Shown: piece after piece, positions 1 through 64,000 of the stretch | Position numbering within the stretch: the stretch's first letter is position 1 | How the letters are laid out: each line of letters opens with the position of its first letter | Assembly (NCBI GenBank): GCA_965221165.1 | Contig: CBDCRP010000002.1 | Coordinates: 704,001 to 768,000 of the forward strand | DNA length: 64,000 bases | Origin: a bacterium | GTDB lineage: Bacteria > UBA8248 | Reading direction: 5' to 3' | Notes under the pieces: generated by a model | Databases searched by the model: none | What the model was told of the DNA's origin: nothing | Seen by the model: the letters and a program-made list of their open reading frames with translations, nothing else | Translations under genes and position numbers: made by a program

Positions 1-404
1 CCCAGTGTTAGATATCCATTTTTGAGATCGGCGCTTCCATAAATCGAGCTTGGTGATCTTAAGGAATTATTCTCACAAGACACTTCCAGTTCTTCAAATA
101 TTTTGCTCCACATCACAGAGTAATCGTACGTAACATCACATTGGACTCTCGCAACCAAAACAGGCAGGGCGAGTTCTTGTTCATCAAGATGCGCCTTGAG
201 AACGTTCGCAAGTGATGTTTTACCAACTCCTCGTTCACCAAATATTATCCCGTGCCGGCCTCGTTGATTTATTGAATCAATCAGCCTTGTCAACTGGCGA
301 AATCTTCCTGAAAATAAGTCTTTTTCGCTGACAGGAGAAGATGGGGTAAAAATTCTACCTACCGCAAGTGACAATCTTCTCTTTTCCTCTTCCGACAAAG
401 CCAT
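1..404 (-). CDS. P-loop (AAA-type) ATPase, 5' part; runs off the window edge
   Basis: Hand translation from ATG at 404 (GGAGG RBS upstream): MALSEEEKRRLSLAVGRIFTPSSPVSEKDLFSGRFRQL...HGIIFGERGVGKTSLANV; Walker A GERGVGKT preceded by the LFSGR motif. Not in the ORF track because it is truncated. Confidence 0.8.
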   Translation of the reverse strand, partial: MALSEEEKRRLSLAVGRIFTPSSPVSEKDLFSGRFRQLTRLIDSINQRGRHGIIFGERGVGKTSLANVLKAHLDEQELALPVLVARVQCDVTYDYSVMWSKIFEELEVSCENNSLRSPSSIYGSADLKNGYLTL

Positions 405-690
405 CACAAGCCTCCATCAATTTACAATATAAAATATTAACTAACAATATAACTCATTTATATGAAAATAAAAGTAGCTTATCTAAAAATTAACTCTCAA
501 TAAAAACAGGTCTTTCGCTGACAGGAGAAGAAGAGGTAAAATTCTACCTATCGTAAGAGATAGTCTTCTCTTTTCCTCTTCCACTAAAACCATCACAAGC
601 CTCTAATTATTACAAATATAAGGTATCAACTAACAATATAAATGAATTATCTGAAAATAAAAACAATGACCAAGAATAAGTGTATTCTCT
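311..690. repeat. Diverged ~190-bp tandem duplication of the ATPase 5' end and upstream region
   Basis: TTTCGCTGACAGGAGAAGA, TCTTCTCTTTTCCTCTTCC, CATCACAAGCCTC and AACTAACAATATAA each occur twice, about 189 bp apart. The second copy is frameshifted. Confidence 0.85.
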
Positions 691-705
691 TCCAAGGAGA
701 AGCCC

Positions 706-1086
706 ATGCCCATGAAGAACCCGCCGCACCCCGGCAAAGTCGTGCGCGTCTCCTGTCTGGAACCGCTGGGTTTGAACGTGACCGAAGGGGCCAAAGCACT
801 GGGCGTCAGCCGCCAGGCCCTCTCGAACCTGGTGAACGGCCACGCACGGGTGTCGTCGGAGATGGCGATACGCCTCGCCAAGGCCTTCGGCTCGACCACG
901 GAGACCTGGATACGCTTGCAAACCGCTTACGACATCGCCCAGGCGAGAGAACGCGAGGATGAGATCGAAGTTCAGCGCTACGAGCCACAACGGTATGAGG
1001 CCCAAAGAGCGGATCAAGCGACCCGTCCTTTATACGGAGCGAGGTTGATTTCGCCTTCGCGCTTGCGGGTCTGGGCGATGTCGTAG
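706..1086 (+). CDS. higA: HigA-family HTH antitoxin (orphan)
   Basis: MKNPPHPG...[14 protein letters not shown]...[21 protein letters not shown] signature. The C-terminal tail overlaps the convergent higA. Confidence 0.85.
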
Positions 1087-1325
1087 CTGTTCTGCATCCG
1101 CATCAGCGTATCCATGGACACACCGAATGCCTTCTCAATACGAAGCGCCATCAGAGGCGAGAGGTGCGCGCGCTCATTGAGCAGCGCAGACAGCGCGGGG
1201 CGCGTGACTCCTAAGACTCGCGCCGCTTCGGTCACCGTCAAGCCCAACGGTTCGACGATCTCGCTCTTCACGAATCCGCCCGGGTGGGCCGGGTTCTTCA
1301 TCCGGATGCCGCCTGTTACGCTCAT
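1014..1325 (-). CDS. higA: HigA-family antitoxin
   Basis: MKNPAHPG...[30 protein letters not shown]; AGGAGG RBS before ATG at 1325; directly downstream of higB. Confidence 0.9.
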
Positions 1326-1334
1326 GGCCACCTC

Positions 1335-1625
1335 CTAGTGGTAATCCTCATAGTTCAGATCGACGATCTCGATCTCCCTCTTGTCGATCCGGAATGTGAG
1401 TCGCCAGTTTTTCGTAACCGACAAACTCCAGACGCCCTTCCGATCGCCGACAAGCTGATGCGCCCTCCAGGCCGGAACGGTTCGTAGTTCTTCTTCCCGC
1501 TCCATATCCTGAAGAAAAGAAAGAATACGCTGTAATTTCGGCACAACCGCAGGCTGGAGACCAGCAGGGTTATCATCCTCCATGAATCGGCGCAGTCCCT
1601 TGTGAACCACGTTTCGGATCTTCAT
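1335..1625 (-). CDS. higB: HigB (RelE/ParE superfamily) toxin
   Basis: MKIRNVVHKGLRRF...HQLVGDRKGVWSLSVTKNWRLTF...DLNYEDYH; toxin-before-antitoxin order. Confidence 0.9.
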   Translation of the reverse strand: MKIRNVVHKGLRRFMEDDNPAGLQPAVVPKLQRILSFLQDMEREEELRTVPAWRAHQLVGDRKGVWSLSVTKNWRLTFRIDKREIEIVDLNYEDYH

Positions 1626-1832
1626 ACCGCAAGTTATCACAACAATCCGTTAACCGTAAAGTGACGCATTACGATACTTTATAGTACCGATCCCCCCGCC
1701 ACCACTCACCCATGCTGAGGACTACTAATCCATCCCTCTCTCTGGCATAATGTAAAAAAGCCATGAGGACCCCTGTTCGGGCGAGCAGTTTCTCGACCCG
1801 TCGTTTTCTGCGAGACAGGGACTCCCGACCTC

Positions 1833-2588
1833 ATGCGCGGCCTGCCGGGAAAATTCATCGACTTCAACAAATACCTATCCAAAGGTTTTGATAGGGTGTT
1901 GTCCAGGGATTTCCGGGTGGATGGACACACGCATTTCCGAAAAAAATTCGCACCTCCCCACATCCCCGAGGGCGTGCTGGTCTATGAGGTCGGCGGAGGG
2001 AAACGCCCCTTGCACACGCTTGATGAGAAAGCGCGGCGCGGCCTTCGTGTCGTCGGCCTCGACATCGACCAGGGAGAACTGACCAGTGCGCCGCGCGGAG
2101 CGTATGATGAGACCATTCGCGCCGACATCACCGAATACCGCGGATGCGGGAACGCCGATGTGGTGATCGGCCAGGCCTTGCTCGAGCATGTTACCGACAC
2201 CGCAGCCGCTTTCGCCGGCCTGGCGAGCATCCTGAAAAAAGGCGGCGTCGCTCTCCTCTTCGCGCCGTCGAGAAACGCCGCCTACGCGCGCGTCAACCTC
2301 ATTCTCCCTGAGAGGCTCAAGCGGAAGCTCTTAGGGCGTCTCTACCCCGAACTCGCCGAGAAGGCTGGTTTTCAGGGCCGCTACCATCGCTGCACATTGT
2401 CCGATTTCGAGGAGATGGCGCGCGGGGAAGGTTTAGCCGTCATCAAGAAAAAGGCCTATTATTACAGCGAGTATTTCAGTTTTTTCGCGCCCCTTCACGT
2501 TCTCTGGCGACTGTGGCTATGGGTTTTCTTTTTCTTGGCGCGCGAGCGGGCGGCGGAGACCTTCAGCCTCGCGCTGCGCAAAAAATGA
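1833..2588 (+). CDS. Class I SAM-dependent methyltransferase
   Basis: VYEVGGG motif I, VVGLDID, LLEHV, LKKGGV. Confidence 0.8.
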   Translation: MRGLPGKFIDFNKYLSKGFDRVLSRDFRVDGHTHFRKKFAPPHIPEGVLVYEVGGGKRPLHTLDEKARRGLRVVGLDIDQGELTSAPRGAYDETIRADITEYRGCGNADVVIGQALLEHVTDTAAAFAGLASILKKGGVALLFAPSRNAAYARVNLILPERLKRKLLGRLYPELAEKAGFQGRYHRCTLSDFEEMARGEGLAVIKKKAYYYSEYFSFFAPLHVLWRLWLWVFFFLARERAAETFSLALRKK

Positions 2589-2641
2589 GGACGGGAACCA
2601 GGGCGCGCCTCGATTTATCGGCTTTCAGTTGAGTGGACATC

Positions 2642-4588
2642 ATGTGCGGCGTAGCGGGCTTTCTCTTCACACATCAGGAAGTGGACGACCCCCGGGGCGT
2701 CGTTTCGAGGATGGCGGGGAGCCTCTTGCACCGTGGCCCGGACGATGCGGGAAGCTGGGTGGACGAGGCGGCGGGCGTGGCTCTGGGACACCGGAGACTC
2801 GCCGTCATCGATTTGAGCGTGGAGGGCCGCCAGCCCATGATCTCGCATGGCGGACGATATGTCCTCTCCTACAACGGAGAAATCTATAATTTCCCCGAAC
2901 TGCGCGAGGAATTGACGCGGGAGGGGGCGCGCTTCAATGGAGGCTCGGACACCGAGGTGCTCCTCGCCGCGGTGGAGACGTGGGGGCTGGAGGCGGCTAT
3001 AGAGCGATTCGTCGGCATGTTCGCCTTCGCCTTGTGGGATCGCGCAGAAAAAACGCTGCATCTCGCGCGCGACAGGATGGGCGAGAAACCCCTTTATTAC
3101 GGCTGGTGCCGAAAGTCCTTTCTTTTCGGCTCGGAACTCAAATCCCTCCGCGCGCACCCGGATTGGGAAGGCGAGATTTCAACAGACGCGCTGGCCCAGT
3201 ACATGAAGCTGGGTTGCGTTCCCTCCCCGCATTCCATCTACCGGGGGATCCACAAGCTGCCGCCCGGCGCTACCTTAAGCCTCCGCACTTGGGATCCACC
3301 CGGGCATCTGCCGGAGCCACACGCGTACTGGCGTGCGGAAGACATGGTGAAGCGCGCATCCGCAAGGAGGGAGGCGCTCTCGGACGATGAGGCTCTCGGC
3401 CAACTCGAAGAAACATTAAAGCGCTCCGTGCGGCAAATGCTGCGGGCCGATGCACCGCTCGGCGCGTTTCTCTCGGGCGGGGTCGATTCCTCCACTGTGG
3501 TCGCCCTGATGAAAGCGGAGGGGGCCGTTCCCGCCCGAACGTTTTCCATCGGATTCCACGAGAAAGGCTACGACGAAGCCCACCATGCGGGCGAGATGGC
3601 CCGCCACCTCCAAACGGAGCACACCGAACTCTACGCCGGTCCGAGAGAAGCGCTCGACGTCATTCCGCGCCTGCCCCGGCTATATGATGAGCCGTTCTCG
3701 GATTCATCCCAGATTCCCGCGGTCTTGCTATGCGCCCTCACGCGGGAGTACGTGACGGTCGCTCTCTCGGGAGATGGGGGCGATGAACTCTTCGGAGGCT
3801 ACAACCGCCATTTTTGGGCGCCCAGAGTCTGGAGGTGGAGCCATCGGCTGCCGAAGCGACTCAAAACGCGGATGGCGAAGGAGCTGACGGCACGGCACCA
3901 CGCGCTGGCGCGTTCTTATGAAAAAATGTCGCCCTTGCTGCCGAGGCGCTACCGGGTGGAGATGGCCGACGACAAGCTCCGCAAACTGGCGAATCTCCTC
4001 GACGTATCGAGCCTCGATGAAACCTACGAACGATTAAGAGTGCACGGAGAAAATTCGATTTGCGTCGGCGCGAATCCTGATACGGAAAACACGTTTCCCC
4101 CAAGCCTGAAGGCAAGCGGCCTTCACCCCGCAGAGAGGATGATGTACCGCGACATGGTGGAATATCTGCCCGATGATATTCTGGTGAAAGTGGACAGGGC
4201 GAGTATGGGAGCGAGCCTCGAGGTGCGAGCGCCCTATCTGGACCACCGGGTCGTAGAGTTCGTCTGGGGTCTGCCGTTGAGTCTCAAGCTGCGCGGTGGC
4301 GAGGGAAAATGGATTTTGAGGCGCTTATTGTCCCGCTACGCCCCAGATTCTCTGATTCAAAGGCCTAAAATGGGCTTCGGCGCTCCCATCGGCGGGTGGC
4401 TGCGAGGCCCTCTCAGAGACTGGGCGGAGGATTTAATGCGCGAATCGCGTCTCAAGGGAGAGGGTTTTTTCCACGCGCAACCCATCCGCGAAATGTGGAA
4501 GCAGCATCTATCCGGTAAAAGGGACTGGCAACATCATCTTTGGGGCGTGTTGATGTTTCAGGCGTGGCAAGATGAACAAGGGCGATGA
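2642..4588 (+). CDS. asnB: Asparagine synthase-like glutamine amidotransferase (polysaccharide-associated)
   Basis: N-terminal MCG, HRGPD, GHRRLAVID, YNGEIYN, LSGGVDSS, SGDGGDELFGGY, RPKMGF. Confidence 0.95.
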   Translation: MCGVAGFLFTHQEVDDPRGVVSRMAGSLLHRGPDDAGSWVDEAAGVALGHRRLAVIDLSVEGRQPMISHGGRYVLSYNGEIYNFPELREELTREGARFNGGSDTEVLLAAVETWGLEAAIERFVGMFAFALWDRAEKTLHLARDRMGEKPLYYGWCRKSFLFGSELKSLRAHPDWEGEISTDALAQYMKLGCVPSPHSIYRGIHKLPPGATLSLRTWDPPGHLPEPHAYWRAEDMVKRASARREALSDDEALGQLEETLKRSVRQMLRADAPLGAFLSGGVDSSTVVALMKAEGAVPARTFSIGFHEKGYDEAHHAGEMARHLQTEHTELYAGPREALDVIPRLPRLYDEPFSDSSQIPAVLLCALTREYVTVALSGDGGDELFGGYNRHFWAPRVWRWSHRLPKRLKTRMAKELTARHHALARSYEKMSPLLPRRYRVEMADDKLRKLANLLDVSSLDETYERLRVHGENSICVGANPDTENTFPPSLKASGLHPAERMMYRDMVEYLPDDILVKVDRASMGASLEVRAPYLDHRVVEFVWGLPLSLKLRGGEGKWILRRLLSRYAPDSLIQRPKMGFGAPIGGWLRGPLRDWAEDLMRESRLKGEGFFHAQPIREMWKQHLSGKRDWQHHLWGVLMFQAWQDEQGR

Positions 4589-4589
4589 A

Positions 4590-5762
4590 ATGAGCAAGAC
4601 GCTGTTTCTGCTGGATCTGGAGGACAGATACTTTTTGAGCCACAGGCGCGCGCTGGCGCAGGCGGCCAAGGATGCGGGGTATCGCGTCGTCGTATGCGTG
4701 AGAATCGGCGGAAAATACATGGAACGGATTCGGAAGGAGGGTTTCGAGTGTTTCTCTTTGGGGAGTGAAAACAAGGGAGGAGTCAGCCTCCTGCAGGAAT
4801 TTCTCGCCCTCGCCAAGCTCATACGCGCCTATCGTAAATATCGGCCCCGAATCGCCCACCATTTCGGCGTAAGAAACCTGGTGCACGGCTCGCTCGCCGC
4901 CTGGTTCGCGAAAACGCCATTCGCCGTGAACTCGTTCGTGGGCCTGGGTATGCTGTTTTCCTCAGGCTCGCTCAGGCTTCATTTGTTGAGAAAAATCATC
5001 TTGTTCCTGCTGCGGCATTTCCACCGGAGGAAAAACACCCGGGTGATCGTGCAGAACGACGACGACAAAGAGATTGTTCTGAAAAACGTGCTTCCCGAGG
5101 AATCCCGATTGGCCGTCATTCGCGGTTCGGGCGTCGACGTTCACTCCTTTCGCCCTGCCCCCGAACCTGCGGGCACGCCACTGGCGGTGCTTGCCTCCCG
5201 GATGCTCGCGGACAAGGGGGTGCATGAATTCGTAGAGGCTGCCGCCCTTCTGAGAAAAGAAAACCTCAATATTCGCATGGTGCTGGTGGGAAGCCCGGAC
5301 CCCAAAAATCCATCCTCCATCCCCGATTCCACGCTCTCGAAATGGGACCGCGAGGCCCGGGTCGAATGGTGGGGCTACAGGGAAGACATGCCCCAAGTGT
5401 GGAGAGGCTGCCACATCGCCGTTTTGCCGACATACTACAAAGAGGGGCTTCCGAGAAGCCTGCTCGAAGCAGCGGCATGCGCTCGCCCTCTGGTGGCCAC
5501 CGAGGTTCCGGGATGCCGGGATATCGTGAAAGACGGGGTAAATGGACTGCGCGTCGCGCCTCGCGATCCGAGAGGCCTGGCCGACGCCATCAGAAAGCTG
5601 GCGCGGGATGCCGACCTGAGACGAAGAATGGGGGCGGCGGGGCGGCGCATCGTGGAAAAAGAATTTTCCGATGAAATCGTCTCGGGAGAAATTTTGAAGC
5701 TCTATGAACTCACGGACGCAACGTATGAAGAGTCGGGAAGAAGTGAAGCGAGCCTCAGGTAG
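4590..5762 (+). CDS. GT4-family glycosyltransferase
   Basis: SHRRALAQA, VIVQNDDD, GSGVD, RMLADKGV.EF, EGLPRSLLEAAA. Confidence 0.9.
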   Translation: MSKTLFLLDLEDRYFLSHRRALAQAAKDAGYRVVVCVRIGGKYMERIRKEGFECFSLGSENKGGVSLLQEFLALAKLIRAYRKYRPRIAHHFGVRNLVHGSLAAWFAKTPFAVNSFVGLGMLFSSGSLRLHLLRKIILFLLRHFHRRKNTRVIVQNDDDKEIVLKNVLPEESRLAVIRGSGVDVHSFRPAPEPAGTPLAVLASRMLADKGVHEFVEAAALLRKENLNIRMVLVGSPDPKNPSSIPDSTLSKWDREARVEWWGYREDMPQVWRGCHIAVLPTYYKEGLPRSLLEAAACARPLVATEVPGCRDIVKDGVNGLRVAPRDPRGLADAIRKLARDADLRRRMGAAGRRIVEKEFSDEIVSGEILKLYELTDATYEESGRSEASLR

Positions 5763-5808
5763 CCTTGAAGACGGGAGGATGAAGCCTCTTGCAGGGAACG
5801 ACGACCCC

Positions 5809-6480
5809 CTAGGCGACATACCCCCGTATGCGCAAAAAGGCGAGCATCGTCAGGAGTATCACTTGTAAATCCATAGAAAACGAGTAATTCAGAATATAGT
5901 ATAAATCGTGCTCCAGCTTGATTCTGTAGTCTTCTATCTGATCGACATGGCCCTGCCGAATTTGCGCCCACCCCGTTATTCCTGCGGGAACGAGTTCGCG
6001 GTATTCGAATTCGGGATAATGTTTTTTGGCTATCTCAAGCGTCTTGATGTACTCCGCCCTGGGGCCGACGAGACTCATATCCCCCTTGATGACGTTCCAG
6101 AGTTGCGGAAATTCATCGAGATGATACAGGCGCAAGAAACGCCCGAGAGGGTAGACTCTCGGATCGTTTTCTTTCGTCGAAATAGTTCCTTCCGGCCGAT
6201 CCGCATTCACGCGCATCGTCCGAAATTTGTAGAGAGTGAACAACCTACCGTATTGGGTGACGCGGGCTTGAGAATAAAATATCGGCCCCTCGCTCACGAG
6301 CTTGATCGAGATGGCGATGAGGAGGCCGAAAGGGACGAACAGGAGCAGGATCGCGACACTGAAAACCAAATCCAGCGCGCGTTTGCATAAATATTGGTTC
6401 CGGCTCAGGACTTGCTCACTCTTCAGGACAGAGAATTTCCCGGCATGGGAAATGGACTCCAAAGAAATACGGCCTGGCAT
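5809..6480 (-). CDS. Bacterial sugar transferase (priming phosphoglycosyl transferase, catalytic domain)
   Basis: KRALD, YKFRTM, DPRV, LDEFPQLWNVIKGDMSLVGPR, GITGWAQI. Confidence 0.92.
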   Translation of the reverse strand: MPGRISLESISHAGKFSVLKSEQVLSRNQYLCKRALDLVFSVAILLLFVPFGLLIAISIKLVSEGPIFYSQARVTQYGRLFTLYKFRTMRVNADRPEGTISTKENDPRVYPLGRFLRLYHLDEFPQLWNVIKGDMSLVGPRAEYIKTLEIAKKHYPEFEYRELVPAGITGWAQIRQGHVDQIEDYRIKLEHDLYYILNYSFSMDLQVILLTMLAFLRIRGYVA

Positions 6481-7153
6481 GAGAAAAATTCAACCCAACT
6501 CATGAACGCGTAGCGCGTGATGCGCCATAGATGCGCCTAAATCCAAGGCCATTCCGCATTCGCACTTTACATTCAGGGGAATTTTCTCTATATTCGAGTC
6601 CGATAACGAAAATAAAGCGAAAATATAGGCATGCGGCGAAAGCCCACTCCAGATTCCACCACGAACTGCAACAGAGGAAGACATTAGCTCATCACCTTGG
6701 TGTTATATGAGAGAAGTGATGCCAAAAGCACATGAACAGACAATCCTCCCGACGCACCGTACGTTTACGTATTTAGGCATATTACGGGCTGAACGGCATA
6801 CAATCCACTATGTAAAGGGAATTGGTTTCACGCTTATTCCGACTTCTGGATGAGTCGTCTTGTATTCAGCGCGCAACCCGTAAAAAAAATAGCGCATGAA
6901 TTGTATGCCGAGAATCATAGTGGAATGCAGAATTTGAATTGTCAACAAAAAAATAGAAACAAGAAACATTTTTACGCGGTTTCATCGATTTTCGACGGGA
7001 CAGGCTTTTGGCCTTTTCAAGAGTTTCTAGTCATGTGCAGCCTCCATCGATGGACCCCGCTCTATCACGAGAGCACGTGACGCATCATTTCAAGCCACTG
7101 GAGGGCATCTTGCTTTTCACGCACGTCATTTTCTCGAAGGGCATTTCCTGGTC

Positions 7154-8605
7154 ATGAACCCCTCATTTCTGGCATATGGGACCATGGCGCTCGGAGCCGC
7201 CGCGATTATCTTGACGAGCCTATGGAACCTCGGAGCCGCAGGCGCGCTGTTCTTGTTCCTGAACCCGCTCGTCAACATCGAGGTCGCTTTCGGCGATACG
7301 GGAAGAAGCATCTCGTACGACAAGCTGGCGATCATGGCCCTGGTTTCGGGTTTCGCGTGGCGTGTCTTCAGAAAACAAAGCGATGTGCATCTCAAAAACA
7401 AACCCTTCATCCGCTACTTATGGTTGCTCTACATCGCCTGGAGTTTCGTGGCGGCATGGCTGAGTGGCGCGCCCGTCAAACAACAACTCTGGGGCCTCGC
7501 CGAAACGATCGCATACTTCATCACCTTTCTCGCTTTTCTCGATATCTGCGCAGAGGAAACCTCCCGCAACCGGATTCTCAAAGCCATTCTCTATGGCGGC
7601 GTCATCATGCTGGCGGCCGTCGCATTCCAGAATCTGACGTATCAAATCACTTTGAACATCTGGGATTGGCGCCACAGCTTCCGCGCCGATTTGCTGTATT
7701 CGTCATTTCCCCGGATGTTCTTCGGCTTTCGGCCCGGCCCAATCGGACATCCGAATTTTCTCGCCGCTTATCTGATTTTATGGGCTACTATCTACCCCCT
7801 GCTTTTGCGCATGTCCTCCCGCCTGGCGGGACTCTTCATCTTCACCGCACACCTCATCATATTGGCGTCCGCAGGCAGTTATGGAGGAATTCTGGGCTTC
7901 GCCATCTGCTGCTTGGCAGTTTTGTATGTCACCAAGCCGCATCCAACGACGATTGTTTGCGGCCCCACTCCCCACTCCAAAACCCGTCTGCTCCCGCATA
8001 TCCTGGCCGCTTGCTTCATCCTGGTGATAGGGACCGCCATCGCCAATGACGGAGACTTCATGGGCTTATCGTTCCTGCCGAGAATCTACATACACCGGGT
8101 TGGTGGGAAAATGCTCTCCGAGCGACCCCTGGCGGGTTATGGAAATGGTCTTTTTCCGCAAACTTTTCAGGAAAAGGAGAGAGATTATGCGCAAAAAGAC
8201 GGGCTGAAAATACCACCCTGGAGGATGAAGGCTTCCCATTCGCCGAGAACAAACCATTCCCAGGGCCTGGGAGCAGACCATTCCAGTGGGAAAGCACACG
8301 AAAATATCCCGACACTCTCGGCCCATTCCTCCTATCTCAAGACCTTCGTCGAATCAGGCCTTCCGGGAGGGCTTCTTTTTCTTGGCCTGCTGATGGGAGG
8401 ACTCCTGGAGGCGTATCTTCGATTGAGAAAAACGGGTCGACTTTCGATTCGCTCGCCCGAGGCCTGGGGATGGGCCGCCTGCATCGGCGTGTGCTTTCAG
8501 GCCGGAACCGAGAACATTTTTTCATCGCCTAAGATTTCCGTTCTCTATTGGGCCATCACGGCGTATTGCCTGACGGTGAAATCCACGAAAACGAAAAACC
8601 TCTAG
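7154..8605 (+). CDS. O-antigen ligase/polymerase (Wzy_C-like) membrane protein
   Basis: Many TM helices; GHPNFLAAY, RPLAGYG, AHSSYL..FVESGL.G motifs. Confidence 0.8.
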   Translation: MNPSFLAYGTMALGAAAIILTSLWNLGAAGALFLFLNPLVNIEVAFGDTGRSISYDKLAIMALVSGFAWRVFRKQSDVHLKNKPFIRYLWLLYIAWSFVAAWLSGAPVKQQLWGLAETIAYFITFLAFLDICAEETSRNRILKAILYGGVIMLAAVAFQNLTYQITLNIWDWRHSFRADLLYSSFPRMFFGFRPGPIGHPNFLAAYLILWATIYPLLLRMSSRLAGLFIFTAHLIILASAGSYGGILGFAICCLAVLYVTKPHPTTIVCGPTPHSKTRLLPHILAACFILVIGTAIANDGDFMGLSFLPRIYIHRVGGKMLSERPLAGYGNGLFPQTFQEKERDYAQKDGLKIPPWRMKASHSPRTNHSQGLGADHSSGKAHENIPTLSAHSSYLKTFVESGLPGGLLFLGLLMGGLLEAYLRLRKTGRLSIRSPEAWGWAACIGVCFQAGTENIFSSPKISVLYWAITAYCLTVKSTKTKNL

Positions 8606-10017
8606 ACGAGCTCCGCCAAAACTTCACGATACAGATAGCGCACGAAACAGAGCAGGATGGCGAACAGCCAGTAGGGATAAAAGTGCGCCGTGGTGGAAAC
8701 GCCGACGAACAAGGCTGCGACAGTAGAAAAAATGACGGCGAAAGGCATCACGACGGCAAGTGAATTCTCATGCGGCGGCAAGCGCATGATCCTGAAAAAA
8801 TACCTCACGCCCGTGACAAGCATGGCCATTATCAAAAGGAGTCCCAACAATCCCAAATCCACGATAAAATTCATTGGCAAGCTATGCAGGGAAACCGGCG
8901 CGCTCTCCCTCGGATTATCCTGAAACAAATCCGAGGTCGACCACCCCCGAATACCCGATTCATAGCCGGTGATGTCGCCATACACATAACCCGAGAATGT
9001 GGCCGGCGTACCCTTCCAGTATCCGTACAAAAATCCATGTCGTGGCCCGCCTCCCAGAAAAGGCCGTTCGAAAAGCACATCCGATGCGCGCGCGTGCTGA
9101 AAAAGTCTCTCCTTCACGCTCATGGACAGATTCGACGCTTCGATGAACTCTTCTCTCACCGCTTTTCCCATCATCACCGAAGCACAAACACAGAGGAGGA
9201 ACATCGAGGTCGTGAGACAAGAAACGCCAAAAGACCTCATCTTCTTGTGTGCGCCTGCGCGCTCTCTGAATTTCAGGAAAAAGACGATGATGAGGAATAC
9301 GCCCAGAAACAAAGCAAGAATCGGAACGCGTCGCCATGTGGAGAAAAGCATAAGCATTCCGGTGGATGAGGTGAGCAAATAAAAATAGCCTCCCCTTCTC
9401 CAGAAAAAATAAAAGGCGACGCCCGCCAGTATCAGCCCGAGCCTGCTGGAGACGATGTGGTGCCGCGTGAACATGCCGATAAAAAATTGTCCATCATGAT
9501 TCAGCGAATACGGGTTGGGGATTCTCAGGTAATAGAAAAGAATGCTCTCGATACCCATCACCAAGGCGACCCGGAATACACTCTGGAGCGCGCCTTCGAA
9601 CTCATCCCTGCCCCACCCGTTGTTTCGAATCAGATACCATACGAGCATGCCGTCCACATAGGGTACGGCATCGGCCAGAATCCGGTAGAGGGGCACGGAC
9701 GTCTTGATGGGGTCGCCTTGTAGGTAGCCACCTACAATCCCTGCCCAGAATATCGTCCAGAACCAGAGGGCGGCTGCGCCGAACGCCGGTGTTGGTTTTC
9801 TCGTCCCGAACCGAATGGCCTCCATCGCCCACACGCCGCACAACAAAAGGAAAAGGAGCATGTAGACCTTGTACGGACCCACCAGATGGCCCGGGAAATA
9901 GGGGACGCCCTCCCACGGAATGAGAAAATAAATCGCGTGCAGGCGAATAACCGCATTGGTGAAGCGAAAAGGAGAGAGTTTCTTTTCTCCTGAAACACGA
10001 GAAGCGCTCAAAACCAC
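8602..10017 (-). CDS. O-antigen ligase/polymerase-like membrane protein
   Basis: Many TM helices; ERPFLGGG and LHSLPMNFIVDLGLLG resemble Wzy_C motifs. Confidence 0.7.
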   Translation of the reverse strand: MVLSASRVSGEKKLSPFRFTNAVIRLHAIYFLIPWEGVPYFPGHLVGPYKVYMLLFLLLCGVWAMEAIRFGTRKPTPAFGAAALWFWTIFWAGIVGGYLQGDPIKTSVPLYRILADAVPYVDGMLVWYLIRNNGWGRDEFEGALQSVFRVALVMGIESILFYYLRIPNPYSLNHDGQFFIGMFTRHHIVSSRLGLILAGVAFYFFWRRGGYFYLLTSSTGMLMLFSTWRRVPILALFLGVFLIIVFFLKFRERAGAHKKMRSFGVSCLTTSMFLLCVCASVMMGKAVREEFIEASNLSMSVKERLFQHARASDVLFERPFLGGGPRHGFLYGYWKGTPATFSGYVYGDITGYESGIRGWSTSDLFQDNPRESAPVSLHSLPMNFIVDLGLLGLLLIMAMLVTGVRYFFRIMRLPPHENSLAVVMPFAVIFSTVAALFVGVSTTAHFYPYWLFAILLCFVRYLYREVLAELV

Positions 10018-10106
10018 GCGGTTTACATTCAGGGCTTGCTCCTCAGGGATCGGGGGATTTTCCGGGAGGCAGATGGTTCCTTATTGGCCACAAAGGAACG
10101 AAAACG

Positions 10107-10928
10107 CTATTTTCGAACGCCGAGGCGCCTGGAAAAATAGCCTCTCTTTAGCCACATGCGCACCCTATGCGGCAACATGCGATACGAAAACCAAAGCGGC
10201 AACAACGCGCGATGCAAGAGACCGCCTCCCAACACGCGAATCGCCTTGTTTTGCAGGGCGATTCCATCGAGCACATAGCGGAGCCTCGCACCCCGCTCGA
10301 AAAACTGCTTCGCATGAATTCTTTTCGCCGCAACGGGAATTTTTAACGCCCCGAGCTTCATTCCGCTTTCATGCAACCGGACATACAGGTCCCAATCAAG
10401 CTGACTGCTGCGATTCTCGTTGTAGCCTTGAATCTTCTTTATCGCCTCGCTTCTTACGAACAACGAGGTGTGAACCACGGGGTTAAAAAACATGAGTTGC
10501 CTTCTAAAGTCCCTTAGCGAGGTCCTTTTATCCTCTGCTCCAAATGCGGGCCACTGGAGAACATCTTTTGCATGAAAGGCGAACAGGGGTGAGACGACGG
10601 CGGAATAATCCGGAAAACATTCAAGCGCCGATTTTTGCATTTCAAATCTTTTGGGATGCGACAAATCATCGGCGTCATGCCTGGCGATAAATTCACCTCT
10701 GACCTCGCGCATACCCAGGTTGAGGGCTTTCGCGAGTCCGACTCTTCCCGCTTCTATCAGACGAATCCTGGGATCGCGGAATTGTTTCAGTATGCGAATC
10801 GTATCGTCCGTGGAGCCATCGTCGACGATGAGGCATTCGAAATCGGATTCCGTCTGCTCCAGTATGCTCTTCACCGCCTGTGCGATAAATTCCTCGGCGT
10901 TGTAAGACGTCATCAGAACGCTTATCAC
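10107..10928 (-). CDS. GT2-family glycosyltransferase
   Basis: ISVLMTSYN, IVDDGSTD, IARHDADD. Confidence 0.92.
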   Translation of the reverse strand: MISVLMTSYNAEEFIAQAVKSILEQTESDFECLIVDDGSTDDTIRILKQFRDPRIRLIEAGRVGLAKALNLGMREVRGEFIARHDADDLSHPKRFEMQKSALECFPDYSAVVSPLFAFHAKDVLQWPAFGAEDKRTSLRDFRRQLMFFNPVVHTSLFVRSEAIKKIQGYNENRSSQLDWDLYVRLHESGMKLGALKIPVAAKRIHAKQFFERGARLRYVLDGIALQNKAIRVLGGGLLHRALLPLWFSYRMLPHRVRMWLKRGYFSRRLGVRK

Positions 10929-10959
10929 TTCGGATTCCCTTCAGCCAAAGCGCGCCCCA

Positions 10960-12885
10960 TCAAGCGACCGCTGAACGGTAGGGGTCCAAGATTTCCCGGA
11001 ACCAAAGCTCCAAAACCACCAAAAACCATATGAGAGGGTAAGCGGATTTCCCTTCCCTGAAACGGGCGTATAACTTCCCCACTTCTTTGGGGGAGAAAAT
11101 CCCTCTTCTGCGGAGCGACTCCTCGCTGAGCGCATCCTCGACGATTTCACGCAAATCCTCTTGCATCCACTTCGCCATAGGAAAATCGAAGCCCTGTTTT
11201 CTCCTCGCGGAAACCCCGGGAGGGATGACATCCCGAAGCGACGCCTCCAGCAATCTCTTCGGGTGTCCCCATTTCTTCTCCCACCCCTGCGGCAAGCCGC
11301 ACACGAATTCCACGATGTGATGATCGACGAACGGCACCCGCACTTCCAGTGAATGGGCCATGCTCATCGCATCGGTATCCCGCAACAATCTCCATCCCAT
11401 ATACACCTGCATTTCGAGTTCGCTCAGAATCCTCCAGGGCCTCTCGCCGACGCGGACCAACGAGGCGAGCATCGCGAGAATATCCTCATCCGTTTCGCGC
11501 TCCTGGAAGTGGGCTCGCAGTTGCGGGGAATACAAAGCTCTCTTTTCTTCGGGCCACGACAAAAAGCGCGCCAGAGCGTACAACCCAACCGGCGATTCCA
11601 CCCATTGCAGCCTACTGAACTTGTGGATTCGCTCCGAAGACATGGCCGAGCCATACCGGAGCATGTGCGAGAGAGGCTTCGCGAGGGTTTTTCTCGCCAT
11701 CAAAGGCAATTTCCCCCAGGCGCGCGATAATTCCCACCAACGCGGTATCAGGCGAAACGAGTCGTAGCCGCCGAAAATCTCATCTCCGCCAAGACCGGAC
11801 AAAGCGACGGTAACGCCATCTTGCTTCGCTGCCTGAGATACGAGATAGGTATTAACACCATCGAAGCTGGGCTGGTCCAGATGCCGCACGATGCGGGGGA
11901 GTTCCTCGGCCACGTTCGAGCCTTTGACCACGATCTCCAAGTGGCGCGTGGAGAAGGATTGCGCCGCCGCTCTCGCATATTTCCTCTCATCGTACCCTTC
12001 CGGAGCGTCATCGAAACCGATGCAATAAGTCCTCACGGGCTTATCGGCCCGGCGCGACATCAACCCCACTACCGCCGAAGAATCCAGGCCACCACTCAAA
12101 AAAGCTCCTATAGGAACGTCGCTTATCTTGTGTAATTCAACGCTTTTCTCCAACAAGTCTCGTAGTCGGGGGACTATTTCTTTTTCAGCACATCGCGTCG
12201 TTCCGGCTGCCGGCATTTTCCACCACTGCTCGATGGATGTTCCCTTTTTCGTGATGCGCATTCGGTACCCCGGCGGCAACGCCCTCACGCCCTTCAACAG
12301 CGTGCGCGTCCCGGGAACGAAGCCCAGGGAAATGCTGCTATCGAGAGAATCGAGATCGATCTCCGGGCAAAGCAAGCCGCTTCTCACCAACGCTCCCAGT
12401 TCCGAGGCAAACGCCCATCCACCCGCGATCGGCGTGTAGTACAAAGGTTTGACGCCGAGTCGGTCACGCGCCAAAAGCAACGACCGACGACCGGCGTCCA
12501 TGATTGCGAATGAAAACATCCCCCTTAGCAAACGGGTGCACTCATCCTCTTCCTCCTCATATAGACGCAACAGGACCTCCGTATCGGAACACGACCTGAA
12601 GGTATGGCCGCGACCCGTCAGATGCTCTCTCAATTGTCTGAAATTATAGATTGCCCCATTCAGCGCGACCCAGATTTTCTCATCTTCGCTGGACATGGGT
12701 TGTTTCGCCGCCGAGCTCGGGTCGATGATACCCAAGCGCCTCACGCCGATGCAGGTTGCGCCGAAACGGTGAAGCCCCATGCCGTCGGGACCGCGATGCG
12801 TCATCGCATCGCACATCCGCGCAACGCCTTCCTCTATCGAGGATGGAGAAAGTTTGGTCGAGGTGATTCCGCAAATTCCGCACAT
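10960..12885 (-). CDS. asnB: Second asparagine synthase-like amidotransferase
   Basis: MCGICG, HRGPD, LSGGLDSS, SGLGGDEIFGGY, DAMSMAHSLEVRVPF. Confidence 0.95.
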   Translation of the reverse strand: MCGICGITSTKLSPSSIEEGVARMCDAMTHRGPDGMGLHRFGATCIGVRRLGIIDPSSAAKQPMSSEDEKIWVALNGAIYNFRQLREHLTGRGHTFRSCSDTEVLLRLYEEEEDECTRLLRGMFSFAIMDAGRRSLLLARDRLGVKPLYYTPIAGGWAFASELGALVRSGLLCPEIDLDSLDSSISLGFVPGTRTLLKGVRALPPGYRMRITKKGTSIEQWWKMPAAGTTRCAEKEIVPRLRDLLEKSVELHKISDVPIGAFLSGGLDSSAVVGLMSRRADKPVRTYCIGFDDAPEGYDERKYARAAAQSFSTRHLEIVVKGSNVAEELPRIVRHLDQPSFDGVNTYLVSQAAKQDGVTVALSGLGGDEIFGGYDSFRLIPRWWELSRAWGKLPLMARKTLAKPLSHMLRYGSAMSSERIHKFSRLQWVESPVGLYALARFLSWPEEKRALYSPQLRAHFQERETDEDILAMLASLVRVGERPWRILSELEMQVYMGWRLLRDTDAMSMAHSLEVRVPFVDHHIVEFVCGLPQGWEKKWGHPKRLLEASLRDVIPPGVSARRKQGFDFPMAKWMQEDLREIVEDALSEESLRRRGIFSPKEVGKLYARFREGKSAYPLIWFLVVLELWFREILDPYRSAVA

Positions 12886-12999
12886 GATTATCGAGCCATC
12901 TTTTTACCTGAAAAAAGAAACCGCATATCACCTCCCTGACGACGCCAGGTTCCGAACCCCGGAAGAATCGAAACGATTGGTGAATTCATCCAAATCGCC

Positions 13000-14796
13000 T
13001 TACGACTGCAATTCCACGAATTTTCTATACCGGCCTCCCCTCCGCATAAGAGCGAGGTGGTCTCCTTCCTCGACAATTCGCCCTCCCTCGAGAACCAGAA
13101 TCTTGTCCGCGTCTTTTATCGTGGAAAGACGGTGAGCGACGATCAGGATGGTCATTCGCCCGCTGAGATTCCGCACGGCCGTCTGGATAAGACGCTCGAA
13201 CCCGCTATCGAGCGAACTCGTCGCCTCGTCCAAAACCAGTATTCGAGGAGAGCGAACCAGGGCTCTTGCGAGAGCCAAACGCTGTTTTTGGCCCCCGGAT
13301 AATTTGAAGCCGCGATTTCCTATGATCGTTTGATATCCCTCGGGCAATTCCCTTATGTATTCATGTGCATAGGCGGTTTCCGAGGCCTTTCGCACCTGCG
13401 TTTCACCGGCTTCCAAGTTCCCGTAGCGGATATTGTTGTAAACCGTATCGTTGAAAAGGTAGGGGTCCTGCTCCACCACCCCGATCAGGCTTCGCCATTC
13501 GCTCACGGAAACATCCCTTAAATCCACGTCATCGACATAAACGACGCCTTGCGTCGGATCGTGAAGACGCAGGAACAGATCGACGAAAGTCGTCTTACCG
13601 CTTCCCGAGGTGCCCACGAGCGCCGTCGTCGTATATTTTTCAATCGATGCGTTTATTCCGCCCAGCGCATCGCCCTGCGCGCCCGGATAGGAAAACGATA
13701 CATTTTCGAACCTCACCCCCTTTTTCAGGGAACCGACCAAAATGCCTCTTTCCCCGGAACTCTCCTGGCTTTCGCTTTCCGTATATTCTCGAATTCTCGT
13801 GAGATGGGGAGCGAACTCGTTCACGATGAGCCAATAATTGCCTATCAGCTTGAGCTTGGGCAGAACCTGCAAAAAGATCGCCAAAAACACCGTCAGCGTG
13901 AAAAAGGGAATTTCCAGAAATTTGATGGAGAAAACCAGACAAAGAACCATCATCAAGAAAATCAACGGCTCATAAAAAAACGACGCGATAATTCTATTGT
14001 CCATGATCTGGACGCAGAGCCGGCGATAGTCGCTCGCGCGCATCAAGTAATTTTCGACGTGGTGCATGAGGTTTCCAAACACCTTCACCGTCTTCACGCC
14101 CGAGAAAACATCATGAAGATAGGAACTGATGTCCTCCACACCCTGTGATTCTTTCGCGCCCTTCAAATACGCCTTTTGAAACCAAGGGAGCAGAAAAGAA
14201 CAAGAAATCGACGACAGACCGAGAACCAGAACAGTGAGCGAAAAAGAAACCATCAAATTGAGGATCAGATACAGAACACAGAAAAGAATACTGTTCATAA
14301 TGAGCATCATATGCTCGAAGATAAAACCGCAATTGTTCGCGGAAGTGAATTGGACGGCAACGAGAGCGCCGGTTTTTTTCCGGTAAAAAAATGAAAGCGG
14401 AAGATTCATGAGATTTCGGAAGGCTTTTTCTCTCATGTCGTATGCGATTCTCGAACTCAGCACCCGTGCAAAACGCATGGAGATCGCAACCAGAGCGTAT
14501 TTGATCAGCATGGCGAACGTGAACAGAGTGATGAGATTGATGAGCGAAAACTCCAGACCCAGGATTCCAAATCCCCACTCGGCGCACGTCGTGAAGATAT
14601 GGTTTGTTTCAATTCCTTGAATCGTTTGAAATATGGGCATCAGTAAACCCAAGCCGACGCTCTCGAACATCGTCGCCAAAACGAGGACGAAGGAATACAA
14701 GAACAGGAAATCCCTGTAATTCCGGGCAACGGCGAGAATATCCCTTTGTTTGTCGCTCAACATGTGGTTTTTCGGACTACGCCGGAGATTTTCCAA
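13000..14796 (-). CDS. ABC transporter permease/ATPase (MsbA/PglK-like glycan flippase)
   Basis: N-terminal TM domain; GTSGSGKT, LSGGQKQR, LDEATSSLD, AHRLST. Start may be 14763. Confidence 0.9.
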   Translation of the reverse strand: MENLRRSPKNHMLSDKQRDILAVARNYRDFLFLYSFVLVLATMFESVGLGLLMPIFQTIQGIETNHIFTTCAEWGFGILGLEFSLINLITLFTFAMLIKYALVAISMRFARVLSSRIAYDMREKAFRNLMNLPLSFFYRKKTGALVAVQFTSANNCGFIFEHMMLIMNSILFCVLYLILNLMVSFSLTVLVLGLSSISCSFLLPWFQKAYLKGAKESQGVEDISSYLHDVFSGVKTVKVFGNLMHHVENYLMRASDYRRLCVQIMDNRIIASFFYEPLIFLMMVLCLVFSIKFLEIPFFTLTVFLAIFLQVLPKLKLIGNYWLIVNEFAPHLTRIREYTESESQESSGERGILVGSLKKGVRFENVSFSYPGAQGDALGGINASIEKYTTTALVGTSGSGKTTFVDLFLRLHDPTQGVVYVDDVDLRDVSVSEWRSLIGVVEQDPYLFNDTVYNNIRYGNLEAGETQVRKASETAYAHEYIRELPEGYQTIIGNRGFKLSGGQKQRLALARALVRSPRILVLDEATSSLDSGFERLIQTAVRNLSGRMTILIVAHRLSTIKDADKILVLEGGRIVEEGDHLALMRRGGRYRKFVELQS

Positions 14797-14959
14797 AACA
14801 CGAACGATTTCACGATGCCGAAAGGCTCGAGCGCATCGAGTGAATCACTCCAAACGCCTCGGAGTTACGGCATGCGCTTCATCGTCGCTCACTCTTGGGA
14901 CGGGTCAATCTCCGGACCTTTCCCTCGTGGTGGGTCGTCTTTATCTCGTGGAGTAGCGT

Positions 14960-16369
14960 TTATGGACTTTGAACATCAGAGAGTTTATCAGGCGGAGCCG
15001 TTTTCATCCAGTCAGCCGCTATCTTCTTCGCCAGCCAAAACTCATACGCGGAATTGATCTTCACGCTTTCCTCGGGAAGCATCGTGATATGGCCTATCTT
15101 TTCTCCTAAAAATTTTCCGGCTAGTACCGATTCCACCCGGTTCAGGTAAATCGCCCCGTTTTCCTTGAACAACGCCTTTCGCTCCAGGCGCAACGTTCTC
15201 TCGAGAGAGCCGTTGACGGGAGTGAGTCCGTTTTTCCCGTGATGATAGAAAAACGAAAGATCCTCGGATATGGATATCACGGAATCAACGCCGAATATCG
15301 TCATGGTGTCCACGGCTTTGTCGATATGCCACCCTCTGCGAAAAGGGGTGTTGACGTAGCAGACGCAAACCGCGTCGGGTGTATATTCGCTCTCCTCCTC
15401 CAGCGTCCTCAAGGCATGAAGCGCCGTATCCGCCATCTTGGCAGTACGTTTCGCCGGCGCTTCGGGCCTAAAGAGGCCATCCACTCCCTCGAAGCGCTCC
15501 ACATAATCCAAAACGTCTTCATCGTTTGAGGATACGACTATCTTGTCGACGGAGCGCGCTTCCTGGATTTGCTCCAGGGTTCGTTCCAATAGCGGTTTTC
15601 CCATGAACTGCGTAAAAGGATTCGCGAGTTCAAATCCCGCATCCACGACTATGGGAACGAGCGCCAACACTTTCGGCTTGCGGGAAAGGCTCATCTCCTC
15701 CACCACCCGCCCTTTGATTTTGCGGCGCGCATCCAGGAGCAGACTCCGGGATTTCGACAGGCTCTCGCCGTGGCGGCGATAATAAAACAGGGGCAGATTC
15801 ACGTTGTAGGGACGATGTCTCTGAATGAATTTCAACCACATCCCGTAACCGTCCTGACGATTGAATTCCTCGAAATAGCCGCCTATTTCCATCAGAATTT
15901 CCTTGCGGATCATGGTGCATGCGCCATGGGCCGGGAGGTCCAGTAAATCGACTTCCTCTCCTATTTTCTGGCGACGGACAATTTCCATGATCTCCCCATC
16001 GTGGTCCACGTGATAATAATCCGGGTACACCAGACCTACGCCGGGTTTCGTGTCCAGGATGTTGGAGAGAACCAGCAGAATGTTCTCATCCAGAAAATCA
16101 TCCGCATCCAGCCGCATCAGGTATTCACCCTCGGCGGCGCGCAAGGCGATGTTGTTCGTGAAATTCAATCCCTGGTTCTCTTGCTCGAGAATGCGAATCT
16201 TGGGATGCGCTCTGTAGGGTTCGAGTATTTCCGCCGTGTTGTCCGTCGAGCCGTCGTCGATGACGATCAACTCCCAATCATCGGTGGTCTGCTTCAAGAC
16301 GCTTTGAATCGCGGCGTCGAGAAAACGGGCGTAGTTATAGGTAGGAATGTAAACCGTAATCTTAGGCAT
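14960..16369 (-). CDS. GT2 glycosyltransferase fused to a degenerate acylneuraminate cytidylyltransferase-like domain
   Basis: N-terminal IPTYN/IDDGSTD/RLDADD; C-terminal GKPLLERT, IVVSSND, TPFR, ENGAIY, ESVKIN. Confidence 0.8.
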   Translation of the reverse strand: MPKITVYIPTYNYARFLDAAIQSVLKQTTDDWELIVIDDGSTDNTAEILEPYRAHPKIRILEQENQGLNFTNNIALRAAEGEYLMRLDADDFLDENILLVLSNILDTKPGVGLVYPDYYHVDHDGEIMEIVRRQKIGEEVDLLDLPAHGACTMIRKEILMEIGGYFEEFNRQDGYGMWLKFIQRHRPYNVNLPLFYYRRHGESLSKSRSLLLDARRKIKGRVVEEMSLSRKPKVLALVPIVVDAGFELANPFTQFMGKPLLERTLEQIQEARSVDKIVVSSNDEDVLDYVERFEGVDGLFRPEAPAKRTAKMADTALHALRTLEEESEYTPDAVCVCYVNTPFRRGWHIDKAVDTMTIFGVDSVISISEDLSFFYHHGKNGLTPVNGSLERTLRLERKALFKENGAIYLNRVESVLAGKFLGEKIGHITMLPEESVKINSAYEFWLAKKIAADWMKTAPPDKLSDVQSP

Positions 16370-16408
16370 GATGAATCAACCCAAATGGAATGAATCCGGC
16401 CACCATGA

Positions 16409-18001
16409 TTATTCCACCATGTCCATGGAGAGGGACTGATCCGCCTGGATGTCCGTTTTCGCTCGTCTGCCGATCAATTCATCCATCAACCAGCCCGGAA
16501 GGCCGTCGGCGGGCCTCTTCATACCCAGCATGGAAGATTCTATGGTCTCTCCGCGCCCAATATCGCGTTCGGCGACGATGCTGCGCCGCGCGCTGCTTCG
16601 GGCGCTTTTTTCTCTCTCGGCGACTCCGAGCGCACCGTCTCCCAAAACGCTCTCCGCAAGGCGAACGTTTTGCACCATCTTCCTCAAATCCTTCGGGTTC
16701 ATCGAGAAGAAATGCCCCGAATCGCTCAACTCCCGATCCAGGGTATAGTGTTTTTCGATGACCTTCGCCCCCAGAGCCACACCCAGAGAAGGGATGATCA
16801 TGTGCGCATCAGGCTCGGTATGGTCGGAGAGACCAACGCTGATGCCGGGGTATTTTTCCTTCAAAGAGGAGATGCGAAGGAGGTTCGCGTCTTCATTCGG
16901 CGCCGGATAACTCAACATGCAGGCCATGAGGATGAGCTGGTGGTTGCCCGTTGAGAAAATAGTGGCGATAGCCCGCTCAATCTCCTCTACCGTCGAACCG
17001 CCGCTCGAAAGAATAACGGGCTTGCCGAAACCGGCCACGCACCTGAGCAATCGACTGTCGGGAAGATCGCATGAGGCTATCTTGAAGAGCGGCATGCCTA
17101 AATCGTTCAGCATCTCGGCGCTATCGAGGTCGAACGGCGTGGAGAACGGGATGATGCCCTTCTCGAGACCATATGCGAAAAGCTCTTCATATTCCGGGGA
17201 GCCGAAGCGATCAAGTTTCCGGTAATACTCGATTTGCGGCATCTGTTTGCCTTGCCAGTAGGTCGTGGCTCCTTTGCGCGTCAAACGCTCCGCCTTGTAT
17301 GTCTGGAACTTGATCGCATCCGCTCCGGCTTCGGCGGCTAGGTTGATCATCTCCTTGGCGGTTTGCACGTCGCACATGTGATTGCAGGCGGCTTCGGCAA
17401 TCAGAAAGGCGGGATGGCCCTCTCCTATCATTTTGTCCCCGACGGCGATTTCCTTCGAATACGGACTCATCTCATGCGCAGCCATGGCGAGATCGAAAGC
17501 GCAGTGGATGTTGATGCAGTCATCCTGAACGGCGGATGGATACAGGGGCGGGGTCGTCGTCAACGCCCTCATGCTCATGATGCGAAGCGCCCCGTTTCGC
17601 TTTCCATTCCTGTCCACCGTGCACAGGTCGTCTATCTGGTTGTCTTGGACGTATCTCAACAGGGCGTCCAAGTCGCTTTTTCTGTTCGGATGATCGGGTT
17701 GAACCCCGACGAGGAAAGACACGTTCGCACGACCACATTCCCTGGCGACATCCCGGTACACCTCGACCAGGGGCGTTTCGCCGCTCAGCACATCGCCCCT
17801 AAAATGAGTCATCGCCCCGTTTCGCCTGCCGATCTCGGCGATTTCCTCGGAATCAGTGGATACGACGATTTTATCCACGCTCCGAAACTTCCTGACGTAA
17901 CGAACCGCATGCGCCACGAGAGAAAGGCCGTCGATTTCCAAGAGGTTCTTGTCCGCCAGACGATTCGAACCCCGCTTGGCCGGTATGACGGCGACGATCA
18001 A
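16409..18001 (-). CDS. Cytidylyltransferase (NeuA-like) fused to N-acylneuraminate synthase (NeuB-like, with SAF domain)
   Basis: IPAKRGSNRLADKN; IAEAACNH, GADAIKFQT, FKIASCD, GLSDHT, IEKHYT, RRSIVA...KRPADG. Confidence 0.9.
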   Translation of the reverse strand: MIVAVIPAKRGSNRLADKNLLEIDGLSLVAHAVRYVRKFRSVDKIVVSTDSEEIAEIGRRNGAMTHFRGDVLSGETPLVEVYRDVARECGRANVSFLVGVQPDHPNRKSDLDALLRYVQDNQIDDLCTVDRNGKRNGALRIMSMRALTTTPPLYPSAVQDDCINIHCAFDLAMAAHEMSPYSKEIAVGDKMIGEGHPAFLIAEAACNHMCDVQTAKEMINLAAEAGADAIKFQTYKAERLTRKGATTYWQGKQMPQIEYYRKLDRFGSPEYEELFAYGLEKGIIPFSTPFDLDSAEMLNDLGMPLFKIASCDLPDSRLLRCVAGFGKPVILSSGGSTVEEIERAIATIFSTGNHQLILMACMLSYPAPNEDANLLRISSLKEKYPGISVGLSDHTEPDAHMIIPSLGVALGAKVIEKHYTLDRELSDSGHFFSMNPKDLRKMVQNVRLAESVLGDGALGVAEREKSARSSARRSIVAERDIGRGETIESSMLGMKRPADGLPGWLMDELIGRRAKTDIQADQSLSMDMVE

Positions 18002-19293
18002 TTTTTCGCTCCCCTTGTTTTCGTGGATGAAATCACGGGCATGATTTGCCCTGCCTGCCGAAGCACAATGAGCTTCGAATTCGGCCCCGTCGCCTCCATA
18101 GCGTCATCGACCGCCGCCTGTATCGACACGGCCCAGCCGAATCCCATCCCGTTCGCTTCCTCACGGTAAATATGAGGGGAAACCAATACCCCCCTCACGC
18201 GCTTGGAAATGATTCTGCCGATGGCCACCAGCGTATAGGCGAGAATTTTTTCGCGAAATTCACCCGCTTCGACCTTCTGGTAAAGCGAGTCGGGATCCCG
18301 GAATCCATGACGCTTAAAATTCGGGAATTGCGGTGAAACGCCTTCCCGACAATCCGCAGCCAATATGATCACCCCGTTGTCCCGACAGACGAGGTCCGCC
18401 GCGCATACGGCTTTAATGGACTGGCGCAAATCGATATCAGACGGATAGGCTTCCGCCACGACGACCTCGGCCGCTGCATCGACCGGCACTCCGTATAGCT
18501 CCAGACATTGTTCACAGCCCACCTTGTGGGCCGATTCCACGTCTCCCGCAACGACGTCATAGATTCTTTCATCGTCCATCATGATCGTATTGACCATAAA
18601 GCCCAGGCCGGCCCGGCGCGCGATGCGAACAAACGCCTCCCTCACCTTGTTGTCGAAATTGCCGAGAATTTCGCTCATTTCATAATCCAGAGCGGCCCAA
18701 TGGGTCGCCTCTATCGTGGCCTCGCCGCAAATACCGGGCATCACGCTCTTCGCCCCGCCGGAGAACCCCGCAGTCGCATGGGGTATGATGCTGCCGATGG
18801 ATATGAGGAAATCCGTTTCCAGGATTTCCCTGTTCATCTGCACGTCGAAACCCAGTTCGCTCCTTCCCAATGAAACCAACTGCGAGGGGTTTTCCCACTC
18901 ATGGTTCAGAATTTGGAATCGCGCGACCAGATCATCGCCGAACTTGCTCCGTATCTCCTTCTCCGTCATGGAGCGATGCGTGCCCAGCCCAATCAGAATG
19001 CGGATAGACGTATCCGGGACGTTCGCCTCGGCGAGTTCCTCCAGGATGATGGGCACTACGCGATGAAGAGGGGTATGGCGCGTATTGTCATCGGTGACGA
19101 TCAATACCCTTTCCGCGCCTTTGGAGGCCTCCCGAAGAGGGGGAGCGCCGATTGGGTTTCGAATCCGCTCGCGCAGGGCTTCATCGTCGAGGCCGTTGCT
19201 TTTCGGCAAGGCAGGTCCGTAGACGCCTACCAGCCGTCCATCTTCAACTTCGAAATCATCAAACAGATCATTCGTCAGAGATATCCTGGCCAT
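17998..19293 (-). CDS. Nickel-pincer-dependent lactate racemase (LarA) family hydroxyacid racemase/epimerase
   Basis: DDNTRHTP, GLGTHR, IIPHATAGFSGGAKSVMPG, TIEATH, DLRQSIKA. TGATG overlap with the upstream gene at 19291-19295. Confidence 0.88.
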   Translation of the reverse strand: MARISLTNDLFDDFEVEDGRLVGVYGPALPKSNGLDDEALRERIRNPIGAPPLREASKGAERVLIVTDDNTRHTPLHRVVPIILEELAEANVPDTSIRILIGLGTHRSMTEKEIRSKFGDDLVARFQILNHEWENPSQLVSLGRSELGFDVQMNREILETDFLISIGSIIPHATAGFSGGAKSVMPGICGEATIEATHWAALDYEMSEILGNFDNKVREAFVRIARRAGLGFMVNTIMMDDERIYDVVAGDVESAHKVGCEQCLELYGVPVDAAAEVVVAEAYPSDIDLRQSIKAVCAADLVCRDNGVIILAADCREGVSPQFPNFKRHGFRDPDSLYQKVEAGEFREKILAYTLVAIGRIISKRVRGVLVSPHIYREEANGMGFGWAVSIQAAVDDAMEATGPNSKLIVLRQAGQIMPVISSTKTRGAKN

Positions 19294-21179
19294 CAGCGCA
19301 TTCCCGACCCGTCTTTTTTCCATAATTCAGAATCGGGCGAGGAGAAAATATCCACCCATTCCGAGCGCCAGCTTTTACTGCGCCTGTAATAACGATTCGC
19401 GAATTCATCGACGGCCTCTCGCGTGCGGCCATCCTCCCACCATGAATCGATATCGGGCCAGATGCCGTTCAGATGCCTCGCCGCGCTCTCGGCGGATGAA
19501 TGATGCACATTCACGTCTGAGAGTTTTTCGAGGCATGATTTCGCATGAGGTGAAATTCGCCAGGCGTTTTCCCCCCCGAAGAAGATGGTCGGAATACCCG
19601 CCGCCATCGTGAATGCCGCCGTCGTCCCCGGACGATCGAGAACACAAACGCCGCATCCCGATAACACAGGCGACAGCCTGCTCGGCATGTATCTCACCAA
19701 TTTTCCGCGAAGGATTTTTAGTTCAGGATATCTCTTTTCCAGGTAGGCCTGATCATATCGATTGTTCCTTCTGCGCATATAAGGCCTGTACCACAAGGCG
19801 GAGCGAAGCTCCTCGCCCAGATGCTCGATAAAACTCACCTTCTCCATCATGTACGGCGGTATGTCTTCGGGGAGAGCGTCCGCCGCCAACCATTTCAGAT
19901 AGGGGGTGAGTTCGGAACTGACCAAGATGATGGATGCGCTCCGCTTTTTGCTCCGCTTCATTTTTGAAAGAAAAGGAGAGGCCGCCGGCATGGCGCTTAC
20001 CCGATAATCGGATTGACGCTTCCAACCCCATGATACGAACCGATCGGCCGTCTCATACTCCGCAAGATGATGCCAGGGCGCAGATTCAATTAAACCGTAG
20101 TTTCCCCCATGCTGATTGATGACCAGCCTTACGGGGCGTTTTTCGAGGAGAGCGGCCACATAAAAATTCGACTGATCGTCATTGCCCAGATGGCCATAGA
20201 CGATGGTATCCATCCAGGGTGCCGTCGCTTTTACTTTTATGAGCGCTTTTTTCTCGTTTTCCAGAAAATGTTCCGTGAATATCTTCGGCATCATCTCCAA
20301 AGCGAGTGCATCCAGAACTTTCAGGAAAATTCCGGCTTCCGCAGCGGCGATGTCCTGAATCGATTGGAGTTCTTCGACTACATTATCCTTGGTGATATTT
20401 TCATTTTCCGCTTCGGATATTTTCTGAAACGCTTTTGCGGCCTCCTTCCAACGCCTCCTGTTTCGAAACAGCATGCGCAAGGAAATATACAAGGCATCCA
20501 GCGGACTCAAACCATGCACTTTATGAAATTGCACGCATCCCGGATTAGAGGATAGGATGCTCGCCCAACGGTATACCTCCATTTTTCTTTGCACTTTCCT
20601 GAATATGGCGTAGTTCTCCGTTGCAAACGAGCCAGGGGGACGGCTGGCGGAAAAATACGCATCTTCCGGGGCGGGCGCACCATCGCTCATGACCCACCCT
20701 TGCGGTTTGTATGCGCGGAGAAATCTGCTGAAAATGAGCCGATTCAGCGGATCGTCAATTATCATCTGATTAAAATGGGGCGTCGTGATGGATGAGAGGC
20801 TTTCATCCTCAGGAGAGATATATACGAGATACCGAACACCGCTCCTTACCCGGTTCCTGACGCGCAAAAACCGCTCGAATGAGCACATGACCAAATGGAG
20901 AAGCCATGGCATCAACAAGATGCGCCAGTAGCGATTCGAATAAGAACGCTTGTGTCTTTCGTTTTGCTTAAAGGCCAATCTTGCAATGTAAAATTCACAA
21001 ACCTTTTCCAGCTTTCGCGAGACGAGGCGGACCTCTTCGCTTTTGAGCGTCGGCTCGATTCCGTATTTTCTCCAATCCCACTCAAAAAACTGAGACTCCG
21101 GAAGTGACCAGGGGCCCAAATGCTCGGCCTGTCGCTCGTTCGGGATGGAATCGATTTTCGTCAGGATCAACTGTTTCAT
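19293..21179 (-). CDS. LIC12162-family putative transferase
   Basis: HLGPWS, SNRYWRILLMPWL, QHGGNYG, FVSWGW pattern recalled for this family, which occurs in nonulosonic-acid loci. Confidence 0.7.
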   Translation of the reverse strand: MKQLILTKIDSIPNERQAEHLGPWSLPESQFFEWDWRKYGIEPTLKSEEVRLVSRKLEKVCEFYIARLAFKQNERHKRSYSNRYWRILLMPWLLHLVMCSFERFLRVRNRVRSGVRYLVYISPEDESLSSITTPHFNQMIIDDPLNRLIFSRFLRAYKPQGWVMSDGAPAPEDAYFSASRPPGSFATENYAIFRKVQRKMEVYRWASILSSNPGCVQFHKVHGLSPLDALYISLRMLFRNRRRWKEAAKAFQKISEAENENITKDNVVEELQSIQDIAAAEAGIFLKVLDALALEMMPKIFTEHFLENEKKALIKVKATAPWMDTIVYGHLGNDDQSNFYVAALLEKRPVRLVINQHGGNYGLIESAPWHHLAEYETADRFVSWGWKRQSDYRVSAMPAASPFLSKMKRSKKRSASIILVSSELTPYLKWLAADALPEDIPPYMMEKVSFIEHLGEELRSALWYRPYMRRRNNRYDQAYLEKRYPELKILRGKLVRYMPSRLSPVLSGCGVCVLDRPGTTAAFTMAAGIPTIFFGGENAWRISPHAKSCLEKLSDVNVHHSSAESAARHLNGIWPDIDSWWEDGRTREAVDEFANRYYRRSKSWRSEWVDIFSSPDSELWKKDGSGMR

Positions 21180-21327
21180 GCGTCCGGATAGAGCACTTTC
21201 TCACGCCCTCGTCACATACGCGTACGGCGTGAACGGAGTTACGGCACGAATGGCCGCCCCCCAAGGCGCGCGTTAAACACCCTCGCGCCGCTCGACTTGA
21301 CGGGAAAAGAATTCCAACATTTATGGC

Positions 21328-21405
21328 TGGCGTCCCCAAGGGGATTCGAACCCCTGTTGCCGGCGTGAAAGGCCGGTGTCCTGGGCCAGGCTAGACGATG
21401 GGGAC
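21328..21405 (-). tRNA. tRNA-Glu (TTC)
   Basis: GTCCCCATCGTCTAGCCTGGCCCAGGACACCGGCCTTTCACGCCGGCAACAGGGGTTCGAATCCCCTTGGGGACGCCA; cloverleaf, TTC anticodon, encoded CCA. Confidence 0.97.
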
Positions 21406-21502
21406 AAGCAAAATCCATGAGGGCCGGTAAGCGAAGTCCCGAACCTTCAAGGGGTCGATTTATACTGGTTTTCGGGCCGGAAGTCTATACTGCTCCGCCA
21501 CT

Positions 21503-22372
21503 TCAAACGCGCAAGACGACGAGGATCACCCCGCTCACGGTGAGGGCAGCTCCGGCAGGCTCGCGCCAGGTGATGGATTCGACCCTCCTGAGGAAAATCA
21601 CGCTAAAAAGCACGGTGAACAAAGGGCTCGTCTGCACCATCGGCACCACCCTGAAAACCTCGCTTTTCTGCAAAGCGGACATGAAAAGAAAAATTCCCAT
21701 CCCTGCCGCTATGCCGCCCAGCAGATACGGCCAAAACGCTTGTTTCACGTCACCCGCATCCTCTTCCCGTAATGCATAGAGGGTATAAGCGCCCACCACG
21801 ACGAGAGCAGCGGCGGCGCCTATCATCGAGGCGGCAAGTGCGCTCGGGAAAGCGACCACGCCTTTTTTCCAGGACATGGCTCCAAACCCCGATATCATCG
21901 CCGCGAACACCGGCCACCGGGCGTCCCAGCGGCTCCATCGTCCTCCCGTCTTTCCCGATACGAGCAACACGATGCCGCCCACCACGAACAAAACGCCCAT
22001 CAGGTGGTACCAGGCAGGGTCTTCTCCCAGAAAAATGAGCGCCAAAAGGGCGGCGAATATCGGGGACATCCCCTTAATCGGCGCCGCGCGCGACACGCCG
22101 ATCCGGTGAATGCCGATCAGGAAAAAGATGAGGAAAAGCCCCGGGTTGCAGGTTCCGCCGAGCATCACCCACAGATAATGCGCGCCCATTTCCGGGAAGG
22201 AAGAGCCCAGCAGGACGACCAAGGGAATAAAAAGAACCAACTCCCCCACCAGCGTGATGGTGGCGCCCACGAAATGGTTGGCGTACTGCAAACCCTTGCG
22301 CGCGAAGAAATCCGCACAGGTAAAGGACAGCGCCGCGCCCAGAGCGAATAGAACAAATGGCTCAATCAACAA
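21503..22372 (-). CDS. EamA/DMT family transporter
   Basis: About 10 TM helices in two repeats; IGVSRAAPI...SPIFA...LGE. Confidence 0.85.
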   Translation of the reverse strand: MLIEPFVLFALGAALSFTCADFFARKGLQYANHFVGATITLVGELVLFIPLVVLLGSSFPEMGAHYLWVMLGGTCNPGLFLIFFLIGIHRIGVSRAAPIKGMSPIFAALLALIFLGEDPAWYHLMGVLFVVGGIVLLVSGKTGGRWSRWDARWPVFAAMISGFGAMSWKKGVVAFPSALAASMIGAAAALVVVGAYTLYALREEDAGDVKQAFWPYLLGGIAAGMGIFLFMSALQKSEVFRVVPMVQTSPLFTVLFSVIFLRRVESITWREPAGAALTVSGVILVVLRV

Positions 22373-22435
22373 GATGCGATTCTCCGCTCGATAGGCAACG
22401 CACGAAATATCTTTTCCAAAGACCCTTTGAAAAAT

Positions 22436-23656
22436 CTAGGCGAGGTATTTCTCTGAATTTCCCAAGAACTCGACCACGGCCTGCGCGAAGACGCTCACGC
22501 CGACAGGCAGCGCGTCCTCATCCAGGTCGAACCGATCGGAATGCAGGCCGTGAACGAACCCTTTTTCTTCGTTCGATATGCCCACGCGGAACAAGGCGCC
22601 GGGCCGCTTCTCCGCCATGTAGGAGAAATCCTCGGCTCCCATCGAAAGAGGCATCTCCCTCACGTTCTCTGCACCGAGGATCTGAACACCGGCGTTTTCG
22701 ATGAGCGCGGTGGCCGCCTTGTGGTTCACCAGAACAGGATATCCAGGCGTGATTTCCAGGTCGATCTTTACGTCGAAGGCCTCGGCCACCCCGCGCGCCA
22801 CCGCACGCACGCGCTCGGCCACCTTCGCTCTGATCTTCGGATCGTGCGTACGGATGGTGCCTTTTATCCTCGCATCGCGCGGCACGATGTTGAAAGCAAC
22901 TCCGGACTCGAACGTCGTGATGGAGAGAACGGCGGACTCGAGAGGACCAACATTTCTGCTCACGATGCTTTGAAGCGCAGTCACCAGATGGCAGGCGGCC
23001 ACCAGGGCGTCTTTGGATTTGTGGGGATACGCCGCGTGTGAACTTTCGCCTCTCACGTAAATCTGAAGTCTGTCCCCCGCCGCCAGCGAAGGCCCCGACC
23101 GCGTGCCGATGTGTCCCGCCGGCATATCGGGCCACACGTGCGCGGCGATGAGGAGATCGACCCGGGGTTCCTCCAGAACGCCTTCTTCCACCATTCTCTT
23201 TCCGCCGGCCTTGCCCTCCTCCGCCGGCTGAAAGATGAATTTGACGTTGCCGCCCAAACCGTCGAGCCAATTCTTGTTCTCGGAAAGCAGGCGAGCCGCG
23301 CCCAGCAGCATGCTCACGTGAGCGTCATGGCCACAGGCGTGCATTTTTCCCGGCCGGCGGCTCTTGTAGGGCACGTCGTTGGACTCATCGATGGAGAGCG
23401 CATCCATATCGGCGCGTATACCGATGGTGTGGCCGGGGCGTCCCGTTTCGAGCAGGCCTACCACCCCGGTTTCCGCGATGCCGGCGTGCACGTCGAGCCC
23501 GAATCTCTCGAGATTCTCCACGATGAGGCGGGAGGTTTCATGCTCTTCATAGCCGAGTTCGGGATTCATATGAATGGTGCGCCTGGTTTCCGAAAGCCAT
23601 GCTTGCAGCGCCAGGGAGGCATCCCGTATCGACTGAGACATATCATCAGACCTCAC
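22436..23656 (-). CDS. M20D family amidohydrolase
   Basis: HMNPELGYEE, RADMDAL, MHACGHDAH, FQPAEE, GAEDF, LHS. Confidence 0.93.
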   Translation of the reverse strand: MRSDDMSQSIRDASLALQAWLSETRRTIHMNPELGYEEHETSRLIVENLERFGLDVHAGIAETGVVGLLETGRPGHTIGIRADMDALSIDESNDVPYKSRRPGKMHACGHDAHVSMLLGAARLLSENKNWLDGLGGNVKFIFQPAEEGKAGGKRMVEEGVLEEPRVDLLIAAHVWPDMPAGHIGTRSGPSLAAGDRLQIYVRGESSHAAYPHKSKDALVAACHLVTALQSIVSRNVGPLESAVLSITTFESGVAFNIVPRDARIKGTIRTHDPKIRAKVAERVRAVARGVAEAFDVKIDLEITPGYPVLVNHKAATALIENAGVQILGAENVREMPLSMGAEDFSYMAEKRPGALFRVGISNEEKGFVHGLHSDRFDLDEDALPVGVSVFAQAVVEFLGNSEKYLA

Positions 23657-23873
23657 GATTTCGCTTCACCCATCCCGACATCATACCCGGCATTGAAAAT
23701 GAATCTTTTCCGGCAAACCTCGGAAGGCTTTTCCTGCAGTGTTGTCAATGAAGGCTAGATATCACAAACAAAGGAGATAAACCAATCCTTTGACCGATTT
23801 TGCATTTACCGGCCCGGATGCGGTTCTTATCAGGCAGGAGCAGTTCGTTGTGATGTGGGTTTAATGGCGGCTC

Positions 23874-24293
23874 TTATGCCACTTGCCAAGGATTGACGAT
23901 ATCGAGGTCCAGTCCATCGAAATCCCCCGTATTCCGCGTCGCAAGCGAGAGCTCGTGGGCTTTGGCCGTCCCGGCAATCAGCGCATCGCCCAAGTGCAGC
24001 ACCCGGCCCGAGTGATGCGCCTTACCCCGCAGTCGAGCAGCCCATTCAGCTTCCAAACGCTCCAAAGCCAAGATGCGATCTTCGAACTCGACGACGAAAT
24101 CGGATATGAACCGCCGCAATCTGTCCTGACGGCTTCCCTGAGGAAGGAGTTGCAAGCCGAACTCCAATTCATGCACCACGACCGAGGACACCCACAACTC
24201 CTGCTGCTCCGACAGAAACGCGATGACTCTCGGGTCCGGCGAGGCTTTCGTCAGTTCCGATACCACATTGGTGTCTATGAGATAACCGCTCAT
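23874..24293 (-). CDS. vapC: VapC PIN-domain toxin
   Basis: YLIDTNVVSE...DALIAGTA...LATRN.GDF...NPW; ATGA overlap with the antitoxin. Confidence 0.92.
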   Translation of the reverse strand: MSGYLIDTNVVSELTKASPDPRVIAFLSEQQELWVSSVVVHELEFGLQLLPQGSRQDRLRRFISDFVVEFEDRILALERLEAEWAARLRGKAHHSGRVLHLGDALIAGTAKAHELSLATRNTGDFDGLDLDIVNPWQVA

Positions 24294-24568
24294 TCGATAT
24301 CCGGCACCAGGACCGGAATCTCGCGCTCTGGTTCGCGTCGATCCGGGATTTCGAGATTGTCCCCACGGGGCGTATTCTCGACCAGCCACTGACCCAAGGG
24401 CTTGCGATCCGACGTATGGGTACGCCATAGGCGTTCCGGGGCCACAACGAACGCCTTTCTCGTACCGATTCGCTGCGGCCCTTCCTCCTCGGCAAGACGC
24501 AGGATTTCCGAAAGGCGCGCTTTCGCCTCGGCGACGGTCCAGATACGGCTGGGTTTCGAATTGACCAC
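24290..24568 (-). CDS. Phd/YefM family antitoxin
   Basis: WTVAEAKARLSEILRLAEEEGPQRI; upstream of vapC. Confidence 0.88.
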   Translation of the reverse strand: MVNSKPSRIWTVAEAKARLSEILRLAEEEGPQRIGTRKAFVVAPERLWRTHTSDRKPLGQWLVENTPRGDNLEIPDRREPEREIPVLVPDIE

Positions 24569-24593
24569 GGCTAAGACTCCTCATGACAATAAA

Positions 24594-24631
24594 ATATAGT
24601 CTAATATAGACCATATCAGATAATCTGTCAA
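24594..24631 (-). promoter_or_regulatory. Sigma70 promoter with overlapping operator palindrome for phd-vapC
   Basis: TTGACA-N17-TATATT on the minus strand (24631-24603); inverted repeat ATATAGTCTA-ata-TAGACCATAT (24594-24616) covers the -10. Confidence 0.7.
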
Positions 24632-24723
24632 AAAAAGCGAGGAGTTACCGCCGCGGAAAAAATGAAAACGCAGAAACGACACTGAACATCAAAACGCGCC
24701 CGGAACCATGACTCACTACAACG

Positions 24724-26400
24724 CTAAAAATCATCCGCAGAGAATTCGGGCCGCTCCCGCAATATCGCCTTAATATCCTCTCTCTTGTGTTTACGGGTGG
24801 TGGTTCTGGGCAACTCCTCCTCAGGCCAGAGGAAAAAAGCGGCCACCCTCTTGTAATCCGCCAAATGCGCGCTCAGGCGCTTGAGTTCGGAATCGGCCAG
24901 GACCGCGCGTTGCTCGTCTTCTTGCGGTAAATCGGCTTCTGGGTTCATCACCACTACGGCGAATACCTCTTCGCCGCCGCGAGGCGTTTTCCTGCCGAGG
25001 ACGCACACTTCCAGAAACCACTCGCTCTCCAGAAGCTGCTCCTCCACCTCTTCGGGATAAATGTTTTTGCCCGATTCGGAGACGATCACGTTTTTGGAGC
25101 GGCCGCATATCGTGAGGTAGCCATCCGCGTCCAGACGGCCGATGTCTCCGGTATGAAACCACCCATCCCGCAAGACCTCCTCGGTCATCTCCGGATTCTC
25201 GAAATAGCCCTGCATCACGTTGGGCCCGCGGATCAGGATTTCCCCTTCTCCCTCGTCCGCGCCCTCCACGGGTTCTATTCGCGCCTCCACCTCCGGTATG
25301 GGCGGACCGACGGTTCCGATTCTATTCGGCGCTCCCTGAGGATTCGCATGGGTGACGGGGGAGGTTTCCGTCAATCCGTACCCCTGGACCACCTCTATTC
25401 CCAAAACGAGCAAATCCCGCGCGATCCTCGGGTCGAGCGCGGCGCCTCCACTCGCAAAATAGCGCAGATTCTCGCCGAGATTTTTCTTCACCTGGGAAAA
25501 CAACAAACCCCCGACGCGAAAACCCATGGACAGACAAATCCCGGAAATCCCGAAAAGGAGCTTAAAAACGATTTTCTTCGCTCCGCTCAGCGATTCCACG
25601 TTCGACATGATTCGCTTGTGGATGAGCCGCGCCAGCGCCGGCACCATCAGGCAGATGGTGATGCCCTCGTTTTTCATGGTCTCCGCGAGGAGGCGCGGGT
25701 TCAGGGACGAGAGGTAATGCACCCGGGCGCCGGCCGTCAGCGGTATCAGGAAACCGCCCGTGCACTCGAACATGTGGTGAAGCGGCAGAATCGAGAGAAA
25801 AATATCGCTCTCCCCGGCATCGAACGGTACGAGCACGGCGCGCACATTGGAGGTGATGTTCCCGTGAGAGAGCATCACTCCTTTGGGAGTTCCCGTCGTT
25901 CCCGATGAAAACGACACCAGCGCGAGATCGTCCGAGCTTCGTTCGGCGCCCGGCAGGACATCCAGCGCCGTGGTGGGGGGAATCTCTCGATCCTCATCAA
26001 AACGCAACACCTCGGGGGTCGATGAGACATCTCTCGCCAGCGCCCTGGCGCGCTCTTCCTCCCGGGCGTCCGTCACGACGCAAACGGGCCTGGCTTTCTC
26101 CAGAATGTTCGCGAGTTCTCCTTCTTTCAGGTTCACGTCCAACGGCACGAGAACGCCGCCGGCAAGCAGCGCCCCGAAGTACCCCACCGCCCATTCGGGT
26201 TGATTCGGCGCCAACAGGGCGACGAAGTCCCCAGGCTTCACTCCCGCATCCATCAGTTCACGGGCCAAGGCGGCCGCTTCGCCGCAAAGTTTCCTTCTCG
26301 TGAGCGCCACCCTTCCGCGTCCTTCCACGTCGCCTTCGAGAGCGACCGAGTCGGGAAATTTCGTAGTTGCTTCTTTCAGGAGATCAATTAGCGTATCCAC
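24724..26400 (-). CDS. AMP-dependent (long-chain) acyl-CoA synthetase
   Basis: FSSGTTGTPKG, QGYGLTE, WFHTGDIG, GRSKNVIV, GKNIYPEEVE. Confidence 0.9.
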   Translation of the reverse strand: MDTLIDLLKEATTKFPDSVALEGDVEGRGRVALTRRKLCGEAAALARELMDAGVKPGDFVALLAPNQPEWAVGYFGALLAGGVLVPLDVNLKEGELANILEKARPVCVVTDAREEERARALARDVSSTPEVLRFDEDREIPPTTALDVLPGAERSSDDLALVSFSSGTTGTPKGVMLSHGNITSNVRAVLVPFDAGESDIFLSILPLHHMFECTGGFLIPLTAGARVHYLSSLNPRLLAETMKNEGITICLMVPALARLIHKRIMSNVESLSGAKKIVFKLLFGISGICLSMGFRVGGLLFSQVKKNLGENLRYFASGGAALDPRIARDLLVLGIEVVQGYGLTETSPVTHANPQGAPNRIGTVGPPIPEVEARIEPVEGADEGEGEILIRGPNVMQGYFENPEMTEEVLRDGWFHTGDIGRLDADGYLTICGRSKNVIVSESGKNIYPEEVEEQLLESEWFLEVCVLGRKTPRGGEEVFAVVVMNPEADLPQEDEQRAVLADSELKRLSAHLADYKRVAAFFLWPEEELPRTTTRKHKREDIKAILRERPEFSADDF

Positions 26401-26487
26401 ACGCGTTTCCTCCCACCTCTGCCCGCAGGAAGGCTCCCGGCGGGTCGAACGAGGTTAATCATCACTGACTCCATAGAGCTGCCCAGG

Positions 26488-27279
26488 CTAAATCAAACGT
26501 TTTCTTACCTGCCATGCGGCGAACTCTCCCGCGAAAACCAGCGCGATGATGGCCAACACCAGCACGCCCGACTTCTGCCACTGAAACTGTTTGACATACA
26601 AGAACACGTAAAAACCCAAGCCCCCCGCGCCGACCAGGCCCAAAATTGTGGAATCACGCAAATTCATCTCGAAACGAATGGCTAGATGCGCGACCATCTG
26701 AGGCAAAACCTGGGGAATCAGCCCATGTTGGATGACCTGAACGGACGAAGCGCCCGTCCCCTGCAACGCGAGCAGGGGTTTGGGGTCCGTCGCCTCGATT
26801 TCCTCCGCCACGAACCGGCCGAGCACCCCGACCGAGTGCACCGCCAGCGCCAACACTCCGGGGAAGGGACCGAGGCCCACGGCGGAGACGAACAACAAGG
26901 CGAGAAGCAGCAAGGGTATGGAGCGGACGAACGCCATGAGCGCCTTGATGGGCAGGTGCACCCAAACCGGCGTCCAGTTCGACGCCGCCAACACACCCAG
27001 TGGATAAGCAAACAGAGCGCCCAGAAAAGTGCCCGCGATGGTGGTTTGCAGCGTTTCGATCGCCGAGGTCAGCAAAACATCCCAAACCGACCAGTCCGGC
27101 GGCGTCATCCGGCCAAAGAAATGAAACAGCTGGGGAATCCCACGCCAGAATTGCTTGAGTGAAAACTCAGAACCTTGAAAGGACCAGAATAAGAGTGCGC
27201 TAACCGCCAGGAAGAGGCTGGCCCTGGTAGCCATACGCCCAGGTGAAAGCACTTCTGCTTGCTCTCGCTCCGTTCTCAT
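26488..27279 (-). CDS. phnE: PhnE/PtxC-like ABC permease
   Basis: MTPPDW, VRSIP, GLGPFPGVLAL, FEMNLRDSTILGLVGAGGLG. Confidence 0.88.
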   Translation of the reverse strand: MRTEREQAEVLSPGRMATRASLFLAVSALLFWSFQGSEFSLKQFWRGIPQLFHFFGRMTPPDWSVWDVLLTSAIETLQTTIAGTFLGALFAYPLGVLAASNWTPVWVHLPIKALMAFVRSIPLLLLALLFVSAVGLGPFPGVLALAVHSVGVLGRFVAEEIEATDPKPLLALQGTGASSVQVIQHGLIPQVLPQMVAHLAIRFEMNLRDSTILGLVGAGGLGFYVFLYVKQFQWQKSGVLVLAIIALVFAGEFAAWQVRKRLI

Positions 27280-28045
27280 TCACGACTCCGTTCGTTCCCA
27301 TGAACTCATAGATTTCACATATCTTATCATTCGAGAGAGAATCCGAAGAACCATCCCATGTGATTTTTCCGTTTTTCATCGCGAGAACCCTATCGGCATA
27401 TTTCCGCGCAAGTTCCGGAAGGTGGAGGCTCATCATGAGCGTCAGTTGATAGGCGTCGCAAACCGATACGAGAAGATCCATGATATCTTCGGCCAGCGCG
27501 GGGTCCAGGCTCGATACGGGCTCATCGGCCAGCAGAATCGCCGGCTCCTGCGCCAATGCCCGGGCAATGGCCACGCGCTGCTGCTCCCCGCCGGAGAGCG
27601 TGCGGGCAAAGCGGCGTTGCTTGTCGTCGAGATGCACCTCGTGAATGGCCTGTGCGCAGATTTGCAAATCACGCTCCGAGCAGACCCCCAACATGCTTTT
27701 CAGCAAAGACACATAGCCAAGCCTTCCGTGATAGACGTTTTGCCAAACGGTCTCCCGGCCTATCAGGTCGAAATGCTGATGGATCATGCCGATATGCCGA
27801 TGGTGGGCTTTCATCTTTTGCGGCTCCTTGATGGGAAAAACATCCCCCATCACGACCACTTGACCCTCATTGCAAGACACATAGCCCTTGAGCATCCGCA
27901 TCAGGGTCGTCTTGCCGGAACCGCTGTTGCCGATGATGGCCACTCTCTCTCCACGAGAGATGTCGAGATGATCGATGGAAAGAATCGTCCGTCCCCCCAT
28001 CTCCACGCGCGCATCTTCAATTTGGATGACCACTTCTTTCGACAT
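27200..28045 (-). CDS. phnC: PhnC-like ABC ATPase
   Basis: [45 protein letters not shown]. Confidence 0.9.
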
Positions 28046-28049
28046 TTCC

Positions 28050-28973
28050 CTACTCCTTCAAAAAGCCATACTTTCGAGCCAAATCGGCCACCGATCGATA
28101 ACTGCTGTGGTCGACCCTGATGTAACCATCCGTTCCGTAAAGAGCCCGCAGCAACCCACGATTCTCGGGCTGATTCATCTTCATCATCGCCGCAATGAAT
28201 TTTTGCCTGGTTTCAGGCTCCAGCCCCCCCCGGACCACCACATTGTGGCTGGGAATTCGTGCGGATTGCTTGATGGCGACGATTTTGTCCCGCTGCTCGG
28301 GGCGGAGAAGATTGAGAGCGTATTGGCTGACGCCGGCGGCATCGACGAAGCCGCCGAACATCGAGTTGATCGCCTGTTGATCTCCCCCGGCGAAATATAC
28401 TCTTCGGAAAAACCCGCCCTCTGGTTTTCCCACTCCCCCGTTCACGAGGCCGGAACGAACAAAAATATCGTGGGGATACATGAAGCCGGAACTCGAAATA
28501 GGGTCGACATAAGCGATGGTTTTGCCCTTCAGATCGGAGAGCTTTTTGATACCGCTGTCCTTGCGCACAAAAATCCGGGAATAATAATAGGGCTTCCCGT
28601 CGTATATCTCACCAAGAACCGCTTCGACCCCCGAATACTTGTTCGCCAGGACATAGGGCAGCGGAGACATGAAGCTTACATCCGCCTTTTTCGAGATCAT
28701 GGCCTCCACTGCGGCCGAGTAGTTCAAGGTGATGAAATAGCGAACCTTGCGCCCCATTTCTTTTTCCAGGAAGTTCATCGCCGGCTTCACGTTGCTGATG
28801 AGTTTCTCGGGATTCTCGAGCGGAATGAACGCGACCCGAAGTTCTCCATCTACCGCCCGGGCAGGAGGCGAAGCAAACAAAATCATGGAGAAGGCGAGGA
28901 GAGCCGCTCCCGCGAAACCGACACCAGGCGCTTTCGACAATAATTTGCGTATGAAACGCATGGCGTTGTTCAT
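28050..28973 (-). CDS. phnD: PhnD/PtxB-like periplasmic substrate-binding protein
   Basis: Signal peptide; LRVAFIP, YSAAVEAM, VRKDSGIKKLSDLKGK, VDPISSSGF.YP. Confidence 0.85.
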   Translation of the reverse strand: MNNAMRFIRKLLSKAPGVGFAGAALLAFSMILFASPPARAVDGELRVAFIPLENPEKLISNVKPAMNFLEKEMGRKVRYFITLNYSAAVEAMISKKADVSFMSPLPYVLANKYSGVEAVLGEIYDGKPYYYSRIFVRKDSGIKKLSDLKGKTIAYVDPISSSGFMYPHDIFVRSGLVNGGVGKPEGGFFRRVYFAGGDQQAINSMFGGFVDAAGVSQYALNLLRPEQRDKIVAIKQSARIPSHNVVVRGGLEPETRQKFIAAMMKMNQPENRGLLRALYGTDGYIRVDHSSYRSVADLARKYGFLKE

Positions 28974-30931
28974 TTGAGTTTATCCACATTTTTCTCATAA
29001 AGCGCGTGAAAATCCGCTATTTTGCTGTCAGTCATCTTCACGTCACCGGCAATGTGAGCGCTCAAGGCTTCGCTTAATTTTTTCTCCATATCATGGAGAA
29101 TCGGCAGATTTCCCTTGTCCTGCACATCCCACTTATGGGCCTGCACTTCGCGCACCACTGTTTTCAGCAAGACGCTGATCAATTCTTTCTTCTTTCTCTG
29201 CTTCAAACGCTCATATGTGGAGAGGAAAAACTTGAATTCCTCCAGTTCCGAATCCAATGTGTAAATCGTATCTTCAATGCCCTGGACGCCATCGCCCACG
29301 GCCTCCACATAAGCAGTGAGGTCGTCGATACTCTTTCGGCTCAGCCCAAGCCCGAACTGCCTGTTGAACCATTCGTTCACCGCCCGCAGGGTAGGCAGGC
29401 TGCCATTATGAAAATAAGGGGCCGTGAATTTCGATGAGAGCAGAGTGGGCGTATCCAACCCCCCTACATGGAAGGGTTGCCGCTCTCCCCCCGTGGAACC
29501 GATATTGTGTCGTTTGTGGTCCACGAAGTTCGCGTTTGGAATATGGCAACTCGCACAACTCATCCCGCCCATCATCTGCGGGAACTTCCGGTGAAATATC
29601 TTCTCGCCCCGAAGCGCCGCTTTGGAAACCTTCTCGGGATGGAGCCTACCGCTTTTTTTCAGCTTCGGGTTCGGCAAGAACTCGAACTCGTTCATATAGG
29701 CGATCATCCCGTCCATGATCATCGGGTCGGGTTCGGGCCCATTGAACTCATTCACGATGACGTTGCGAACGAATTCCCTGAGCGAGGCGAAACGCCCGTT
29801 CCGGCCGTAGGGGGCCGTGAAGCGAATCCCCCTCAAGTCGGGCGTGTCGAGCGGATCGTGCAGGCCGTTGTTGGCGTGACCCGCGAAGAAACTGTTCGAT
29901 ACGTCCATCCCGCCTTTTTCCCTGGAAAGTCCCGGGATGAAGAGCTTGGGATTCGTCACCCCCTTGTTGTGGCAAGTGTTGCAACTGACCCCCAGGCTGC
30001 GCGCGGGCTCCCCGAATATCTCCGGGCTGTCGAAAGCCATATCCCCCAAAGCGATGAGAAAGGTTTCCGCCTCGTTCGCTCCACGCTCCGCCATTCCGAG
30101 AATCTGGCGGGGACGGGGGAGTTGTTTGTTGATGTTGGCGCCGGGCGGCAGCCTCCACGGCACTCTAGCCGTTTTGAGGTATGTTTCGCTCGCCTTCGGC
30201 CGCGGCAGAAGCCTGTACCCTTTCCCGGCCCGGAACCCGGAAAAATTCGAGTAGAAATAGCGGCGGATGAGAGCGGTATTCTCACGAATTTTCTCCAGAT
30301 TCATCGGCCTTGCGCCGATGCCCATCACACCGGCCGCCCCGAGGTGGGAACTCGCTTCCAGCCAATGGATTTGCATCTTCTTCCACCCTTTCGGATCCAG
30401 ATGCGGCAAGGTCTCGGCAAATGACAGAAAAACCCTTCGCGCTTCATTCAGGTGGGTTTTCACCCCGGATCTCTTCGAGCCCGCCTTGATCCGATCTATG
30501 CGAGAGACCAGCAACAAAGCGACTCCCCGTGTCGCCAGGGAAAAGACCAAACGCCTCCCGTTCCGCCGCGCGGCGACCATGTCCGGCTCTTTACCGCCTC
30601 TCGCCAAGGGCTGGGCCACGCGTCTTGCGGCAGCCAACTCCTCCGAGAATTTCCTCGCGCCAAGAGGGTCCACAGCTCTTAACGCTTCCTCGATGCGCCT
30701 CATATCGAGCCAGACCTGCGGCCAGTGCACCGGGTTCAGATTCAGGATAAAGCTGGCGCGACGATAGCTTTCAGCAACGGGGTGCAATTCCTCTGGAGGG
30801 ACGATGTGCGCCGAAGCGGGACTGAAACTCATCATCAACAAGCCGGTGGCCAGAAGCCACGTCGGCATCACCAAAGAATTTTTAACACGCAGAACAAGCC
30901 TCGCTCCGGGCGTTTTGAGGCCGCAATTCAT
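28970..30931 (-). CDS. Periplasmic di-heme cytochrome c (CcP/MauG superfamily) with extra N- and C-terminal domains
   Basis: Signal peptide ending ASA-H; two CxxCH motifs (CNTCH, CASCH); TPDLRG..FTAPY and TPTL...TAPYFHNGS. Start may be 30868. Confidence 0.8.
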   Translation of the reverse strand: MNCGLKTPGARLVLRVKNSLVMPTWLLATGLLMMSFSPASAHIVPPEELHPVAESYRRASFILNLNPVHWPQVWLDMRRIEEALRAVDPLGARKFSEELAAARRVAQPLARGGKEPDMVAARRNGRRLVFSLATRGVALLLVSRIDRIKAGSKRSGVKTHLNEARRVFLSFAETLPHLDPKGWKKMQIHWLEASSHLGAAGVMGIGARPMNLEKIRENTALIRRYFYSNFSGFRAGKGYRLLPRPKASETYLKTARVPWRLPPGANINKQLPRPRQILGMAERGANEAETFLIALGDMAFDSPEIFGEPARSLGVSCNTCHNKGVTNPKLFIPGLSREKGGMDVSNSFFAGHANNGLHDPLDTPDLRGIRFTAPYGRNGRFASLREFVRNVIVNEFNGPEPDPMIMDGMIAYMNEFEFLPNPKLKKSGRLHPEKVSKAALRGEKIFHRKFPQMMGGMSCASCHIPNANFVDHKRHNIGSTGGERQPFHVGGLDTPTLLSSKFTAPYFHNGSLPTLRAVNEWFNRQFGLGLSRKSIDDLTAYVEAVGDGVQGIEDTIYTLDSELEEFKFFLSTYERLKQRKKKELISVLLKTVVREVQAHKWDVQDKGNLPILHDMEKKLSEALSAHIAGDVKMTDSKIADFHALYEKNVDKLK

Positions 30932-31018
30932 ATTTTCGGTCTCTCCATAACAAAAAACCCATCAGACAAAAAATTCTATTCCGATCTGAAAAATAAAGTC
31001 AACCTATTTATAATATAT

Positions 31019-31036
31019 TTTTAGATATGACTAAAA
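31019..31036. promoter_or_regulatory. DtxR/MntR-like operator palindrome
   Basis: TTTTAG-ATATGA-CTAAAA in the AT-rich region ~90 bp upstream of the cytochrome gene; same TTAG-N6-CTAA geometry as the SirR box. Confidence 0.45.
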
Positions 31037-31131
31037 TCAAGGAAGCAAATTAATGTCAATACAAACAATTACTTAAAGAATTTATTAAAAATACCAGATT
31101 AAAAAAATTTTTCTTTCAGGAATTGGACTAC

Positions 31132-31163
31132 AAAAAACCGGCCCCTCATCAAGGCCGGTTTTT
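31132..31163. terminator. Bidirectional intrinsic terminator
   Basis: AAAAAACCGGCC-loop-GGCCGGTTTTT. Confidence 0.75.
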
Positions 31164-31194
31164 GGAAAACCTGATGTTACGTATGTTTTATTTC

Positions 31195-31320
31195 CTAGAA
31201 ATCTATCTGGAGCCTGGTTCCAAAGACCATGAAGTCTTCCGCATTTTCATCCCTTCCTTGATTCCTGACGAATTGAATCATGGGTCTGATATGGATGTCA
31301 TCGATTTCTACGGCCCCAAC
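31195..31320 (-). pseudogene. C-terminal remnant of an outer-membrane porin (OprB-like)
   Basis: Hand translation VGAVEIDDIHIRPMIQFVRNQGRDENAEDFMVFGTRLQIDF*; alternating beta-strand pattern with terminal Phe; in-frame stop just upstream. Confidence 0.55.
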
Positions 31321-31356
31321 CTATTCTTAACACGATTCCACTACGAAGCAGATTGC

Positions 31357-31695
31357 CTAGATGGCGCCATCGCCTCTATCGCCGGTGCGTATCCGCACAC
31401 AATCTTCCACCGCCTGGACGAATATCTTGCCGTCCCCTATCTGGCCCGAATTCGCCGCACCGCAAATCGCCGTGACGATGGCGTCGGCGTTCTCGTCTTG
31501 CGTCAGGATTTCCACCTTGATTTTCGGCAGGAAATCGACCACGTACTCACTGCCGCGATAAAGTTCGGTGTGGCCTTTCTGACGGCCAAACCCCTTTACT
31601 TCGCTCACCGTCATGCCCGTCACCCCGGCATCTCCCAGCGCTTCCTTCACACTTTCCAGCTTAAATGGCTTGATAATCGCCGTGACTAAACGCAT
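31357..31695 (-). CDS. glnK: P-II nitrogen regulator
   Basis: AIIKPFKL, GFGRQKGHTELYRGSEY, GDGKIF, IRTG; adjacent to amtB. Confidence 0.95.
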   Translation of the reverse strand: MRLVTAIIKPFKLESVKEALGDAGVTGMTVSEVKGFGRQKGHTELYRGSEYVVDFLPKIKVEILTQDENADAIVTAICGAANSGQIGDGKIFVQAVEDCVRIRTGDRGDGAI

Positions 31696-31754
31696 TGTTC
31701 ATTCCCCTCAAGATGACAGATGGACTCATCCGGTATGAATTCCTTCCCCGAAAA

Positions 31755-33146
31755 TCAACCCAACCTCTCTCCTGCATAGGCTTCCATGCCGTGTTCGGAG
31801 AGGTCGAGACCGGCCGATTCGTCCTCTGCCGAAACGCGCACACCCATCACGGCTTTCACCGCTTGCCAAAGAATGAGGGATAAGACGAAAGTGAAGACAC
31901 CGACCGCGATGACACCCGTGAGCTGTTTGATGAAGAGCCCAGCACCCCCGCCGTAGAACAAACCTACGACACCCTCGTCAATGGAAGGTGCTGCGAACAA
32001 ACCGAGCGCAAGCGTGCCGAAGATACCGCATACCAGGTGAACCGAAACGGCGCCGACCGGATCGTCAATCTTGATCTTGTCGAGGAACGGAACCGCGATG
32101 CAGACGATGACGCCCGCGGCCAGACCGATTATCACCGCCCCAAACGGAGTAACGTTCGCGCATGGCGCCGTGATGGCGACCAGGCCTGCAAGCGCGCCGT
32201 TCACGCTCATGGAAAGATCGGCCTTGCCGAACATGGCTCTCGACGTGATGCTTGAAGCCACGACACCCGCCGAGGCGGCGAGGTTCGTCGTCACTGCGAT
32301 GCGCGCGATGGCTCCCGCATCGGCGGCCATGGTGCTGCCCGGGTTAAACCCGAACCATCCGAGCCACAAGATGAACCCACCCAGTGTAACGAGCGGCATG
32401 TTGTGGCCGGGAATCGGCTGCATCCGGCCGTCGGACGAATACTTCCCGAGCCGGGGACCAAGAACGATGATTCCGGCGAGGCCCGCCCAGCCGCCTACGG
32501 AGTGAACCACGGTGGAACCGGCGAAATCGAGAAAACCCATTCCGCCCAACCAGCCGCCACCCCAAATCCAGTGGCCCTGGATGGGATAGATGATGGCGAC
32601 GAGCAGGAAGCTGAAGACCATGAACGAGGAGAACTTGATGCGCTCGGCCACACAACCCGAAACGATGGTCGCCGCCGTCGCCGCGAAAACGAGCTGGAAG
32701 AAAAACTTCGCGTATAGAGGCACACCCGTCCAGTTGAGGGATGAGAAAACACCCTTGTACGCATCGCCCGTGGCCGGGCTGTTGTCCACCCCAGACAGGA
32801 GAAATCCATTCGTTCCGAATATCGAACTGCCATCACCGAACATGAGGGCGAAACCCAATATCCAGAATGCCAGGGACGAGACGGCTACAACGCCGAAATT
32901 CTTATAGAGAATGGCGACGGTGTTCTTCGCGCGGCAAAGCCCCGATTCGAGCATCGCGAAACCCGCGTGCATAAAAAACACCAGAAACCCAGCCACCATC
33001 ACCCAAACGGTGTCCGCCGCGACTTGCAAACCAGCGAGGCTCTTCGCCATGGTCTTGACATCCTGCGCCCAACCGCTGGCGGCGAAAGACAAAACCCCCA
33101 TGGCGAAAACCAGCGTCGCCGCAATATAGAGATTCCTTCTTCTCAT
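31755..33146 (-). CDS. amtB: Ammonium transporter
   Basis: FQLVFAATAATIVSG.VAER, DFAGSTVVH, WLGWFGFNPGS, DDPVGAVSVH, GLDLSEHG. Confidence 0.97.
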   Translation of the reverse strand: MRRRNLYIAATLVFAMGVLSFAASGWAQDVKTMAKSLAGLQVAADTVWVMVAGFLVFFMHAGFAMLESGLCRAKNTVAILYKNFGVVAVSSLAFWILGFALMFGDGSSIFGTNGFLLSGVDNSPATGDAYKGVFSSLNWTGVPLYAKFFFQLVFAATAATIVSGCVAERIKFSSFMVFSFLLVAIIYPIQGHWIWGGGWLGGMGFLDFAGSTVVHSVGGWAGLAGIIVLGPRLGKYSSDGRMQPIPGHNMPLVTLGGFILWLGWFGFNPGSTMAADAGAIARIAVTTNLAASAGVVASSITSRAMFGKADLSMSVNGALAGLVAITAPCANVTPFGAVIIGLAAGVIVCIAVPFLDKIKIDDPVGAVSVHLVCGIFGTLALGLFAAPSIDEGVVGLFYGGGAGLFIKQLTGVIAVGVFTFVLSLILWQAVKAVMGVRVSAEDESAGLDLSEHGMEAYAGERLG

Positions 33147-33394
33147 ACCCCTTCCTCCGATATGTTTGAGCTATTTCGAGAATTTACATTCTTAAAGCAT
33201 CATCTCTATTTTGTAGGCGAGAAGTATTTCCATGGCGTTTCCATCGTATTACCCGAAAGTTAATAACACTCTCCCCAACCCCAACCCAGCCTCGGTTTGA
33301 CAGGGGGTATCTGGCGTGTTAGCAATTCCGAAAATTCAACAAAATCTGCTCAGGACGAACTCTTTTCAGGAATAAATCCATGCAAGGAGAAACA

Positions 33395-33838
33395 ATGCCT
33401 CCAAATCAAAAACCCAAGATTCCCTCAAGGGCCCTCAACCGCGGAACTAAACTATGGACCAAGGAATTCACGGAGCGCATCGGCCATGACATGGCCGAGT
33501 GGGCGGATGAGGAATTCATGGAACTGTTCATGAACTTCTGCTACGGCGGGCTTTACGACAGGAATGTCCTGCCCCAGAAAACCCGGGAGCTTTGCGCCGT
33601 GGCCGCGTGCGTCATGGCCAACGCGCATCCACAACTGCGCACCCACATTCAAGCAGCCTGGAACTGCGGGGCGACGAAACGACAGATCATGGAAGTCATC
33701 ATCCAGATGGCCATCTACTGCGGGATGCCCTATATGCTTCAAGCGGCCCGAATCGCAGCGAATGAGGTTTTCCCCTTGCTCAAGCGCGGAGAAAAGGCCG
33801 CCGCCCCGCCACCGGGCCTGAAGCTGAAAGAAGAGTAA
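33395..33838 (+). CDS. Carboxymuconolactone decarboxylase family protein
   Basis: FCYGGLYDR..L..KTRELC, QLRTHIQAA...GAT..QIMEVIIQMAIYCGMP. Confidence 0.85.
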   Translation: MPPNQKPKIPSRALNRGTKLWTKEFTERIGHDMAEWADEEFMELFMNFCYGGLYDRNVLPQKTRELCAVAACVMANAHPQLRTHIQAAWNCGATKRQIMEVIIQMAIYCGMPYMLQAARIAANEVFPLLKRGEKAAAPPPGLKLKEE

Positions 33839-33902
33839 CCCGAAACCACGGGCGCCTGACGGCGCCCAAGCCCAAAATCAAATTCGTGAGGAGCATTTTC
33901 AA

Positions 33903-34679
33903 ATGGCCCGTAGAATCGTAGACCTAAGCGTTCCCCTTCAAAACGCGCCCATGGAGAACAATCCGGCCGCTATCCAGTACGTGAACCACACCGAACTCGG
34001 GCGTATGCGAGCCAAGTCATACAGATTTCCGGACACCGGCTATTTTCCGGACAACATGCACTGCGCTACGGAAAACATCACCGCCATCAGTACGCACAGC
34101 GGCACACACCTCGATTCCCCGTACCACTATGGTCCCGAATGCGAAGGCAAACCCTCGAAAACGATCGACCTCGTTCCCCTCGAATGGTGCGTGGGCGATG
34201 GGGTCGTCCTGGATTTTCATGACGCCGAGCGCGGGCACAACATCACGGTGGAGGAAACGCAGCAAAAAGTGGCGGCCCTCGAAGAGAAAGGCTATTCACT
34301 CAAGCCGATGGATATCGTCCTCATTCGCACCGACCACACCACGAAATATCTGTATTCTCCCGACTTTGAACAAACCCACCCGGGTATGAGCGTGGACGCC
34401 ACGGAATGGCTGGTCGATCAGGGAATCAAGGTGATGGGTATAGACGCATGGGGTTTCGATATTCCCGTCTCCAAGATGACGGAACTCAGACGTCAGGGAA
34501 ACACGAAAGATTTTTTCGGCAGCCATTTCCTGGGCCGTAAGAAAGAATATATCCATGCGGAAAAACTCACGAATCTCGACAAGATTCCTGAATTCGGTTT
34601 CACCGTCTCTATGCTCCCCGTCAAAATAGAGCGCGCGAGCGGCGCCTGGTGTCGGGCAGTGGCGATAATCGACGACTAA
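33903..34679 (+). CDS. Cyclase family (kynurenine formamidase-like) metal hydrolase
   Basis: IVDLSVPL, THSGTHLDSPYHY, GIDAWGFD, EKLTNL, GAWCRAVA. Confidence 0.9.
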   Translation: MARRIVDLSVPLQNAPMENNPAAIQYVNHTELGRMRAKSYRFPDTGYFPDNMHCATENITAISTHSGTHLDSPYHYGPECEGKPSKTIDLVPLEWCVGDGVVLDFHDAERGHNITVEETQQKVAALEEKGYSLKPMDIVLIRTDHTTKYLYSPDFEQTHPGMSVDATEWLVDQGIKVMGIDAWGFDIPVSKMTELRRQGNTKDFFGSHFLGRKKEYIHAEKLTNLDKIPEFGFTVSMLPVKIERASGAWCRAVAIIDD

Positions 34680-34796
34680 CCCGAATCCCGGGCATCTGGA
34701 TCGGACGGAGTGCAAGGCGATGACTTTTCAGAAAAATATGGTAATATCTCTCTCATATAACAGTAGTGAGGAAGTGGAACCTAGAGGAGTGGATCG

Positions 34797-34994
34797 ATGG
34801 CTCTACATGAGAGCGCAGTGAATCAAGAAGTCGTATCCGGTGGCCTCATCCGGCGCATGGAGGCCGTCAAGCCGGCCGTATTGGCGATCGTTTTCGGCAT
34901 ATTCATCCTCTATGGCGTGGGTTTCGCCCAACCACAGCTTTTACATGACGCCGCCCACGACACCCGACACGCATTCGCCTTCCCCTGTCATTAA
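34797..34994 (+). CDS. cbtB: CbtB-like cobalt transporter small subunit
   Basis: Single TM helix followed by GVGFAQ...LHDAAHDTRHAFAFPCH. Confidence 0.85.
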   Translation: MALHESAVNQEVVSGGLIRRMEAVKPAVLAIVFGIFILYGVGFAQPQLLHDAAHDTRHAFAFPCH

Positions 34995-35025
34995 CAAGCC
35001 GGAACAACTCTTCGCCAAGAGATAG

Positions 35026-35059
35026 ACGGCGCCCTTTCCCGCGGCGCCGTTTTTTCTTT
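35026..35059 (+). terminator. Intrinsic terminator after cbtB
   Basis: ACGGCGCC-loop-GGCGCCGT followed by TTTTTCTTT. Confidence 0.65.
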
Positions 35060-35069
35060 GAGGAACCGG

Positions 35070-35420
35070 ATGTCCGAGGATAATACGGAACATAAGCCCT
35101 GGGGGTATTACACCGAATTGGCCGATGAGCCGGACCACAAGGTCAAACGGGTTGTCGTCTATCCGGGGCAGCGCCTCAGCCTACAGCGGCATATGCACAG
35201 GGCCGAGCATTGGCACGCCATATCCGGACAGGCCATCGTCATCCGGGAAGAAGAGGAAATCGCGTTTTCCGCCGGTCAAAGCATGGATATACCCCAAAGG
35301 ACATGGCACCGGATTCAAAACGAAAAAAATGCGCCCTTCGTTTTCATCGAAGTGCAAACAGGCGCCTACTTCGGTGAAGACGACATCGAACGACGCGAAG
35401 ATGACTACGGGAGAGTTTGA
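35070..35420 (+). CDS. Stand-alone mannose-6-phosphate isomerase type II cupin domain
   Basis: KPWGYY, KVKR..VYPGQRLSLQRH.HRAEHW, IEVQTGAYFGEDDIER.EDDYGR. Confidence 0.9.
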   Translation: MSEDNTEHKPWGYYTELADEPDHKVKRVVVYPGQRLSLQRHMHRAEHWHAISGQAIVIREEEEIAFSAGQSMDIPQRTWHRIQNEKNAPFVFIEVQTGAYFGEDDIERREDDYGRV

Positions 35421-35516
35421 GAAAGCATCCCTGGTAAGCGAATAAAAAAATACCCCCATCAGCATACGGGGGTGTGTTCTGTTTTCTGTTCATCTTGAAA
35501 CGAAAGCGCCTAGGAT

Positions 35517-36716
35517 CTAACCTGTGCGAAGCTGCTCCAATGCAACGGCCAAGCGCTCTACCCCACGCTCGCATTCTTCCGTCGAGCACGAATATGCGAT
35601 TCTGAGATATCCTTCGCCACCAAAAACAGCGCCGTTCACCGTGGCGATGGCATGTTCATTCAGAAGATAGCTCGCCACCTCGGCCGAAGTCTCGCCAAAA
35701 GCCTTCACGTTCGGGAACGCATAAAACGCACCCGTGGGCTCCGCCAGGGTGACGCCTTCTATCGCGCGCAGCCCCTCGGATATCACGCGCCGCCGCTTGT
35801 CGAACTCACGCGTCATCGCCTCCATGGGCGCCTGGTCCTCGAGCACGCCGCGCGCAGCGCCATGCTGAATGAACGTGTTGACGCACACGGTGGTGTATTG
35901 GCGAATCTTGAGCAAGTGGCGGGTGATCTCGGGGCTCGCCACCGTCCAACCGAGCCGCCAGCCGTCCATGCTGTAGAATTTTGAAAATCCATTGATGATC
36001 ACCGTGCGTTCCGCCATACCGGGTTGCGAGAAAATGCTCGGAGCGCACGGCGCATCGCCATAGTAAATGCGCGCATATATCTCGTCACTCAGCACCATGA
36101 GATTACGCTTCACCGCCAGGGCTGCGATTTTTGCGAGTTCAGCCTCAGGTATAGTGCAGCCTGTGGGATTGCCGGGTGAAGTGAGGCAAACGAGTTTCGT
36201 CTTGGGCGTCAAAACCGCCTCGATGTCCTCGGCGCGCAATGCGAAATCGTTCTCTTCTTTCGTTGTCACTTCAACGGGCACGCCACCAGCCAGCGCCGTA
36301 CAGGATTTATAATGATGCCAGTTCGGCTGCGCGATGATCACCTCATCACCGGGATTGATCAAAGCCATCATGGAAACCATGATGCCCTCGTTCGCCCCCG
36401 CCATGACGATGACCTGCGTATCCGGGTTCACCCCCACGCCGGTGTCGACCTCCGTTCTGTACGCGATGCCTTTTCGCAGGGCGGGAACCCCCGTGCTGGG
36501 GGCATAGTGAACGTCGCCCCGGGCAAGGGATTCAGCGGCCCCTTGTTTGATATGCTCGGGCGTATCGAAATCCGTGCGGCCGATTTGCCAATGGATGACA
36601 TCGCGCCCTTCACCTTCGAGCTTCGCCACTGCGTCGAAAACCTTGCGTATGCCCGAAAAGGGAATCTCCTCTAAACGATCCGCGCCCACGGCCTGGGCGT
36701 CAAAAGCAGCAACCAT
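35517..36716 (-). CDS. PLP-dependent aminotransferase class I/II
   Basis: PGNPTG, SDEIY, NGFSKFYSMDGWRLG, GAFYAFP, YLRIAY. Confidence 0.93.
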   Translation of the reverse strand: MVAAFDAQAVGADRLEEIPFSGIRKVFDAVAKLEGEGRDVIHWQIGRTDFDTPEHIKQGAAESLARGDVHYAPSTGVPALRKGIAYRTEVDTGVGVNPDTQVIVMAGANEGIMVSMMALINPGDEVIIAQPNWHHYKSCTALAGGVPVEVTTKEENDFALRAEDIEAVLTPKTKLVCLTSPGNPTGCTIPEAELAKIAALAVKRNLMVLSDEIYARIYYGDAPCAPSIFSQPGMAERTVIINGFSKFYSMDGWRLGWTVASPEITRHLLKIRQYTTVCVNTFIQHGAARGVLEDQAPMEAMTREFDKRRRVISEGLRAIEGVTLAEPTGAFYAFPNVKAFGETSAEVASYLLNEHAIATVNGAVFGGEGYLRIAYSCSTEECERGVERLAVALEQLRTG

Positions 36717-37058
36717 CTAAAATCTCCTTGCGAATGAAAATAATTTTGAAAAATAATGATTCCAAATCATTGAAAACGCGATTGAAGGCGCCTGTTATAG
36801 CCCTTGAGGCATGGAGGCGCAAGAGAACTCTCGCTTCGGCTATCGCAATATCAGCGGGCCGCTTCAATCTTCTTAAACCCAACAAGTCATGGCATGGGGA
36901 TAAGACAGAAGCAAGTCATCAAGCGCCTGAGCTATCCGTGCGTTTTGTATGCAACATCCCGTTAATTACCCACTACTGGTAGTGCGGGAGACACCGACCA
37001 ATTCGCTACCGCCCCGGTTCAGGGAAAACCTTGACGAGCATTAGACCGACCCCGGCGC

Positions 37059-37847
37059 CTAGAGCAAATCTCCTTGCATGATCGTCACGGCCCTGCCCCC
37101 CAGAACGATGCGATCTCCCAGAATTCTCATGCGCACGACACCCCCTCTCGCGGAGGCCTGATAGGCCGTGAGTTCTTCTTTTTTGAAGCGCCTCGCCCAA
37201 AATGGCCCCAGGCAACAATGAGCAGAACCCGTCACCGGGTCTTCGTTTACGCCAACCCCGGGTGCGAAAAAACGAGAGACGAAATCATACTCGGGGTCAT
37301 CCGCGCGCGCCGTGACAATGCAGCCGCGCGTGGGAATCGTCCGGAGAAGCTGAAAATCAGGCGCCAAGGCCCTCAGCGTGGATTCGGAATCCGCTTCCAC
37401 CAGGTAATCGAATTCGTTTTTTCCCACGTAGCGGGGCATGAGGCCGAGGCTCTCCACCAGGCCTTCCGGCGGAGCGGCGGGTGATTCCTGTGTGATCGGG
37501 AAATTCATTTCTATCCATTCATCTTTCTGCTCACAGGTCAAAACCCCGCTTTTGGTGTGAAAGATGATCGTTTCATCAGAGCCGAGATAGTCCTTCTCCC
37601 AAAGGACATGGGCGCCCGCAAGCGTTGCATGGCCGCAAAGGTCCACCTCGCTTACGGGTGTGAACCAGCGCAGGCCATAGCCGTCTTCTTGCTTCACTAC
37701 AAACGCGGTTTCAGAAAGATTCATCTCCCCCGCCACGCGCCGCATCCACCCCTCATCTACTTGTATCGGCAGGATGCAGACGGCGGCCGGATTGCCCGAG
37801 AAGGGCGTATCGGTAAACGCGTCTACTTGGACGATGGGAAATGACAT
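37059..37847 (-). CDS. PhzF family isomerase
   Basis: VDAFT..PFSGNPAAVC, MNLSETAF, EVDLCGHATL, EDPVTGSAHC. Confidence 0.93.
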   Translation of the reverse strand: MSFPIVQVDAFTDTPFSGNPAAVCILPIQVDEGWMRRVAGEMNLSETAFVVKQEDGYGLRWFTPVSEVDLCGHATLAGAHVLWEKDYLGSDETIIFHTKSGVLTCEQKDEWIEMNFPITQESPAAPPEGLVESLGLMPRYVGKNEFDYLVEADSESTLRALAPDFQLLRTIPTRGCIVTARADDPEYDFVSRFFAPGVGVNEDPVTGSAHCCLGPFWARRFKKEELTAYQASARGGVVRMRILGDRIVLGGRAVTIMQGDLL

Positions 37848-37873
37848 GGGGTCTTCTCGTAGAGAATAACGGG

Positions 37874-38344
37874 TCAGATGCGTTTGATGACGTCACCCGC
37901 GCGAATGGCGCCTTCGTTTAAAACTTGCGCGTTCAGTCCCGATCGGTTGATGAGCGCATCATGTAATCCATCTATACCCAATAAATTCTCAAAATATTTG
38001 CATGGCTCGTTCAGACGAACGCCGCGCATCCTCACTTCACCCACCTGAAATTCCGCACCCACCAGGTGATTGAGCGGAACGCCTCGCGTCAAGATGTTTC
38101 TCCTGCTCTGGCCCGCGTCGAGATTGATGTCGTGATCACGCGCAAGCGCCTCGATGGCTTCTATTTCGATGAGCGTCACCTCGCGATCGGGCCCCTGTTT
38201 TTTGGAATACGTGCCCACGCCCTCGGCATAACGATCTCCCGCCAGGCCGGACCCTATGACCGCCTGCGCCTGGGCGACCTCCATCATGGGTTCACCACCC
38301 ACCGAGGCGATATGGACCGAGACAACCTTGCCCTCGAAGGTCAT
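37874..38344 (-). CDS. MOSC domain protein
   Basis: GLAGDRY, REVTLI, RRNILTRG, EPCKY, GLNAQVL.EG.IR.GD; ATGA overlap with the upstream selenoprotein gene. Confidence 0.9.
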   Translation of the reverse strand: MTFEGKVVSVHIASVGGEPMMEVAQAQAVIGSGLAGDRYAEGVGTYSKKQGPDREVTLIEIEAIEALARDHDINLDAGQSRRNILTRGVPLNHLVGAEFQVGEVRMRGVRLNEPCKYFENLLGIDGLHDALINRSGLNAQVLNEGAIRAGDVIKRI

Positions 38345-38583
38345 GATTGCGCATGCTCCCCGATCAGGTTGACGGCTTCCGATTCTGTGGGAAAGCTGCC
38401 CGAGTCCAGCTTCGACCACAAAAGTTCGCCATCCAGCACCAATTCGAAGGAGCCGACGCGAAATTTTCCGTCCTCGTTTCCGGGGATTTCCAGGTCCGGG
38501 AAATGTTTCTTCAAATCCTGAGCCAACTGCTCATAGCGGGGCCCGTAGTTTCATTTTTCACAATACTCAACGTGAAGTTTCAT
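38341..38583 (-). CDS. Rdx family (SelW/SelT/SelH-like) selenoprotein, CxxU
   Basis: AGGAG RBS, ATG at 38583: MKLHVEYCEK(TGA)NYGPRYEQLAQDL...GSFELVLDGELLWSKLDSGSFP; the TGA at 38553-38551 lies at the conserved CxxU position. Confidence 0.88.
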
Positions 38584-38789
38584 TCATCCTTCTCCTGCAG
38601 GAAATAAAAGTTGGCGAGCACTCACATCATAGAAGAATTGGACCGCTAGGAGAAGAGTGCGAGAAGTAAAATCCTGAAATTTGACTTTTCGCGCACTCAT
38701 AATCCTGCGAAACCCGCGCGCGGCTTGACTAATTCACCGACACAAGAGAAAAAACTCCCCAATTTCCAAAGAGAACCCAAGGAGGAGAA

Positions 38790-40193
38790 ATGGCTGGAAT
38801 CACCCGAGTAGGAGCATATATACCCTTTCATCGGCTGGGCGGAGAAACCGTACGGGCCGTATGGGGAACAGGCAGCCCAAGGGCTTCGCGCCCTCTGGCC
38901 GGTTTCGACGAAGACCCCATCACCATGGGGGTGGAGGCGTTGATCAACGCCGCGGGCTGGGGCGATTCCGAAGTCGATTCACTCTATTTCGCCTCCACGT
39001 CCCATCCTTACGCCGAAAAATCAAACGCAAGCGTTCTCGCCGCAGCGGCGGATTTGCCCGAAAAACTCTTCACCCTGGATGCGGGCGGCTCCCTGCGCGC
39101 GGGCACGTCCGCGCTCAAAGCCGCTTGTGACGCCATCGAAGCAGGCTCATCCAAAGCGGCGGCCGTGGTGGCGGCGGAAAAAAGGCCCTCGCTGCCCGGA
39201 AGTCCCGATGAACTGGGCCTCTGCGACGGCGCCGCGGCGATGTTGCTCGGTAAAGGGGACGAGGTGGCCGCGGAGATCGAGGCGATTTATTCATGGTCCG
39301 AGGATTTCATCGACAGGTGGCGGCTGCCGGGCGAGGGAGCCGTCTCAGCCGGTGACGCCAAATTCATCCAGGACTACGGCTATGTGCGCCAGAGCGTCGC
39401 CACCGTCGAGGGATTGCTCAAACAAACAGGCGCCACGAGAGAAGACATCGCGCGCGTGCTCGTCTACGCCCCGGACCCCCGCACCCATGCGGCAATCGCC
39501 AGAAAACTGGGTTTTCCCGACTCGGCTTATCCCGAACAACCGCTCATCGCGCGGCTCGGAGATTCCGGGGCGGCGGCGCCTCTGCTCTCTCTCGTCGATG
39601 CCCTCCAAAGCGCGGAACCGGGCGAGCACATCATCGTCGCGGGTCACGGAAGCGGGGGGGAAGCCATCCTGCTTCGGGTGACGGACAAGGTCCATTCCTT
39701 GAGGGCTCAGCGGGGAGTCGGCTGGTCTGTGGAGCGCGCGCGCGCCATCCCGAATTACGGCCAATGGCTCAAATTCAGAGGCTTATCTCCCGAGGAGGAA
39801 ATCAAACCCTTCTCCTCGCCCAGTATCCTTTGGAAAGAAAACAGGGCGACCATGCGCTTGATGGCCGGCGTTTGCCGCTCATGCGGAGAGCTTCAGTATC
39901 CCCGCCAGCAAGTGTGCAATTCCTGTGGCGCGCGGGGAGAGTGGGATGAGCGAAAACTGAGCCGCAAGGGCAGAATCTTCACCTTCGTACACGATTACCT
40001 GCCCCCATCGCCGGAGGGCTTCATCACGATGGCCACGGTGGAACTCGAAGGCGGCGGACGCTTTTACGGCCAGATGACGAATCAGGTGAAAGACGATGTT
40101 CACATCGGCATGGAATGTGAACTCACTTTCAGGCTTCTCCATCAGGGCGATGGGTATTATAATTACTTCTGGAAACTGCGCCCCGCCGAATAG
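38790..40193 (+). CDS. HMG-CoA synthase/KAS III-like domain fused to DUF35 (Zn ribbon plus OB fold)
   Basis: GAYIP, DEDPITMGVEA, GAAAML, LGDSGAA; C-terminal CRSCG...CNSCG, TFRLLH, NYFWK. Confidence 0.88.
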   Translation: MAGITRVGAYIPFHRLGGETVRAVWGTGSPRASRPLAGFDEDPITMGVEALINAAGWGDSEVDSLYFASTSHPYAEKSNASVLAAAADLPEKLFTLDAGGSLRAGTSALKAACDAIEAGSSKAAAVVAAEKRPSLPGSPDELGLCDGAAAMLLGKGDEVAAEIEAIYSWSEDFIDRWRLPGEGAVSAGDAKFIQDYGYVRQSVATVEGLLKQTGATREDIARVLVYAPDPRTHAAIARKLGFPDSAYPEQPLIARLGDSGAAAPLLSLVDALQSAEPGEHIIVAGHGSGGEAILLRVTDKVHSLRAQRGVGWSVERARAIPNYGQWLKFRGLSPEEEIKPFSSPSILWKENRATMRLMAGVCRSCGELQYPRQQVCNSCGARGEWDERKLSRKGRIFTFVHDYLPPSPEGFITMATVELEGGGRFYGQMTNQVKDDVHIGMECELTFRLLHQGDGYYNYFWKLRPAE

Positions 40194-40239
40194 GGCTTCG
40201 TCTTTCCCGGGGGAGACCTCTTTTTTCAAGGAGTTGGAC

Positions 40240-41436
40240 ATGAGCGGAAGTATCGCCGGAAAAGTCGCCATCATCGGCGCGGGCATCACGAAATTCGGAG
40301 AACTCTTCGAGCAGAGCTATAACGATCTCGTGGTGGAAGCCGCCTTCAAGGCCTATCAGGATGCGGGCGTGAGCGGCGGCGACATCGAGGCTGCTTGGCT
40401 GGGCACGTATCTGCCGCTCGGCTGGGGTTTCGACGGCACGGGCGGACCCTCGCTTGCCGAAGCGCTGAACCTCTACCCGAAACCCGTCTCCCGGGTGTCG
40501 AACTACTGCACGACGGGCATGGAAGCCGTCCGCATGGCGGCGATGGCCGTAGCCTCGGGCATGCACGACGTCGTCCTCGCCGTAGGCGCCGAGAAGATGC
40601 GCGAAGTCCCTCCCCGGGGCAGCCTGGTGGCCCAACACGTTGAAAAACTACATCCTATGTATTCGAAAGGCCGCACGGCGCCGGGCAGCTTCGCCGTTCT
40701 GGCGAGGCGGTATTTCGAGGAATTCGGCGCGGACAAAGAGGATTTGGCCGAGGTGGCGGTGAAGAATCACTACCACGGGAGCCTGAACCCGCGCGCGCAC
40801 TTCAGAAAAGAGATCACCAAAGAACAGGTACTGAAAGCCCCGCCGGTGACCGAACCTTTGGGCCTATACGATTGCTGCCCCACGACGGATGGCGCCGCGG
40901 CGATCGTTCTCTGCCGGGCGGACCTGGCCGAGAAGCGCTTCGCCAAGAAAGACTACGTCCTGATCGACGGCATGGGGCTTTCCTGCGCGACGGGCTACAT
41001 CACCACGGCGTTCAACCCCAGGTTCAACTTCATCGGCTTCGAGGCCACCCAGGAGGCCGCGCGCCAAGCCTACGAGCAGTCCGGCGTAACGAACCCCCGC
41101 GAGGAGATAGACGTCGCGGAAGTACATGATTGTTTTACGATTACGGAGATTCTGAATTACGAGGACCTGGGCTTCGTCGAGAAGGGCGAGGGTCCTGATT
41201 TCGTGAAAAGCGGCGCGAGCAGGCTCGGCGGCGAGCTGCCCGTGAACACCTCGGGCGGCCTCAAGAGCTGCGGCCATCCCATCGGCGCAACGGGCGCGCG
41301 CGTGGTGGCCGACCTCACGCACCAGCTCTTAGGGTGCTGCGGCGACCGCCAGGTGAAGGGCGCGAAACGAGCGCTCGGCCACACACTCGGCGGCCCGGGT
41401 GCGGTCTCCAGCGTGTTCGTTTTGGGCAAGAATTGA
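40240..41436 (+). CDS. SCP-x-type thiolase / acetyl-CoA acetyltransferase
   Basis: VSNYCTTG, VKNHYHG..NP.AH, DCCPTTDGAAA, EVHDCFT, VNTSGGLKSCGHPIGATG. Confidence 0.92.
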   Translation: MSGSIAGKVAIIGAGITKFGELFEQSYNDLVVEAAFKAYQDAGVSGGDIEAAWLGTYLPLGWGFDGTGGPSLAEALNLYPKPVSRVSNYCTTGMEAVRMAAMAVASGMHDVVLAVGAEKMREVPPRGSLVAQHVEKLHPMYSKGRTAPGSFAVLARRYFEEFGADKEDLAEVAVKNHYHGSLNPRAHFRKEITKEQVLKAPPVTEPLGLYDCCPTTDGAAAIVLCRADLAEKRFAKKDYVLIDGMGLSCATGYITTAFNPRFNFIGFEATQEAARQAYEQSGVTNPREEIDVAEVHDCFTITEILNYEDLGFVEKGEGPDFVKSGASRLGGELPVNTSGGLKSCGHPIGATGARVVADLTHQLLGCCGDRQVKGAKRALGHTLGGPGAVSSVFVLGKN

Positions 41437-41449
41437 GAAAATAATGAAA

Positions 41450-41471
41450 CCCCCGGGCGCGCGCCCGGGGG
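41450..41471. terminator. Perfect 22-bp GC palindrome after the thiolase gene
   Basis: CCCCCGGGCGCGCGCCCGGGGG; no clear U-tract follows. Confidence 0.45.
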
Positions 41472-41599
41472 AATTTCACCCCCGCAACTCCCCGCATATC
41501 CGCGCATTCGCCGTTATCGCGGGCATCGCTGGCCATGGCAGAATTCCCCTGCGCTGCGATGCGGCGGCGTCTTTTCGACCCTCCCAAAAGTATTCATTT

Positions 41600-41787
41600 A
41601 TTTATCGAAAGACCCCGGAAATTTATCTAATTTTATGGGATTTAGAGACATAAGCAGTTCCCATTAGACATGAAATCCCGCTACCATATTGATATTATTA
41701 TGAATATCCACTATTCCCAATCTCGCTTAGAACCCTCCTCATATGGTATGTAATCAAAACGAAAGCGGATTCATTAAAACTCCTGCG
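41600..41787 (+). repeat. 188-bp AT-rich direct repeat, copy 1
   Basis: Matches 49627-49814 with 5 mismatches by hand alignment. Confidence 0.95.
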
Positions 41788-42391
41788 GGGCCATCTGGCG
41801 GAGTTCGGAGTCGTCGCCCCCCAAGGCCGAGCCCACCTCGCGCGGTTGGCGTCGGCCGTTGCCAATCCGGGTTCGGGGTTGCCCGAGGCGGTCCGCGAAC
41901 TGGGCGTGGTTCTGCTCGCGCATATAGCCGGCCTGAAGGAGAAGATACAGGAGTTGGAGAGGCGACTCCGCACGAGCGCGTACGAGGATGAGGAAGCGAG
42001 ACGACTGATGAGCATTCCGGGGGTCGGTCCGGTCTGCGCGTCGGCGATCCAGGCCTTCGCCCCGCCGATGGAGAGCTTCCGCCGGGGGCGGGACTTCTCC
42101 GCCTGGCTCGGTCTCGTGCCGCGACAGCACTCGACCGGAGGCAAGCCGCGACTGGGTAGGATATCGAAGATGGGCCGGCGCGACGTGAGGCGGTTGTTGA
42201 TCACGGGCGCGATGAGCGTGGTGCGCTGGGCGGTCCGGCGAGGCGCGCCCCCCGGATCGTGGCTGGCCCGGATGCTGGCGCGTAAGCCCAAGATGCTGGT
42301 TGCGGTGGCGCTGGCCAACAGGATGACGCGCATCGCCTGGGCGCTGATTACGAACAGAGAATTCTACCGGGAGCCCGCGCCGGCCGCCTGA
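41783..42391 (+). pseudogene. IS110/IS1111 family recombinase, 5'-truncated
   Basis: LRGHLAEFGVVAPQG...LMSIPGVGP...FSAWLGLVPRQHSTGGK.RLGRISKMG...VALANRMTRIAWAL; the N-terminal DEDD/RuvC domain is absent. Confidence 0.9.
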
Positions 42392-42661
42392 GCGGCAGGC
42401 GAGCGGAGCACGGCGGGAATGTGAGCAGGCCGAATGAGGAGGTAGGGGCGAACGGTCATTGAGACGGGGTCGGGAAAACCAGGACCAGATTTTGGAGTTT
42501 TTCAAGCTCGCACGGTCGATTCGGACCCGATCCTCGCATTTCCATACGGGCCGCGGTAATAGTGAAACGCCGCAATTGAGAGGCCGTATACACGAATGAG
42601 TCTGACCATAACGCACCAAAACCTCCGGGCCAACGCTTGCATTCTTGGGCGCGTCCATACA
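42392..42661 (+). ncRNA. IS1111-type right non-coding end, probable bridge/seek RNA
   Basis: ~270-nt structured non-coding region after the recombinase; stem GGGGTCGGG/CCCGATCC, GGGCC..GCGG..CCGC..AGGCC block, ending GCGTCCAT as in IS1111 sub-terminal repeats. Confidence 0.7.
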
Positions 42662-43925
42662 CAAATCTGGTGTATGGCCGTCTCGAATCCAGCGGCCCTC
42701 CCGCCCGTTTCTTTTTCCTCCACCCCATCGATGAACCTCACGTCGGCGATCACCTCGGCCAGATGATGGAAGCCGCGTAGTCGGCGCCATCGCTTCTCGG
42801 CGCTCATGGCGAGTTGATGCACAAGGCTCAGCGCCGTCTTCTCGCTCAGGCAGTACCTCGTCTTCGCCGTTCGCAAGCGGATGGTGGCGAAGGTCGATTC
42901 GATGGGGTTCGTCGTCCGAAGACTCCGCTAGTGCGCCGCCGGGAAGTCGTAGAAGGCGAGCAACTCCTCGCGGTCCCCCGCCAGGCAATCGGCGGCTTTC
43001 GGGTACTTCGCCTCCCAGGTGGCACAGAAGCGCTCAAAAGCCTCCTTCGCATGCGCACGGGTTTCGGGATATACCTCGGCCAGGGCCGACCACAACCCCA
43101 GCCCACCGTCGCCCACCGCCAGCTTCGCCGCCCTCACGCCCCGGTCCCGCAGGCTCAACAGCACCGCCTCCAGCTCTCCTTCGACTCCCTGAACCCGGAT
43201 TCCAGGGCCAGGAAGCGCTTGCGGCCACGCGCGTCGCAGCCCACAACCACTAGCAGACAACGCCGCTCCTCGCCGCGCACGTTCACGTAGATCCCGTCCG
43301 CCCACAGATACACGAACTCCTCGCCACCCCAGTCCCGCTCGCGCCACTGCGCGTACTCACGCTCCCAGCCGTCCTTGAGCCGCGCGACGCTCGCCGGGGA
43401 CAATCCCTTCACCGACTCGCCGAACAGCGCCGTGAGCGCTTCACCGAAGTCGTTCGTCGATACCCCCTTCAGGTACAGCCACGGAATCACCGCCTCCATA
43501 CGCCTCGTCTTCTTCAAATACGGCGGCAGCAACTCCGAGCGGAAGCACCGGCCCGCGCCCGACCTGTCCCGCGTCCGCGGAACCCGGACACGCACCGGAC
43601 CCACACCCGTCAACACCTCCCGCGACGGCAGGTAGCCGTTGCGAACCACCGCGCGTCGACCTTGCGCGTCACGGTCGGCCGCATACCCTTCCAGAAAGGC
43701 CTCCAACTCCGCTTCCACCGCCTGGCGGATGATTCGTTGCGCGCCCTCGCGCACCAGTTCGCTCAACTCGTCCCGTAGGGCTGGATTCCGGAAAGGAATC
43801 GTCGTATCTTCTCTCATGGTGGAGCATCTCCTGTGTGCTGAATGACCGGGCTTTGGACAACCCTATTTCAGCAGGATGCGACGCCTTCTTCAATTCAGCC
43901 CATACACAACTTCTGACAGTAACTC
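42662..43925 (-). mobile_element. IS256-family element, decayed
   Basis: RNGY, VPRTRDR, LYLKGVSTNDF, YLWADGIY, GDGGLGLW, TTNPIES motifs spread over frames: frameshift ~43170, TAG at 42930-42928, apparent internal deletion. Left IR GAGTTACTGTCAGAAGTTGTGTATG; right IR only partly present (CATACACCAGATTTG). Confidence 0.9.
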
Positions 43926-43939
43926 GTCGGGGAGTGCCC

Positions 43940-45685
43940 ATGGATCCAGGCTGCGACCGAATCACCACCGAGGTCATCGCGCACCGCTTCGCCGCCGCGG
44001 CCGACGAGATGATGGCCACCCTCGTCAAGACCGCGTATTCCCCGAACATCAAGGAGCGGCGTGACTGCTCGGTCGCGATCTTCGACACTGCGGGCAACCT
44101 CCTCGCCCTGACCGCCATCGCCCCCCTTCACCTGAGCTCGCTCCTCGGCCTCGTGGAGAACATCACCCGGCGTTACCCCCTCGACCGCTTTCGCCCCGGC
44201 GACGGCTTCCTCACGAACGATCCGTACGTGGGAGGCGGCTCGCACCTGCCGGACCTGACGCTCGCAAGGCCCGTCTTCTTCGATGGCCGGCCGGTCGCGT
44301 TCGTCGCCAACATCGCCCACCACTCCGACATCGGCGGCAAGGTGGCGGGGAGCGAGAGCGCCGACTGCACGAGCATCTTCCAGGAAGGGCTGCGGATCCC
44401 TCCCGTCAAGCTGCTGGACGAGGGGGAACTGTGCACCGACATGCTCGCGTTCGTGCTCCTCAACTCGCGCACCCCGCGCGAGCGCGAGGGCGATCTGCGG
44501 GCCCAGATCGCGACCAACGCCATCGGGGTCCGCCGGGTGCAGGAGTGCTTTGCTCGCTTCGGAGCCGATAGCGTGCACCGGGGCGCGAGAGCGCTCCTCG
44601 ACTACGCCGAGTCGCGCACTCGCGCCGAGATCGCGAGGCTGCCGGACGGAACCTACGAGAACGAAGAAGTGGTCGACAACGACGGCGTGGCCGACGGCAT
44701 CGTTCGCCTCCGCGTCAAGATCACCATTCGCGTCGATCGCATTCACTTCGACTTCACGGGCACCGACGGGCAGATCGCAGGGGCCCGGAACATGCCGCTC
44801 GCGGCCACCCTGTCCGGCGTCTACTACGCGGTCAAGGCGGTGACGGACCCGGCGCTGCCGCCCAACTCCGGGTACTTCCGCGCCATCGGCGTCACCGCGC
44901 CGGAAGGCACGGTCGTCAACTGCCGCCCCCCCGCCGCCGTCGGGGATCGGGGCGCGACCGGCAACGTGCTCGGCGACCTGCTGCTGGGCGCGCTCGCCGA
45001 CGCTGCGCCGGACCGGGTGATGGCCGGCTGCGGTCCGCTCCACGGGCTTATCTTCAGCGGCGTCGACCCGCGCCGGAACGAGTACTTCGTCGACTACGAG
45101 ACCTACGCGGGAGCGTCCGGCGCGCTTTCCGCGCTCGACGGAAAAGACGCGGTCCGGGTCCACGTTTCAGGCGCGGCCAACCTGCCCATCGAATCCGTGG
45201 AGCAGGAGTTCCCGCTGACCGTCGGCCGCTACGAGCTGATCGCCGACTCGGGAGGCCCCGGACGGCATCGCGGCGGCCTCGCGACGCGCCGCGACGTCAC
45301 CATCTGGGCGGAGCGGGCGAGGCTCGCAGGCCGCGGACTGCGCCAATCCCGAGGCGCGTCCGGGCTGTTTGGCGGAAGTTCGGGGTGTCCCGGCGTCTTC
45401 GTTCTGGACCCGGGCGGAAACCGCGAGACGAAGCTTCCGGGCTCGTTCTCGGAGCTCAAGGTGGACGCGAGAACGACGGTCCGGGTCGACACCCCGTCCG
45501 GTGCCGGCTTCGGCGACCCGTGGGAACGCGATCCGGAGAGGGTGCGCGACGACGTGGCCGCCGGCAAGGTGACCGCACCCGCGGCGGAGCAGAGCTACGG
45601 CGTCGCGCTCGTCCGCGGAAGCGTCGACGCCTCCCGGACCGCGGCCTTGCGGGAGGCCCGCCAAGATTCGAACCGTGGCGCCTGA
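43940..45685 (+). CDS. Hydantoinase B/oxoprolinase subunit (copy 1)
   Basis: TAYSPNIKERRDCS, NDPY.GGSHLPD, HHSDIGG, DSGGPGRHRGG, GAGFGDP.ERDPE.V..DV. Confidence 0.92.
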   Translation: MDPGCDRITTEVIAHRFAAAADEMMATLVKTAYSPNIKERRDCSVAIFDTAGNLLALTAIAPLHLSSLLGLVENITRRYPLDRFRPGDGFLTNDPYVGGGSHLPDLTLARPVFFDGRPVAFVANIAHHSDIGGKVAGSESADCTSIFQEGLRIPPVKLLDEGELCTDMLAFVLLNSRTPREREGDLRAQIATNAIGVRRVQECFARFGADSVHRGARALLDYAESRTRAEIARLPDGTYENEEVVDNDGVADGIVRLRVKITIRVDRIHFDFTGTDGQIAGARNMPLAATLSGVYYAVKAVTDPALPPNSGYFRAIGVTAPEGTVVNCRPPAAVGDRGATGNVLGDLLLGALADAAPDRVMAGCGPLHGLIFSGVDPRRNEYFVDYETYAGASGALSALDGKDAVRVHVSGAANLPIESVEQEFPLTVGRYELIADSGGPGRHRGGLATRRDVTIWAERARLAGRGLRQSRGASGLFGGSSGCPGVFVLDPGGNRETKLPGSFSELKVDARTTVRVDTPSGAGFGDPWERDPERVRDDVAAGKVTAPAAEQSYGVALVRGSVDASRTAALREARQDSNRGA

Positions 45686-47777
45686 GCGTTACGTCCTCGG
45701 CGTCGACGTCGGCGGGACGTTCACCGACTTCGCACTCGTCCGCCTCTCGGACGGCAAGACGTGGTTTCTGAAGACACCCTCGACCCCGGACGACCCGTCC
45801 CGGGCGATTGCGGCCGGTATTCCGGAGCTATTGGACTGTGCAGCCGCCGGTGCCGGGAACGTCCGCTACTTCGGCCACGGAACGACGGTCGCCACCAACG
45901 CGCTCATCACGGGGGACACGGCGGTCACGGGCCTCATCACCACTGAAGGGTTTCGCGACATCCTGGAGATCCGCCGCCAGCGCCAACCCCACAACTACGA
46001 CATTCGGATGCCGAAGCCCCCGCCCCTCGTCGCGCGCCACCTCCGGCGCGAGATCGAGGAGCGCACCTATCTCCTCGGGCCTTCCGACGTGCCGCCGGAC
46101 CTCGAAGCGCTCGATGGAATCCTCGACGACTTCCGCCGCGAAGGCGTGGAGGCGGTGGCCGTCTGCTTCCTGCACAGCTACCACAATCCGGCCCACGAGG
46201 CCGCCGTCGCGGCCGCGGTGCGCGAGCACCTTCCCGGTGCGTTCACCTGCGCATCCCACGAAGTCGTGGCCGAGTTCCGCGAGTACGAGAGGACCACGAC
46301 CACCGTGCTGAACGCATCGCTGGGCCCGGTCGTGAGCCGCTATCTCGAGCGCCTCGGGGAACGGTCCCGCGCCCTGGGCATCGTGGGCCCGAAGATCCTC
46401 CAGTCCCACGGCGGCGTCGCCTCGCTTCGGGATGCGGGTGCGATGGCGGGCCGCTGCCTCATGTCGGGGCCGGCGGCGGGAGTCACCGGCGCGGGCTTTC
46501 TCGCCGGAAGAGCCGAGTGTCCGGACGTCATCACCTTCGACGTCGGGGGAACGAGCACCGACGTCTGCCTCATCGAAGGCAACCGGCCGCTCGTCGCAAA
46601 GGAGCGGGAGGTGCGGGGGCATCCCATCCGCTTTCCGATGGTCGACGTGCATTCGGTGGGAGCCGGAGGGGGCAGCATCGCGCGCGTGGACACGGGCGGC
46701 TTCGTGCACGTGGGCCCCCGGAGCGCCGGCGCCGCGCCCGGCCCCGCCTGCTACGGCCTCGGGGGAACCGAGCCCACCGTGACCGACGCCAACGTCGTGC
46801 TCGGCCGCCTTTCCGGCGAATCCCTGCTGGGCGGCCGTATGAGCCTCCGTCCCGACCTCGCGCACCGCGCAATCGCCGACAAGGTGGCGGCCCCGATGGG
46901 GCTCGGGGTCGAGGAGGCGGCCGAAGCGGTGCTCACCATCCTCAACGAGAACCTGGTTCAGGCGATACGCGTGATCTCGGTGGAGAAGGGTTTCGATCCG
47001 CGGCACTTCACCCTGGTGGCGTTCGGGGGGGCGGGGCCTCTCCTCGCCTCCGCGCTCGCCCGCGAGCTGGGCATGACCCGGGTCATGGTGCCGCCCGGAC
47101 CGGGTCTCCTGTGCGCGCTCGGGCTCCTCGTCGCCGACGTGCGCTCGGATTTCAGCCTGACGCGGATCGCCGATCTCGAGGGAACCGGCGCCGCCGGCAT
47201 CAACGTCACCTTCACGGAGGTCGGACAGCGAGCGCTCGAATGGTTCGACCGGGAGGGGGTGGAGCCCGGCGAGCGCACGGTGCAACGTGCCATCGACATG
47301 CGCTACGTCGGACAGAGCCACGAGATCACGGTGGCGGTTCAGGAGCGGGAATTCGCCGACCACGACCTCTCGGCGCTGGTCGACGCTTTCCGGCGCGAGC
47401 ACGAAAGAGTGTACGGCTACGCGCCGGACGCGCCGGTTCAACTGGTCACCTTTCGCGTCACCGCCCTCGCCCGGGTGACGGCGCCCCCGGTCGCGGGCAC
47501 CGCCGGGACGGGCGGCGACCTGCGCGCGGCGGAGCGAGGGAGGCGCCGGGTGCATTTTGCAGAGCTCGGCGGATTCGTCGATTGTCCGATCTACGCCCGG
47601 GAGGGCCTCCCCCGGGGCGCCGATCTCGAAGGCCCCGCGATCCTCGAGCAGATGGACTCGACGACCGTCGTGCTGCCCGGACAGGTCGCCCGCAGCGACG
47701 AGCAGGGCAACCTGAACCTCACGGTCGTGTCGGCCCCGCACGACGCAGGGAGCGGCGGTAGCGGGGGGCTCGCATGA
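45675..47777 (+). CDS. Hydantoinase A/oxoprolinase subunit (copy 1)
   Basis: GVDVGGTFTD, HGTTVATNA, SGPAAG, FDVGGTSTD, GAGGGSIA, TVTDAN, FGGAG. Confidence 0.93.
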   Translation: MAPERYVLGVDVGGTFTDFALVRLSDGKTWFLKTPSTPDDPSRAIAAGIPELLDCAAAGAGNVRYFGHGTTVATNALITGDTAVTGLITTEGFRDILEIRRQRQPHNYDIRMPKPPPLVARHLRREIEERTYLLGPSDVPPDLEALDGILDDFRREGVEAVAVCFLHSYHNPAHEAAVAAAVREHLPGAFTCASHEVVAEFREYERTTTTVLNASLGPVVSRYLERLGERSRALGIVGPKILQSHGGVASLRDAGAMAGRCLMSGPAAGVTGAGFLAGRAECPDVITFDVGGTSTDVCLIEGNRPLVAKEREVRGHPIRFPMVDVHSVGAGGGSIARVDTGGFVHVGPRSAGAAPGPACYGLGGTEPTVTDANVVLGRLSGESLLGGRMSLRPDLAHRAIADKVAAPMGLGVEEAAEAVLTILNENLVQAIRVISVEKGFDPRHFTLVAFGGAGPLLASALARELGMTRVMVPPGPGLLCALGLLVADVRSDFSLTRIADLEGTGAAGINVTFTEVGQRALEWFDREGVEPGERTVQRAIDMRYVGQSHEITVAVQEREFADHDLSALVDAFRREHERVYGYAPDAPVQLVTFRVTALARVTAPPVAGTAGTGGDLRAAERGRRRVHFAELGGFVDCPIYAREGLPRGADLEGPAILEQMDSTTVVLPGQVARSDEQGNLNLTVVSAPHDAGSGGSGGLA

Positions 47778-47802
47778 CAGGGCCGAGAGAGACGGAGGGA
47801 GC

Positions 47803-48746
47803 ATGAGCAAGGATTCGGAGCGATTCCAGGTCTGGCTCGACGGCGGCATGGTCGCGCCCGAGGACGCCAAGGTGAGCGTCCTCACCGCCACCGCCATGCG
47901 CGGAGCGAACGTCTACGAGGGTTTGCGGGCCTATTGGGACGAGGTGCGGGACAACCTCTTCGTCTGGAAGCTGGATCAGCACCTCGAGCGCCTGTTCGTC
48001 AACATGAAGATCATGCGGATGACGTCCCCCTACGGTTTCGACGAGTACCGGCAGGCGGTCCTCGACTGGGCGCGCGCGAAACGGTTCTGGGAGGACGTCC
48101 ACATGCGTCTGGTGACGTACTTCGGATTCGGCGTTGCCGGGGACGTCAAGAAGTACCGGCCGGAGGAGATCGAGATCGGTGCGTGGGTGGCGGGGGGGGG
48201 GGCCGCCCCCACGACGACGCCCTCCGGCACGGCATTCACGTCTGCGTCAGCAGTTGGCGGCGCATCCACGACGATTCGATTCCGGCCCGGGTGAAGGTCG
48301 GGTCCAACTACCAGAACAGCCGCCTCGCCGGGGTGGAGGCGCGCGTCAACGGCTACGACGACGCCCTCATCCTCAACCGGGACGGCAAGCTCGCCGAGGC
48401 GTCGGGCGCGAACGTGATGCTGGTACGCGACGGGCAGTTGATCACGCCTTCCGTGACGGCGGGAATTCTGGAAGGGATCACCCGCGCCACCTTGATGGGG
48501 CTCTTCGCGAAGGTCCGAAACCGCCCGGCGGTGGAGCGGGAGGTGGACCGCACCGAGCTCTATCTCGCGGACGAGATCCTGATCTGCGGCTCGGCGGAGG
48601 AAGTGACGCCCGTCGTCTCGGTGGACCGGATCCCGGTCGGCGATGGGAAGCCCGGCCCCCTCACCCGGGAGCTTCAGGAAGCGTTCTTCCGCGCCACCCG
48701 CGGCAAGGACCCGGATTTCGCCGACGTTCTCACCCCGATCTACTGA
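47803..48746 (+). pseudogene. Class IV PLP aminotransferase (IlvE-like), frameshifted at a G11 tract
   Basis: N-terminal VYEGLRAY...HLERL in one frame; C-terminal RVKVGSNY, EASGAN, ILEGITR in another; the frame switches at G11 (48192-48202). Confidence 0.85.
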
Positions 48747-48773
48747 CGCCCCTGCGGAAGCGTCTCGTCTCGC

Positions 48774-48846
48774 GCAGGGACAGGCCTCCAGCCTGTCCTG
48801 ACGAAGGACAACCACGGAGGGCAGGACAATCCCGAGGAGGGGCTAC
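48774..48846. repeat. REP/REPIN-like palindromic element
   Basis: GCAGGGACAGGC-ctcca-GCCTGTCC...GGACAACCACGGAGGG...GGGGCTAC resembles GTAG-family REP doublets; single copy in the window. Confidence 0.4.
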
Positions 48847-49626
48847 AAAACCATCGCGCCCGTACGTGCGGGAAGCGAAACCCGAACGGGTCCGTGAGGG
48901 CCAGCGCACGTCCCGGCCCTCAGCGAGACCTGAGCTATCTAATTCTGTGGGTCTGTGGGCCCAGCCCCAGTCTAGCAGGACGCGAACGGCCCGCCAACGG
49001 GGTGGCCTCGCCCAGGCGGCGCGGAAGATGACGGTGCCGGCGGGATAAGCCACGCTTGGAGAAGGAAACGTCCACGTCGTTTACCCCCGATTATCCTTGG
49101 TCATTTCTATCAAATATACTTATCACTACTGACAGGATCGGTCAACCGCCGGGTTGCCTGTAAAGGAAAGAGTGGGCGCCCGTTCAATCATGCTCGATGG
49201 CGCAAAACCCGCATTCGCATGGAACCTGCATGCTTCGCGCTGCGATGCGGCAGGAAAAACACGGGGTTTCCCCCGCGAAGGCCGAACGCGCCAGGGAGAG
49301 GAGCGAAGCGCTACGGAAAAGGGGGGGAACCGGGGGCGGAAGAGGAGGGAGCGCAATCGCAGGCGCGTTGCCGGGGAGCCGGATTCCGGACCATGCGCCG
49401 ACGACGTAAACGACGTCGCCTCGCCCGGATGTGAAGTCGCCGGGCGGGCGCGTCCACCCCATCGGCGATCGACAGGAACCCCCCGGGATACGCAGGCGTT
49501 GTAACGAACCTGCTTTCGGCTTGATTACGGATCGGGGAAGGCGAATTTTATCAGAAACAGATATCTCATTTAATATCAACAAGATAAATGGATTTTACCA
49601 TTGCCGGGAACGGCTTGAAAAATCTG

Positions 49627-49814
49627 ATTTACCGAAAAACCCCGGAAATTTATCTAATTTTATGGAATTTAGAGACATAAGCAGTTCCCATTCGACATGA
49701 AATCCCGCTATCATATTGATATTATTATGAATATCCACTATTCCCAATCTCGCTTAGAACCCTCCTCATATGGTATGTAATCAAAACGAAAGCGGATTCA
49801 TTAAAACTCCTGCG
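49627..49814 (+). repeat. 188-bp AT-rich direct repeat, copy 2
   Basis: Matches 41600-41787 at offset 8027; the last ~100 bp are identical. Confidence 0.95.
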
Positions 49815-50090
49815 CATCCTGGCGGGTCGGTGTCAGAGCATTGTGCGGTTCTCCCCAAAAACCCGGCTCACGACAGCTTGCCTAAAGTCATGCTCCGGCG
49901 TCCCATGGCGGGCCCGATTCGCACCCGCGAGGCAGCCTACCACGGCGGCGATGCTCTTCCGACCGGCGCGCGATGCGCTACTCCATTATCGGAGCCACCG
50001 GGCGGCAAGCCGAGGTTGCCGCGACGGTGGAATATGCCGAGCGCACGTCCGGCTGGGGCCCGTCTCGCCCGGACGGGGAAGGAGACCGCA

Positions 50091-50598
50091 ATGACGGATC
50101 AAGGCTTGATGGGGGGTGGACTGGGAAGAGCGGATCGACTTCGGCCGGCTGCGGCAGGAGCGGCTGCAGAAGGCCAAGGATGCCCTCGCGAACTCGGACG
50201 TGGACGCGCTCTTCGTCTTCCGCACCGAGGACTGCCGCTACCTGATCAGCTTCCGCTCGCACCTGCATCCCACGGCCTCGCTCGGGATGGCGGTGTGCGT
50301 CCTCGTCGACGGGGGGGAGCCCTACGTGCTCGACAGCCTGGGCCACGGCTCGGGCACCAACCCCTGGGAGCTCCCCTACTTCAGCCCCGCGACCTACGAC
50401 GAGCCCATGGCGCTCGTGGCGGGCATGACCTTCAACCTGGAGCCCTACGCGGGCAAGCCCGGCGTGGGCGGCTTCCGACTGGAGAACAACGTGGTCGTCA
50501 CGGAAAACGGCCCGGACGTCTACACGCCCTTCCCCTACGACGAGCGCCTCGTCACCGACGTCCATGAGCTGGATACGACCACGGGCAGGACGCGGTAG
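50091..50598 (+). pseudogene. M24 (Xaa-Pro peptidase/creatinase) family pseudogene
   Basis: MTDQGLMG / VDWEERIDFGRLRQERL N-terminus with a +1 G at 50111-50116, joined directly to C-terminal GHG...FNLEPY...GFRLENNVVVTENG; the middle of the protein is missing. Confidence 0.75.
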
Positions 50599-50609
50599 GC
50601 CAGTCAAAT

Positions 50610-50661
50610 CACGCTTGAAGGAAAAGTCCCGGCGCTCGCCGGGGCTTTTCCTTCAAGCGTG
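50610..50661. terminator. Long hairpin (24-bp stem)
   Basis: CACGCTTGAAGGAAAAGTCCCGGC-gctc-GCCGGGGCTTTTCCTTCAAGCGTG, with one G-T pair. Confidence 0.7.
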
Positions 50662-51053
50662 GACCGTCCCAAGTAGAGGGTGCGCCCCGGCCGCCGGGAA
50701 GGCTGCCATAAATTGATTCACCTCTTGCGGTGAGGTTTCCACGGCAAAAAAACGTGAGCTTTACATATCTAAACCAATCTGATAAAAAGGTGTAATAAAC
50801 ACAAAATCTGGTGGATAGCGCGATGAAACATGAGTGCTTTCGTACGGGTGCCTGACGAGTTTATTATCGCCAAAAGGGTGGCGTCCATCTCCTATTTCGA
50901 GTTCTCTAATATCAAGACGCATCTCTGACGGCGAGAGCCATCGGAACGCCGATGGAATTTTCTGATTCCCCCTGTAGAGATCCGCGGCTCTCTTGAGGCC
51001 GCTATACGCTAGGCATTTGGTCTGCCGATTCATCGTGAGGGGAGGGTTCCAGG

Positions 51054-53147
51054 TTGTTGCGAATCGGGATCGACATCGGCGGGACTTTTACCGATCTGGC
51101 CTTTTTCGATGAGGATACGGGTGAAGCTTACGTCGGCAAGGTTCTCACGACGCCCGCGGATCCTTCAATAGGGGCGATGGAGAGTTTGAAAAAGGAATTC
51201 TCGACCCGAAAGATAGCCGAAAAAGGTGTACGGCATCTTGTGCACGGGACGACTCTCGTGGCCAACGCCATTATCGAGCGCAAGGGCGCCAAGACGGCGC
51301 TTCTCACGACAAAAGGATTTGAAGGTATCCTGGAAATGAGGCGCGAACTCAGGTATGACCTCTACGACTTGTTTTCCGAAATGCCGGCTCCGCTGGTATC
51401 CGGCTCCCATCGAAAAGGGGTGAACGAGAGAATCGCAGCGGACGGCTCGGTGGTCACCCCCATAGACCTTGATGAGGTCGCATCCCTTGTCACGCAGCTC
51501 AAGGCGGAAAGCGTCGAGGCCATCGCCGTTTCGCTTCTCCATTCATTCTCCAACCCTTCCCATGAACGAAGTTTGAAAGCTTTGATCGAGGAGGTTGCCC
51601 CTGACCTTTTCGTTTCGATCTCCTCTGACGTGAACCCCGAGATCAGAGAATTCGAGCGCACTTCAACGACCGTGGCGAATGTTTTCGTCAAGCCGCTCAT
51701 GAAGCAATACCTCTTGAGGTTTCAGGAGGAGCTCGCTCGCTTGGGGTTGGAGGATCTCCTGTTCGTGGTGCTCTCGAGCGGCGGGGTGGCGACCTGCCGC
51801 GTCGCCGAGGAATATCCGATTCGTGTCATAGAATCTGGCCCCGCCGCAGGGGCCATCGCGGCGGCATGGTGGGGTAAGCTTCTTTCGAAAGAAAACCTCA
51901 TCTCCTTTGATATGGGAGGTACTACGGCGAAGGCTTGTTTTATTCACGACTCCAAACCGCTCACCACGAACGCCGCTGAGGTGGCGAGAATCTACCGGTT
52001 CAAGAAGGGTAGTGGAATAGCGCTGCGGGTTCCTGGAATCGATCTAATCGAAATCGGTGCGGGGGGCGGGAGCATCGCTTCGGTGGACAAGATGGGCCTT
52101 TTGAAGGTGGGTCCCGAGAGCGCAGGGGCCGACCCCGGCCCCGCCTGCTACGGCAGGGGCGGGGAGGAGCCCACCGTGACCGACGCCGATCTCGTGCTGG
52201 GATACCTGAACCCCGACTACTTCCTCGGCGGTGAGATGAAACTAGACGTGAAGCGGGCCCAGGAGGCGATACGAAAGAAGGTGGCCGAGCCGCTCGGACT
52301 CGACCTGGCGATGGCCGCATGGGGAATCCACCAGATCGTCAACGAAAACATGGTGAACGCTGTCCGGGTTCACGCGGCGGAGAAGGGGATAGACTCCCGG
52401 CGGCACGATTTCATCGCCTTCGGCGGCGCCGGTCCCATACACGCGAATCGGGTTGCCGAGAGTCTTGCCCTGAAGACCGTGATCTGCCCTTTCTCTGCGG
52501 GCGTGATGTCCGCTCTAGGCCTTCTGGTCGCTCCCTTCGCGTTCCACCTCGTGCGAACGTACCGAGTAAGGCTGAATTCTTTGATCACAAGGGCAATTGA
52601 GGAGAACTACCTTGAGATGGAGGAGGAGGCCCGAAGTCTCATGGCTCAGGCTCGACTCGATGGGGAGCAGATAAAGTTCAACAGGTCCGCCGACATGAGA
52701 TATCAGGGTCAGAACTACGACATCAATGTGCCACTTGAGGGAGCTGGTCTGCGAGATTGGACGGCCGAGCTCCTGCGAGGGTGCTTTGAGCGAGAATATC
52801 GGCGCCTCTACCAACGCCACAATCCGGATATCGAAGTGGAGGTGTTGAACTGGAGGTTGGAGGCCATCGCACGGGAATCCGCGGCGCCGTTCAAACGGAT
52901 CGAGCCAAAGGCCGGGCGATCGGAGAGCGCCATTAAAGGAGAGCGGAAGGTGTATTTTCCCGAGCTCGGTGGATTTGTGGCCACGAAGGTTTACGATCGC
53001 TACTCGCTTTTTCCGGGGGCGGAGATGGGGGGGCCGGCGATCGTGGAGGAGCGCGAATCCACGGTAGTCGCCGGGCCAAACTCTCTCGTTAAGATCGACG
53101 ATCACCTGAATCTCGTGCTGACCCTGGGCGGGCGAGGAGACGCCTGA
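51054..53147 (+). CDS. Hydantoinase A/oxoprolinase subunit (copy 2)
   Basis: GIDIGGTFTD, HGTTLVANA, ESGPAAG, FDMGGTTAK, IGAGGGSIA. Confidence 0.93.
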   Translation: MLRIGIDIGGTFTDLAFFDEDTGEAYVGKVLTTPADPSIGAMESLKKEFSTRKIAEKGVRHLVHGTTLVANAIIERKGAKTALLTTKGFEGILEMRRELRYDLYDLFSEMPAPLVSGSHRKGVNERIAADGSVVTPIDLDEVASLVTQLKAESVEAIAVSLLHSFSNPSHERSLKALIEEVAPDLFVSISSDVNPEIREFERTSTTVANVFVKPLMKQYLLRFQEELARLGLEDLLFVVLSSGGVATCRVAEEYPIRVIESGPAAGAIAAAWWGKLLSKENLISFDMGGTTAKACFIHDSKPLTTNAAEVARIYRFKKGSGIALRVPGIDLIEIGAGGGSIASVDKMGLLKVGPESAGADPGPACYGRGGEEPTVTDADLVLGYLNPDYFLGGEMKLDVKRAQEAIRKKVAEPLGLDLAMAAWGIHQIVNENMVNAVRVHAAEKGIDSRRHDFIAFGGAGPIHANRVAESLALKTVICPFSAGVMSALGLLVAPFAFHLVRTYRVRLNSLITRAIEENYLEMEEEARSLMAQARLDGEQIKFNRSADMRYQGQNYDINVPLEGAGLRDWTAELLRGCFEREYRRLYQRHNPDIEVEVLNWRLEAIARESAAPFKRIEPKAGRSESAIKGERKVYFPELGGFVATKVYDRYSLFPGAEMGGPAIVEERESTVVAGPNSLVKIDDHLNLVLTLGGRGDA

Positions 53148-53149
53148 AC

Positions 53150-54862
53150 ATGATGGACCCGATTCTTCTGGAAGTGTTTTGGAACAGGTTGACCTCCATC
53201 GCGCATGAGGCCGCTGTCGCCCTCATGCGCGCTTCGTTCTCTTCCGTTTTGAGCGAGGCGGGGGATATATCCTTCGGGATATTCGATCCGGAAGGCAACA
53301 TGATGGCGCAGGCGGAGATCGGAACTCCTGGCCACATCTATTCCATCGCCACGGGGGTGAAGCAATTCTTGAAGAAATTCCCCGCGCACGCGCTTGAGCC
53401 TGGCGATTCCCTCATCGGCAACGACCCCTGGCTCTTCTCCGGACACAAAATCGATCTGACGGTCGCCACCCCGATCTTTTCCGACGGAAAGCTGGCGAGC
53501 TTTTTCGCGAGCACCTGCCACGTGATGGACATGGGAGGGCGGGGATGGTCGGCCGATTCGACCGACCTTTTCGAGGAAGGCTTGGAAATTCCTCTGATGA
53601 AAATCTACAAGAGGGGAGAACCGAACCAAGAGCTATTCGAAATCATCGCTGACAACGTGCGGGAGCCGGACTCGGTAATCGGGGACATCAGGGCTCAAGT
53701 TTCCGCGAACGAGATTGCCGGTGAGATGATACGGGAATTCATGAGGGTCTACGGGCTGGAAAGCTTGATGCCGCTGTCCAAGGCCATGCGGGGAAAATCC
53801 GAGGAGCGGATGCGTCAGGCGATTAAGGCCATTCCGAATGGAAGCTACTCGGGGGAAGCTTCTTTCGATGGGTTCGAGGAAATCTTGAAGATCGCCCTGC
53901 AGGTGACGATCGAGGATGACGGAATCCTTGTCGACTTCTCGGGGACCTCCCCTCAGATAGGGCGGGCCCTGAACTCCACCTACCAGTGGACCTGCGGCTA
54001 CACGGTGTATCCCCTCAAGTGCATGATTTGCCCCGATGTCCCGAACAACGAGGGCACGCTCCGGCCGATCAGGATCACTGCTCCGGAAGGCTGTATCCTC
54101 AACGCGCGCCGCCCTGCTCCCGTGGGCGCCCGGCAGATCACGGGAATGTTCATCTCACCCGCATTGCTTCAAGCACTTTCCAATGTGATACCCGACAAGG
54201 TGATCGCCGACAGTGGGGTGCACTCGGCGCTACAGTTCCGAGGGACCAAAGGAAACGGCGATTCCTGGAGCTCCGTTTTCTTCTCCACGCCGGGCATGGG
54301 AGCGAGGCCAACGAAGGATGGCTTTTCGACCGTGGGCTATCCGGTGAACATATCCAATACCCCATTGGAGATCATCGAGGCCGACTCTCCGCTGTTTTTC
54401 CTGGAGAGGTCCTTGGTTTGTGACTCCGGTGGAGCCGGGAAGTTCAGAGGCGGTGTCGGCCAGCGTCAGCGGATCAAGCTGGCGGGCGAGGGAAGCTGGG
54501 AGTTTGCCCCCATGATCGACCGCGTCCGTGTACCGGCGAAAGGCTTCTTCGGCGGGCTTAGTGGCTCTCCCGCGGACGTTGTGGTGAACGATGAGCGTCG
54601 GCCCCATCCGAAAACCAAATTCAACCTCGAGAAAGATGATGTCCTGACTATCCAGTTGGCGGGCGGTGGAGGTTTCTACTCTCCCCTCGAGCGTGACCCC
54701 GAGCTCGTCCTTTCGGACGTGCTCAATGGGTACATTTCGTCCGAGGCGGCGCGAATAATATACGGTGTCGCCCTTGACTCGAATGGCAAGAAAGTAGACA
54801 ATAAACTCACAAAACAAATCAGATCCAATAGCCTCGCCTCGAAAGCAGAGGCGCCTGACTGA
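53150..54862 (+). CDS. Hydantoinase B/oxoprolinase subunit (copy 2)
   Basis: DPILLEVFWNRL, NDPW..SGH..D, HVMDMGG, DSGGAGKFRGG, GGGGF. Confidence 0.92.
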   Translation: MMDPILLEVFWNRLTSIAHEAAVALMRASFSSVLSEAGDISFGIFDPEGNMMAQAEIGTPGHIYSIATGVKQFLKKFPAHALEPGDSLIGNDPWLFSGHKIDLTVATPIFSDGKLASFFASTCHVMDMGGRGWSADSTDLFEEGLEIPLMKIYKRGEPNQELFEIIADNVREPDSVIGDIRAQVSANEIAGEMIREFMRVYGLESLMPLSKAMRGKSEERMRQAIKAIPNGSYSGEASFDGFEEILKIALQVTIEDDGILVDFSGTSPQIGRALNSTYQWTCGYTVYPLKCMICPDVPNNEGTLRPIRITAPEGCILNARRPAPVGARQITGMFISPALLQALSNVIPDKVIADSGVHSALQFRGTKGNGDSWSSVFFSTPGMGARPTKDGFSTVGYPVNISNTPLEIIEADSPLFFLERSLVCDSGGAGKFRGGVGQRQRIKLAGEGSWEFAPMIDRVRVPAKGFFGGLSGSPADVVVNDERRPHPKTKFNLEKDDVLTIQLAGGGGFYSPLERDPELVLSDVLNGYISSEAARIIYGVALDSNGKKVDNKLTKQIRSNSLASKAEAPD

Positions 54863-54979
54863 GTAGATGTGGATTTGCTCTTCGTAGTTGCGGTGGGTGC
54901 GGTGCTTCCGGAGATTTTATAAGGCTGCGCTGGGGAGGATCTTCCCCATCTCGTTTCCATCAATGGAGGAGGAAAGGTC

Positions 54980-56446
54980 ATGTGGCGGAAGAAAGTCATC
55001 ATGCTGGGCCTGTTTGCTGCAATGGGCGTAGTTTGGTCAGTCGCTCCGGGATACGCAGCCATGATTCCCGGGAGCACCCCGGAGGAGAGGGCGATCAATG
55101 GGGCAAAAGCCTACATGAAGGAGAAAGGCCTCAAGAACCTCACGATGAACGTATTGATCAACACGCTCCAGGCGCGGGCCCTGCGCCACGTAGGGCCCGA
55201 GTTCGAGAAGGCGACGGGGATCAAGCTTAAATTGATCGAGATGGGCTATACGGATATGACGCAAAAGGTGCTGGCGGAGGCCGTCGCCAAATCGGGGGCC
55301 TACCACGTGATCATGCACTTTGCCGACTCGATCCCCGACGGTGTAGAGTCGGGCGTGCTGATTCCGTTTGACCCGTTTATTGAGAGATACAAGCCGGACG
55401 TTGAGGGATTCTTGAAGTTCATCGACATGGCGAAATACAAGGGCAAGACCTACGCCTTCCCGGGGGATGGATCGGCGTTCGGCCTCTGGGCGCGGAAGGA
55501 CCTTCTCGAGAACCCGAAAGAGAAGGCGAACTACAAGGCGAAGTATGGCTACGAGTTGGGCTGCCCCGAAACCTGGGGACGGCTCCGGGACATCGCCGAG
55601 TTTTTCACGAGAGACACGAATGGCGACGGCAAGATAGACCTTTATGGGTACCATGGCTACCGGGCGCGCAATTTCGCCTCCAAATGGTGGCTCCAACGTT
55701 TTCTTTCGATGGGGAAGCTTCCCTTCGATGAGAACATGAACCCCCTGATCGACGGGCCGGAGGGGGTGCATGCCACCAAACAATTCGTCGCGGTGCACAA
55801 GTTCATGCACCCGGACGTCTTGGGGTGGGGCACGGCCCAGCATTATCCCTTCTGGGGGTCAGGCAAGGTGGCCACCTTCCTCGCATGGGGTTCGGCGATG
55901 TCCTACGCGCGCAACCCGGCGCGAAAGCCGCCGATGAGAGACAAGGTCATGGCGTGCATTATCCCGGGCTCCAGGTTCAGCGGGCGGCTCATCCGCTGGT
56001 CGGTTCACGTGAACGGCCCCCTGTGGATGGTGAGCCGGTATGCTCCCCATCCGGAGTTGGCCTACACCCTCGCCCAGTGGATCTCCTCGCCGAAGTCGAG
56101 CGCCAAATTCGTCGCATTCCCGCGCGGGGTCTCCAAACCCTACCGAAAGACCCACGGGGCGGATCCGGGTATCCAGAATACGTACGGGAAGAGCTTCCTC
56201 GAGGTGAACGAAAAGCATCTCCAAACCCTCACGCCCACGATTCATCTCGTTGCCTTCCAGGAGTATATGGACGCCCTGGACACGCGCGTCCTGGACGTAA
56301 TCCTGGGCAAGACCAGCGCCGAGGAGGCGATGAAGCGCGCCAAGGCGGACTGGAACCGGATCACGAACGACGTCGGGAGGAACAATCAGATCGAGGCCTG
56401 GAAGACGCAGATCCCGCTCTACCCGAAGATAGACGCGCCCAAGTAG
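54980..56446 (+). CDS. Sugar-type (CUT1) ABC substrate-binding protein
   Basis: Signal peptide; FEKATGIKL, YAFPGDG, RKDLLENP, PETW..LRDIAEFF. Confidence 0.82.
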   Translation: MWRKKVIMLGLFAAMGVVWSVAPGYAAMIPGSTPEERAINGAKAYMKEKGLKNLTMNVLINTLQARALRHVGPEFEKATGIKLKLIEMGYTDMTQKVLAEAVAKSGAYHVIMHFADSIPDGVESGVLIPFDPFIERYKPDVEGFLKFIDMAKYKGKTYAFPGDGSAFGLWARKDLLENPKEKANYKAKYGYELGCPETWGRLRDIAEFFTRDTNGDGKIDLYGYHGYRARNFASKWWLQRFLSMGKLPFDENMNPLIDGPEGVHATKQFVAVHKFMHPDVLGWGTAQHYPFWGSGKVATFLAWGSAMSYARNPARKPPMRDKVMACIIPGSRFSGRLIRWSVHVNGPLWMVSRYAPHPELAYTLAQWISSPKSSAKFVAFPRGVSKPYRKTHGADPGIQNTYGKSFLEVNEKHLQTLTPTIHLVAFQEYMDALDTRVLDVILGKTSAEEAMKRAKADWNRITNDVGRNNQIEAWKTQIPLYPKIDAPK

Positions 56447-56662
56447 AAATTGGCGGCGCAGGTTACCTCGCGCGGGGGAGGATCGCCGAAGCTTATTTCG
56501 AGAGGGCGCGTCTCCCCCCTGCGTGAGGTGCCGTAACGCCCGGGCCTCCGCGGGTTGGAAGCTATTGTCTGCGGCGCGGACCGGCGAGAGACCGGCATAA
56601 TATTGCCTCTTGTATTTCGGGAGCTTAGCCGAGGGGGTGGAATCCACGTCGGAGGTGAGGTT

Positions 56663-58735
56663 TTGCTGACGATCGGAATTGATACTGGTGGTACGTTCAC
56701 GGATTTTGTCCTCTTCGACAGTGAAAAGAGCGAGTTTGCGATAGGGAAGGTTCCCACAACGCCCGAGGAGCCTTCCCATGGCATCGTTCAAGGGCTTCGG
56801 GCGCTCGTCGAGCCCGATCGCCCGCTGCAGAACATCATCCATGGGACCACGCTCGCCGTGAACGCCATTATCGAGCGCAAGGGTGTGCCCACCGGTCTCA
56901 TTTCGACAAAAGGTTTCCGGGATGTTCTCGAGATTGCCCGCGAGAAGAGGTACGACCATTACGATATCCTCTTGGAATTGCCGGAGCCACTGGTCCCGCG
57001 ACCCTTGAGGACGGAAGTGTCCGAGAGGCTCTCCAACGACGGGACGGCGATCGTCCCGCTGGACCCTCGGGAGGTCGAAGAGGTTCTCGGGCGTCTAAGC
57101 GGCGCGGGCATCAAGAGCATTGCTGTCTCGCTTCTTCACTCCTACATGAATCCGGCGCACGAGCGTGAGATAAAGGCCCTCATCGAAAGGCTTCACCCGG
57201 ACATCGCCACTTCGATATCGTCCGAGGTGGTCCCCGAGATCCGGGAGTACGAACGAACTTCGACGACCGTGGCCAACGCCTATACCAAGCCCATCATGAA
57301 GCGCTACTTGCGGAAACTCCGCGATGAGCTCGATAGGCTGGGATACGGGGCGAAGGTGTTCGTCATGCTCTCAAGCGGGGGGACGGCCGCCTGCGAGGTC
57401 GCGGAGGAATTTCCGATTCGCGCCGTCGAGTCCGGCCCCGCCGCCGGCGCTATCGCGGCCGCCTCGATGAGTCTGGCGTTGAGACACGATCGAGTGCTCT
57501 CCTTCGACATGGGAGGAACCACGGCCAAAGTCACCCTCATCAAAGATGGGGTGCCGAAGAGGACGACCGATTTCGAAGTCGCCAGGGTATATCGCTTCAA
57601 GAAAGGAAGCGGTCTTCCCATCAAGCTGCCGGTCATAGAGATGACGGAAATCGGTGCGGGGGGCGGGAGCATCGCCTCGGTGGACAAGATGGGATTTTTG
57701 AAGGTGGGTCCCGAGAGCGCAGGGGCCGACCCCGGCCCCGCCTGCTACGGCAGGGGCGGGGAGGATCCCACCGTGACCGACGCCGATCTCGTGCTGGGAT
57801 ACCTGAACCCCGGCTACTTCCTCGGCGGTGAGATGAAACTAGACGTGAAGCGGGCCCAGGAGGCGATACGAAAGAAGGTGGCCGAGCCGCTCGGACTCGA
57901 CCTGGCGACGGCCGCATGGGGAATCCACGAGATCGTCGACGAGAACATGGCGAACAGCGCGCGCATCCTGGCCGTGGAAAAGGGGGAAGACCTCGCAGCC
58001 TACTCCCTGATGGCGTTCGGGGGCGCGGGGCCGGTGCACGCCTACTGGGTGGCGAAGCGATTGGGGAACAAGAAGATCGTTTGTCCGTACGCCGCCGGCG
58101 TCTTATCGGCCCTGGGCCTGACGCTGGCGCCGCTTTCCTTCGATTTCGTGAGGTCCTATCTCCGCCGTCTCGATACTTTGGATCTCGATGAAATCAATGC
58201 GCTCTACAAGGAACTCGAGGAAGAAGGCGCGAGGCTTCTGATGAGCGCGGGAGCCGAGAGGGAGGAGATTCAAGTTACGCGGACCTGCGACATGCGCTAC
58301 GTCCGCCAGGGCTTTGAAATCGTTGTGCCCATTCCGCCGGGAACCCTTGCCGATGGTGAACGAGAGCGAATATACAAGGAATTCGAGAAGGAATACGAAA
58401 AGCTCTATTTCAAAACGAATCCCGATATGCCGATCGAGGCGCTCAACTGGCGACTCCACGCGGCCCGGGCGGGAAGTCCCATTGACCTTCGCCGCATCTT
58501 CGCGGGGTTGCGAGAGCAGGCCGGCGAAGAACACAAAGGGAAGAGGATGGTCTATCTTCCGGAATACGGGGAATATCGCGAGAGCGACGTTTTCGATCGG
58601 TACGCCCTGAAACCAAATCGCGCCATTCGGGGCCCGGCCATCATCGAGGAGAAAGAATCGACGGTCGTCGTGGGCCCGGACGCATACGCCACAATCGATG
58701 AGTACTTCAACGTGGTCATCGAGATGTCGGGATAG
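56663..58735 (+). CDS. Hydantoinase A/oxoprolinase subunit (copy 3)
   Basis: TTG start after GGAGGTGAGG; GIDTGGTFTD, HGTTLAVNA, ESGPAAG, FDMGGTTAK. Confidence 0.92.
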   Translation: MLTIGIDTGGTFTDFVLFDSEKSEFAIGKVPTTPEEPSHGIVQGLRALVEPDRPLQNIIHGTTLAVNAIIERKGVPTGLISTKGFRDVLEIAREKRYDHYDILLELPEPLVPRPLRTEVSERLSNDGTAIVPLDPREVEEVLGRLSGAGIKSIAVSLLHSYMNPAHEREIKALIERLHPDIATSISSEVVPEIREYERTSTTVANAYTKPIMKRYLRKLRDELDRLGYGAKVFVMLSSGGTAACEVAEEFPIRAVESGPAAGAIAAASMSLALRHDRVLSFDMGGTTAKVTLIKDGVPKRTTDFEVARVYRFKKGSGLPIKLPVIEMTEIGAGGGSIASVDKMGFLKVGPESAGADPGPACYGRGGEDPTVTDADLVLGYLNPGYFLGGEMKLDVKRAQEAIRKKVAEPLGLDLATAAWGIHEIVDENMANSARILAVEKGEDLAAYSLMAFGGAGPVHAYWVAKRLGNKKIVCPYAAGVLSALGLTLAPLSFDFVRSYLRRLDTLDLDEINALYKELEEEGARLLMSAGAEREEIQVTRTCDMRYVRQGFEIVVPIPPGTLADGERERIYKEFEKEYEKLYFKTNPDMPIEALNWRLHAARAGSPIDLRRIFAGLREQAGEEHKGKRMVYLPEYGEYRESDVFDRYALKPNRAIRGPAIIEEKESTVVVGPDAYATIDEYFNVVIEMSG

Positions 58736-58742
58736 GATAAAA

Positions 58743-60437
58743 ATGGAAGAGTTCGATCCCATTCGCCTGGAAGTGCTTCGGAACCGGCTCGGCTACCTCG
58801 CGGAAGAGCAGGCCCAGACGCTGATTCGGTCATCTTTCTCGACCGTGTGCCGTGAAGCGCAGGACCTCACGAGCGGCATTTTCGACATAGAAGGAAACAT
58901 GACGGTTCGCTCTTTCACGGGTCCCCCCGGGCTCGCCATGACGATGGCCCAGGGGGTGAAGCACTTCCTGAAAAAATATCCTCCGCACACTCTCAAACCC
59001 GGCGATGCCCTCATCAGCAACGACCCGTGGCTGCTCACCGGACACTATCACGACCTCACCATCGTGATGCCGGTTTTCCATCGGGGAGAGTGCGTGGCTT
59101 TTGCGGTTTGCATCTCCCATGTAACCGACGTGGGAGGAAGGGGTCTGACCGCCGATTCTCGCGAGGTGTACGAGGAGGGTATCGGGATTCCCGTGATGAA
59201 GATTTATAAGGAGGGTGTCCCCAACGAAGACCTTTTTGACATCTTGGCCTTCAACGTCCGAGTGCCGGATGAGGTGGTGGGCGACATCCATGCCATGGCG
59301 GCGGGATGCAAGGTCGGCGTGGAGAAGATAAACCAGTTTATGGACGAGTACGAGGTGAAGGATTTCACCGCCCTTTCTCACACCATCATCGCAAAGACCG
59401 AGCAGGCCCTCAAAGACCGAATCCGAGAGCTCCCGGACGGGGTGTATCGCTCCGAGGTCATGGCCGACGGATTTGACGAACCCGTCCGAATCGTCTGCGC
59501 GGTTATCGTCGATGGCTCGAATCTTACGGTTGACTATACGGGGACCGACCCCCAAATCGATCGCGGCGTGAATTCGGTTTACAACTTCTCCTGCACATAC
59601 ACGATCTACGCGATCAAGTGCGTCATCGGGCCCGACATTCCGGACAACGAGGGATGTTTCCGGGCCATCAAGATGGTGGCGCCGGAGGGATGCATCCTCA
59701 ACGCGATGCGCCCGGCCCCCGTGTGCGCCCGCCACATGATAAGCCAACACATGCCTTCGGCCATATACCAGGCGCTGGCGGATATCGTTCCGGACAGGCT
59801 ACTTGCCGAGAGCGGCATCCACATGATGATTCAGTTCGACGGCCACACCGACGAGGGAAAGAAGTTCGTCGAGGTCTTTTTCACGACCGCGGGAATGGGA
59901 GCAAGACCCATCAAGGACGGGATCTCGACCTCGGGTTTTCCCGTCATCATCTCGAACACGCCCGTGGAGGTCATCGAAAACGAGTCGCCTCTTTTAATCA
60001 CCTGCCGAGAGCTTCTCCAAGACTCGGGCGGTTCGGGGAAATTCCGAGGCGGACTCGGCCAATTCACCCGGGTGAAGCTGACGAGCAATAGTCCCACGAA
60101 TTTGTCCCCCCTCTACGAGCGGTTCAAATTTCCGGCGGGGGGGCTCAAGGGCGGAATGCCGGGAAAGAGGTCGGATTTGATCGTGAACAGCGACCTTCAC
60201 CCCCATCCAAAAATGAGTTGCCAGCTCGAAGCGGGAAGCGAGGTGGAGTTTGTTCAGGGCGGAGGGGGCGGATACCTTCCTCCGGAGCAGAGGGAACCCG
60301 AACTCGTGCTCAAAGACGTAGAGTATGGTTACGTCTCGCTCCAGCGCGCACTGGCGGATTACAAAGTGGCGATCGACGCAAACTCCCGCACCATCGATTG
60401 GGAAAAAACGCGCGCCCTGAGGGAAGCGGGAAAATGA
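58743..60437 (+). CDS. Hydantoinase B/oxoprolinase subunit (copy 3)
   Basis: FDPIRLEVLRNRL, NDPWLLTGHYHD, HVTDVGG, DSGGSGKFRGG. Confidence 0.92.
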   Translation: MEEFDPIRLEVLRNRLGYLAEEQAQTLIRSSFSTVCREAQDLTSGIFDIEGNMTVRSFTGPPGLAMTMAQGVKHFLKKYPPHTLKPGDALISNDPWLLTGHYHDLTIVMPVFHRGECVAFAVCISHVTDVGGRGLTADSREVYEEGIGIPVMKIYKEGVPNEDLFDILAFNVRVPDEVVGDIHAMAAGCKVGVEKINQFMDEYEVKDFTALSHTIIAKTEQALKDRIRELPDGVYRSEVMADGFDEPVRIVCAVIVDGSNLTVDYTGTDPQIDRGVNSVYNFSCTYTIYAIKCVIGPDIPDNEGCFRAIKMVAPEGCILNAMRPAPVCARHMISQHMPSAIYQALADIVPDRLLAESGIHMMIQFDGHTDEGKKFVEVFFTTAGMGARPIKDGISTSGFPVIISNTPVEVIENESPLLITCRELLQDSGGSGKFRGGLGQFTRVKLTSNSPTNLSPLYERFKFPAGGLKGGMPGKRSDLIVNSDLHPHPKMSCQLEAGSEVEFVQGGGGGYLPPEQREPELVLKDVEYGYVSLQRALADYKVAIDANSRTIDWEKTRALREAGK

Positions 60438-61429
60438 ACGAAAGAATCATGTACCTGAGAGGAGAATACGTTCCGGAGAGTGAGGCTCGAGTCTCGGTCT
60501 TCGACCGCGGAATGCTGTGGGGTGATGGGGTATACGATGTCGCCCGCACCATTCGCCATAAACCCTTCCTGCTCCGGGAGCACCTGGACCGGCTCTACCG
60601 GTCCCTTCGCATGGTGCGGATCGATCCCGGTCTGGCGAAAGACGAGATGGAGGCCGTGACCCTGGGCGTACTCGAAAGAAACCTCCCCCTTCTCGCCGAG
60701 AACGACGATTTTAGACTCGTCCAGGTCGTCACGCGCGGCGGAACCGATGGCTTTGGTCTCAGAGGGTTCGATGGCGCAGATCCCACCGTCGCGGTGTTTT
60801 GCGCATCCATTGATTTCAAGGAGATGGCCCGCCAATACCGAACGGGCGTTCGGCTCGCCACCGCTTCCATTCGCCAGCGCTCCCCGCAAAATCTTGAGGC
60901 CAAGCTCAAGTGCACGAGCAAGATGAGCCACACGCTGGCGGAGATCGAGGCGCTGCGGGCAGGGCCCGACCATATGGTTCTGCTTCAGGATAACCAGGGG
61001 CACGTGACCGAGGGGGCTTCGAGTAGCTTTTTCATCGTGAAAGACGGAAAGCTCATCACCTCCGATCCCACGAACATCCTCGGCGGCATCACGCGGGAGG
61101 GCCTGCTCAAGCTGGCGGCGGAATTGCGGATTCCTTCGGAGGAGCGCACCATCACCCTCTACGACGTGTACAACGCCGAGGAGGCGATAATTCTCGGGAC
61201 CAGTTTCTTCCTTCTTCCGGTCCGGGAGGTGAACGGCCTTGGAATAGGCGGCGAGCCGCCCGGCCCAATGTTCAAGCGGATCATGGAAGCATGGAGCGAG
61301 GCGATCGGTCACGATATCGTTGGGCAGGCGATGAGCCATCTCGGAGTGGCCGAAAAGGCGGGCGGACGGACCGGGAGTCGACTCCACGCATGGACGGCAT
61401 CCGGGAGCTCGAGAAAGGACGCTCGGTGA
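60434..61429 (+). CDS. Class IV PLP aminotransferase
   Basis: SVFDRGMLWGDGVYDV.R, HLDRLYRS, KLKCTS, TEGASS, ILGGITR; ATGA overlap with the upstream gene. Confidence 0.9.
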   Translation: MNERIMYLRGEYVPESEARVSVFDRGMLWGDGVYDVARTIRHKPFLLREHLDRLYRSLRMVRIDPGLAKDEMEAVTLGVLERNLPLLAENDDFRLVQVVTRGGTDGFGLRGFDGADPTVAVFCASIDFKEMARQYRTGVRLATASIRQRSPQNLEAKLKCTSKMSHTLAEIEALRAGPDHMVLLQDNQGHVTEGASSSFFIVKDGKLITSDPTNILGGITREGLLKLAAELRIPSEERTITLYDVYNAEEAIILGTSFFLLPVREVNGLGIGGEPPGPMFKRIMEAWSEAIGHDIVGQAMSHLGVAEKAGGRTGSRLHAWTASGSSRKDAR

Positions 61430-62370
61430 AGGGGACAGTCGGAAGTCGGAAAACTCGCCTGAGAAAATGGCTGCGGAGCGAGCGTGTGGCCAAGTGGTCG
61501 CCGTTCTTCGTGGCGGAGACCTTCATCCTCTTCCTTAGCATCCCGATGGTCCTGCTGATTTACTTGGCATTCACGCGCTGGCGGATTACCTTTGGCCCTT
61601 GGTGGATGGGCCGTTTTGCGGGTTTTCACAATTTCGAGGTCGCCTTTGGAGATCCGAGGTTCATCGACGCCCTCCTGAGGACGCTTTATTTCGCGGCGGT
61701 TGCAGTCCCCATCGAGACCGCGCTCGGGCTGGGTCTCGCGTACTTATGCGACAGGCCTTTTAAAGGCCAAAAGATCCTCACAACCATCTTTCTTCTTCCC
61801 CTAATGACGGTTCCTGTGGTCATCGGCTACAACTCGAACATGCTGTTCATCCGGGAAGGTCCCATCAACCAAGTCCTAAGTCTGATTACCTTGAGCGAAG
61901 TTCAGTTTGGTTGGCTCTCCGAGCCGTTCACTGCACAGGCTGCGGTCATCTTTTCCGACGTCTGGCAATGGACCCCCCTGATGTTCCTGATCTTCATGTC
62001 GGGCTTCAGTGCAATTCCCCGAGAGCTGGTGAATGCATCGAAGATATTCGGAGCGTCCGCGCTGCAAATCTTTTGGCATATCCAGCTCCCCCTCATGCGT
62101 CCCATCATCGTCATGGCGATCGTATTGCGGTCAATGGAGGCGTTGAAGATCTTCGACATACCAATGCTGCTTACCCAAGGGGGCCCCGGCAATGCCACCG
62201 AGACAATCGCGATCTATCTCTTCAGGGTTACTTGGGAGCACGCGCGCGTCTCGAGTGGGGCTGGAATGTCGTTTATACTCTTTGGTTTCACGATTATTTT
62301 CATTTTCATCTGCATCAAGATTCTGAAAAAGCAGAGACTGCAGGTGATACAACAGGCTGGAGGCCGTTGA
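61426..62370 (+). CDS. Carbohydrate ABC permease (MalF-like)
   Basis: DVWQWTPLMFLI, AIPREL...IFGAS, FDIPMLLTQGGPG.ATET; GTGA overlap with the upstream gene. Confidence 0.9.
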   Translation: MKGTVGSRKTRLRKWLRSERVAKWSPFFVAETFILFLSIPMVLLIYLAFTRWRITFGPWWMGRFAGFHNFEVAFGDPRFIDALLRTLYFAAVAVPIETALGLGLAYLCDRPFKGQKILTTIFLLPLMTVPVVIGYNSNMLFIREGPINQVLSLITLSEVQFGWLSEPFTAQAAVIFSDVWQWTPLMFLIFMSGFSAIPRELVNASKIFGASALQIFWHIQLPLMRPIIVMAIVLRSMEALKIFDIPMLLTQGGPGNATETIAIYLFRVTWEHARVSSGAGMSFILFGFTIIFIFICIKILKKQRLQVIQQAGGR

Positions 62371-62405
62371 GCGTCGTTCAACATGGTCGTCTCGGAGGGA
62401 AACTG

Positions 62406-63326
62406 ATGCTCAGAAGGCTGATGCGAAAATACAAAGTCGGCACCGTCATGCGGTGCTTCCTCCTCGCCGCGTGGACGGCGTTCGCCCTCATTCCGCTCGT
62501 CTGGATGCTTTCGACTTCCTTCAAAGCGGCGGAGGAGTGGGTGACGTGGCCGCCTCGGTGGGTCCCCGAAAACCCGACGCTCGTGAACTACCGCGCGCTC
62601 CTTGGGATGGAACAGGTCGAGTTTTTCTATCTGGATCAGCACGGCGAGAAGAAATCCGCCACCCGGCCGGGCGGCACGGCGCAGTTCTTCACCGCGGTCA
62701 ACGCCCTCAAGAACAGCCTTATTGTTGCGACGATCAGCGCGTTCATTGCGCTTCTCATTGGTTCTGCCCTCGCATACAGCATATCGCGGTTCAAGGTAGG
62801 CGGCGAGAGATTTCGGTACATGCTTTTGGGAATACGGATGGTTCCGCCCATCGTCATCGCGGTGCCTTTCATCATTTACTACGCCATGCTCAGGCTGACG
62901 GATACCCATTTGGGGTTGATCCTGGTGTACGTCCCGACCTCCCTCCCCTACGTCGTGTGGATGATGGTGAGCTTCATCGATGAGGTGCCAGTGGAGTTGG
63001 AGCACGCCGCTCACATCATGGGAGCCAACCGGTTCTTCACCTTGAGGAAGATCGTCCTCCCCCTTGCAGCCTCGGGGCTAGTCGTCACTTTCATGTTCAT
63101 TTTCATCCTCAACTGGAGTGAGTTTCTGTTGGCCCTGACGCTCACACAGTCGGAGGTCGTTACGCTTCCGGTGGCCCTCAGCAGGTATCAATCGGCGGCG
63201 GAAGGGAAGCTTTTCGGTCCCCAAGCCGCCTTCGGGGCCATAACCACCATCCCCGTGATCATCCTGGCGGTTTTTATCCAGAAGCATCTCGTCAAGGGGT
63301 TCAGCTTCGGAATGGTGAGAAAGTAG
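62406..63326 (+). CDS. Carbohydrate ABC permease (MalG-like)
   Basis: WMLSTSFK, NSLIVA, ELEHAA..MGA, FILNWSEFLLAL, QKHLVKG. Confidence 0.9.
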   Translation: MLRRLMRKYKVGTVMRCFLLAAWTAFALIPLVWMLSTSFKAAEEWVTWPPRWVPENPTLVNYRALLGMEQVEFFYLDQHGEKKSATRPGGTAQFFTAVNALKNSLIVATISAFIALLIGSALAYSISRFKVGGERFRYMLLGIRMVPPIVIAVPFIIYYAMLRLTDTHLGLILVYVPTSLPYVVWMMVSFIDEVPVELEHAAHIMGANRFFTLRKIVLPLAASGLVVTFMFIFILNWSEFLLALTLTQSEVVTLPVALSRYQSAAEGKLFGPQAAFGAITTIPVIILAVFIQKHLVKGFSFGMVRK

Positions 63327-63451
63327 CCCCCCGGCTCCCTCTGACAGCGTACTCCTGCCCGAGGGGAAGAGCCTCGTTTCTGTTCCACGAACAAGACAGA
63401 AAGGAGTCGGGGCGAATCCTTGGATCGTCGAGATTCGGGCGAAGGGTCACT

Positions 63452-64000
63452 TCAATCCGGATATCTCGGAATGTATTTCCCGGTCTTTTCGTTGATCAGG
63501 ATGCCGTCCTCGAAAATCACCCGTCCGCGCAGCATCGTCAGCACGGGCCAGCAGCGGAGCTCCCAACCCTCCCAGGGACAGAAAGGCGAGACCGTGTGGA
63601 GTTCTTCTTTCCTCACGACGTGCGGCGTTCCGATGTCCATGATGACGAGGTCGGCGTCCGAGCCGACGGCGATCGTGCCCTTCTTCGGATACAGGCGCAT
63701 AAGCCTGGCCGGGTTGTAGGCGCAGACCTCGGCGATCTCGGTGGGTGAGAAGCCACGCTCCATTCCCGTGTGCAGGATGACTGGGAAATAACAGTTGTGG
63801 CTCGGGAACCCCAACCCGGTGCGCTCCTTGGTCGGCGGGGGCTGGTAATACGGGTTCGGCTTTCCATCCGGATACCTCTCCCGGGGGGACACCACCCCGT
63901 CGGTCCCGAGGCACGTGATGTCCCCCGTTCTGATCCCGTCCCACATGGAATCGACATCCTCCTTATATCCGAGCGCGGGAATGATGCAGGTGGCCATGAA
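63452..64000 (-). CDS. Cyclic amidohydrolase (dihydropyrimidinase/allantoinase/dihydroorotase family), 3' part
   Basis: LGTD, NPARLMRLYPKKGTIAVGSDADLVI, PWEG, TMLRGRVI; the 5' end lies outside the window. Confidence 0.85.
   Translation of the reverse strand, partial: FMATCIIPALGYKEDVDSMWDGIRTGDITCLGTDGVVSPRERYPDGKPNPYYQPPPTKERTGLGFPSHNCYFPVILHTGMERGFSPTEIAEVCAYNPARLMRLYPKKGTIAVGSDADLVIMDIGTPHVVRKEELHTVSPFCPWEGWELRCWPVLTMLRGRVIFEDGILINEKTGKYIPRYPD

Follow-up and report, generated by a model that had tools for sequence, protein, structure and literature searches.

What does a putative nickel-pincer, racemase-type enzyme do within an operon for a sialic-acid-like sugar? This question is raised by a 64,000-nucleotide stretch of DNA (hereafter, the window) from a bacterium of the lineage UBA8248, in which three minus-strand genes overlap successively, namely, those for a LIC12162-family transferase of 628 aa, the first gene of the operon (19293..21179), a LarA homolog (LarAH) of 431 aa, a candidate epimerase or isomerase using the nickel-pincer cofactor NPN (17998..19293), and a fusion of a short cytidylyltransferase domain with a NeuB-type synthase carrying a SAF domain (16409..18001). 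Both overlaps described in the original prediction are present in the open reading frame coordinates: the TGA stop codon of the LIC12162 gene (19295-19293) ends in the very A that begins an in-frame ATG (19293-19291), forming TGATG (19295-19291), and the LarA homolog and fusion genes share 4 nt, TTGA (18001-17998), in which the TTG start codon of the fusion at 18001 overlaps the TGA stop codon of the LarA homolog (18000-17998). An alternative in-frame ATG at 19323 would yield a LarA homolog of 441 aa and a 31-nt overlap with the LIC12162 gene; database orthologs match the length of the 431-aa form that starts at 19293. The TTG start of the fusion gene aligns with the Met of its homologs.

The domain composition of the LarA homolog (Pfam Lar_N, 196 bits; LarA_C, 44.7 bits) and the fold of its AlphaFold model (pLDDT 87.5; TM 0.83 against both 5HUQ_A and 2YJG_A) place the protein in the LarA superfamily. 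The His/His/Lys/His motifs noticed at the outset are all in place: the catalytic His108 and His174 (L. plantarum numbering) correspond to H106 and H172, Lys184 and His200 to K182 and H198, and Arg75 to R72, each of which, along with the equivalents of Gln295 and Lys298, is invariant in 145/145 sequences of the clade to which the protein belongs. In LarA, Lys184 is the covalent tether of the cofactor, His200 is a nickel ligand, and Arg75 contributes to cofactor/substrate binding (PMC11770544). As judged from its sequence, the LarA homolog is a catalytically intact member of the family and is predicted to use NPN.

The genome search for larB, larC and larE that the original prediction suggested recovered all three genes, contiguous as larE-larB-larC on a contig different from that of the window (G000:C3:406810-409573), with profile matches of 347.7 bits for LarE (TIGR00268), 295.8 bits for LarB (NF033503) and 456.5 bits for LarC (PF01969). 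The source assembly consists of 3 contigs (96% complete, 8.5% contamination), and the LarA homolog of the window is its sole Lar_N protein; in single-contig relatives, e.g., G014, the LarA ortholog and larC reside on one chromosome. Across the phylum, larC is found in 43 of 51 genomes, including some that lack this LarA homolog, so that the cofactor pathway is not tied to this particular enzyme.

The specificity group of the LarA homolog is distinct. The protein scores below the cut-offs of all six NCBIfam models of LarA-type enzymes, which cover lactate, malate, hydroxyacid and hexonate enzymes: the best match, to the MAR LarAH6 model NF052593, reaches 293.5 bits against a cut-off of 500, with 287 bits against 460 for the LarA lactate racemase model NF033504, 230.3 bits against 462 for the malate racemase LarAH5 model NF052595, and 78 bits against 500 for the hexonate-type model. 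The characterized sequences nearest to the clade profile are Mar2 (250.8 bits) and LarA (230 bits). At LarA positions 175, 176, 294, 358 and 359, the pocket of the LarA homolog contains A, T, R, Y and T, a signature that is present in 143-145 of the 145 clade members and essentially missing from 151 other homologs; the Arg that takes the place of Tyr294 of LarA occurs in only 2 of these 151. None of the pocket signatures reported for LAR, GntE, HGR and MAR enzymes (PMC11770544) matches the A, T, Y, T combination. The low score against the lactate racemase model and the different pocket led us to reject the identity of the protein as a plain lactate racemase. The original prediction had noted that the pocket motifs diverge from those of lactate racemase, and the difference holds, although the reference motifs given there fit the Thermoanaerobacterium LarA (PHFF and IYQSVK), the L. 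plantarum enzyme having SHFF and IYQAVK. The smaller, more polar pocket residues and the extra cation would fit a larger, polar, anionic substrate.

The association with glycan genes extends far beyond this genome. Examination of gene neighborhoods for co-occurrence with neuB, another check that had been suggested, showed that co-orthologous genes for NeuB and/or a fusion of a GT2 glycosyltransferase with a cytidylyltransferase-like domain adjoin the LarA homolog in 26 of 30 clade loci, a sample that includes near-copies (L014 = L015, L026 = L027, L028 ~ L029, L021-23). Both partners are found in 22 of the 30 loci, and the remaining 4 linked loci are short contigs with one partner; identities across the clade loci range from 43 to 88% for NeuB and from 39 to 87% for the GT2 fusion, and the spacing is mostly 0-250 nt. 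By contrast, neither partner is encoded in any of the 18 loci with LarA homologs of at most 41.5% identity. The linked loci form a single clade (SH-aLRT 99) that is spread over several bacterial phyla. Among the 51 genomes of the phylum, the GT2 fusion ortholog is present in all 22 that have the LarA ortholog, and three genomes of the same genus without the LarA ortholog also lack the GT2 fusion ortholog; in G036 (91% complete, 510 contigs), NeuB and the GT2 fusion are encoded on an 8.3 kb contig, and no LarA ortholog was found in this assembly. The general partners are the NeuB-type synthase and the GT2 fusion; the coupling to the LIC12162 gene emphasized in the original prediction is confined to the Nitrospinota loci (L008-L015).

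The loci in which the module is embedded are of the polysaccharide or nonulosonic-acid type and encode GT1/GT2 glycosyltransferases, Wzx-type flippases and methyltransferases. Five of them (L020, L021, L024, L008 and L009) also include a block of genes for a GNAT protein, a cytidylyltransferase, a GFO/IDH/MocA oxidoreductase and a DegT aminotransferase; a faint Epimerase_2-like protein follows the block in L020, L021 and L024, and is also encoded in L018. No acyl-activating or acyl-transfer gene is conserved in the module across the loci. The LarA homolog is best read as belonging to a separate, conserved branch of the LarA superfamily dedicated to surface-glycan synthesis, and the conserved linkage suggests that a surface sugar acid is made with the help of a nickel-cofactor step hitherto undescribed.

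In the NeuB fusion, the cytidylyltransferase domain (residues ~1-190; CTP_transf_3, 52.6 bits) is short, retains the P-loop and matches positions 1-121 of the 217 in the profile, and is followed by the NeuB-type synthase with SAF (residues ~199-530; NeuB, 244.7 bits; SAF, 33.4 bits). The locus thus encodes a PEP-condensing synthase of the type that characterizes nonulosonic-acid clusters. The fusion falls below the equivalog cut-offs of NeuB_NnaB (292.3 against 399.65 bits) and PseI (266.1 against 340.25 bits), which assigns it to neither product type, and its nearest solved relatives are SpsE, PseI and NeuB. The GT2 fusion (14960..16369, minus strand), the most constant neighbor of the LarA homolog, lies outside the region of the overlapping trio (16409..21179). 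Its GT2 domain (residues 1-~220, with an invariant RLDADD) finds its nearest match in chondroitin synthase 2Z87 (C-terminal domain; E 1.6e-35), and the cytidylyltransferase-like domain (residues ~226-469) is devoid of the usual CTP-binding motifs. Both the P-loop and the acidic pair, which are taken as catalytic in cytidylyltransferases, are missing from it; the DSIDID stretch of CMP-NeuAc synthetase from N. meningitidis is aligned with ESVKIN. The LIC12162 protein belongs to its namesake family, with a TIGR04331 match of 293.5 bits (cut-off 225) spanning residues 4-610 and a precomputed Pfam assignment to PF27859 (LIC12162). Sequence and profile searches yielded no solved relative of this protein, and our survey of the literature found no published demonstration of the activity of the family.

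The trio opens a polysaccharide locus of ~20 kb just downstream of tRNA-Glu (anticodon TTC; 21328..21405, minus strand; ARAGORN; Rfam tRNA, 58.8 bits), which lies immediately upstream of the operon and marks the edge of the locus. On the same strand, beyond the GT2 fusion, are the genes for an ABC exporter/flippase of the MsbA/HepA/PglK type (13000..14796; Pfam ABC_membrane and ABC_tran; HepA_fam_ABC, 384 bits, below the cut-off), an AsnB-like glutamine amidotransferase (10960..12885; Asn_synthase and GATase_7; TIGR03108, 452 bits, below the cut-off), which probably converts a glycan carboxyl group to an amide, a GT2 glycosyltransferase (10107..10928; Pfam), and, as the last gene of the operon, a Wzy_C/O-antigen ligase-like membrane protein (8602..10017; Pfam Wzy_C, 29.9 bits against a cut-off of 31.7). 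Additional genes identified with Pfam encode a methyltransferase (1833-2588), a second AsnB-like amidotransferase (2633-4588), a GT1 (4572-5762) and a second Wzy_C protein (7154-8605), all on the plus strand, and a priming sugar transferase, Bac_transf (5809-6480), on the minus strand. Neither the locus nor the 96%-complete genome contains a match to Epimerase_2 (NeuC/WecB; NeuC/LegG type), and Pfam detects no sugar-nucleotide-modifying or amino-sugar tailoring genes in the locus; the one true DegT gene lies outside of it (C3:462872-463915).

We propose, and consider the chances evenly balanced, that the LarA homolog is a nickel-pincer, redox-neutral epimerase or isomerase of the sugar acid of the pathway, the only acid made by the module. 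Under this scenario, the NeuB-type synthase would condense PEP with an aldose to produce a 3-deoxy-2-ulosonic (sialic-acid-like) acid, and the LarA homolog would then alter the configuration of the free or CMP-linked sugar acid through a hidden redox reaction, in which hydride passes to the cofactor, leaving a transient ketone, and returns on the opposite face. The product would be activated by the cytidylyltransferase domain and transferred into an undecaprenyl-linked glycan by the GT2 fusion (plus the LIC12162 transferase in Nitrospinota), and other genes of the locus would be responsible for flipping, polymerization and amidation. We infer the substrate, the position of epimerization and the order of the steps alike. 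Epimerization of ready-made nonulosonic acids has a precedent, in which the hydride chemistry is linked to a cytidylyltransferase (PMC12053666). Of the two roles envisaged in the original prediction, that of a sugar-acid epimerase fits the three-gene module better, whereas supply of a hydroxyacyl substituent lacks a conserved gene for acyl activation or transfer. The accompanying claim that LarA enzymes have no described role in making glycans agrees with our reading of the literature, in which we also found no paper tying these enzymes to nonulosonic acids.

Several features sit uneasily with this proposal. Canonical LarA chemistry requires a hydrogen on the hydroxyl-bearing carbon adjoining the carboxylate, and the products of NeuB, being 2-keto-3-deoxy acids, lack a C2-H of this kind, so that action on the sugar acid calls for a new regiochemistry (e.g., at C4) or an unknown derivative. 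Furthermore, the cytidylyltransferase domain in the window is joined to NeuB, not to the LarA homolog, which is awkward for a step between synthesis and activation, and the full retention of R75, Q295 and K298, the classical binders of carboxylate and hydroxyl, argues for an ordinary 2-hydroxyacid substrate. The occurrence of larC in genomes devoid of this LarA homolog and the NeuB and GT2 fusion genes of G036 likewise count against the proposal. A specific, rather doubtful solution is that the clade represents the first nickel-pincer enzyme with an alpha-keto sugar acid as its substrate. In this case, one redox-neutral enzyme, an epimerase or a keto-isomerase, would suffice to convert 3-deoxy-2-ulosonic acids, either free or CMP-linked; the clade-specific Arg would help to anchor the 2-keto-carboxylate, and hydride would be shuttled at a more distant carbinol carbon, most simply C4. 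If so, such enzymes could fill a gap in the biosynthesis of nonulosonic acids, namely, the formation of their 4-epimers; how 4-epi-legionaminic acid is made has been described as unelucidated (PMC5595891).

The residues that contact the carboxylate and the 2-hydroxyl in LarA are all invariant, which lends weight to an alternative, if an unlikely one, namely, that the LarA homolog racemizes or epimerizes an ordinary free acid, either a 2-hydroxyacid or an aldonic acid (glycerate, lactate, malate, tartrate or a hexonate), supplying an aglycone, acceptor or substituent for the glycan. The nearest characterized relatives, Mar2 (250.8 bits) and LarA (230 bits), are small-acid racemases, and glycerate-specific LarA homologs exist (PMC11770544). 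In the GT2 fusion, the cytidylyltransferase-like domain, devoid of CTP-binding motifs, may bind another ligand, and GT2 could, for example, glycosylate a hydroxyacid held by this degenerate domain. However, an acyl-activating or acyl-transfer enzyme is missing from the conserved module, the constant partnership with the NeuB-type synthase is left unexplained, and the pocket fits none of the reported LAR, MAR, HGR and GntE signatures (PMC11770544).

Alternatively, the LarA homolog might act before NeuB, epimerizing the carbon beside the carboxylate of an aldehyde acid, for instance, a uronic acid or tartronate semialdehyde, which NeuB would condense with PEP into a dicarboxylic 'ulosaric' sugar acid. 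Such a pathway would leave the standard LarA chemistry intact, a second carboxylate could be held by the additional invariant Arg, the two AsnB-like amidotransferases of the locus could amidate the carboxyls, and the GT2 domain is closest to a glucuronyl-transferase domain. It is nevertheless improbable: the argument is inferential throughout, the module lacks a conserved gene for uronate formation, the carbon in question carries no free hydroxyl in pyranose uronates, and we know of no NeuB-family enzymes that use aldehyde-bearing acids. Finally, the presence of a housekeeping lactate or malate racemase in the glycan locus by chance, in line with the label 'nickel-dependent lactate racemase' that homologs carry in public sources, is very hard to credit and already disfavored, given the scores below the curated lactate and malate racemase cut-offs, the clade-specific pocket, the start and stop overlaps with flanking glycan genes, the linkage in 26/30 clade loci compared to 0/18 non-clade loci, and the co-occurrence with the GT2 fusion in 22/22 genomes.

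To our knowledge, all characterized LarA-family enzymes racemize or epimerize free 2-hydroxyacids, in catabolism or cell-wall precursor metabolism. If the LarA homolog indeed is an epimerase of the sugar acid, the rare nickel-pincer cofactor would reach into the building of cell-surface sugars, a new type of tailoring enzyme would join the pathways of nonulosonic acids, which influence the surface antigens of bacteria, and many genes now annotated 'lactate racemase' would acquire a concrete function.

Lactate racemase LarA (L. plantarum, 5HUQ/6C1W; Thermoanaerobacterium, 2YJG) has the same two-domain fold as the LarA homolog (TM 0.83), shares with it the His pair, the Lys tether, the His nickel ligand and the carboxylate-binding Arg/Gln/Lys, and depends on LarB, LarC and LarE, all of which are encoded in the genome of the window. 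However, the identity between the two is only 29-30%, the pocket of LarA consists of F, F, W and T with Tyr as opposed to A, T, Y and T with Arg at 294, and the gene for the LarA homolog is part of a glycan operon rather than a lactate operon. Positions 358/359 are H/Q-K in malate racemases (PMC11770544) and Y-T in the LarA homolog. The malate racemase Mar2/LarAH6 (6D6Z) is the best-scoring characterized relative, yet the match stays below the cut-off of 500. The D-gluconate 2-epimerases GntE are catabolic enzymes outside glycan assembly. These LarA-family enzymes epimerize a sugar acid (PMC7583248), and their E, V, A, H signature is absent from the LarA homolog. NphT, an NPN-dependent aldo-keto reductase, takes the nickel-pincer cofactor to sugars, beyond 2-hydroxyacid racemization, but has a different fold and an intermolecular hydride transfer, and its published abstract does not mention a link to a NeuB-type synthase (PMC13524815). 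Functional parallels are EpaA/EpaB and the related LgaG/AciE-type enzymes, reported to 8-epimerize pseudaminic, legionaminic and acinetaminic acids (PMC12053666, PMC7371886); EpaA, a fusion of CTP_transf_3 with an aldo-keto reductase, converts Pse to 8ePse together with the oxidoreductase EpaB (PMC12053666). As in our proposal, hydride-based tailoring of a finished nonulosonic acid is coupled to a cytidylyltransferase domain, but EpaA/EpaB-type proteins are aldo-keto reductases and dehydrogenases with folds unrelated to that of LarA, and a pair of enzymes oxidizes and then reduces the sugar acid where the LarA homolog would employ a single hydride-shuttling cofactor.

The LarA-family gene of the window (17998–19293) belongs to a clade of homologs linked to two specific partners, a NeuB-type synthase and a fusion of a GT2 glycosyltransferase with a cytidylyltransferase-like domain, which together with the LarA homolog form a module. 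Using the window's own proteins as queries, we compared 6 related loci of species genomes and 42 metagenomic ones. As anticipated for neuB in the original prediction, one or both partners occur in 26 of the 30 clade loci, in which the LarA homolog is at least 43.7% identical to that of the window, versus none of the 18 non-clade loci, with LarA homologs of at most 41.5% identity, although the independent cases are fewer than the loci given that L014/L015, L026/L027, L028/L029 and L021–L023 are duplicates or near-copies. Both the NeuB co-ortholog (43–88% identity) and the GT2 fusion (39–87%) are present in 22 clade loci, mostly at distances of 0–250 nt and in varying gene order; a single partner was found in 4 loci, all short contigs, and neither in the remaining 4. 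Two of the latter contigs end at or near the LarA gene; in the other two (L008 and L009), an inserted block of tailoring genes separates the LarA gene from the synthase, and the GT2 fusion is encoded on the same strand, 10 kb downstream. A quick maximum-likelihood tree of 97 rows groups every linked locus in one clade (SH-aLRT 99) and leaves all 16 unlinked rows outside it. Members of the clade come from metagenome-assembled genomes labeled, in the source annotations, as Nitrospinae, Rectinema, Kiritimatiellae and Deltaproteobacteria. Among 51 genomes of the phylum, the LarA ortholog is encoded in 22, each of which also encodes the GT2 fusion, and three genomes of the same genus that lack the former lack the latter as well. 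The sole genome with NeuB and the GT2 fusion in which no LarA ortholog was found, G036, is fragmented, its contig ending 5 kb upstream of NeuB. In one same-genus genome (G029:C3:138889-140270), the GT2 fusion was matched as two overlapping pieces, which may reflect a frameshift or an assembly error.

In this Nitrospinota-type genome, the LIC12162, LarA and NeuB-fusion genes follow one another on the minus strand without spacers. The stop codon of the LIC12162-family transferase gene (19293–21179; TIGR04331, 293.5 bits against a cut-off of 225) shares one base with the in-frame ATG of the LarA gene (TGATG), and the stop codon of the LarA gene (Lar_N, 196 bits; LarA_C, 44.7 bits) overlaps the TTG start (TTGA) of the gene at 16409–18001, in which domain matches identify a short cytidylyltransferase domain, a NeuB-type synthase and an SAF domain. 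An alternative in-frame ATG lies upstream, at 19323; the lengths of the orthologs agree with the 431-aa form of LarA, and the initiator methionines of homologs of the NeuB fusion align with the TTG. Thus, the original observation of three overlapping genes placing a LarA homolog amid sialic-acid-like genes is borne out, and the coupling to LIC12162 that it emphasized is real in the window but restricted to Nitrospinota loci, the only ones in which LIC12162 accompanies the LarA gene. No solved relative of the LIC12162 protein was recovered by sequence or profile search, and the literature search for the family yielded one mention.

The operon extends beyond these three genes to the GT2 fusion (14960–16369) and further includes genes for an MsbA/PglK-type ABC exporter, an AsnB-like amidotransferase, a GT2 enzyme and a Wzy-like protein; past it lie a priming sugar transferase, a GT1 enzyme, a second amidotransferase, a methyltransferase and a second Wzy-like protein, and a tRNA-Glu gene is located directly upstream. 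The entire region is a surface-polysaccharide locus of approximately 20 kb. Its two AsnB-like glutamine amidotransferases (2633–4588 and 10960–12885) suggest amidation of the glycan at more than one carboxyl group. The left edge of the locus (1014–1640) encodes a HigB-like toxin together with an HTH partner, and a PIN-domain protein is encoded upstream of the operon (23874–24614), between amidohydrolase and AMP-ligase genes. Elsewhere in the window, at 43155–60437, three tandem pairs of hydantoinase/oxoprolinase A and B subunit genes and a solute-binding protein gene adjoin a truncated Mutator-family transposase; the G+C content is 0.70–0.71 at 44–48 kb versus approximately 0.55 in the rest of the window, and this region may be an acquired island. 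The Rfam scan for RNA elements yielded only the tRNA, a PADLOC defense search with 4 proteins gave no match, and the scans for promoters (5 promoter-like sites versus 8.5 expected) and terminators (35 terminator-like sites versus 17.6 expected, none tellingly located) were uninformative.

All 11 diverse metagenome loci scanned against Pfam and NCBIfam are polysaccharide loci that encode numerous methyltransferases along with GT1 and GT2 enzymes and Wzx-type flippases. Ahead of the synthase, L020, L021 and L024 carry genes for a GNAT protein, a stand-alone SpsF-like cytidylyltransferase, a GFO/IDH/MocA oxidoreductase, a DegT aminotransferase and a protein of ~365 aa with faint similarity to Epimerase_2 (E 0.017–0.23 in 3 of 4 members); the run from GNAT to DegT recurs in L008 and L009. 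This set is the usual vocabulary of nonulosonic-acid clusters. A recurring block, in which an amidase and, variably, a methyltransferase join the GNAT, cytidylyltransferase, oxidoreductase and N-terminally extended DegT genes, spans L008 9347–16499, L009 9341–16461 and L021 399–6713. Directly after the ABC exporter of L024, an iron-type alcohol dehydrogenase is followed by a DegT aminotransferase (12564–14888), an arrangement reminiscent of the KdnB/KdnA pair that makes 8-amino-Kdo; by this analogy, the pair would be a further sign that the product of the module is a tailored ulosonic acid. Two other module-bearing loci (L017 13443–14744 and L016 3663–6891) also encode a fusion of PEP mutase with a cytidylyltransferase-like domain, pointing to phosphonate tailoring, a second NeuB-cytidylyltransferase fusion and a B12-radical-SAM enzyme.

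The LarA homolog appears to be an intact enzyme. When aligned to the solved L. plantarum enzyme, it retains Arg75, His108, His174, Lys184, His200, Gln295 and Lys298, all invariant in the 145 clade sequences, and its predicted structure (mean pLDDT 87.5, built from 17 sequences) superposes on the LarA structures 5HUQ_A and 2YJG_A with a TM-score of 0.83. It has every testable feature by which the LarA superfamily is defined. No fused LarA forms were detected at E ≤ 1e-20 among proteins of 756–2155 aa, in itself weak evidence, nor any of ~650 aa among the best 150 of 6423 representatives. The cofactor genes larE, larB and larC, on which the original prediction depended, lie side by side at C3:406810-409573, on a contig other than that of the window, and the only Lar_N match in the genome is the window's LarA gene. 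In single-contig relatives, larC and the LarA ortholog share one chromosome, which answers the doubt that the contigs of this slightly contaminated assembly represent different organisms. Across the phylum, larC is present in 43 of the 51 genomes, some of them devoid of this LarA homolog, which is explained by the finding, reported in PMC13524815, that the nickel-pincer cofactor also serves enzymes outside the LarA fold. Given these larC-bearing genomes, we reject the idea that this lineage uses the cofactor for the LarA homolog alone. In one family (f4), all 7 genomes carry larC without a LarA match at E ≤ 1e-20; such lineages probably hold other users of the cofactor.

The specificity of the LarA homolog appears to lie outside the known groups. 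It scores below the curated cut-offs of all six NCBIfam LarA-type models, including those for malate racemase LarAH6 (293.5 versus 500), lactate racemase (287 versus 460), LarAH10 (270.5 versus 540) and the hexonate type (78 versus 500), falls outside the lactate, malate and gluconate groups as these are defined, and matches only generic lactate-racemase clusters in the Protein Atlas. Specificity is assigned in PMC11770544 to positions 175, 176, 358 and 359 (L. plantarum numbering), where the LarA homolog carries A, T, Y and T, a combination different from all LAR, GntE, HGR and MAR signatures quoted there; in addition, Arg replaces Tyr294. We aligned 296 homologs and, with a threshold of 43% identity relative to the window protein, divided them into 145 clade members and 151 others. 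Within the clade, positions 175, 176, 294, 358 and 359 are A in 144, T in 144, R in 145, Y in 144 and T in 143 sequences, respectively; among the others, in which Trp is usual at position 294, Arg occurs there in 2 sequences, the alignment of C-terminal columns being less certain in distant sequences. Judging from these residues, the pocket of the clade is predicted to be enlarged, more polar and more cationic.

The synthase scores below the equivalog cut-offs of both NeuB and PseI. There is no Epimerase_2 match anywhere in the window's genome, on which ground we reject a neuraminic-acid (Neu5Ac) pathway; moreover, the polysaccharide locus contains no sugar-nucleotide-modifying gene, and the one true DegT gene of the genome is distant from it. 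Accordingly, the substrate of the synthase is probably a common sugar, and its product is probably not Neu5Ac. The short N-terminal domain of the NeuB fusion retains the nucleotide-binding P-loop. For the C-terminal domain of the GT2 fusion (14960–15694), the alignment with CMP-NeuAc synthetases begins only at residue 24 or 43, the P-loop positions are unconserved among 11 orthologs, and ESVKIN is aligned with DSIDID of the N. meningitidis enzyme. Thus, all 11 aligned orthologs of this otherwise well-conserved domain have lost two motifs of CMP-sugar synthetases that bind CTP and magnesium, the P-loop and the acidic pair. Given this loss, the domain probably lacks cytidylyltransferase activity and may instead be a module that binds the sugar acid or a CMP derivative of it. 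The GT2 domain itself keeps the DxD motif and most closely resembles the C-terminal domain of chondroitin synthase.

What reaction, then, does the LarA homolog catalyze? We give an even chance to a redox-neutral epimerase or isomerase acting on the sugar acid of the pathway, around the activation step: LarA enzymes act on acids, the only acid made by the conserved module would be the product of the NeuB-type synthase, the predicted pocket is enlarged, polar and cationic, and hydride epimerization coupled to a cytidylyltransferase has a precedent. The chief difficulty is chemical: because a 2-keto-3-deoxy acid lacks a C2 hydrogen, a different carbinol carbon would need to be the source of the hydride. 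This difficulty, along with the untouched residues that classically bind 2-hydroxy-carboxylates, keeps alive a second, distinctly less probable explanation, namely, that the glycan machinery receives an ordinary 2-hydroxyacid or aldonate from this enzyme. The original interpretation, a chiral hydroxyacyl substituent or a sugar-acid epimer, is therefore partly supported, the sugar-acid part faring better. Less likely than hydroxyacid supply is a precursor-side role with an acid aldehyde as the substrate, which we regard as improbable. The scores below cut-offs, the clade-specific pocket and the conserved glycan linkage lead us to reject a plain lactate racemase, and a housekeeping racemase residing in the glycan locus by chance is highly implausible.

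Literature searches and the main texts of two superfamily surveys (PMC7583248 and PMC11770544), in which the terms sialic, neuramin, polysaccharide, glycosyl and cytidylyl do not occur, did not connect LarA enzymes with polysaccharides or sialic-acid-like sugars, and COG2089, COG1083 and COG0367 are absent from two supplementary files of PMC7583248. An ISME J paper noted archaeal LarA, interpreted it as lactate use and treated lactate racemase and nonulosonic acid separately. The LarA homolog described here represents a new functional variant among LarA enzymes, with a candidate reaction that is directly testable. For the favored sugar-acid epimerization, the comparison is with EpaA/EpaB, for which PMC12053666 describes finished nonulosonic acids being epimerized through hydride chemistry physically coupled to a cytidylyltransferase, and with a similar fusion reported in PMC7371886.

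Follow-up and report, generated by a model that had tools for sequence, protein, structure and literature searches.

A widespread di-heme protein-phnDCE cassette that looks like an undescribed trace-metal uptake system

In this work, we describe a conserved four-gene cassette, cytochrome-phnD-phnC-phnE, which recurs across numerous bacterial phyla, most of them marine. It has the look of a trace-metal importer not described so far, whose ABC transporter has a binding protein (SBP) on which a protein with two hemes is predicted to dock. We put at about one half the probability that this is a trace-metal acquisition cassette under manganese-sensing MntR/DtxR repression, with manganese as the likeliest cargo, and not a phosphonate system. 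We think it probable that the genes import a metal and not a phosphorus compound, because Mn-type repressors, an operator of the DR2539 type and outer-membrane channels accompany the genes, and because no phosphorus genes are found nearby.

The cassette was analysed within the window, the whole 64,000-nucleotide stretch of DNA under study. All its genes lie on the minus strand and are arranged as the initial annotation had it, with a cytochrome that overlaps phnD by 4 bp, followed by phnC, one phnE, and an AMP-ligase. From the promoter onward, the features are:

31012..31040, minus strand: sigma-70-like promoter match from a consensus scan (TTGATT, 17 nt, TATATT)
31018..31037, minus strand: predicted MntR-type operator TTTTAGTCATATCTAAAA, with the core palindrome TTAG-N6-CTAA at 31021-31034
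31002-30973, minus strand: second sigma-70-like promoter match (consensus scan)
28970..30931, minus strand: gene of the three-module di-heme protein (653 aa, Sec-type leader)
30182..30808, minus strand: its N-terminal helical domain, residues 42-250, predicted to dock on the SBP (model pLDDT 94)
29282..30139, minus strand: its di-heme core, residues ~265-550, a bCcP/MauG relative (Pfam CCP_MauG and RoxA-like_Cyt-c)
29969-29983, minus strand: CNTCH heme motif, residue 317
29543-29557, minus strand: CASCH heme motif, residue 459
28973..29266, minus strand: its C-terminal four-helix bundle, residues 556-653, which contributes to the predicted SBP interface
28050..28973, minus strand: PhnD/PtxB-fold periplasmic binding protein (SBP) with a remodelled pocket (best PDB match PtxB 5o2j, 2.5e-28)
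27200..28045, minus strand: PhnC-like ABC ATPase (Pfam ABC_tran; NCBIfam PhnC, TIGR02315, 236.6 bits, below the cut-off of 266.1)
26488..27279, minus strand: PhnE-like permease, a single gene (NCBIfam TIGR01097, 267.2 bits against a cut-off of 216.7)
24724..26400, minus strand: AMP-binding acyl-CoA-ligase-like gene (Pfam AMP-binding, 1.2e-83)
24652-24636, minus strand: terminator-like site after the AMP-ligase

The stop codon of the cytochrome and the start codon of phnD share the letters ATGA, the gap between phnD and phnC is 4 nt, and the nominal frames of phnC and phnE share 80 nt; the real start of phnE may lie downstream of 27279. Since there is a single phnE gene, the permease is presumably a homodimer. 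With its genes overlapping or closely packed behind a single promoter and operator, the locus conforms to the single transcription unit that had been proposed. The AMP-ligase gene, which follows phnE after 87 nt with no terminator-like site seen between the two, may be co-transcribed at this locus. It had been listed along with the other genes, but it is clade-specific, being found downstream in 22 of 80 loci, all within the window's own Nitrospinota-like clade, and lies outside the conserved cassette. On the other side, the operon promoter is preceded by a terminator-like hairpin that belongs to the upstream glnB gene.

The arrangement is not a peculiarity of this genome. Among 80 related loci from at least eight phyla, the cytochrome is followed on its own strand by a PhnD-like gene in 78, and D, C and E are all present in 74, four of the remaining loci being cut off by a contig end. 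The phyla with the cassette include Nitrospinota, Planctomycetota, Verrucomicrobiota, Acidobacteriota, Hydrogenedentota, Sumerlaeota, Lentisphaeria, and Oligoflexia, and ORF coordinates suggest that short cytochrome/phnD overlaps also exist in several other phyla. Within the window's phylum the cytochrome is present in 31 of 51 genomes, and the SBP subfamily (at least 419 bits, with other PhnD-like matches at no more than 253 bits) occurs in exactly the same 31, adjoining the cytochrome. The linkage first noticed at a single locus thus holds across many phyla, with strict co-inheritance of the two proteins where whole genomes were compared.

The di-heme protein contains exactly two CxxCH motifs (CNTCH at 317, CASCH at 459), and both cysteine pairs and both heme-motif histidines are invariant in 46 aligned sequences. 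It has more than 1435 homologues, and a length of 614-674 aa is kept in 119 of the best 120 listed. Its membership of the bCcP/MauG superfamily is supported by Pfam CCP_MauG (PF03150; 45.4 bits against a cut-off of 25.6, E 1.7e-11, over residues 442-517 only), by PDB profile matches of the core to hydrazine synthase gamma (9.8e-12), BccP (1e-9), and MauG (3e-7), and by Foldseek, where bCcPs come out on top (E 1.6e-3). The NCBIfam MauG model (TIGR03791) is missed by a wide margin (31.5 against 443.85 bits), and the best NCBIfam match, MbnH (TIGR04039), reaches 48.9 bits, far below its cut-off of 362.85.

A canonical bCcP has a His/Met-ligated high-potential heme, an inter-heme Trp, and a Ca site. 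With CcpA, MacA, and BccP, the present protein shares the two CxxCH motifs, the Pfam match, the top Foldseek ranking, and a PYFH(D/N)G motif; unlike these proteins of ~320 aa, it has 653 residues, and the Pfam match is confined to its residues 442-517. The usual bCcP/MauG build, two domains in ~300-370 aa and nothing further, does not accommodate the two domains added here. Where bCcPs bear the Met ligand it reads ...NEWF...; alignments to solved bCcP structures cover parts of the protein, with no Met aligned in the expected Met stretch, and the AlphaFold2 model of the heme core falls below a pLDDT of 50 over long stretches.

The two additions agree with the initial annotation, which had predicted an N-terminal extension of ~250 residues, a C-terminal helical tail, and a mature protein starting with histidine. 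A helical domain spans residues ~42-250 and a four-helix bundle residues 556-653; the leader ends in ...SPASA and is followed by HIVPPEELH, whose histidine is at least 90% conserved in the 46 aligned homologues, the cleavage being a prediction. The bundle carries a conserved acidic/His cluster (E562, E564, E565, E595, H599, K600, and W601), and structure comparison places it closest to a generic bundle (Z 12.6). The N-domain is marked by the conserved N-terminal peptide HIVPPE and by the loop LGAAGVMGIG (197-206), and it is homologous to a standalone family (hhalign probability 99.2%, E 6.4e-20) whose genes lie no more than three genes away from an FTR1 iron permease in 61 of 73 loci. The motif LGxPGxxGxG, common to the N-domain and the standalone family, lies centrally in the predicted contact surface with the SBP. 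These standalone relatives beside FTR1 represent a second uncharacterised family.

An earlier report describes imelysin-like proteins and DUF1111 di-heme peroxidases that occur as pairs, some of them fused, in metal-regulated uptake loci such as P. aeruginosa PA4370-PA4373 (PMC3143127). The pairing or fusion of a helical periplasmic protein with a di-heme peroxidase-like one is shared with our cassette, but those clusters, as described, come without a PhnD-type ABC importer, and the window's di-heme protein has no Pfam M75 or DUF1111 match at E ≤0.01. The structural resemblance of the N-domain to imelysin, EfeO, and EfeM is weak, both by Foldseek (EfeO, Algp7, and EfeM, E 0.5-1.7, probability 0.38-0.69) and by VIA (imelysin, EfeO, and EfeM, Z 5.0-5.5, with generic helical proteins higher at Z 8.9). 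Two distant standalone relatives give sub-threshold M75 matches (E 7.5e-4 and 9e-3).

The SBP matches Pfam Phosphonate-bd (1.3e-56). It stays under the cut-off of the NCBIfam PhnD equivalog (TIGR03431; 173.1 against 261.1 bits) and exceeds that of the broader phosphate/phosphite/phosphonate subfamily TIGR01098 (183.6 against 112.05 bits), and its closest solved structures are PtxB, ArrX, HtxB, and AioX. When it is mapped on PtxB, Y49 and Y94 correspond to Y85 and Y130 and the STS triplet to SSS160-162, so the tyrosines and serines of the oxyanion site are retained. The PtxB-type phosphite determinants are replaced: H155 becomes G197, the capping Tyr becomes H243, and D16 becomes Leu or Tyr. 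PtxB is characterised by an STS-H motif, a capping Tyr, and the Asp partner of that Tyr, and the PtxB study describes H155, the capping Tyr, and D16 as strictly conserved (PMC5700983). In 60 sequences of the SBP, Y85, Y130, S162, G196, G197, D198, Q200, and H243 are invariant. Since Tyr85, Tyr130, and SSS are kept, the SBP may still have an oxyanion ligand. With the PtxABC, PhnCDE, and HtxBCDE importers the cassette shares the three transporter parts, their folds, and the two Tyr plus Ser triplet of the oxyanion site. It differs from them in these swapped ligand-defining residues, in a di-heme protein translationally coupled to the SBP, in the lack of a phosphonate or phosphite catabolic gene, and in predicted control by an Mn-type repressor instead of Pho.

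Prediction of the complex between the cytochrome and the SBP gave ipSAE values of 0.80, 0.80, and 0.77, against 0.00 for the best of three controls, with at least 73% of contacts agreeing between runs and a partner pLDDT of 86. In calibration, the ipSAE mark let through 116 of 157 solved complexes and 2 of 215 mismatched pairs, a guide that is only rough here, given our own alignments and the riding hemes. The predicted interface involves N-domain residues 44, 46-47, 155, and 184-208, bundle residues 597-598, 601, 606, and 616, and, on the SBP, the signature YFAGGDxQ and the pocket residues Y85, D157-I159, and G196-Q200. These models support docking of the cytochrome on the SBP through both accessory domains, the heme core taking no part in the confident interface. 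The initial annotation had proposed two roles for the cytochrome ahead of import, conversion of a substrate or modification of the SBP; the predicted contact supports physical coupling of the two proteins and fits both options.

The second of these options would make the di-heme protein a maturase: as MauG does with preMADH or MbnH with MbnP, it would oxidatively modify an SBP residue, for instance an invariant Tyr, and create a high-affinity metal site, after which the matured SBP would work alone with PhnCE. The MbnPH pair works in metal (copper) acquisition, and the systems have in common a c-type di-heme enzyme of the same superfamily, with MbnH as best, though sub-threshold, NCBIfam match, and a periplasmic partner encoded alongside, here with predicted docking. 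The strong docking prediction, reaching into the pocket, and the strict co-occurrence of cytochrome and SBP subfamily in the same 31 of 51 genomes would suit such an enzyme, and the invariant W190, W521, Y541, and W601 could allow hole hopping. The present protein differs from MauG and MbnH in HMM scores far below the family cut-offs, in its two extra domains, and in its partner, which is the SBP of an ABC transporter and lacks a conserved Trp. We regard this alternative as unlikely. No Trp is at least 90% conserved in the SBP alignment; an MbnP-type kynurenine is therefore unlikely. The confident interface is formed by the accessory domains and not by the heme core, the relatives of the N-domain pair with FTR1 permeases and no obvious modification substrates, and an enzyme that acts once needs no 1:1 translational coupling to its substrate across phyla.

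Regulation and gene neighbourhood point to a metal. MntR/DtxR-family genes flank 25 of the 80 loci, the other 55 being without a repressor gene in the DNA examined around them. The flanking repressors score 183-207 bits on the NCBIfam MntR model against 79-94 on DtxR, and among solved structures they come closest to the Mn sensors DR2539 (9.6e-45), M. tuberculosis MntR, and ScaR. All 13 repressors with a readable primary-site motif have Glu at the position of the Cys of Fe-type DtxR, an acidic site 'characteristic of manganese specific regulators' according to the DR2539 preprint (10.1101/2024.02.12.579695). An Mn-type orthologue is encoded in the window's genome (50% identity; primary site Asp, Glu, Glu, His). 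Judged from its letters, the window promoter carries a putative MntR-type operator: TTTTAGTCATATCTAAAA (TTTTAG-N6-CTAAAA) fills the spacer between the -35 and -10 hexamers and agrees in half-sites and spacing with the operator of the Deinococcus Mn sensor DR2539, ATTTTAGTCGCGCCTAAAAT (same preprint). The exact TTAG-N6-CTAA occurs once in the 3.69-Mb genome, at the operon promoter, and when up to one mismatch is allowed, 23 of 25 clade loci and 10 of 47 from other phyla have the pattern ahead of the operon, against a chance expectation of ~0.02 per 270 nt.

Outer-membrane barrels or porins flank 22 of the 80 loci (19 PF13557 barrels, 3 OprB porins), and in many genomes a barrel and a repressor gene belong to the same cluster. 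Further metal neighbours are Fur-family genes (two loci), a ZIP transporter (one), FeoB (one), and TonB-dependent receptors (three); iron may be an alternative cargo, with the Fur-family, FeoB, and ZIP genes in mind. Nramp is above cut-off in two of the 51 phylum genomes, both cassette-less, with no clear complementary pattern. The window's genome also encodes an SBP of the ZnuA family.

That the transporter takes up phosphite, hypophosphite, or arsenite, with the cytochrome oxidising the oxyanion in the periplasm in place of PtxD, would agree with the nearest solved relatives of the SBP, with its retained Tyr85, Tyr130, and SSS, with a PhnE above its NCBIfam cut-off, and with the absence of both C-P lyase and ptxD. 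As had been claimed at the outset, no phosphonate catabolism gene was found among the 50 scanned ORFs of the window (ptxD having no model of its own), PhnJ is absent from the 96%-complete genome, and no C-P lyase, PhnX/PhnA, or PtxD gene recurs near the 80 loci. This explanation is nonetheless improbable. The phosphite determinants strictly conserved in PtxB (PMC5700983) are gone from the SBP; the genes that recur nearby encode Mn-type repressors, metal transporters, and outer-membrane channels, and no Pho-regulon, phosphorus, or arsenic gene recurs in the 80 loci; the promoter has the MntR-type operator, with no Pho box seen; and extracellular oxidation of phosphite gives phosphate, which a PtxB-like pocket binds poorly. 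Least credible of all is a periplasmic peroxide scavenger merely co-regulated with the transporter and mechanistically uncoupled from it, which would suit the peroxidase-family ancestry and the AhpC/TSA genes directly upstream in four loci (L032, L053, L061, and L063), but runs against the short gene overlaps here and elsewhere, the gene order fixed in 78 of 80 loci, the strict co-inheritance, and a specific predicted interface built on family-specific signatures of both proteins.

We return to the metal importer. In the mechanism proposed for it, the choice of metal, a redox step with its direction, and the hand-off to the SBP are inferences. Metal scarcity would derepress the cyt-phnD-phnC-phnE operon. 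The periplasmic protein would work as three modules, a helical N-domain related to FTR1 partners, a bCcP/MauG-like core, and an acidic/His four-helix bundle, the two accessory modules docking on a PhnD/PtxB-fold SBP with swapped phosphite residues (His to Gly, capping Tyr to His). The heme core would then perform a redox step on the cargo, which we envisage as M(II) being oxidised to M(III) at the expense of peroxide or oxygen, on the principle known from EfeUOB and Fet3-Ftr1; M(III) would be trapped in the Tyr/His-lined pocket, perhaps with a synergistic oxyanion, and imported by PhnC/PhnE.

By analogy, an EfeUOB-like redox-coupled metal importer appears to be the best reading. As two reports describe (PMC9174327, PMC3577903), EfeUOB-type uptake combines a heme peroxidase-type enzyme, a helical periplasmic partner, an inner-membrane importer, and metal-responsive repression. 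This logic is shared by the cassette with EfeUOB/M, Fet3-Ftr1, and FtrABCD, and the N-domain is homologous to a family adjoining FTR1 permeases. In place of the FTR1 permease of EfeUOB/M the cassette has an ABC transporter with a PhnD-fold SBP, and in place of the DyP a c-type di-heme relative of bCcP/MauG; helper domain and enzyme are fused in one chain, and the regulator is of the Mn type. Neither an FTR1 permease nor a DyP peroxidase is present in the window or recurrent among the neighbours of the 80 loci. More tentatively, the cassette might stand for an ABC importer of a new class, one whose dedicated di-heme enzyme, docked on the SBP, alters the redox state of the cargo at capture. In its boldest form, this would be a bacterial "manganese peroxidase" that oxidises Mn(II) to Mn(III), trapped by a Tyr/His-lined PhnD-fold protein at oceanic nanomolar levels; if true, it would be without precedent both as a dedicated Mn(III) uptake route and as a heme enzyme docking on an SBP.

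NCBIfam and Pfam label the genes of the cassette as phosphonate transporter parts, and databases would call the set a cytochrome c peroxidase plus a phosphonate transporter. Counts of phnD serve as markers of phosphonate use in marine metagenomes; the SBP subfamily described here probably reports trace-metal scavenging, not phosphonate use. If our reading is true, oxidase-coupled uptake, as in EfeUOB and Fet3-Ftr1, would be a principle that ABC transporters use as well, perhaps for manganese. Present as a single copy, the cassette is widespread among uncultured lineages, most of them marine, including the nitrite-oxidising Nitrospinota, and it could bear on the manganese or iron supply of Nitrospinota, Planctomycetota, Verrucomicrobiota, and Acidobacteriota.

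The genes considered here lie on the minus strand of the window, each as an open reading frame (ORF):

28970-30931, minus strand, di-heme protein of 653 aa (the cytochrome)
28050-28973, minus strand, PhnD-like binding protein (the SBP)
27200-28045, minus strand, PhnC-like ATPase
26488-27279, minus strand, PhnE-like permease, a single gene
24724-26400, minus strand, AMP-binding ligase

The cytochrome and phnD genes meet in an ATGA overlap, phnD and phnC are separated by 4 nt, and the frames of phnC and phnE overlap. The cytochrome has a Sec-type leader ending in ...SPASA, followed by HIVPPEELH, and CxxCH occurs in it exactly twice, at 317 and 459. Pfam CCP_MauG covers its residues 442-517 only (45.4 bits, against a cut-off of 25.6), and it scores far under the NCBIfam cut-offs of named di-heme enzymes such as MauG and MbnH. 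With the NCBIfam equivalog models, PhnE lies above the cut-off and PhnD and PhnC below it, the SBP being above the cut-off of the broad phosphate/phosphite/phosphonate subfamily model. Among the window's remaining 42 ORFs, a Pfam sweep identified surface-polysaccharide genes, amt-glnB, hydantoinases and transporters, and no genes of phosphonate catabolism; PhnJ was not found in the window's 96%-complete genome. Since ORFs, junctions, motifs, HMM scores and the missing phosphonate genes all agree, every checkable detail of the initial annotation, a di-heme protein heading phnDCE and a ligase without phosphonate catabolism genes, has been borne out.

Several features of the surroundings are recorded here in their own right. 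The amt gene and the P-II gene glnB (31357-33146) lie directly upstream of the cassette on the same strand, with a terminator-like hairpin between, a synteny seen at Nitrospinota-like loci only. A PIN-domain (VapC-like) ORF at 23874-24614, with a long N-terminal extension that is probably spurious, lies just past the ligase terminator, and a HigB-like toxin/HTH antitoxin pair is found at 1014-1640. A high-GC stretch (42000-48000, 65-71% versus ~55% elsewhere) starts beside a truncated Mutator-family transposase ORF (43155-43817) and contains the first of three hydantoinase/oxoprolinase A+B pairs (43835-47777, 51054-54862 and 56555-60437), among which are an SBP and a permease gene.

The cytochrome belongs to a large family, with at least 1435 homologues at E ≤ 0.001 in a word-indexed protein search (8000 candidates scored). 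As 119 of the best 120 measure 614-674 aa, with identities of 49-94%, the three-module architecture (N-domain, ~42-250; di-heme core, ~265-550; C-terminal four-helix bundle, 556-653) is the family norm. Scanning a single genome for each species gave 80 loci which, by their record titles, are distributed over Nitrospinota (the window's close relatives), Planctomycetota, Verrucomicrobiota/Opitutales, Acidobacteriota, Hydrogenedentota, Sumerlaeota, Lentisphaeria, Oligoflexia, a deltaproteobacterial MAG and Nitrospirales, and partner genes were scored there by tblastn with the window's proteins. In 78 of the 80, phnD lies directly downstream of the cytochrome on the same strand; the linkage is thus not unique to the window's genome. 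All of phnD, phnC and phnE were found in 74 loci, and four of the remainder stop at a contig edge. In one locus (L076) a repressor gene follows the cytochrome, and in another (L079:7881-9470) the cytochrome gene is decaying, truncated to ~265-653, with the transporter genes absent; in a further decaying copy, L042:6445-7077, the N-domain is interrupted by a stop. The linkage as initially claimed holds for phnDCE; the ligase falls outside the core, since it is downstream in only 22/80 loci, all among the 26 Nitrospinota-like ones.

In the phylum of the window, 31 of the 51 species genomes carry the cytochrome, each in a single copy; they span 7 of 15 genera and include all 22 others of the window's genus. 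The SBP profile over these 51 genomes is bimodal, with matches of at least 419 bits in exactly the 31 cytochrome genomes, beside the cytochrome, and the remaining PhnD-like matches at 253 bits or less. This tally of strict co-inheritance is new here. An orphan SBP in another genome of the phylum (253 bits, 38% identical), without cytochrome or PhnCE alongside, was rejected as a cassette member.

In three metatranscriptome runs, contigs of relatives (90-97% identical) match portions of the genes for the cytochrome, PhnD, PhnC and PhnE and bridge the phnD/phnC and phnC/phnE junctions, although DNA carry-over is possible and they prove no transcript; the cytochrome/phnD junction is not bridged by at least 31 nt in any of them. 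One bin within phnC (27388-27611) has a summed depth of 50-290 versus less than 20 elsewhere, with many loose ends flanking it, a pattern that looks like recruitment of contigs from unrelated organisms through the conserved ABC-ATPase motif and not like expression of the window's own gene.

The closest solved relatives of the SBP are PtxB (2.5e-28), ArrX, HtxB, AioX and PhnD. Its alignment was mapped onto the ligand-site residues named by Bisson et al. (PMC5700983): Y49, Y94 and STS 124-126 of Ps_PtxB correspond to Y85, Y130 and SSS 160-162, H155 is replaced by G197 and the capping Tyr by H243, and D16 is Leu in the window's SBP and Tyr in most homologues. Fifteen positions are invariant in 60 cassette SBPs (Y85, E122, Y124, Y130, D157, S162, G163, G196, G197, D198, Q200, R228, P241, H243 and Y279). 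From this mapping and invariance, the pocket is predicted to be neither of the phosphite nor of the 2-aminoethylphosphonate type. Part of the oxyanion cradle is kept and a His is gained, beside several Tyr. The SBP pocket is reminiscent of those ferric-binding proteins in which Tyr and His act together with a synergistic anion, a likeness that we take as a lead only.

The neighbours of the cassette point to metal. All ORFs of the 80 loci were clustered, and the representatives and 117 further flank ORFs were annotated; outside the clade synteny only two kinds of partner recur. A DtxR-family repressor with a FeoA domain flanks 25/80 loci (ORF clusters and tblastn combined), upstream or downstream of the cassette and on either strand, and the second partner is an outer-membrane channel (PF13557 barrels at 19 loci, OprB porins at three). 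Individual loci have Fur-family regulators (L063, L074), two ZIP transporters (L051), FeoB (L052), TonB-dependent receptors (L029, L039, L060) or AhpC-type peroxiredoxins directly upstream (L032, L053, L061, L063). Pho-regulon, C-P lyase, phosphite or arsenic genes are not recurrent around the 80 loci. In two Planctomycetales loci (L063:5905-7883 and L074:6561-7952) the Fur-family regulator, a candidate PerR- or Mur-type switch, replaces MntR upstream of a barrel-cytochrome cassette, the peroxiredoxin of L063 standing ahead of it. At L036:11702-13189, one open frame of 495 aa joins a PhnE-like part to a repressor domain of the DtxR family (Pfam matches at 263-393), either as a fusion or through a missed stop or start. 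A complementary distribution of Nramp and the cassette was considered and dropped, Nramp being above cut-off in just 2 of 51 phylum genomes, too rare to tell.

The repressors encoded beside the cassettes score 183-207 bits on NCBIfam MntR (NF047407) versus 79-94 on DtxR, both under the equivalog cut-offs. Their best solved relatives are DR2539, the manganese sensor of Deinococcus radiodurans (8pvt, 9.6e-45), MntR of M. tuberculosis (5zr4) and ScaR, with IdeR and DtxR ranking after (~1e-21 to 1e-19). In the alignments, the primary site has Met and Cys in the Fe-type protein and Asp or Asn, plus Glu, in the cassette regulators, and the motif H..AE..EH is present in all 13 repressor ORFs in which it is readable. 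The DR2539 preprint (10.1101/2024.02.12.579695) describes an acidic primary site as characteristic of manganese-specific regulators, and by their sequences the cassette repressors are assigned to the manganese type. Elsewhere in the window's genome there is an MntR-type orthologue, 50% identical, whose primary site reads Asp, Glu, Glu, His; its gene (L081, G000:C3:1292627-1296268) adjoins those for a 425-aa TonB-like protein and a ChrR-cupin-like protein, and no transporter gene.

Upstream of the cytochrome gene, past the glnB terminator-like hairpin, the promoter region reads TTGATT-TTAGTCATATCTAAAAA-TATATT, and a palindrome, the predicted operator at 31018-31037, occupies the spacer. The exact pattern TTAG-N6-CTAA has one copy in the 3.69-Mb genome, at the cassette promoter. 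Sites with at most one mismatch lie within 270 nt upstream of the first gene of the operon in 10/47 loci of other phyla and in 23/25 clade loci, a count that stands for one observation and not 23, because kin are not independent; the remaining sequence of these loci gives an expectation of about 0.02 operator-like sites per 270 nt. The same preprint (10.1101/2024.02.12.579695) gives the operator of dr1709, a manganese transporter gene, as ATTTTAGTCGCGCCTAAAAT, which reads TTTTAG-N6-CTAAAA, with half-sites and spacing identical to those of the window's site. This match would place the window's operon, a cassette without an adjacent repressor gene, under MntR-type regulation through the predicted operator, and is the strongest single argument for it. 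Both the match and the uniqueness of the site in the genome are new here. The canonical DtxR box was discarded, as a scan with its consensus gave middling matches only; the TTAG-N6-CTAA pattern was drawn from rows of that scan and then separately tested.

An AlphaFold2 model of the cytochrome (22 sequences) is confident over 50-230, fair over 556-653 and poor in the heme core (mean pLDDT 68). A fold search with the whole model gave weak bCcP matches only (best E 1.6e-3), and the C-terminus is a generic four-helix bundle. Modelled alone (50 sequences), the N-domain reaches pLDDT 94 and finds generic helical matches only, alpha-catenin and vinculin at Z up to 8.9; EfeO, EfeM and imelysin, at Z 5.0-5.5, are insufficient to call it imelysin-like. 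The ESM Atlas gave no usable match to it. Its profile detects 166 proteins (E ≤ 0.001) among 1.84 billion representatives, mostly fragments of the cytochrome family, and 10 of them belong to a distinct family of ~250-aa proteins that have a signal peptide and are anchored in the membrane at the C-terminus. Between the N-domain alignment and that of this family, hhalign gives a probability of 99.2% (E 6.4e-20, 164 columns). Of 79 metagenome loci, 73 hold an ORF of this standalone family; in 61 of the 73, an FTR1 iron permease (PF03239, 6.5e-40) is encoded no more than three genes away, and PhnDCE is found in none of these loci. Two members have sub-threshold Pfam M75 matches, and a PDB sequence search with the family profile returned nothing meaningful. 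The alignment and the adjacency thus make the N-domain kin to a protein placed like EfeO/EfeM beside FTR1 permeases, a homology that is new here. Such proteins, as Xu et al. suggested, may mediate peroxidase-transporter complexes. The standalone family itself (L085-L163; e.g. L086:6001-6729), secreted, anchored and uncharacterised, has the motifs AYSYGNP...AEAYK and ALGNPGLFGVG, and may be an undescribed FTR1-permease partner. It also adjoins a 490-aa polytopic membrane protein, often with a 400-aa lipoprotein with repeated H..E-type helices nearby, among genes of cell-envelope type (glycosyltransferase, epimerase, LPG_synthase_TM, sulfatase-like).

The cytochrome-PhnD complex, for which the initial annotation proposed structure prediction as a check, is predicted here. 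Cytochrome 40-653 and SBP 40-307 (46 alignment rows each) were folded three times with two hemes, giving ipSAE values of 0.80, 0.80 and 0.77 (best of three controls, 0.00), with at least 73% of contacts shared between runs and a partner pLDDT of 86. In calibration, the tool's mark was reached by 116/157 solved complexes and 2/215 mismatched pairs, counts that are only rough here because our own alignments and riding hemes were used. We know of no like complex, so we judge a pass from a memorised structure unlikely. On the cytochrome side, the predicted interface (44, 46-47, 155, 184-208, 597-598, 601, 606, 616) comprises the N-terminal peptide, an N-domain helix, the Gly-rich loop LGxxGxxGxG (197-206), whose motif the N-domain has in common with the FTR1-linked family, and, near H599-K600-W601, the C-terminal bundle; the confident interface list contains no heme-core residues. 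On the SBP side (83-86, 89-90, 106-114, 125, 154, 157-159, 192-200, 204-210, 218-229, 304-305), it takes in the subfamily signature YFAGGDxQ, with the strand YFAGGD at 193-198, at the position of the ligand-binding His of PtxB. The accessory domains would thus contact the SBP, and the prediction, which like its interface map is new here, supports a physical coupling of the two proteins. It would fit equally well a maturase like MauG or MbnH, the cytochrome acting on the SBP, a reading that we disfavour on indirect arguments only.

All together, the best-supported reading is that of a metal importer under a manganese-type repressor, built on the principle of EfeUOB. A heme enzyme and its helper domain would ready the ion for a dedicated carrier; here, in contrast to EfeUOB, the two are fused and an ABC importer's binding protein would be the carrier. 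As redox step we favour an oxidation, from M(II) to M(III), because the enzyme family makes strong oxidants, the pocket is Tyr-rich and the kin of the N-domain serve FTR1 permeases; alternatively, Mn(III) or Mn(IV) species might be reduced. Manganese is favoured as cargo because of the regulator type and the operator; with genes for Fur-family regulators, FeoB and ZIP transporters among the neighbours, it may also be iron, or the specificity may be broader. Against the metal-importer reading, or of no help to it, are the weakness of the structural link to EfeO/EfeM, an Nramp distribution that is uninformative, the ZnuA-family SBP also encoded in the window's genome and the RNA-library contigs. 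No description of a di-heme protein paired with a PhnD-type importer was found in the literature within reach (subscription journals and preprint/bioRxiv supplements lay outside it). We rate the cassette as related to known oxidase-coupled metal uptake and to partner-directed bCcP enzymes, with a fair chance that experiments might make it a kind of its own.

Follow-up and report, generated by a model that had tools for sequence, protein, structure and literature searches.

The question raised by this locus is why an insertion sequence of the IS1111 family ends precisely inside the terminal repeat of an IS256-family element, and what the long non-coding stretch between its transposase gene and that repeat may have to do with it. 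Within the 64,000 nucleotides that we analysed (the window), the first-pass annotation had read this stretch as encoding a bridge or seek RNA programmed against the very repeat that it adjoins. Every coordinate and every string on which this reading was built is present in the sequence; the observation thus holds, and our analysis supports its interpretation. With a probability of about 0.9, we take region 42392-42661 to be the guide-RNA gene (seekRNA/bridge RNA) of an IS1111-family element aimed at the right repeat of IS256-family elements. The features are collected in Table 1.

Table 1. Features at the IS1111/IS256 junction, in positions of the window.
Feature	Position	Strand	Remarks
5'-truncated IS1111-family element	41783..42661	+	right-hand 879 bp of a roughly 1376-1381-bp element
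Transposase gene, C-terminal fragment	41846..42391	+	PF02371 alone, E 6e-24; DEDD domain missing
Predicted seekRNA/bridge-RNA gene, non-coding, 3' of the transposase gene	42392..42661	+	270 nt
Closing stem of the target-binding loop, 5' arm	42466..42474	+	GGGGTCGGG; columns 24-32 pair with 87-96
T guide	42484..42492	+	ACCAGATTT; columns 42-50; complementary to top strand, right half of target
Inner hairpin (GAG...CTC) between the two guides	42495..42509	+	columns 53-55/68-70, invariant 18/18
B guide	42512..42520	+	ACGGT (42512-16, variable; columns 73-77), then invariant CGAT
Closing stem of the target-binding loop, 3' arm	42526..42535	+	CCCGATCC at 42526-42533; 9-bp stem
Putative donor guide	42585..42595	+	equals circle junction: last 5 nt of right end + CGA of left end
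Right subterminal inverted repeat and terminal extension	42647..42661	+	GGGCGCGTCCAT (42647-58) + 3-bp extension ACA
Inner 16 bp of IS256-family right inverted repeat	42662..42677	+	T-guide target at 42663-71
IS256-family element without outer 10 bp of right repeat	42662..43925	-	PF00872 on two ORF pieces

The assignment of the upstream partner to the IS1111 family rests on its ends, its gene and its non-coding region. DNA homology to full-length copies, namely L002 from the same genome (94%) and L008 (99%), begins at base 3-5 of the query. Full copies measure 1369-1381 bp and start with CGATGGG followed by a 12-bp subterminal repeat, and left ends were called only by this stringent combination. 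The window element finishes near 42660 with GCGTCCATAC and retains the right repeat only; the inverse partner of this repeat, ATGGACGCGCCC, is found in L002 and L008 at 7 bp from the left end, completing a 12-bp pair. Thirteen copies have CGATGGG as their left extension, and the extension on the right measures 3 bp, as described for IS1111 elements, which have subterminal repeats of 11-13 bp and terminal extensions of 7 bp on the left and 3 bp on the right (PMC11187229). The 270 nt of non-coding DNA run from the stop codon at 42391 to the right end at 42661. Since the open reading frame holds the C-terminal IS110-family domain only, the recombinase is truncated, as the first-pass annotation had stated. 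Its product is 76% identical over 179 aa to residues 161-339 of an intact relative (P0001), a tblastn alignment begins at about aa 129, and its segment GLVPRQHSTG corresponds to the GL-P----S/TG motif of the IS1111 family. The intact relative (341 aa) combines an N-terminal DEDD/RuvC domain (PF01548) with PF02371, within the family range of about 330-350 aa, and scores 314.7 bits against NF033542, "IS110 family RNA-guided transposase" (cut-off 140). Matches of the transposase to the IS621 and ISCro4 chains are confined to the C-terminal domain (E 1.8e-9 and 6.4e-11).

IS256-family elements encode a Mutator-type transposase of about 400 aa, are about 1.3-1.4 kb long, and carry imperfect terminal repeats and a target duplication of 8-9 bp. 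Relatives of the downstream partner fit this description: they measure 1383-1387 bp and have repeats of about 26 bp, and in at least six copies 9-bp duplications directly border the element on both sides. The window copy, with its left repeat at 43900-43925, is decayed: its minus-strand gene, a Transposase_mut (IS256-type) gene, is frameshifted, and an internal deletion of about 100 bp lies near 43052-43065, all other IS256-type copies having some 97-100 bp more. The window fragment scores 136.8 bits against NF033543, below the cut-off of 150, and an intact 422-aa relative in L053, an IS256-type element of a sister genome (G026), scores 315.3 bits.

The boundary at 42661/42662, where the first-pass annotation had placed an IS1111-like right end against a truncated IS256 right repeat, was seen independently in contigs of two metatranscriptome runs, whose alignment starts at 42662 and which have GAGTTACTGT directly in front of that point; this is the uninterrupted IS256 tip. 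In 19 other contexts, uninterrupted repeats that read GAGTTAC.GTCAAATCTGGTGTATGG align with positions 42662-42677. The intact element L053 reads ACGGTCAAATCTGGTGTATG on the top strand of its right repeat, letter for letter the uninterrupted repeat that had been predicted and with 0 mismatches to the predicted target; among the uninterrupted contexts fetched (19 including L053), 6 have one mismatch, 2 have two and 10 have three. When the flanks of L002 and of L008 are joined, each pair restores a 26-bp IS256-type repeat without gap or duplication. The left repeat differs in guide-matched bases, and GACAGT stands at 43915-43920 of the intact left repeat of the window IS256 element; because of this difference only one IS256 end is targeted.

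The T guide is the reverse complement of AAATCTGGT (42663-42671). When the 270-nt non-coding region was shuffled by mononucleotides, 85 of 20000 shuffles gave a reverse-complement match of at least 9 nt to the 16-nt flank, and one window by itself is therefore not conclusive. The relatives are more informative. Whatever their target, all 18 distinct relatives from the genus show complementarity to their right flank in the same alignment columns, which places 42484-42492 in the guide position as claimed. The longest matches between T guide and own right flank span 5-10 nt (mean 7.3), compared with a mean of 3.6 for non-cognate pairs, and the observed sum was reached in 0 of 10000 permutations. 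In the 13 copies with a left end, the 5-nt B guide and the final 5 nt of the left flank agree at 56 of 65 positions (again 0 of 10000 permutations). Since the relatives are close kin, these permutation figures overstate independence. Imperfect matches occur as well, with 7 nt followed by a mismatch in L008-L010 and a B guide matching at 4 of 5 positions in L002. The own-genome copy L002 carries the guide ACAAGATT where the window has ACCAGATT, and the flank AATCTTGT where the window has AATCTGGT; guide and flank have changed alike, so that guides have been reprogrammed within the clade.

For the second guide, the first-pass annotation had proposed ACGGTC (42512-17). Its letters and its role hold, although the guide really consists of the five variable nucleotides ACGGT followed by CGAT, which is invariant and identical to the 4 nt with which the left end of the element begins. 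The outer repeat half GACCGT that was expected from this guide is found exactly in L053; the orthologous full-length loci L008 and L009 are one base off, with ACGGC in the left flank against ACGGT in the guide, and the window's own left flank is lost. None of the three findings named beforehand as speaking against the reading (insertion of other copies into unrelated sequences, a 9-mer outside the guide position, an intact repeat lacking GACCGT) was made. In each of the 18 copies, the putative donor guide varies together with the right end, in five variants (ATACA, ATGTA, ATGCA, ACATA and ATATA); it matches one strand only, and its loop context is weak in the predicted fold.

The non-coding region is also conserved in shape. 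Mean column identity is 82% among 18 copies (alignment A1, starting at 42443), and 98.6% of cells are paired in the predicted structure, compared with 24-45% when partners are slid. Both guides, which covary with the flanks, lie in the loop closed by the 9-bp stem. Compensatory changes in the closing stem affect pairs 27/92 (AU, GU, GC) and 28/91 (UA, UG, CG); the stems are largely invariant and change on both sides in 3 pairs only. The covariance-model check suggested in the first-pass annotation did not yield a match: no Rfam family was found on 42392-42661 in a scan of 41400-44000 with E up to 10, and the five matches listed all lie elsewhere in that interval, far below gathering scores. 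Folding of single sequences was no better than that of shuffles (z -1.0 and -0.5). Contigs of two RNA runs (X19, X20) leave 42364-42633 uncovered, which as contig data cannot show absence of expression.

These features suggest how the element worked and how the locus arose. In a working copy, the DEDD transposase of the element would bind the RNA, and the internal loop closed by the stem 42466-74/42526-35 would display the two guides. The T guide would pair with the top strand immediately right of the insertion point, and the B guide with the bottom strand immediately left of it. Together they specify ACGGT^CAAATCTGGT, which occupies positions 6-20 of the right terminal repeat in a 1.38-kb IS256-family element. 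The circular donor is probably recognised by segment 42585-95, which repeats the right and left ends of the element as joined. The sequences themselves show the anatomy, the covariation of guides with flanks, the identity of the target, the point of insertion and the decay of the copies. From the analogy with ISEc11, ISPa11, ISKpn4 and IS621 we infer the rest, namely production of the RNA, its binding by the transposase, and recombination driven by pairing. In the event recorded here, the element entered the IS256 repeat in a single orientation at a distance of 10 bp from the tip, splitting the repeat and presumably disabling that IS256 copy. A later rearrangement removed the left 500 bp of the element together with the 10-bp IS256 tip and the original left flank, and the remainder now abuts a 186-nt genomic repeat. 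Because of these losses, the window copy is a dead relic.

The five copies of the clade, which are at least 94% identical, have all entered an IS256-type right repeat at one and the same position. The expectation that all insertions would fall there is borne out to this extent, and the five copies represent only two independent events. Since the right-hand chromosomal flank of the window locus is shared with the G021, G022 and G026 loci (99% identity), these four copies descend from one ancestral insertion. The insertion of L002 is independent of it, the IS256 remnant there being 80% identical to that of the window, against 94% for the IS1111 parts. The transposase genes are broken or truncated in all five copies, and no intact member of the IS256-targeting clade was among them. 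A search of genome contigs with the junction pattern gave three further stretches (L064-L066), whose junction, guide-RNA region and right-hand chromosomal flank are the same as those of the G021, G022 and G026 loci. Metagenome contigs gave 0 matches; a looser pattern returned six metagenome stretches, none with an upstream IS1111 guide-RNA region, and these were discarded as chance matches. In the window's own genome, both IS256 right-repeat loci are occupied (2 of 2). The idea that the clade wiped out IS256 in its hosts was rejected, G026 having kept the intact L053 with a perfect, unoccupied target. As a separate observation, the IS1111 radiation within the genus has at least three kinds of target, namely IS256 ends, non-coding regions of sibling IS1111 elements, and palindromic repeats.

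Other readings of the locus have to be weighed against that of a guide RNA aimed at the IS256 repeat. The shuffles leave some room for a coincidence, in which the element merely landed beside an IS256 copy and the 9-nt complementarity means nothing; but all 18 relatives, with their different targets, match their own flanks in the same columns, the second guide agrees with the opposite flank, and L002 has changed correspondingly in guide and flank, so that we give this reading practically no weight. Nor is the order of events likely to have been the reverse, with IS256 transposing beside or into the end of a resident IS1111 element or the junction arising by recombination. Such an event is suggested in G019, where, from the coordinates, the halves of an IS1111-type transposase gene enclose an IS256-type copy. 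In L002, L008 and L009, however, the IS1111 ends are complete, the missing 10-bp IS256 tip is found beyond the far end of the IS1111 copy, a complete repeat results when the halves are put together, and the IS1111 copy is not flanked by an IS256 target duplication; the reverse order is extremely improbable. It is slightly easier, yet still very unlikely, that the transposase itself recognises the IS256 repeat by its likeness to the element's own end and that the RNA match is secondary. An 8-bp inverted repeat does span the junction, CCATACAC (42655-62) being the inverse of GTGTATGG (42670-77). Against this stand the siblings L011, L014 and L021, which have the same right end (…CCATACA) and unrelated flanks that match their own guides, and the experimental finding that the RNA is essential and reprogrammable in IS1111 members (PMC11187229).

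A further reading concerns the present rather than the origin of the locus, and it is compatible with our explanation of how the locus arose. The orphan guide RNA could still be transcribed and loaded onto the one intact transposase of the genome, and could then mobilise L002-type copies or direct recombination at IS256 ends. This 341-aa protein, encoded by the L003 copy, is 76% identical to the window fragment in the shared part. The ISPa25 transposase is 46% identical to that of ISKpn4, yet the two elements target the same site, and the predicted ISPa25 seekRNA has a similar fold and the same target matches; the authors conclude that the use of a seekRNA can extend beyond very closely related transposases (PMC11187229). 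On the other hand, the window copy has neither a left end nor any circle-junction promoter, and with both loci occupied the genome offers no intact IS256 right repeat as a target. We regard continued use of the relic as unlikely.

Genome sequences alone were enough to recover the two guides, the point of insertion and the uninterrupted target. IS256-family ends thereby join the IS1111-type landing sites on mobile elements, which include Tn21 repeats, IS1384 repeats, attC sites and REP sequences. Since IS256-family elements are widespread, such guides might in principle serve to mark or disable them. The roughly 18 guide variants with known flanks across the genus could help to derive pairing rules, the candidates being 5-10 nt for the T guide, 5 nt plus 4 nt of the left end for the B guide, and 8 nt for the donor segment. 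A broader idea is possible, although we hold it doubtful: one IS1111 lineage of the genus may have repeatedly re-aimed its guide RNA at other mobile DNA, at IS256 right ends in one clade, at the donor-matching stretch of sibling IS1111 guide-RNA genes in another (with three guide variants, each matching a different sibling type), and at palindromic repeats in others. Such elements would be RNA-guided hyperparasites that disable competing transposons, relatives included, and the pairs of guide and target would be the record of an insertion-sequence arms race.

Among the closest systems are the seekRNA elements ISEc11/ISXne4, ISPa11 and ISKpn4 (Siddiquee et al. 2024, PMC11187229). They share the non-coding region 3' of the gene, the two matches that meet at the insertion point, the stem that encloses a top-strand match 5' of a bottom-strand match (the T guide of the window likewise lies 5' of the B guide), and the natural retargeting of close relatives by guide changes alone. 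They differ in their targets and in that the evidence there is experimental, whereas ours comes from sequence. The bridge RNA of IS621 (Durrant et al. 2024, PMC11208160; e.g. 8wt6) likewise serves an RNA-guided DEDD recombinase and has separate target- and donor-matching segments, but that RNA lies in the left end and its guide order is reversed. In the IS1111 group, donor-matching bases are reported in a multi-loop and not a simple internal loop (PMC11208160); compared with IS621, the donor-like segment here is a single 8-nt stretch.

The first-pass annotation had thought the target class undescribed. In the literature searched, we found no paper that names IS256 ends as a target of IS110/IS1111 elements, and IS256 does not occur in the text of PMC11187229; some 300 ISfinder elements in the supplementary target tables of PMC11187229 and PMC11208160 lay outside this search and could include a case. 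The repeats of other elements are a target with precedents, so that within this literature the target family is new and the principle is already known, from IS4321/IS5075 on Tn21 and from IS1383 on IS1384. IS4321 and IS5075 reportedly target the repeats of Tn21, as Partridge and Hall are said to have described in 2003. By these accounts, they resemble the element studied here as IS1111-family members with subterminal repeats that insert in one orientation at a fixed position in the terminal inverted repeat of another element; they differ in that the repeat is the 38-bp one of Tn3/Tn21-family transposons as opposed to the 26-bp right repeat of an IS256-family element, and here the host is an environmental genus and all copies found are defective. 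IS1383, of the IS110 family, is said to integrate specifically into the inverted repeats of IS1384 (a finding attributed to Muller, Lauf and Herrmann, 2001). In this pair, too, an IS110-family element is aimed specifically at the inverted repeats of a second insertion sequence, the difference being that IS1384 is listed under the IS5 family (PMC5141477), whereas the target here belongs to the IS256 family.

An RNA-guided IS1111-family element survives in the window as a relic, and its guides are directed against the right inverted repeat of IS256-family elements. All strings reported in the first-pass annotation were present at their coordinates when positions 41000-44400 were read, and the layout of the locus is collected in the table. 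A search of Rfam returned no family for the non-coding region 42392-42661.

Features of the locus and of the guide RNA region (window positions; columns refer to the alignment of 18 non-coding regions)
Feature	Window position	Columns	Strand	Detail
Thiolase-like gene	ends at 41436
~186-nt repeat	41600-41785
IS110-family remnant	from ~41783
Transposase ORF in remnant	41846-42391			PF02371 (C-terminal domain) only
270-nt non-coding region	42392-42661			3' end is GGGCGCGTCCAT + ACA
9-bp stem	42466-74 with 42526-35	24-32 with 87-96
Variable patch 1	42484-92	42-50		first inside stem
3-bp hairpin	42495-97 with 42507-09			second inside stem; invariant
Variable patch 2	42512-16	73-77		third inside stem
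CGAT				last inside stem, directly after patch 2; invariant
Third covarying stretch	42585-95	147-157		last 5 nt of right end + CGA of left end (circle junction)
Mutator/IS256-type transposase gene	42662-43925		minus	frameshifted; PF00872 on two pieces
Inverted repeat closing IS256-type element	43900-43925

A search for relatives of this element across 42 genomes of the family located them in 13 of 22 other members of the genus, versus none of the 19 genomes from outside the genus. Two further full-length copies are present in the own genome, L002 (94% identical) and L003 (76%), the latter with the only intact transposase there (341 aa). From the returned loci, 18 distinct non-coding regions were aligned, with a mean identity of 82% and two short hypervariable patches. 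RNAalifold and pair counting identified a 9-bp stem with compensatory changes at two pairs. Across the aligned copies 98.6% of cells are paired in the predicted structure, compared with 24-45% when the partners are slid; most pairs are invariant because the sequences are close kin.

Both patches follow the flanks of their own copy. Patch 1 reads as the reverse complement of the sequence that comes after the 3-bp right extension, in all copies (18/18), with a longest exact match of 5-10 nt (mean 7.3) as opposed to a mean of 3.6 for 306 non-cognate pairs, and none of 10000 flank permutations among these 18 closely related copies reached the observed sum. Patch 2 agrees with the final 5 nt of the left flank at 56 of 65 positions, counted over the 13 copies with a left end still in place (0/10000 permutations reach this count), and the CGAT after it repeats the four bases with which the element opens (CGATGGG). 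On this covariation, the two variable patches are the predicted guides. The stretch at 42585-95 corresponds to the circle junction in 18/18 copies, across five right-end variants, and we read it as the putative donor-matching part.

Intact relatives of the minus-strand element measure 1383-1387 bp and have imperfect repeats of ~26 bp; their 422-aa product reaches 315 bits against NF033543, the IS256 family transposase model. In at least six copies, 9-bp target duplications adjoin both ends. When both ends were blasted against all loci, the one downstream of the transposase gene turned up in 23 distinct contexts, 19 uninterrupted and 4 with an IS1111 junction (window; L002; L010/L035; L008/L009 and their duplicates). 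L053, an uninterrupted copy from another genome (G026), reads GAGTTACGGTCAAATCTGGTGTATGG, exactly as the first-pass annotation had predicted, and contains the 15-nt target set by the two guides of the window with 0 mismatches. By row count, the other uninterrupted contexts show one mismatch in 6 cases, two in 2 and three in 10. Together with the guide-flank covariation, the L053 match bears out in essence the earlier reading of IS1111 guides directed at an IS256 right repeat. Since the opposite end differs at guide-matched bases (e.g., CAGAAGTTGT), only one end is used as a target.

Directly left of the IS1111 copy, L002 and L008/L009 have the outermost 10 bp of the repeat (GGGTTACAGT and GAGTTACGGC, respectively), which places the entry point 10 bp from the tip. 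The boundary is fixed independently by contigs from two metatranscriptome runs that align from 42662 onward with GAGTTACTGT immediately before. An 8-bp inverted repeat spans the junction, between the IS1111 right end (CCATACAC, 42655-42662) and the IS256 repeat core (GTGTATGG, 42670-42677); it is probably coincidental, since siblings that share this right end have inserted at other places.

Five copies (window, L002, L008, L009, L010) share this position in the IS256 repeat, and they derive from two events. On the right, the window shares its chromosomal flank, with hydantoinase-type genes, at 99% identity with loci of three other genomes (G021, G022, G026), which indicates one inherited insertion. 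L002 sits elsewhere, in an IS256-type remnant only 80% identical, the IS1111 parts being 94% identical, and its T guide (patch 1) differs from that of the window at the same base as its flank does. From this pattern, we take L002 to be a retargeted variant that inserted independently, as the second event. No working copy of this clade was found, since tblastn with the protein of an intact relative found the transposase gene broken in all five: it begins at about aa 129 in the window and at aa 204 in L010, has a stop as codon 3 and a frameshift in L002, and carries two frameshifts in L008 and one in L009. We infer that the IS1111 insertion inactivates IS256.

The window locus has also been rearranged. 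Its IS256-type copy lacks ~97-100 bp at ~43052-43065 that every other copy retains, orthologues of 98-99% identity among them; an 11-14 nt overlap of query coordinates at the break points to a deletion between short direct repeats. To the left of 41783, nothing is shared between the window and the 8-kb loci around the orthologous junctions (L064-L066), so the left part of the IS1111 element and the IS256 tip were lost by rearrangement, the edge coinciding with the end of the ~186-nt repeat. This repeat, which ends in ...GTAATCAAAACGAAAGCGGATTCATTAAAACTCC, has 19 matches in the genome and no Rfam match, and is a candidate MITE or end of another element. Its two window copies (41600-41785 and 49627-49812) are 97% alike, one adjoining the truncation point of the IS1111 copy, and the L002 locus has a diverged copy (minus strand, about 800-910) immediately past its truncated IS256 remnant.

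The wider target pattern in the genus is a more interesting lead than the window relic. Three sibling IS1111 copies, L012 (G006), L015 (G013) and L016 (G005), have inserted into the non-coding region of a further IS1111 copy, immediately ahead of the donor-matching stretch of the latter (...GAGAGGC^CGGATACACGA...). The T guides of these three (GTATGTCCG, GTGTATCCG and GTACATTCG) match this stretch, each in the version of a different sibling, which suggests a clade that targets the guide-RNA gene of its relatives. Copies of the L003 type (L003, L017, L018, L022, L026, L027, L030), among them the sole intact copy of the own genome, occupy palindromic, AT-rich repeats (for example GGACATATATGTCC and CGCATATATGCG), a setting similar to the REP-type targets that other IS110-family elements are known to use. 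The reverse nesting is suggested in genome G019 (contig C4, ~4129757-4131994), where an IS256-type copy apparently separates the halves of an IS1111-type transposase gene (IS1111 query 5-339 and 334-883 on its two sides).

By analogy, the window element would have worked in the way reported in 2024 for seekRNA and bridge-RNA elements (PMC11187229, PMC11208160). In IS1111 seekRNAs the top-strand match lies 5' of the bottom-strand match, as in the window RNA, and the matches overlap in the target; natural retargeting through the guides alone is also described (PMC11187229). Insertion into the terminal repeats of another element is already known from IS4321/IS5075, which enter those of Tn21-family transposons, and from IS1383, which enters those of IS1384, an IS5-family element according to PMC5141477. 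IS256 ends as a target were not found in the literature searched on IS256 with IS1111, IS110 or bridge RNA (titles and abstract openings). The kind of element is thus already known, and what is new here, as far as the literature searched goes, is the target family, the ends of IS256.
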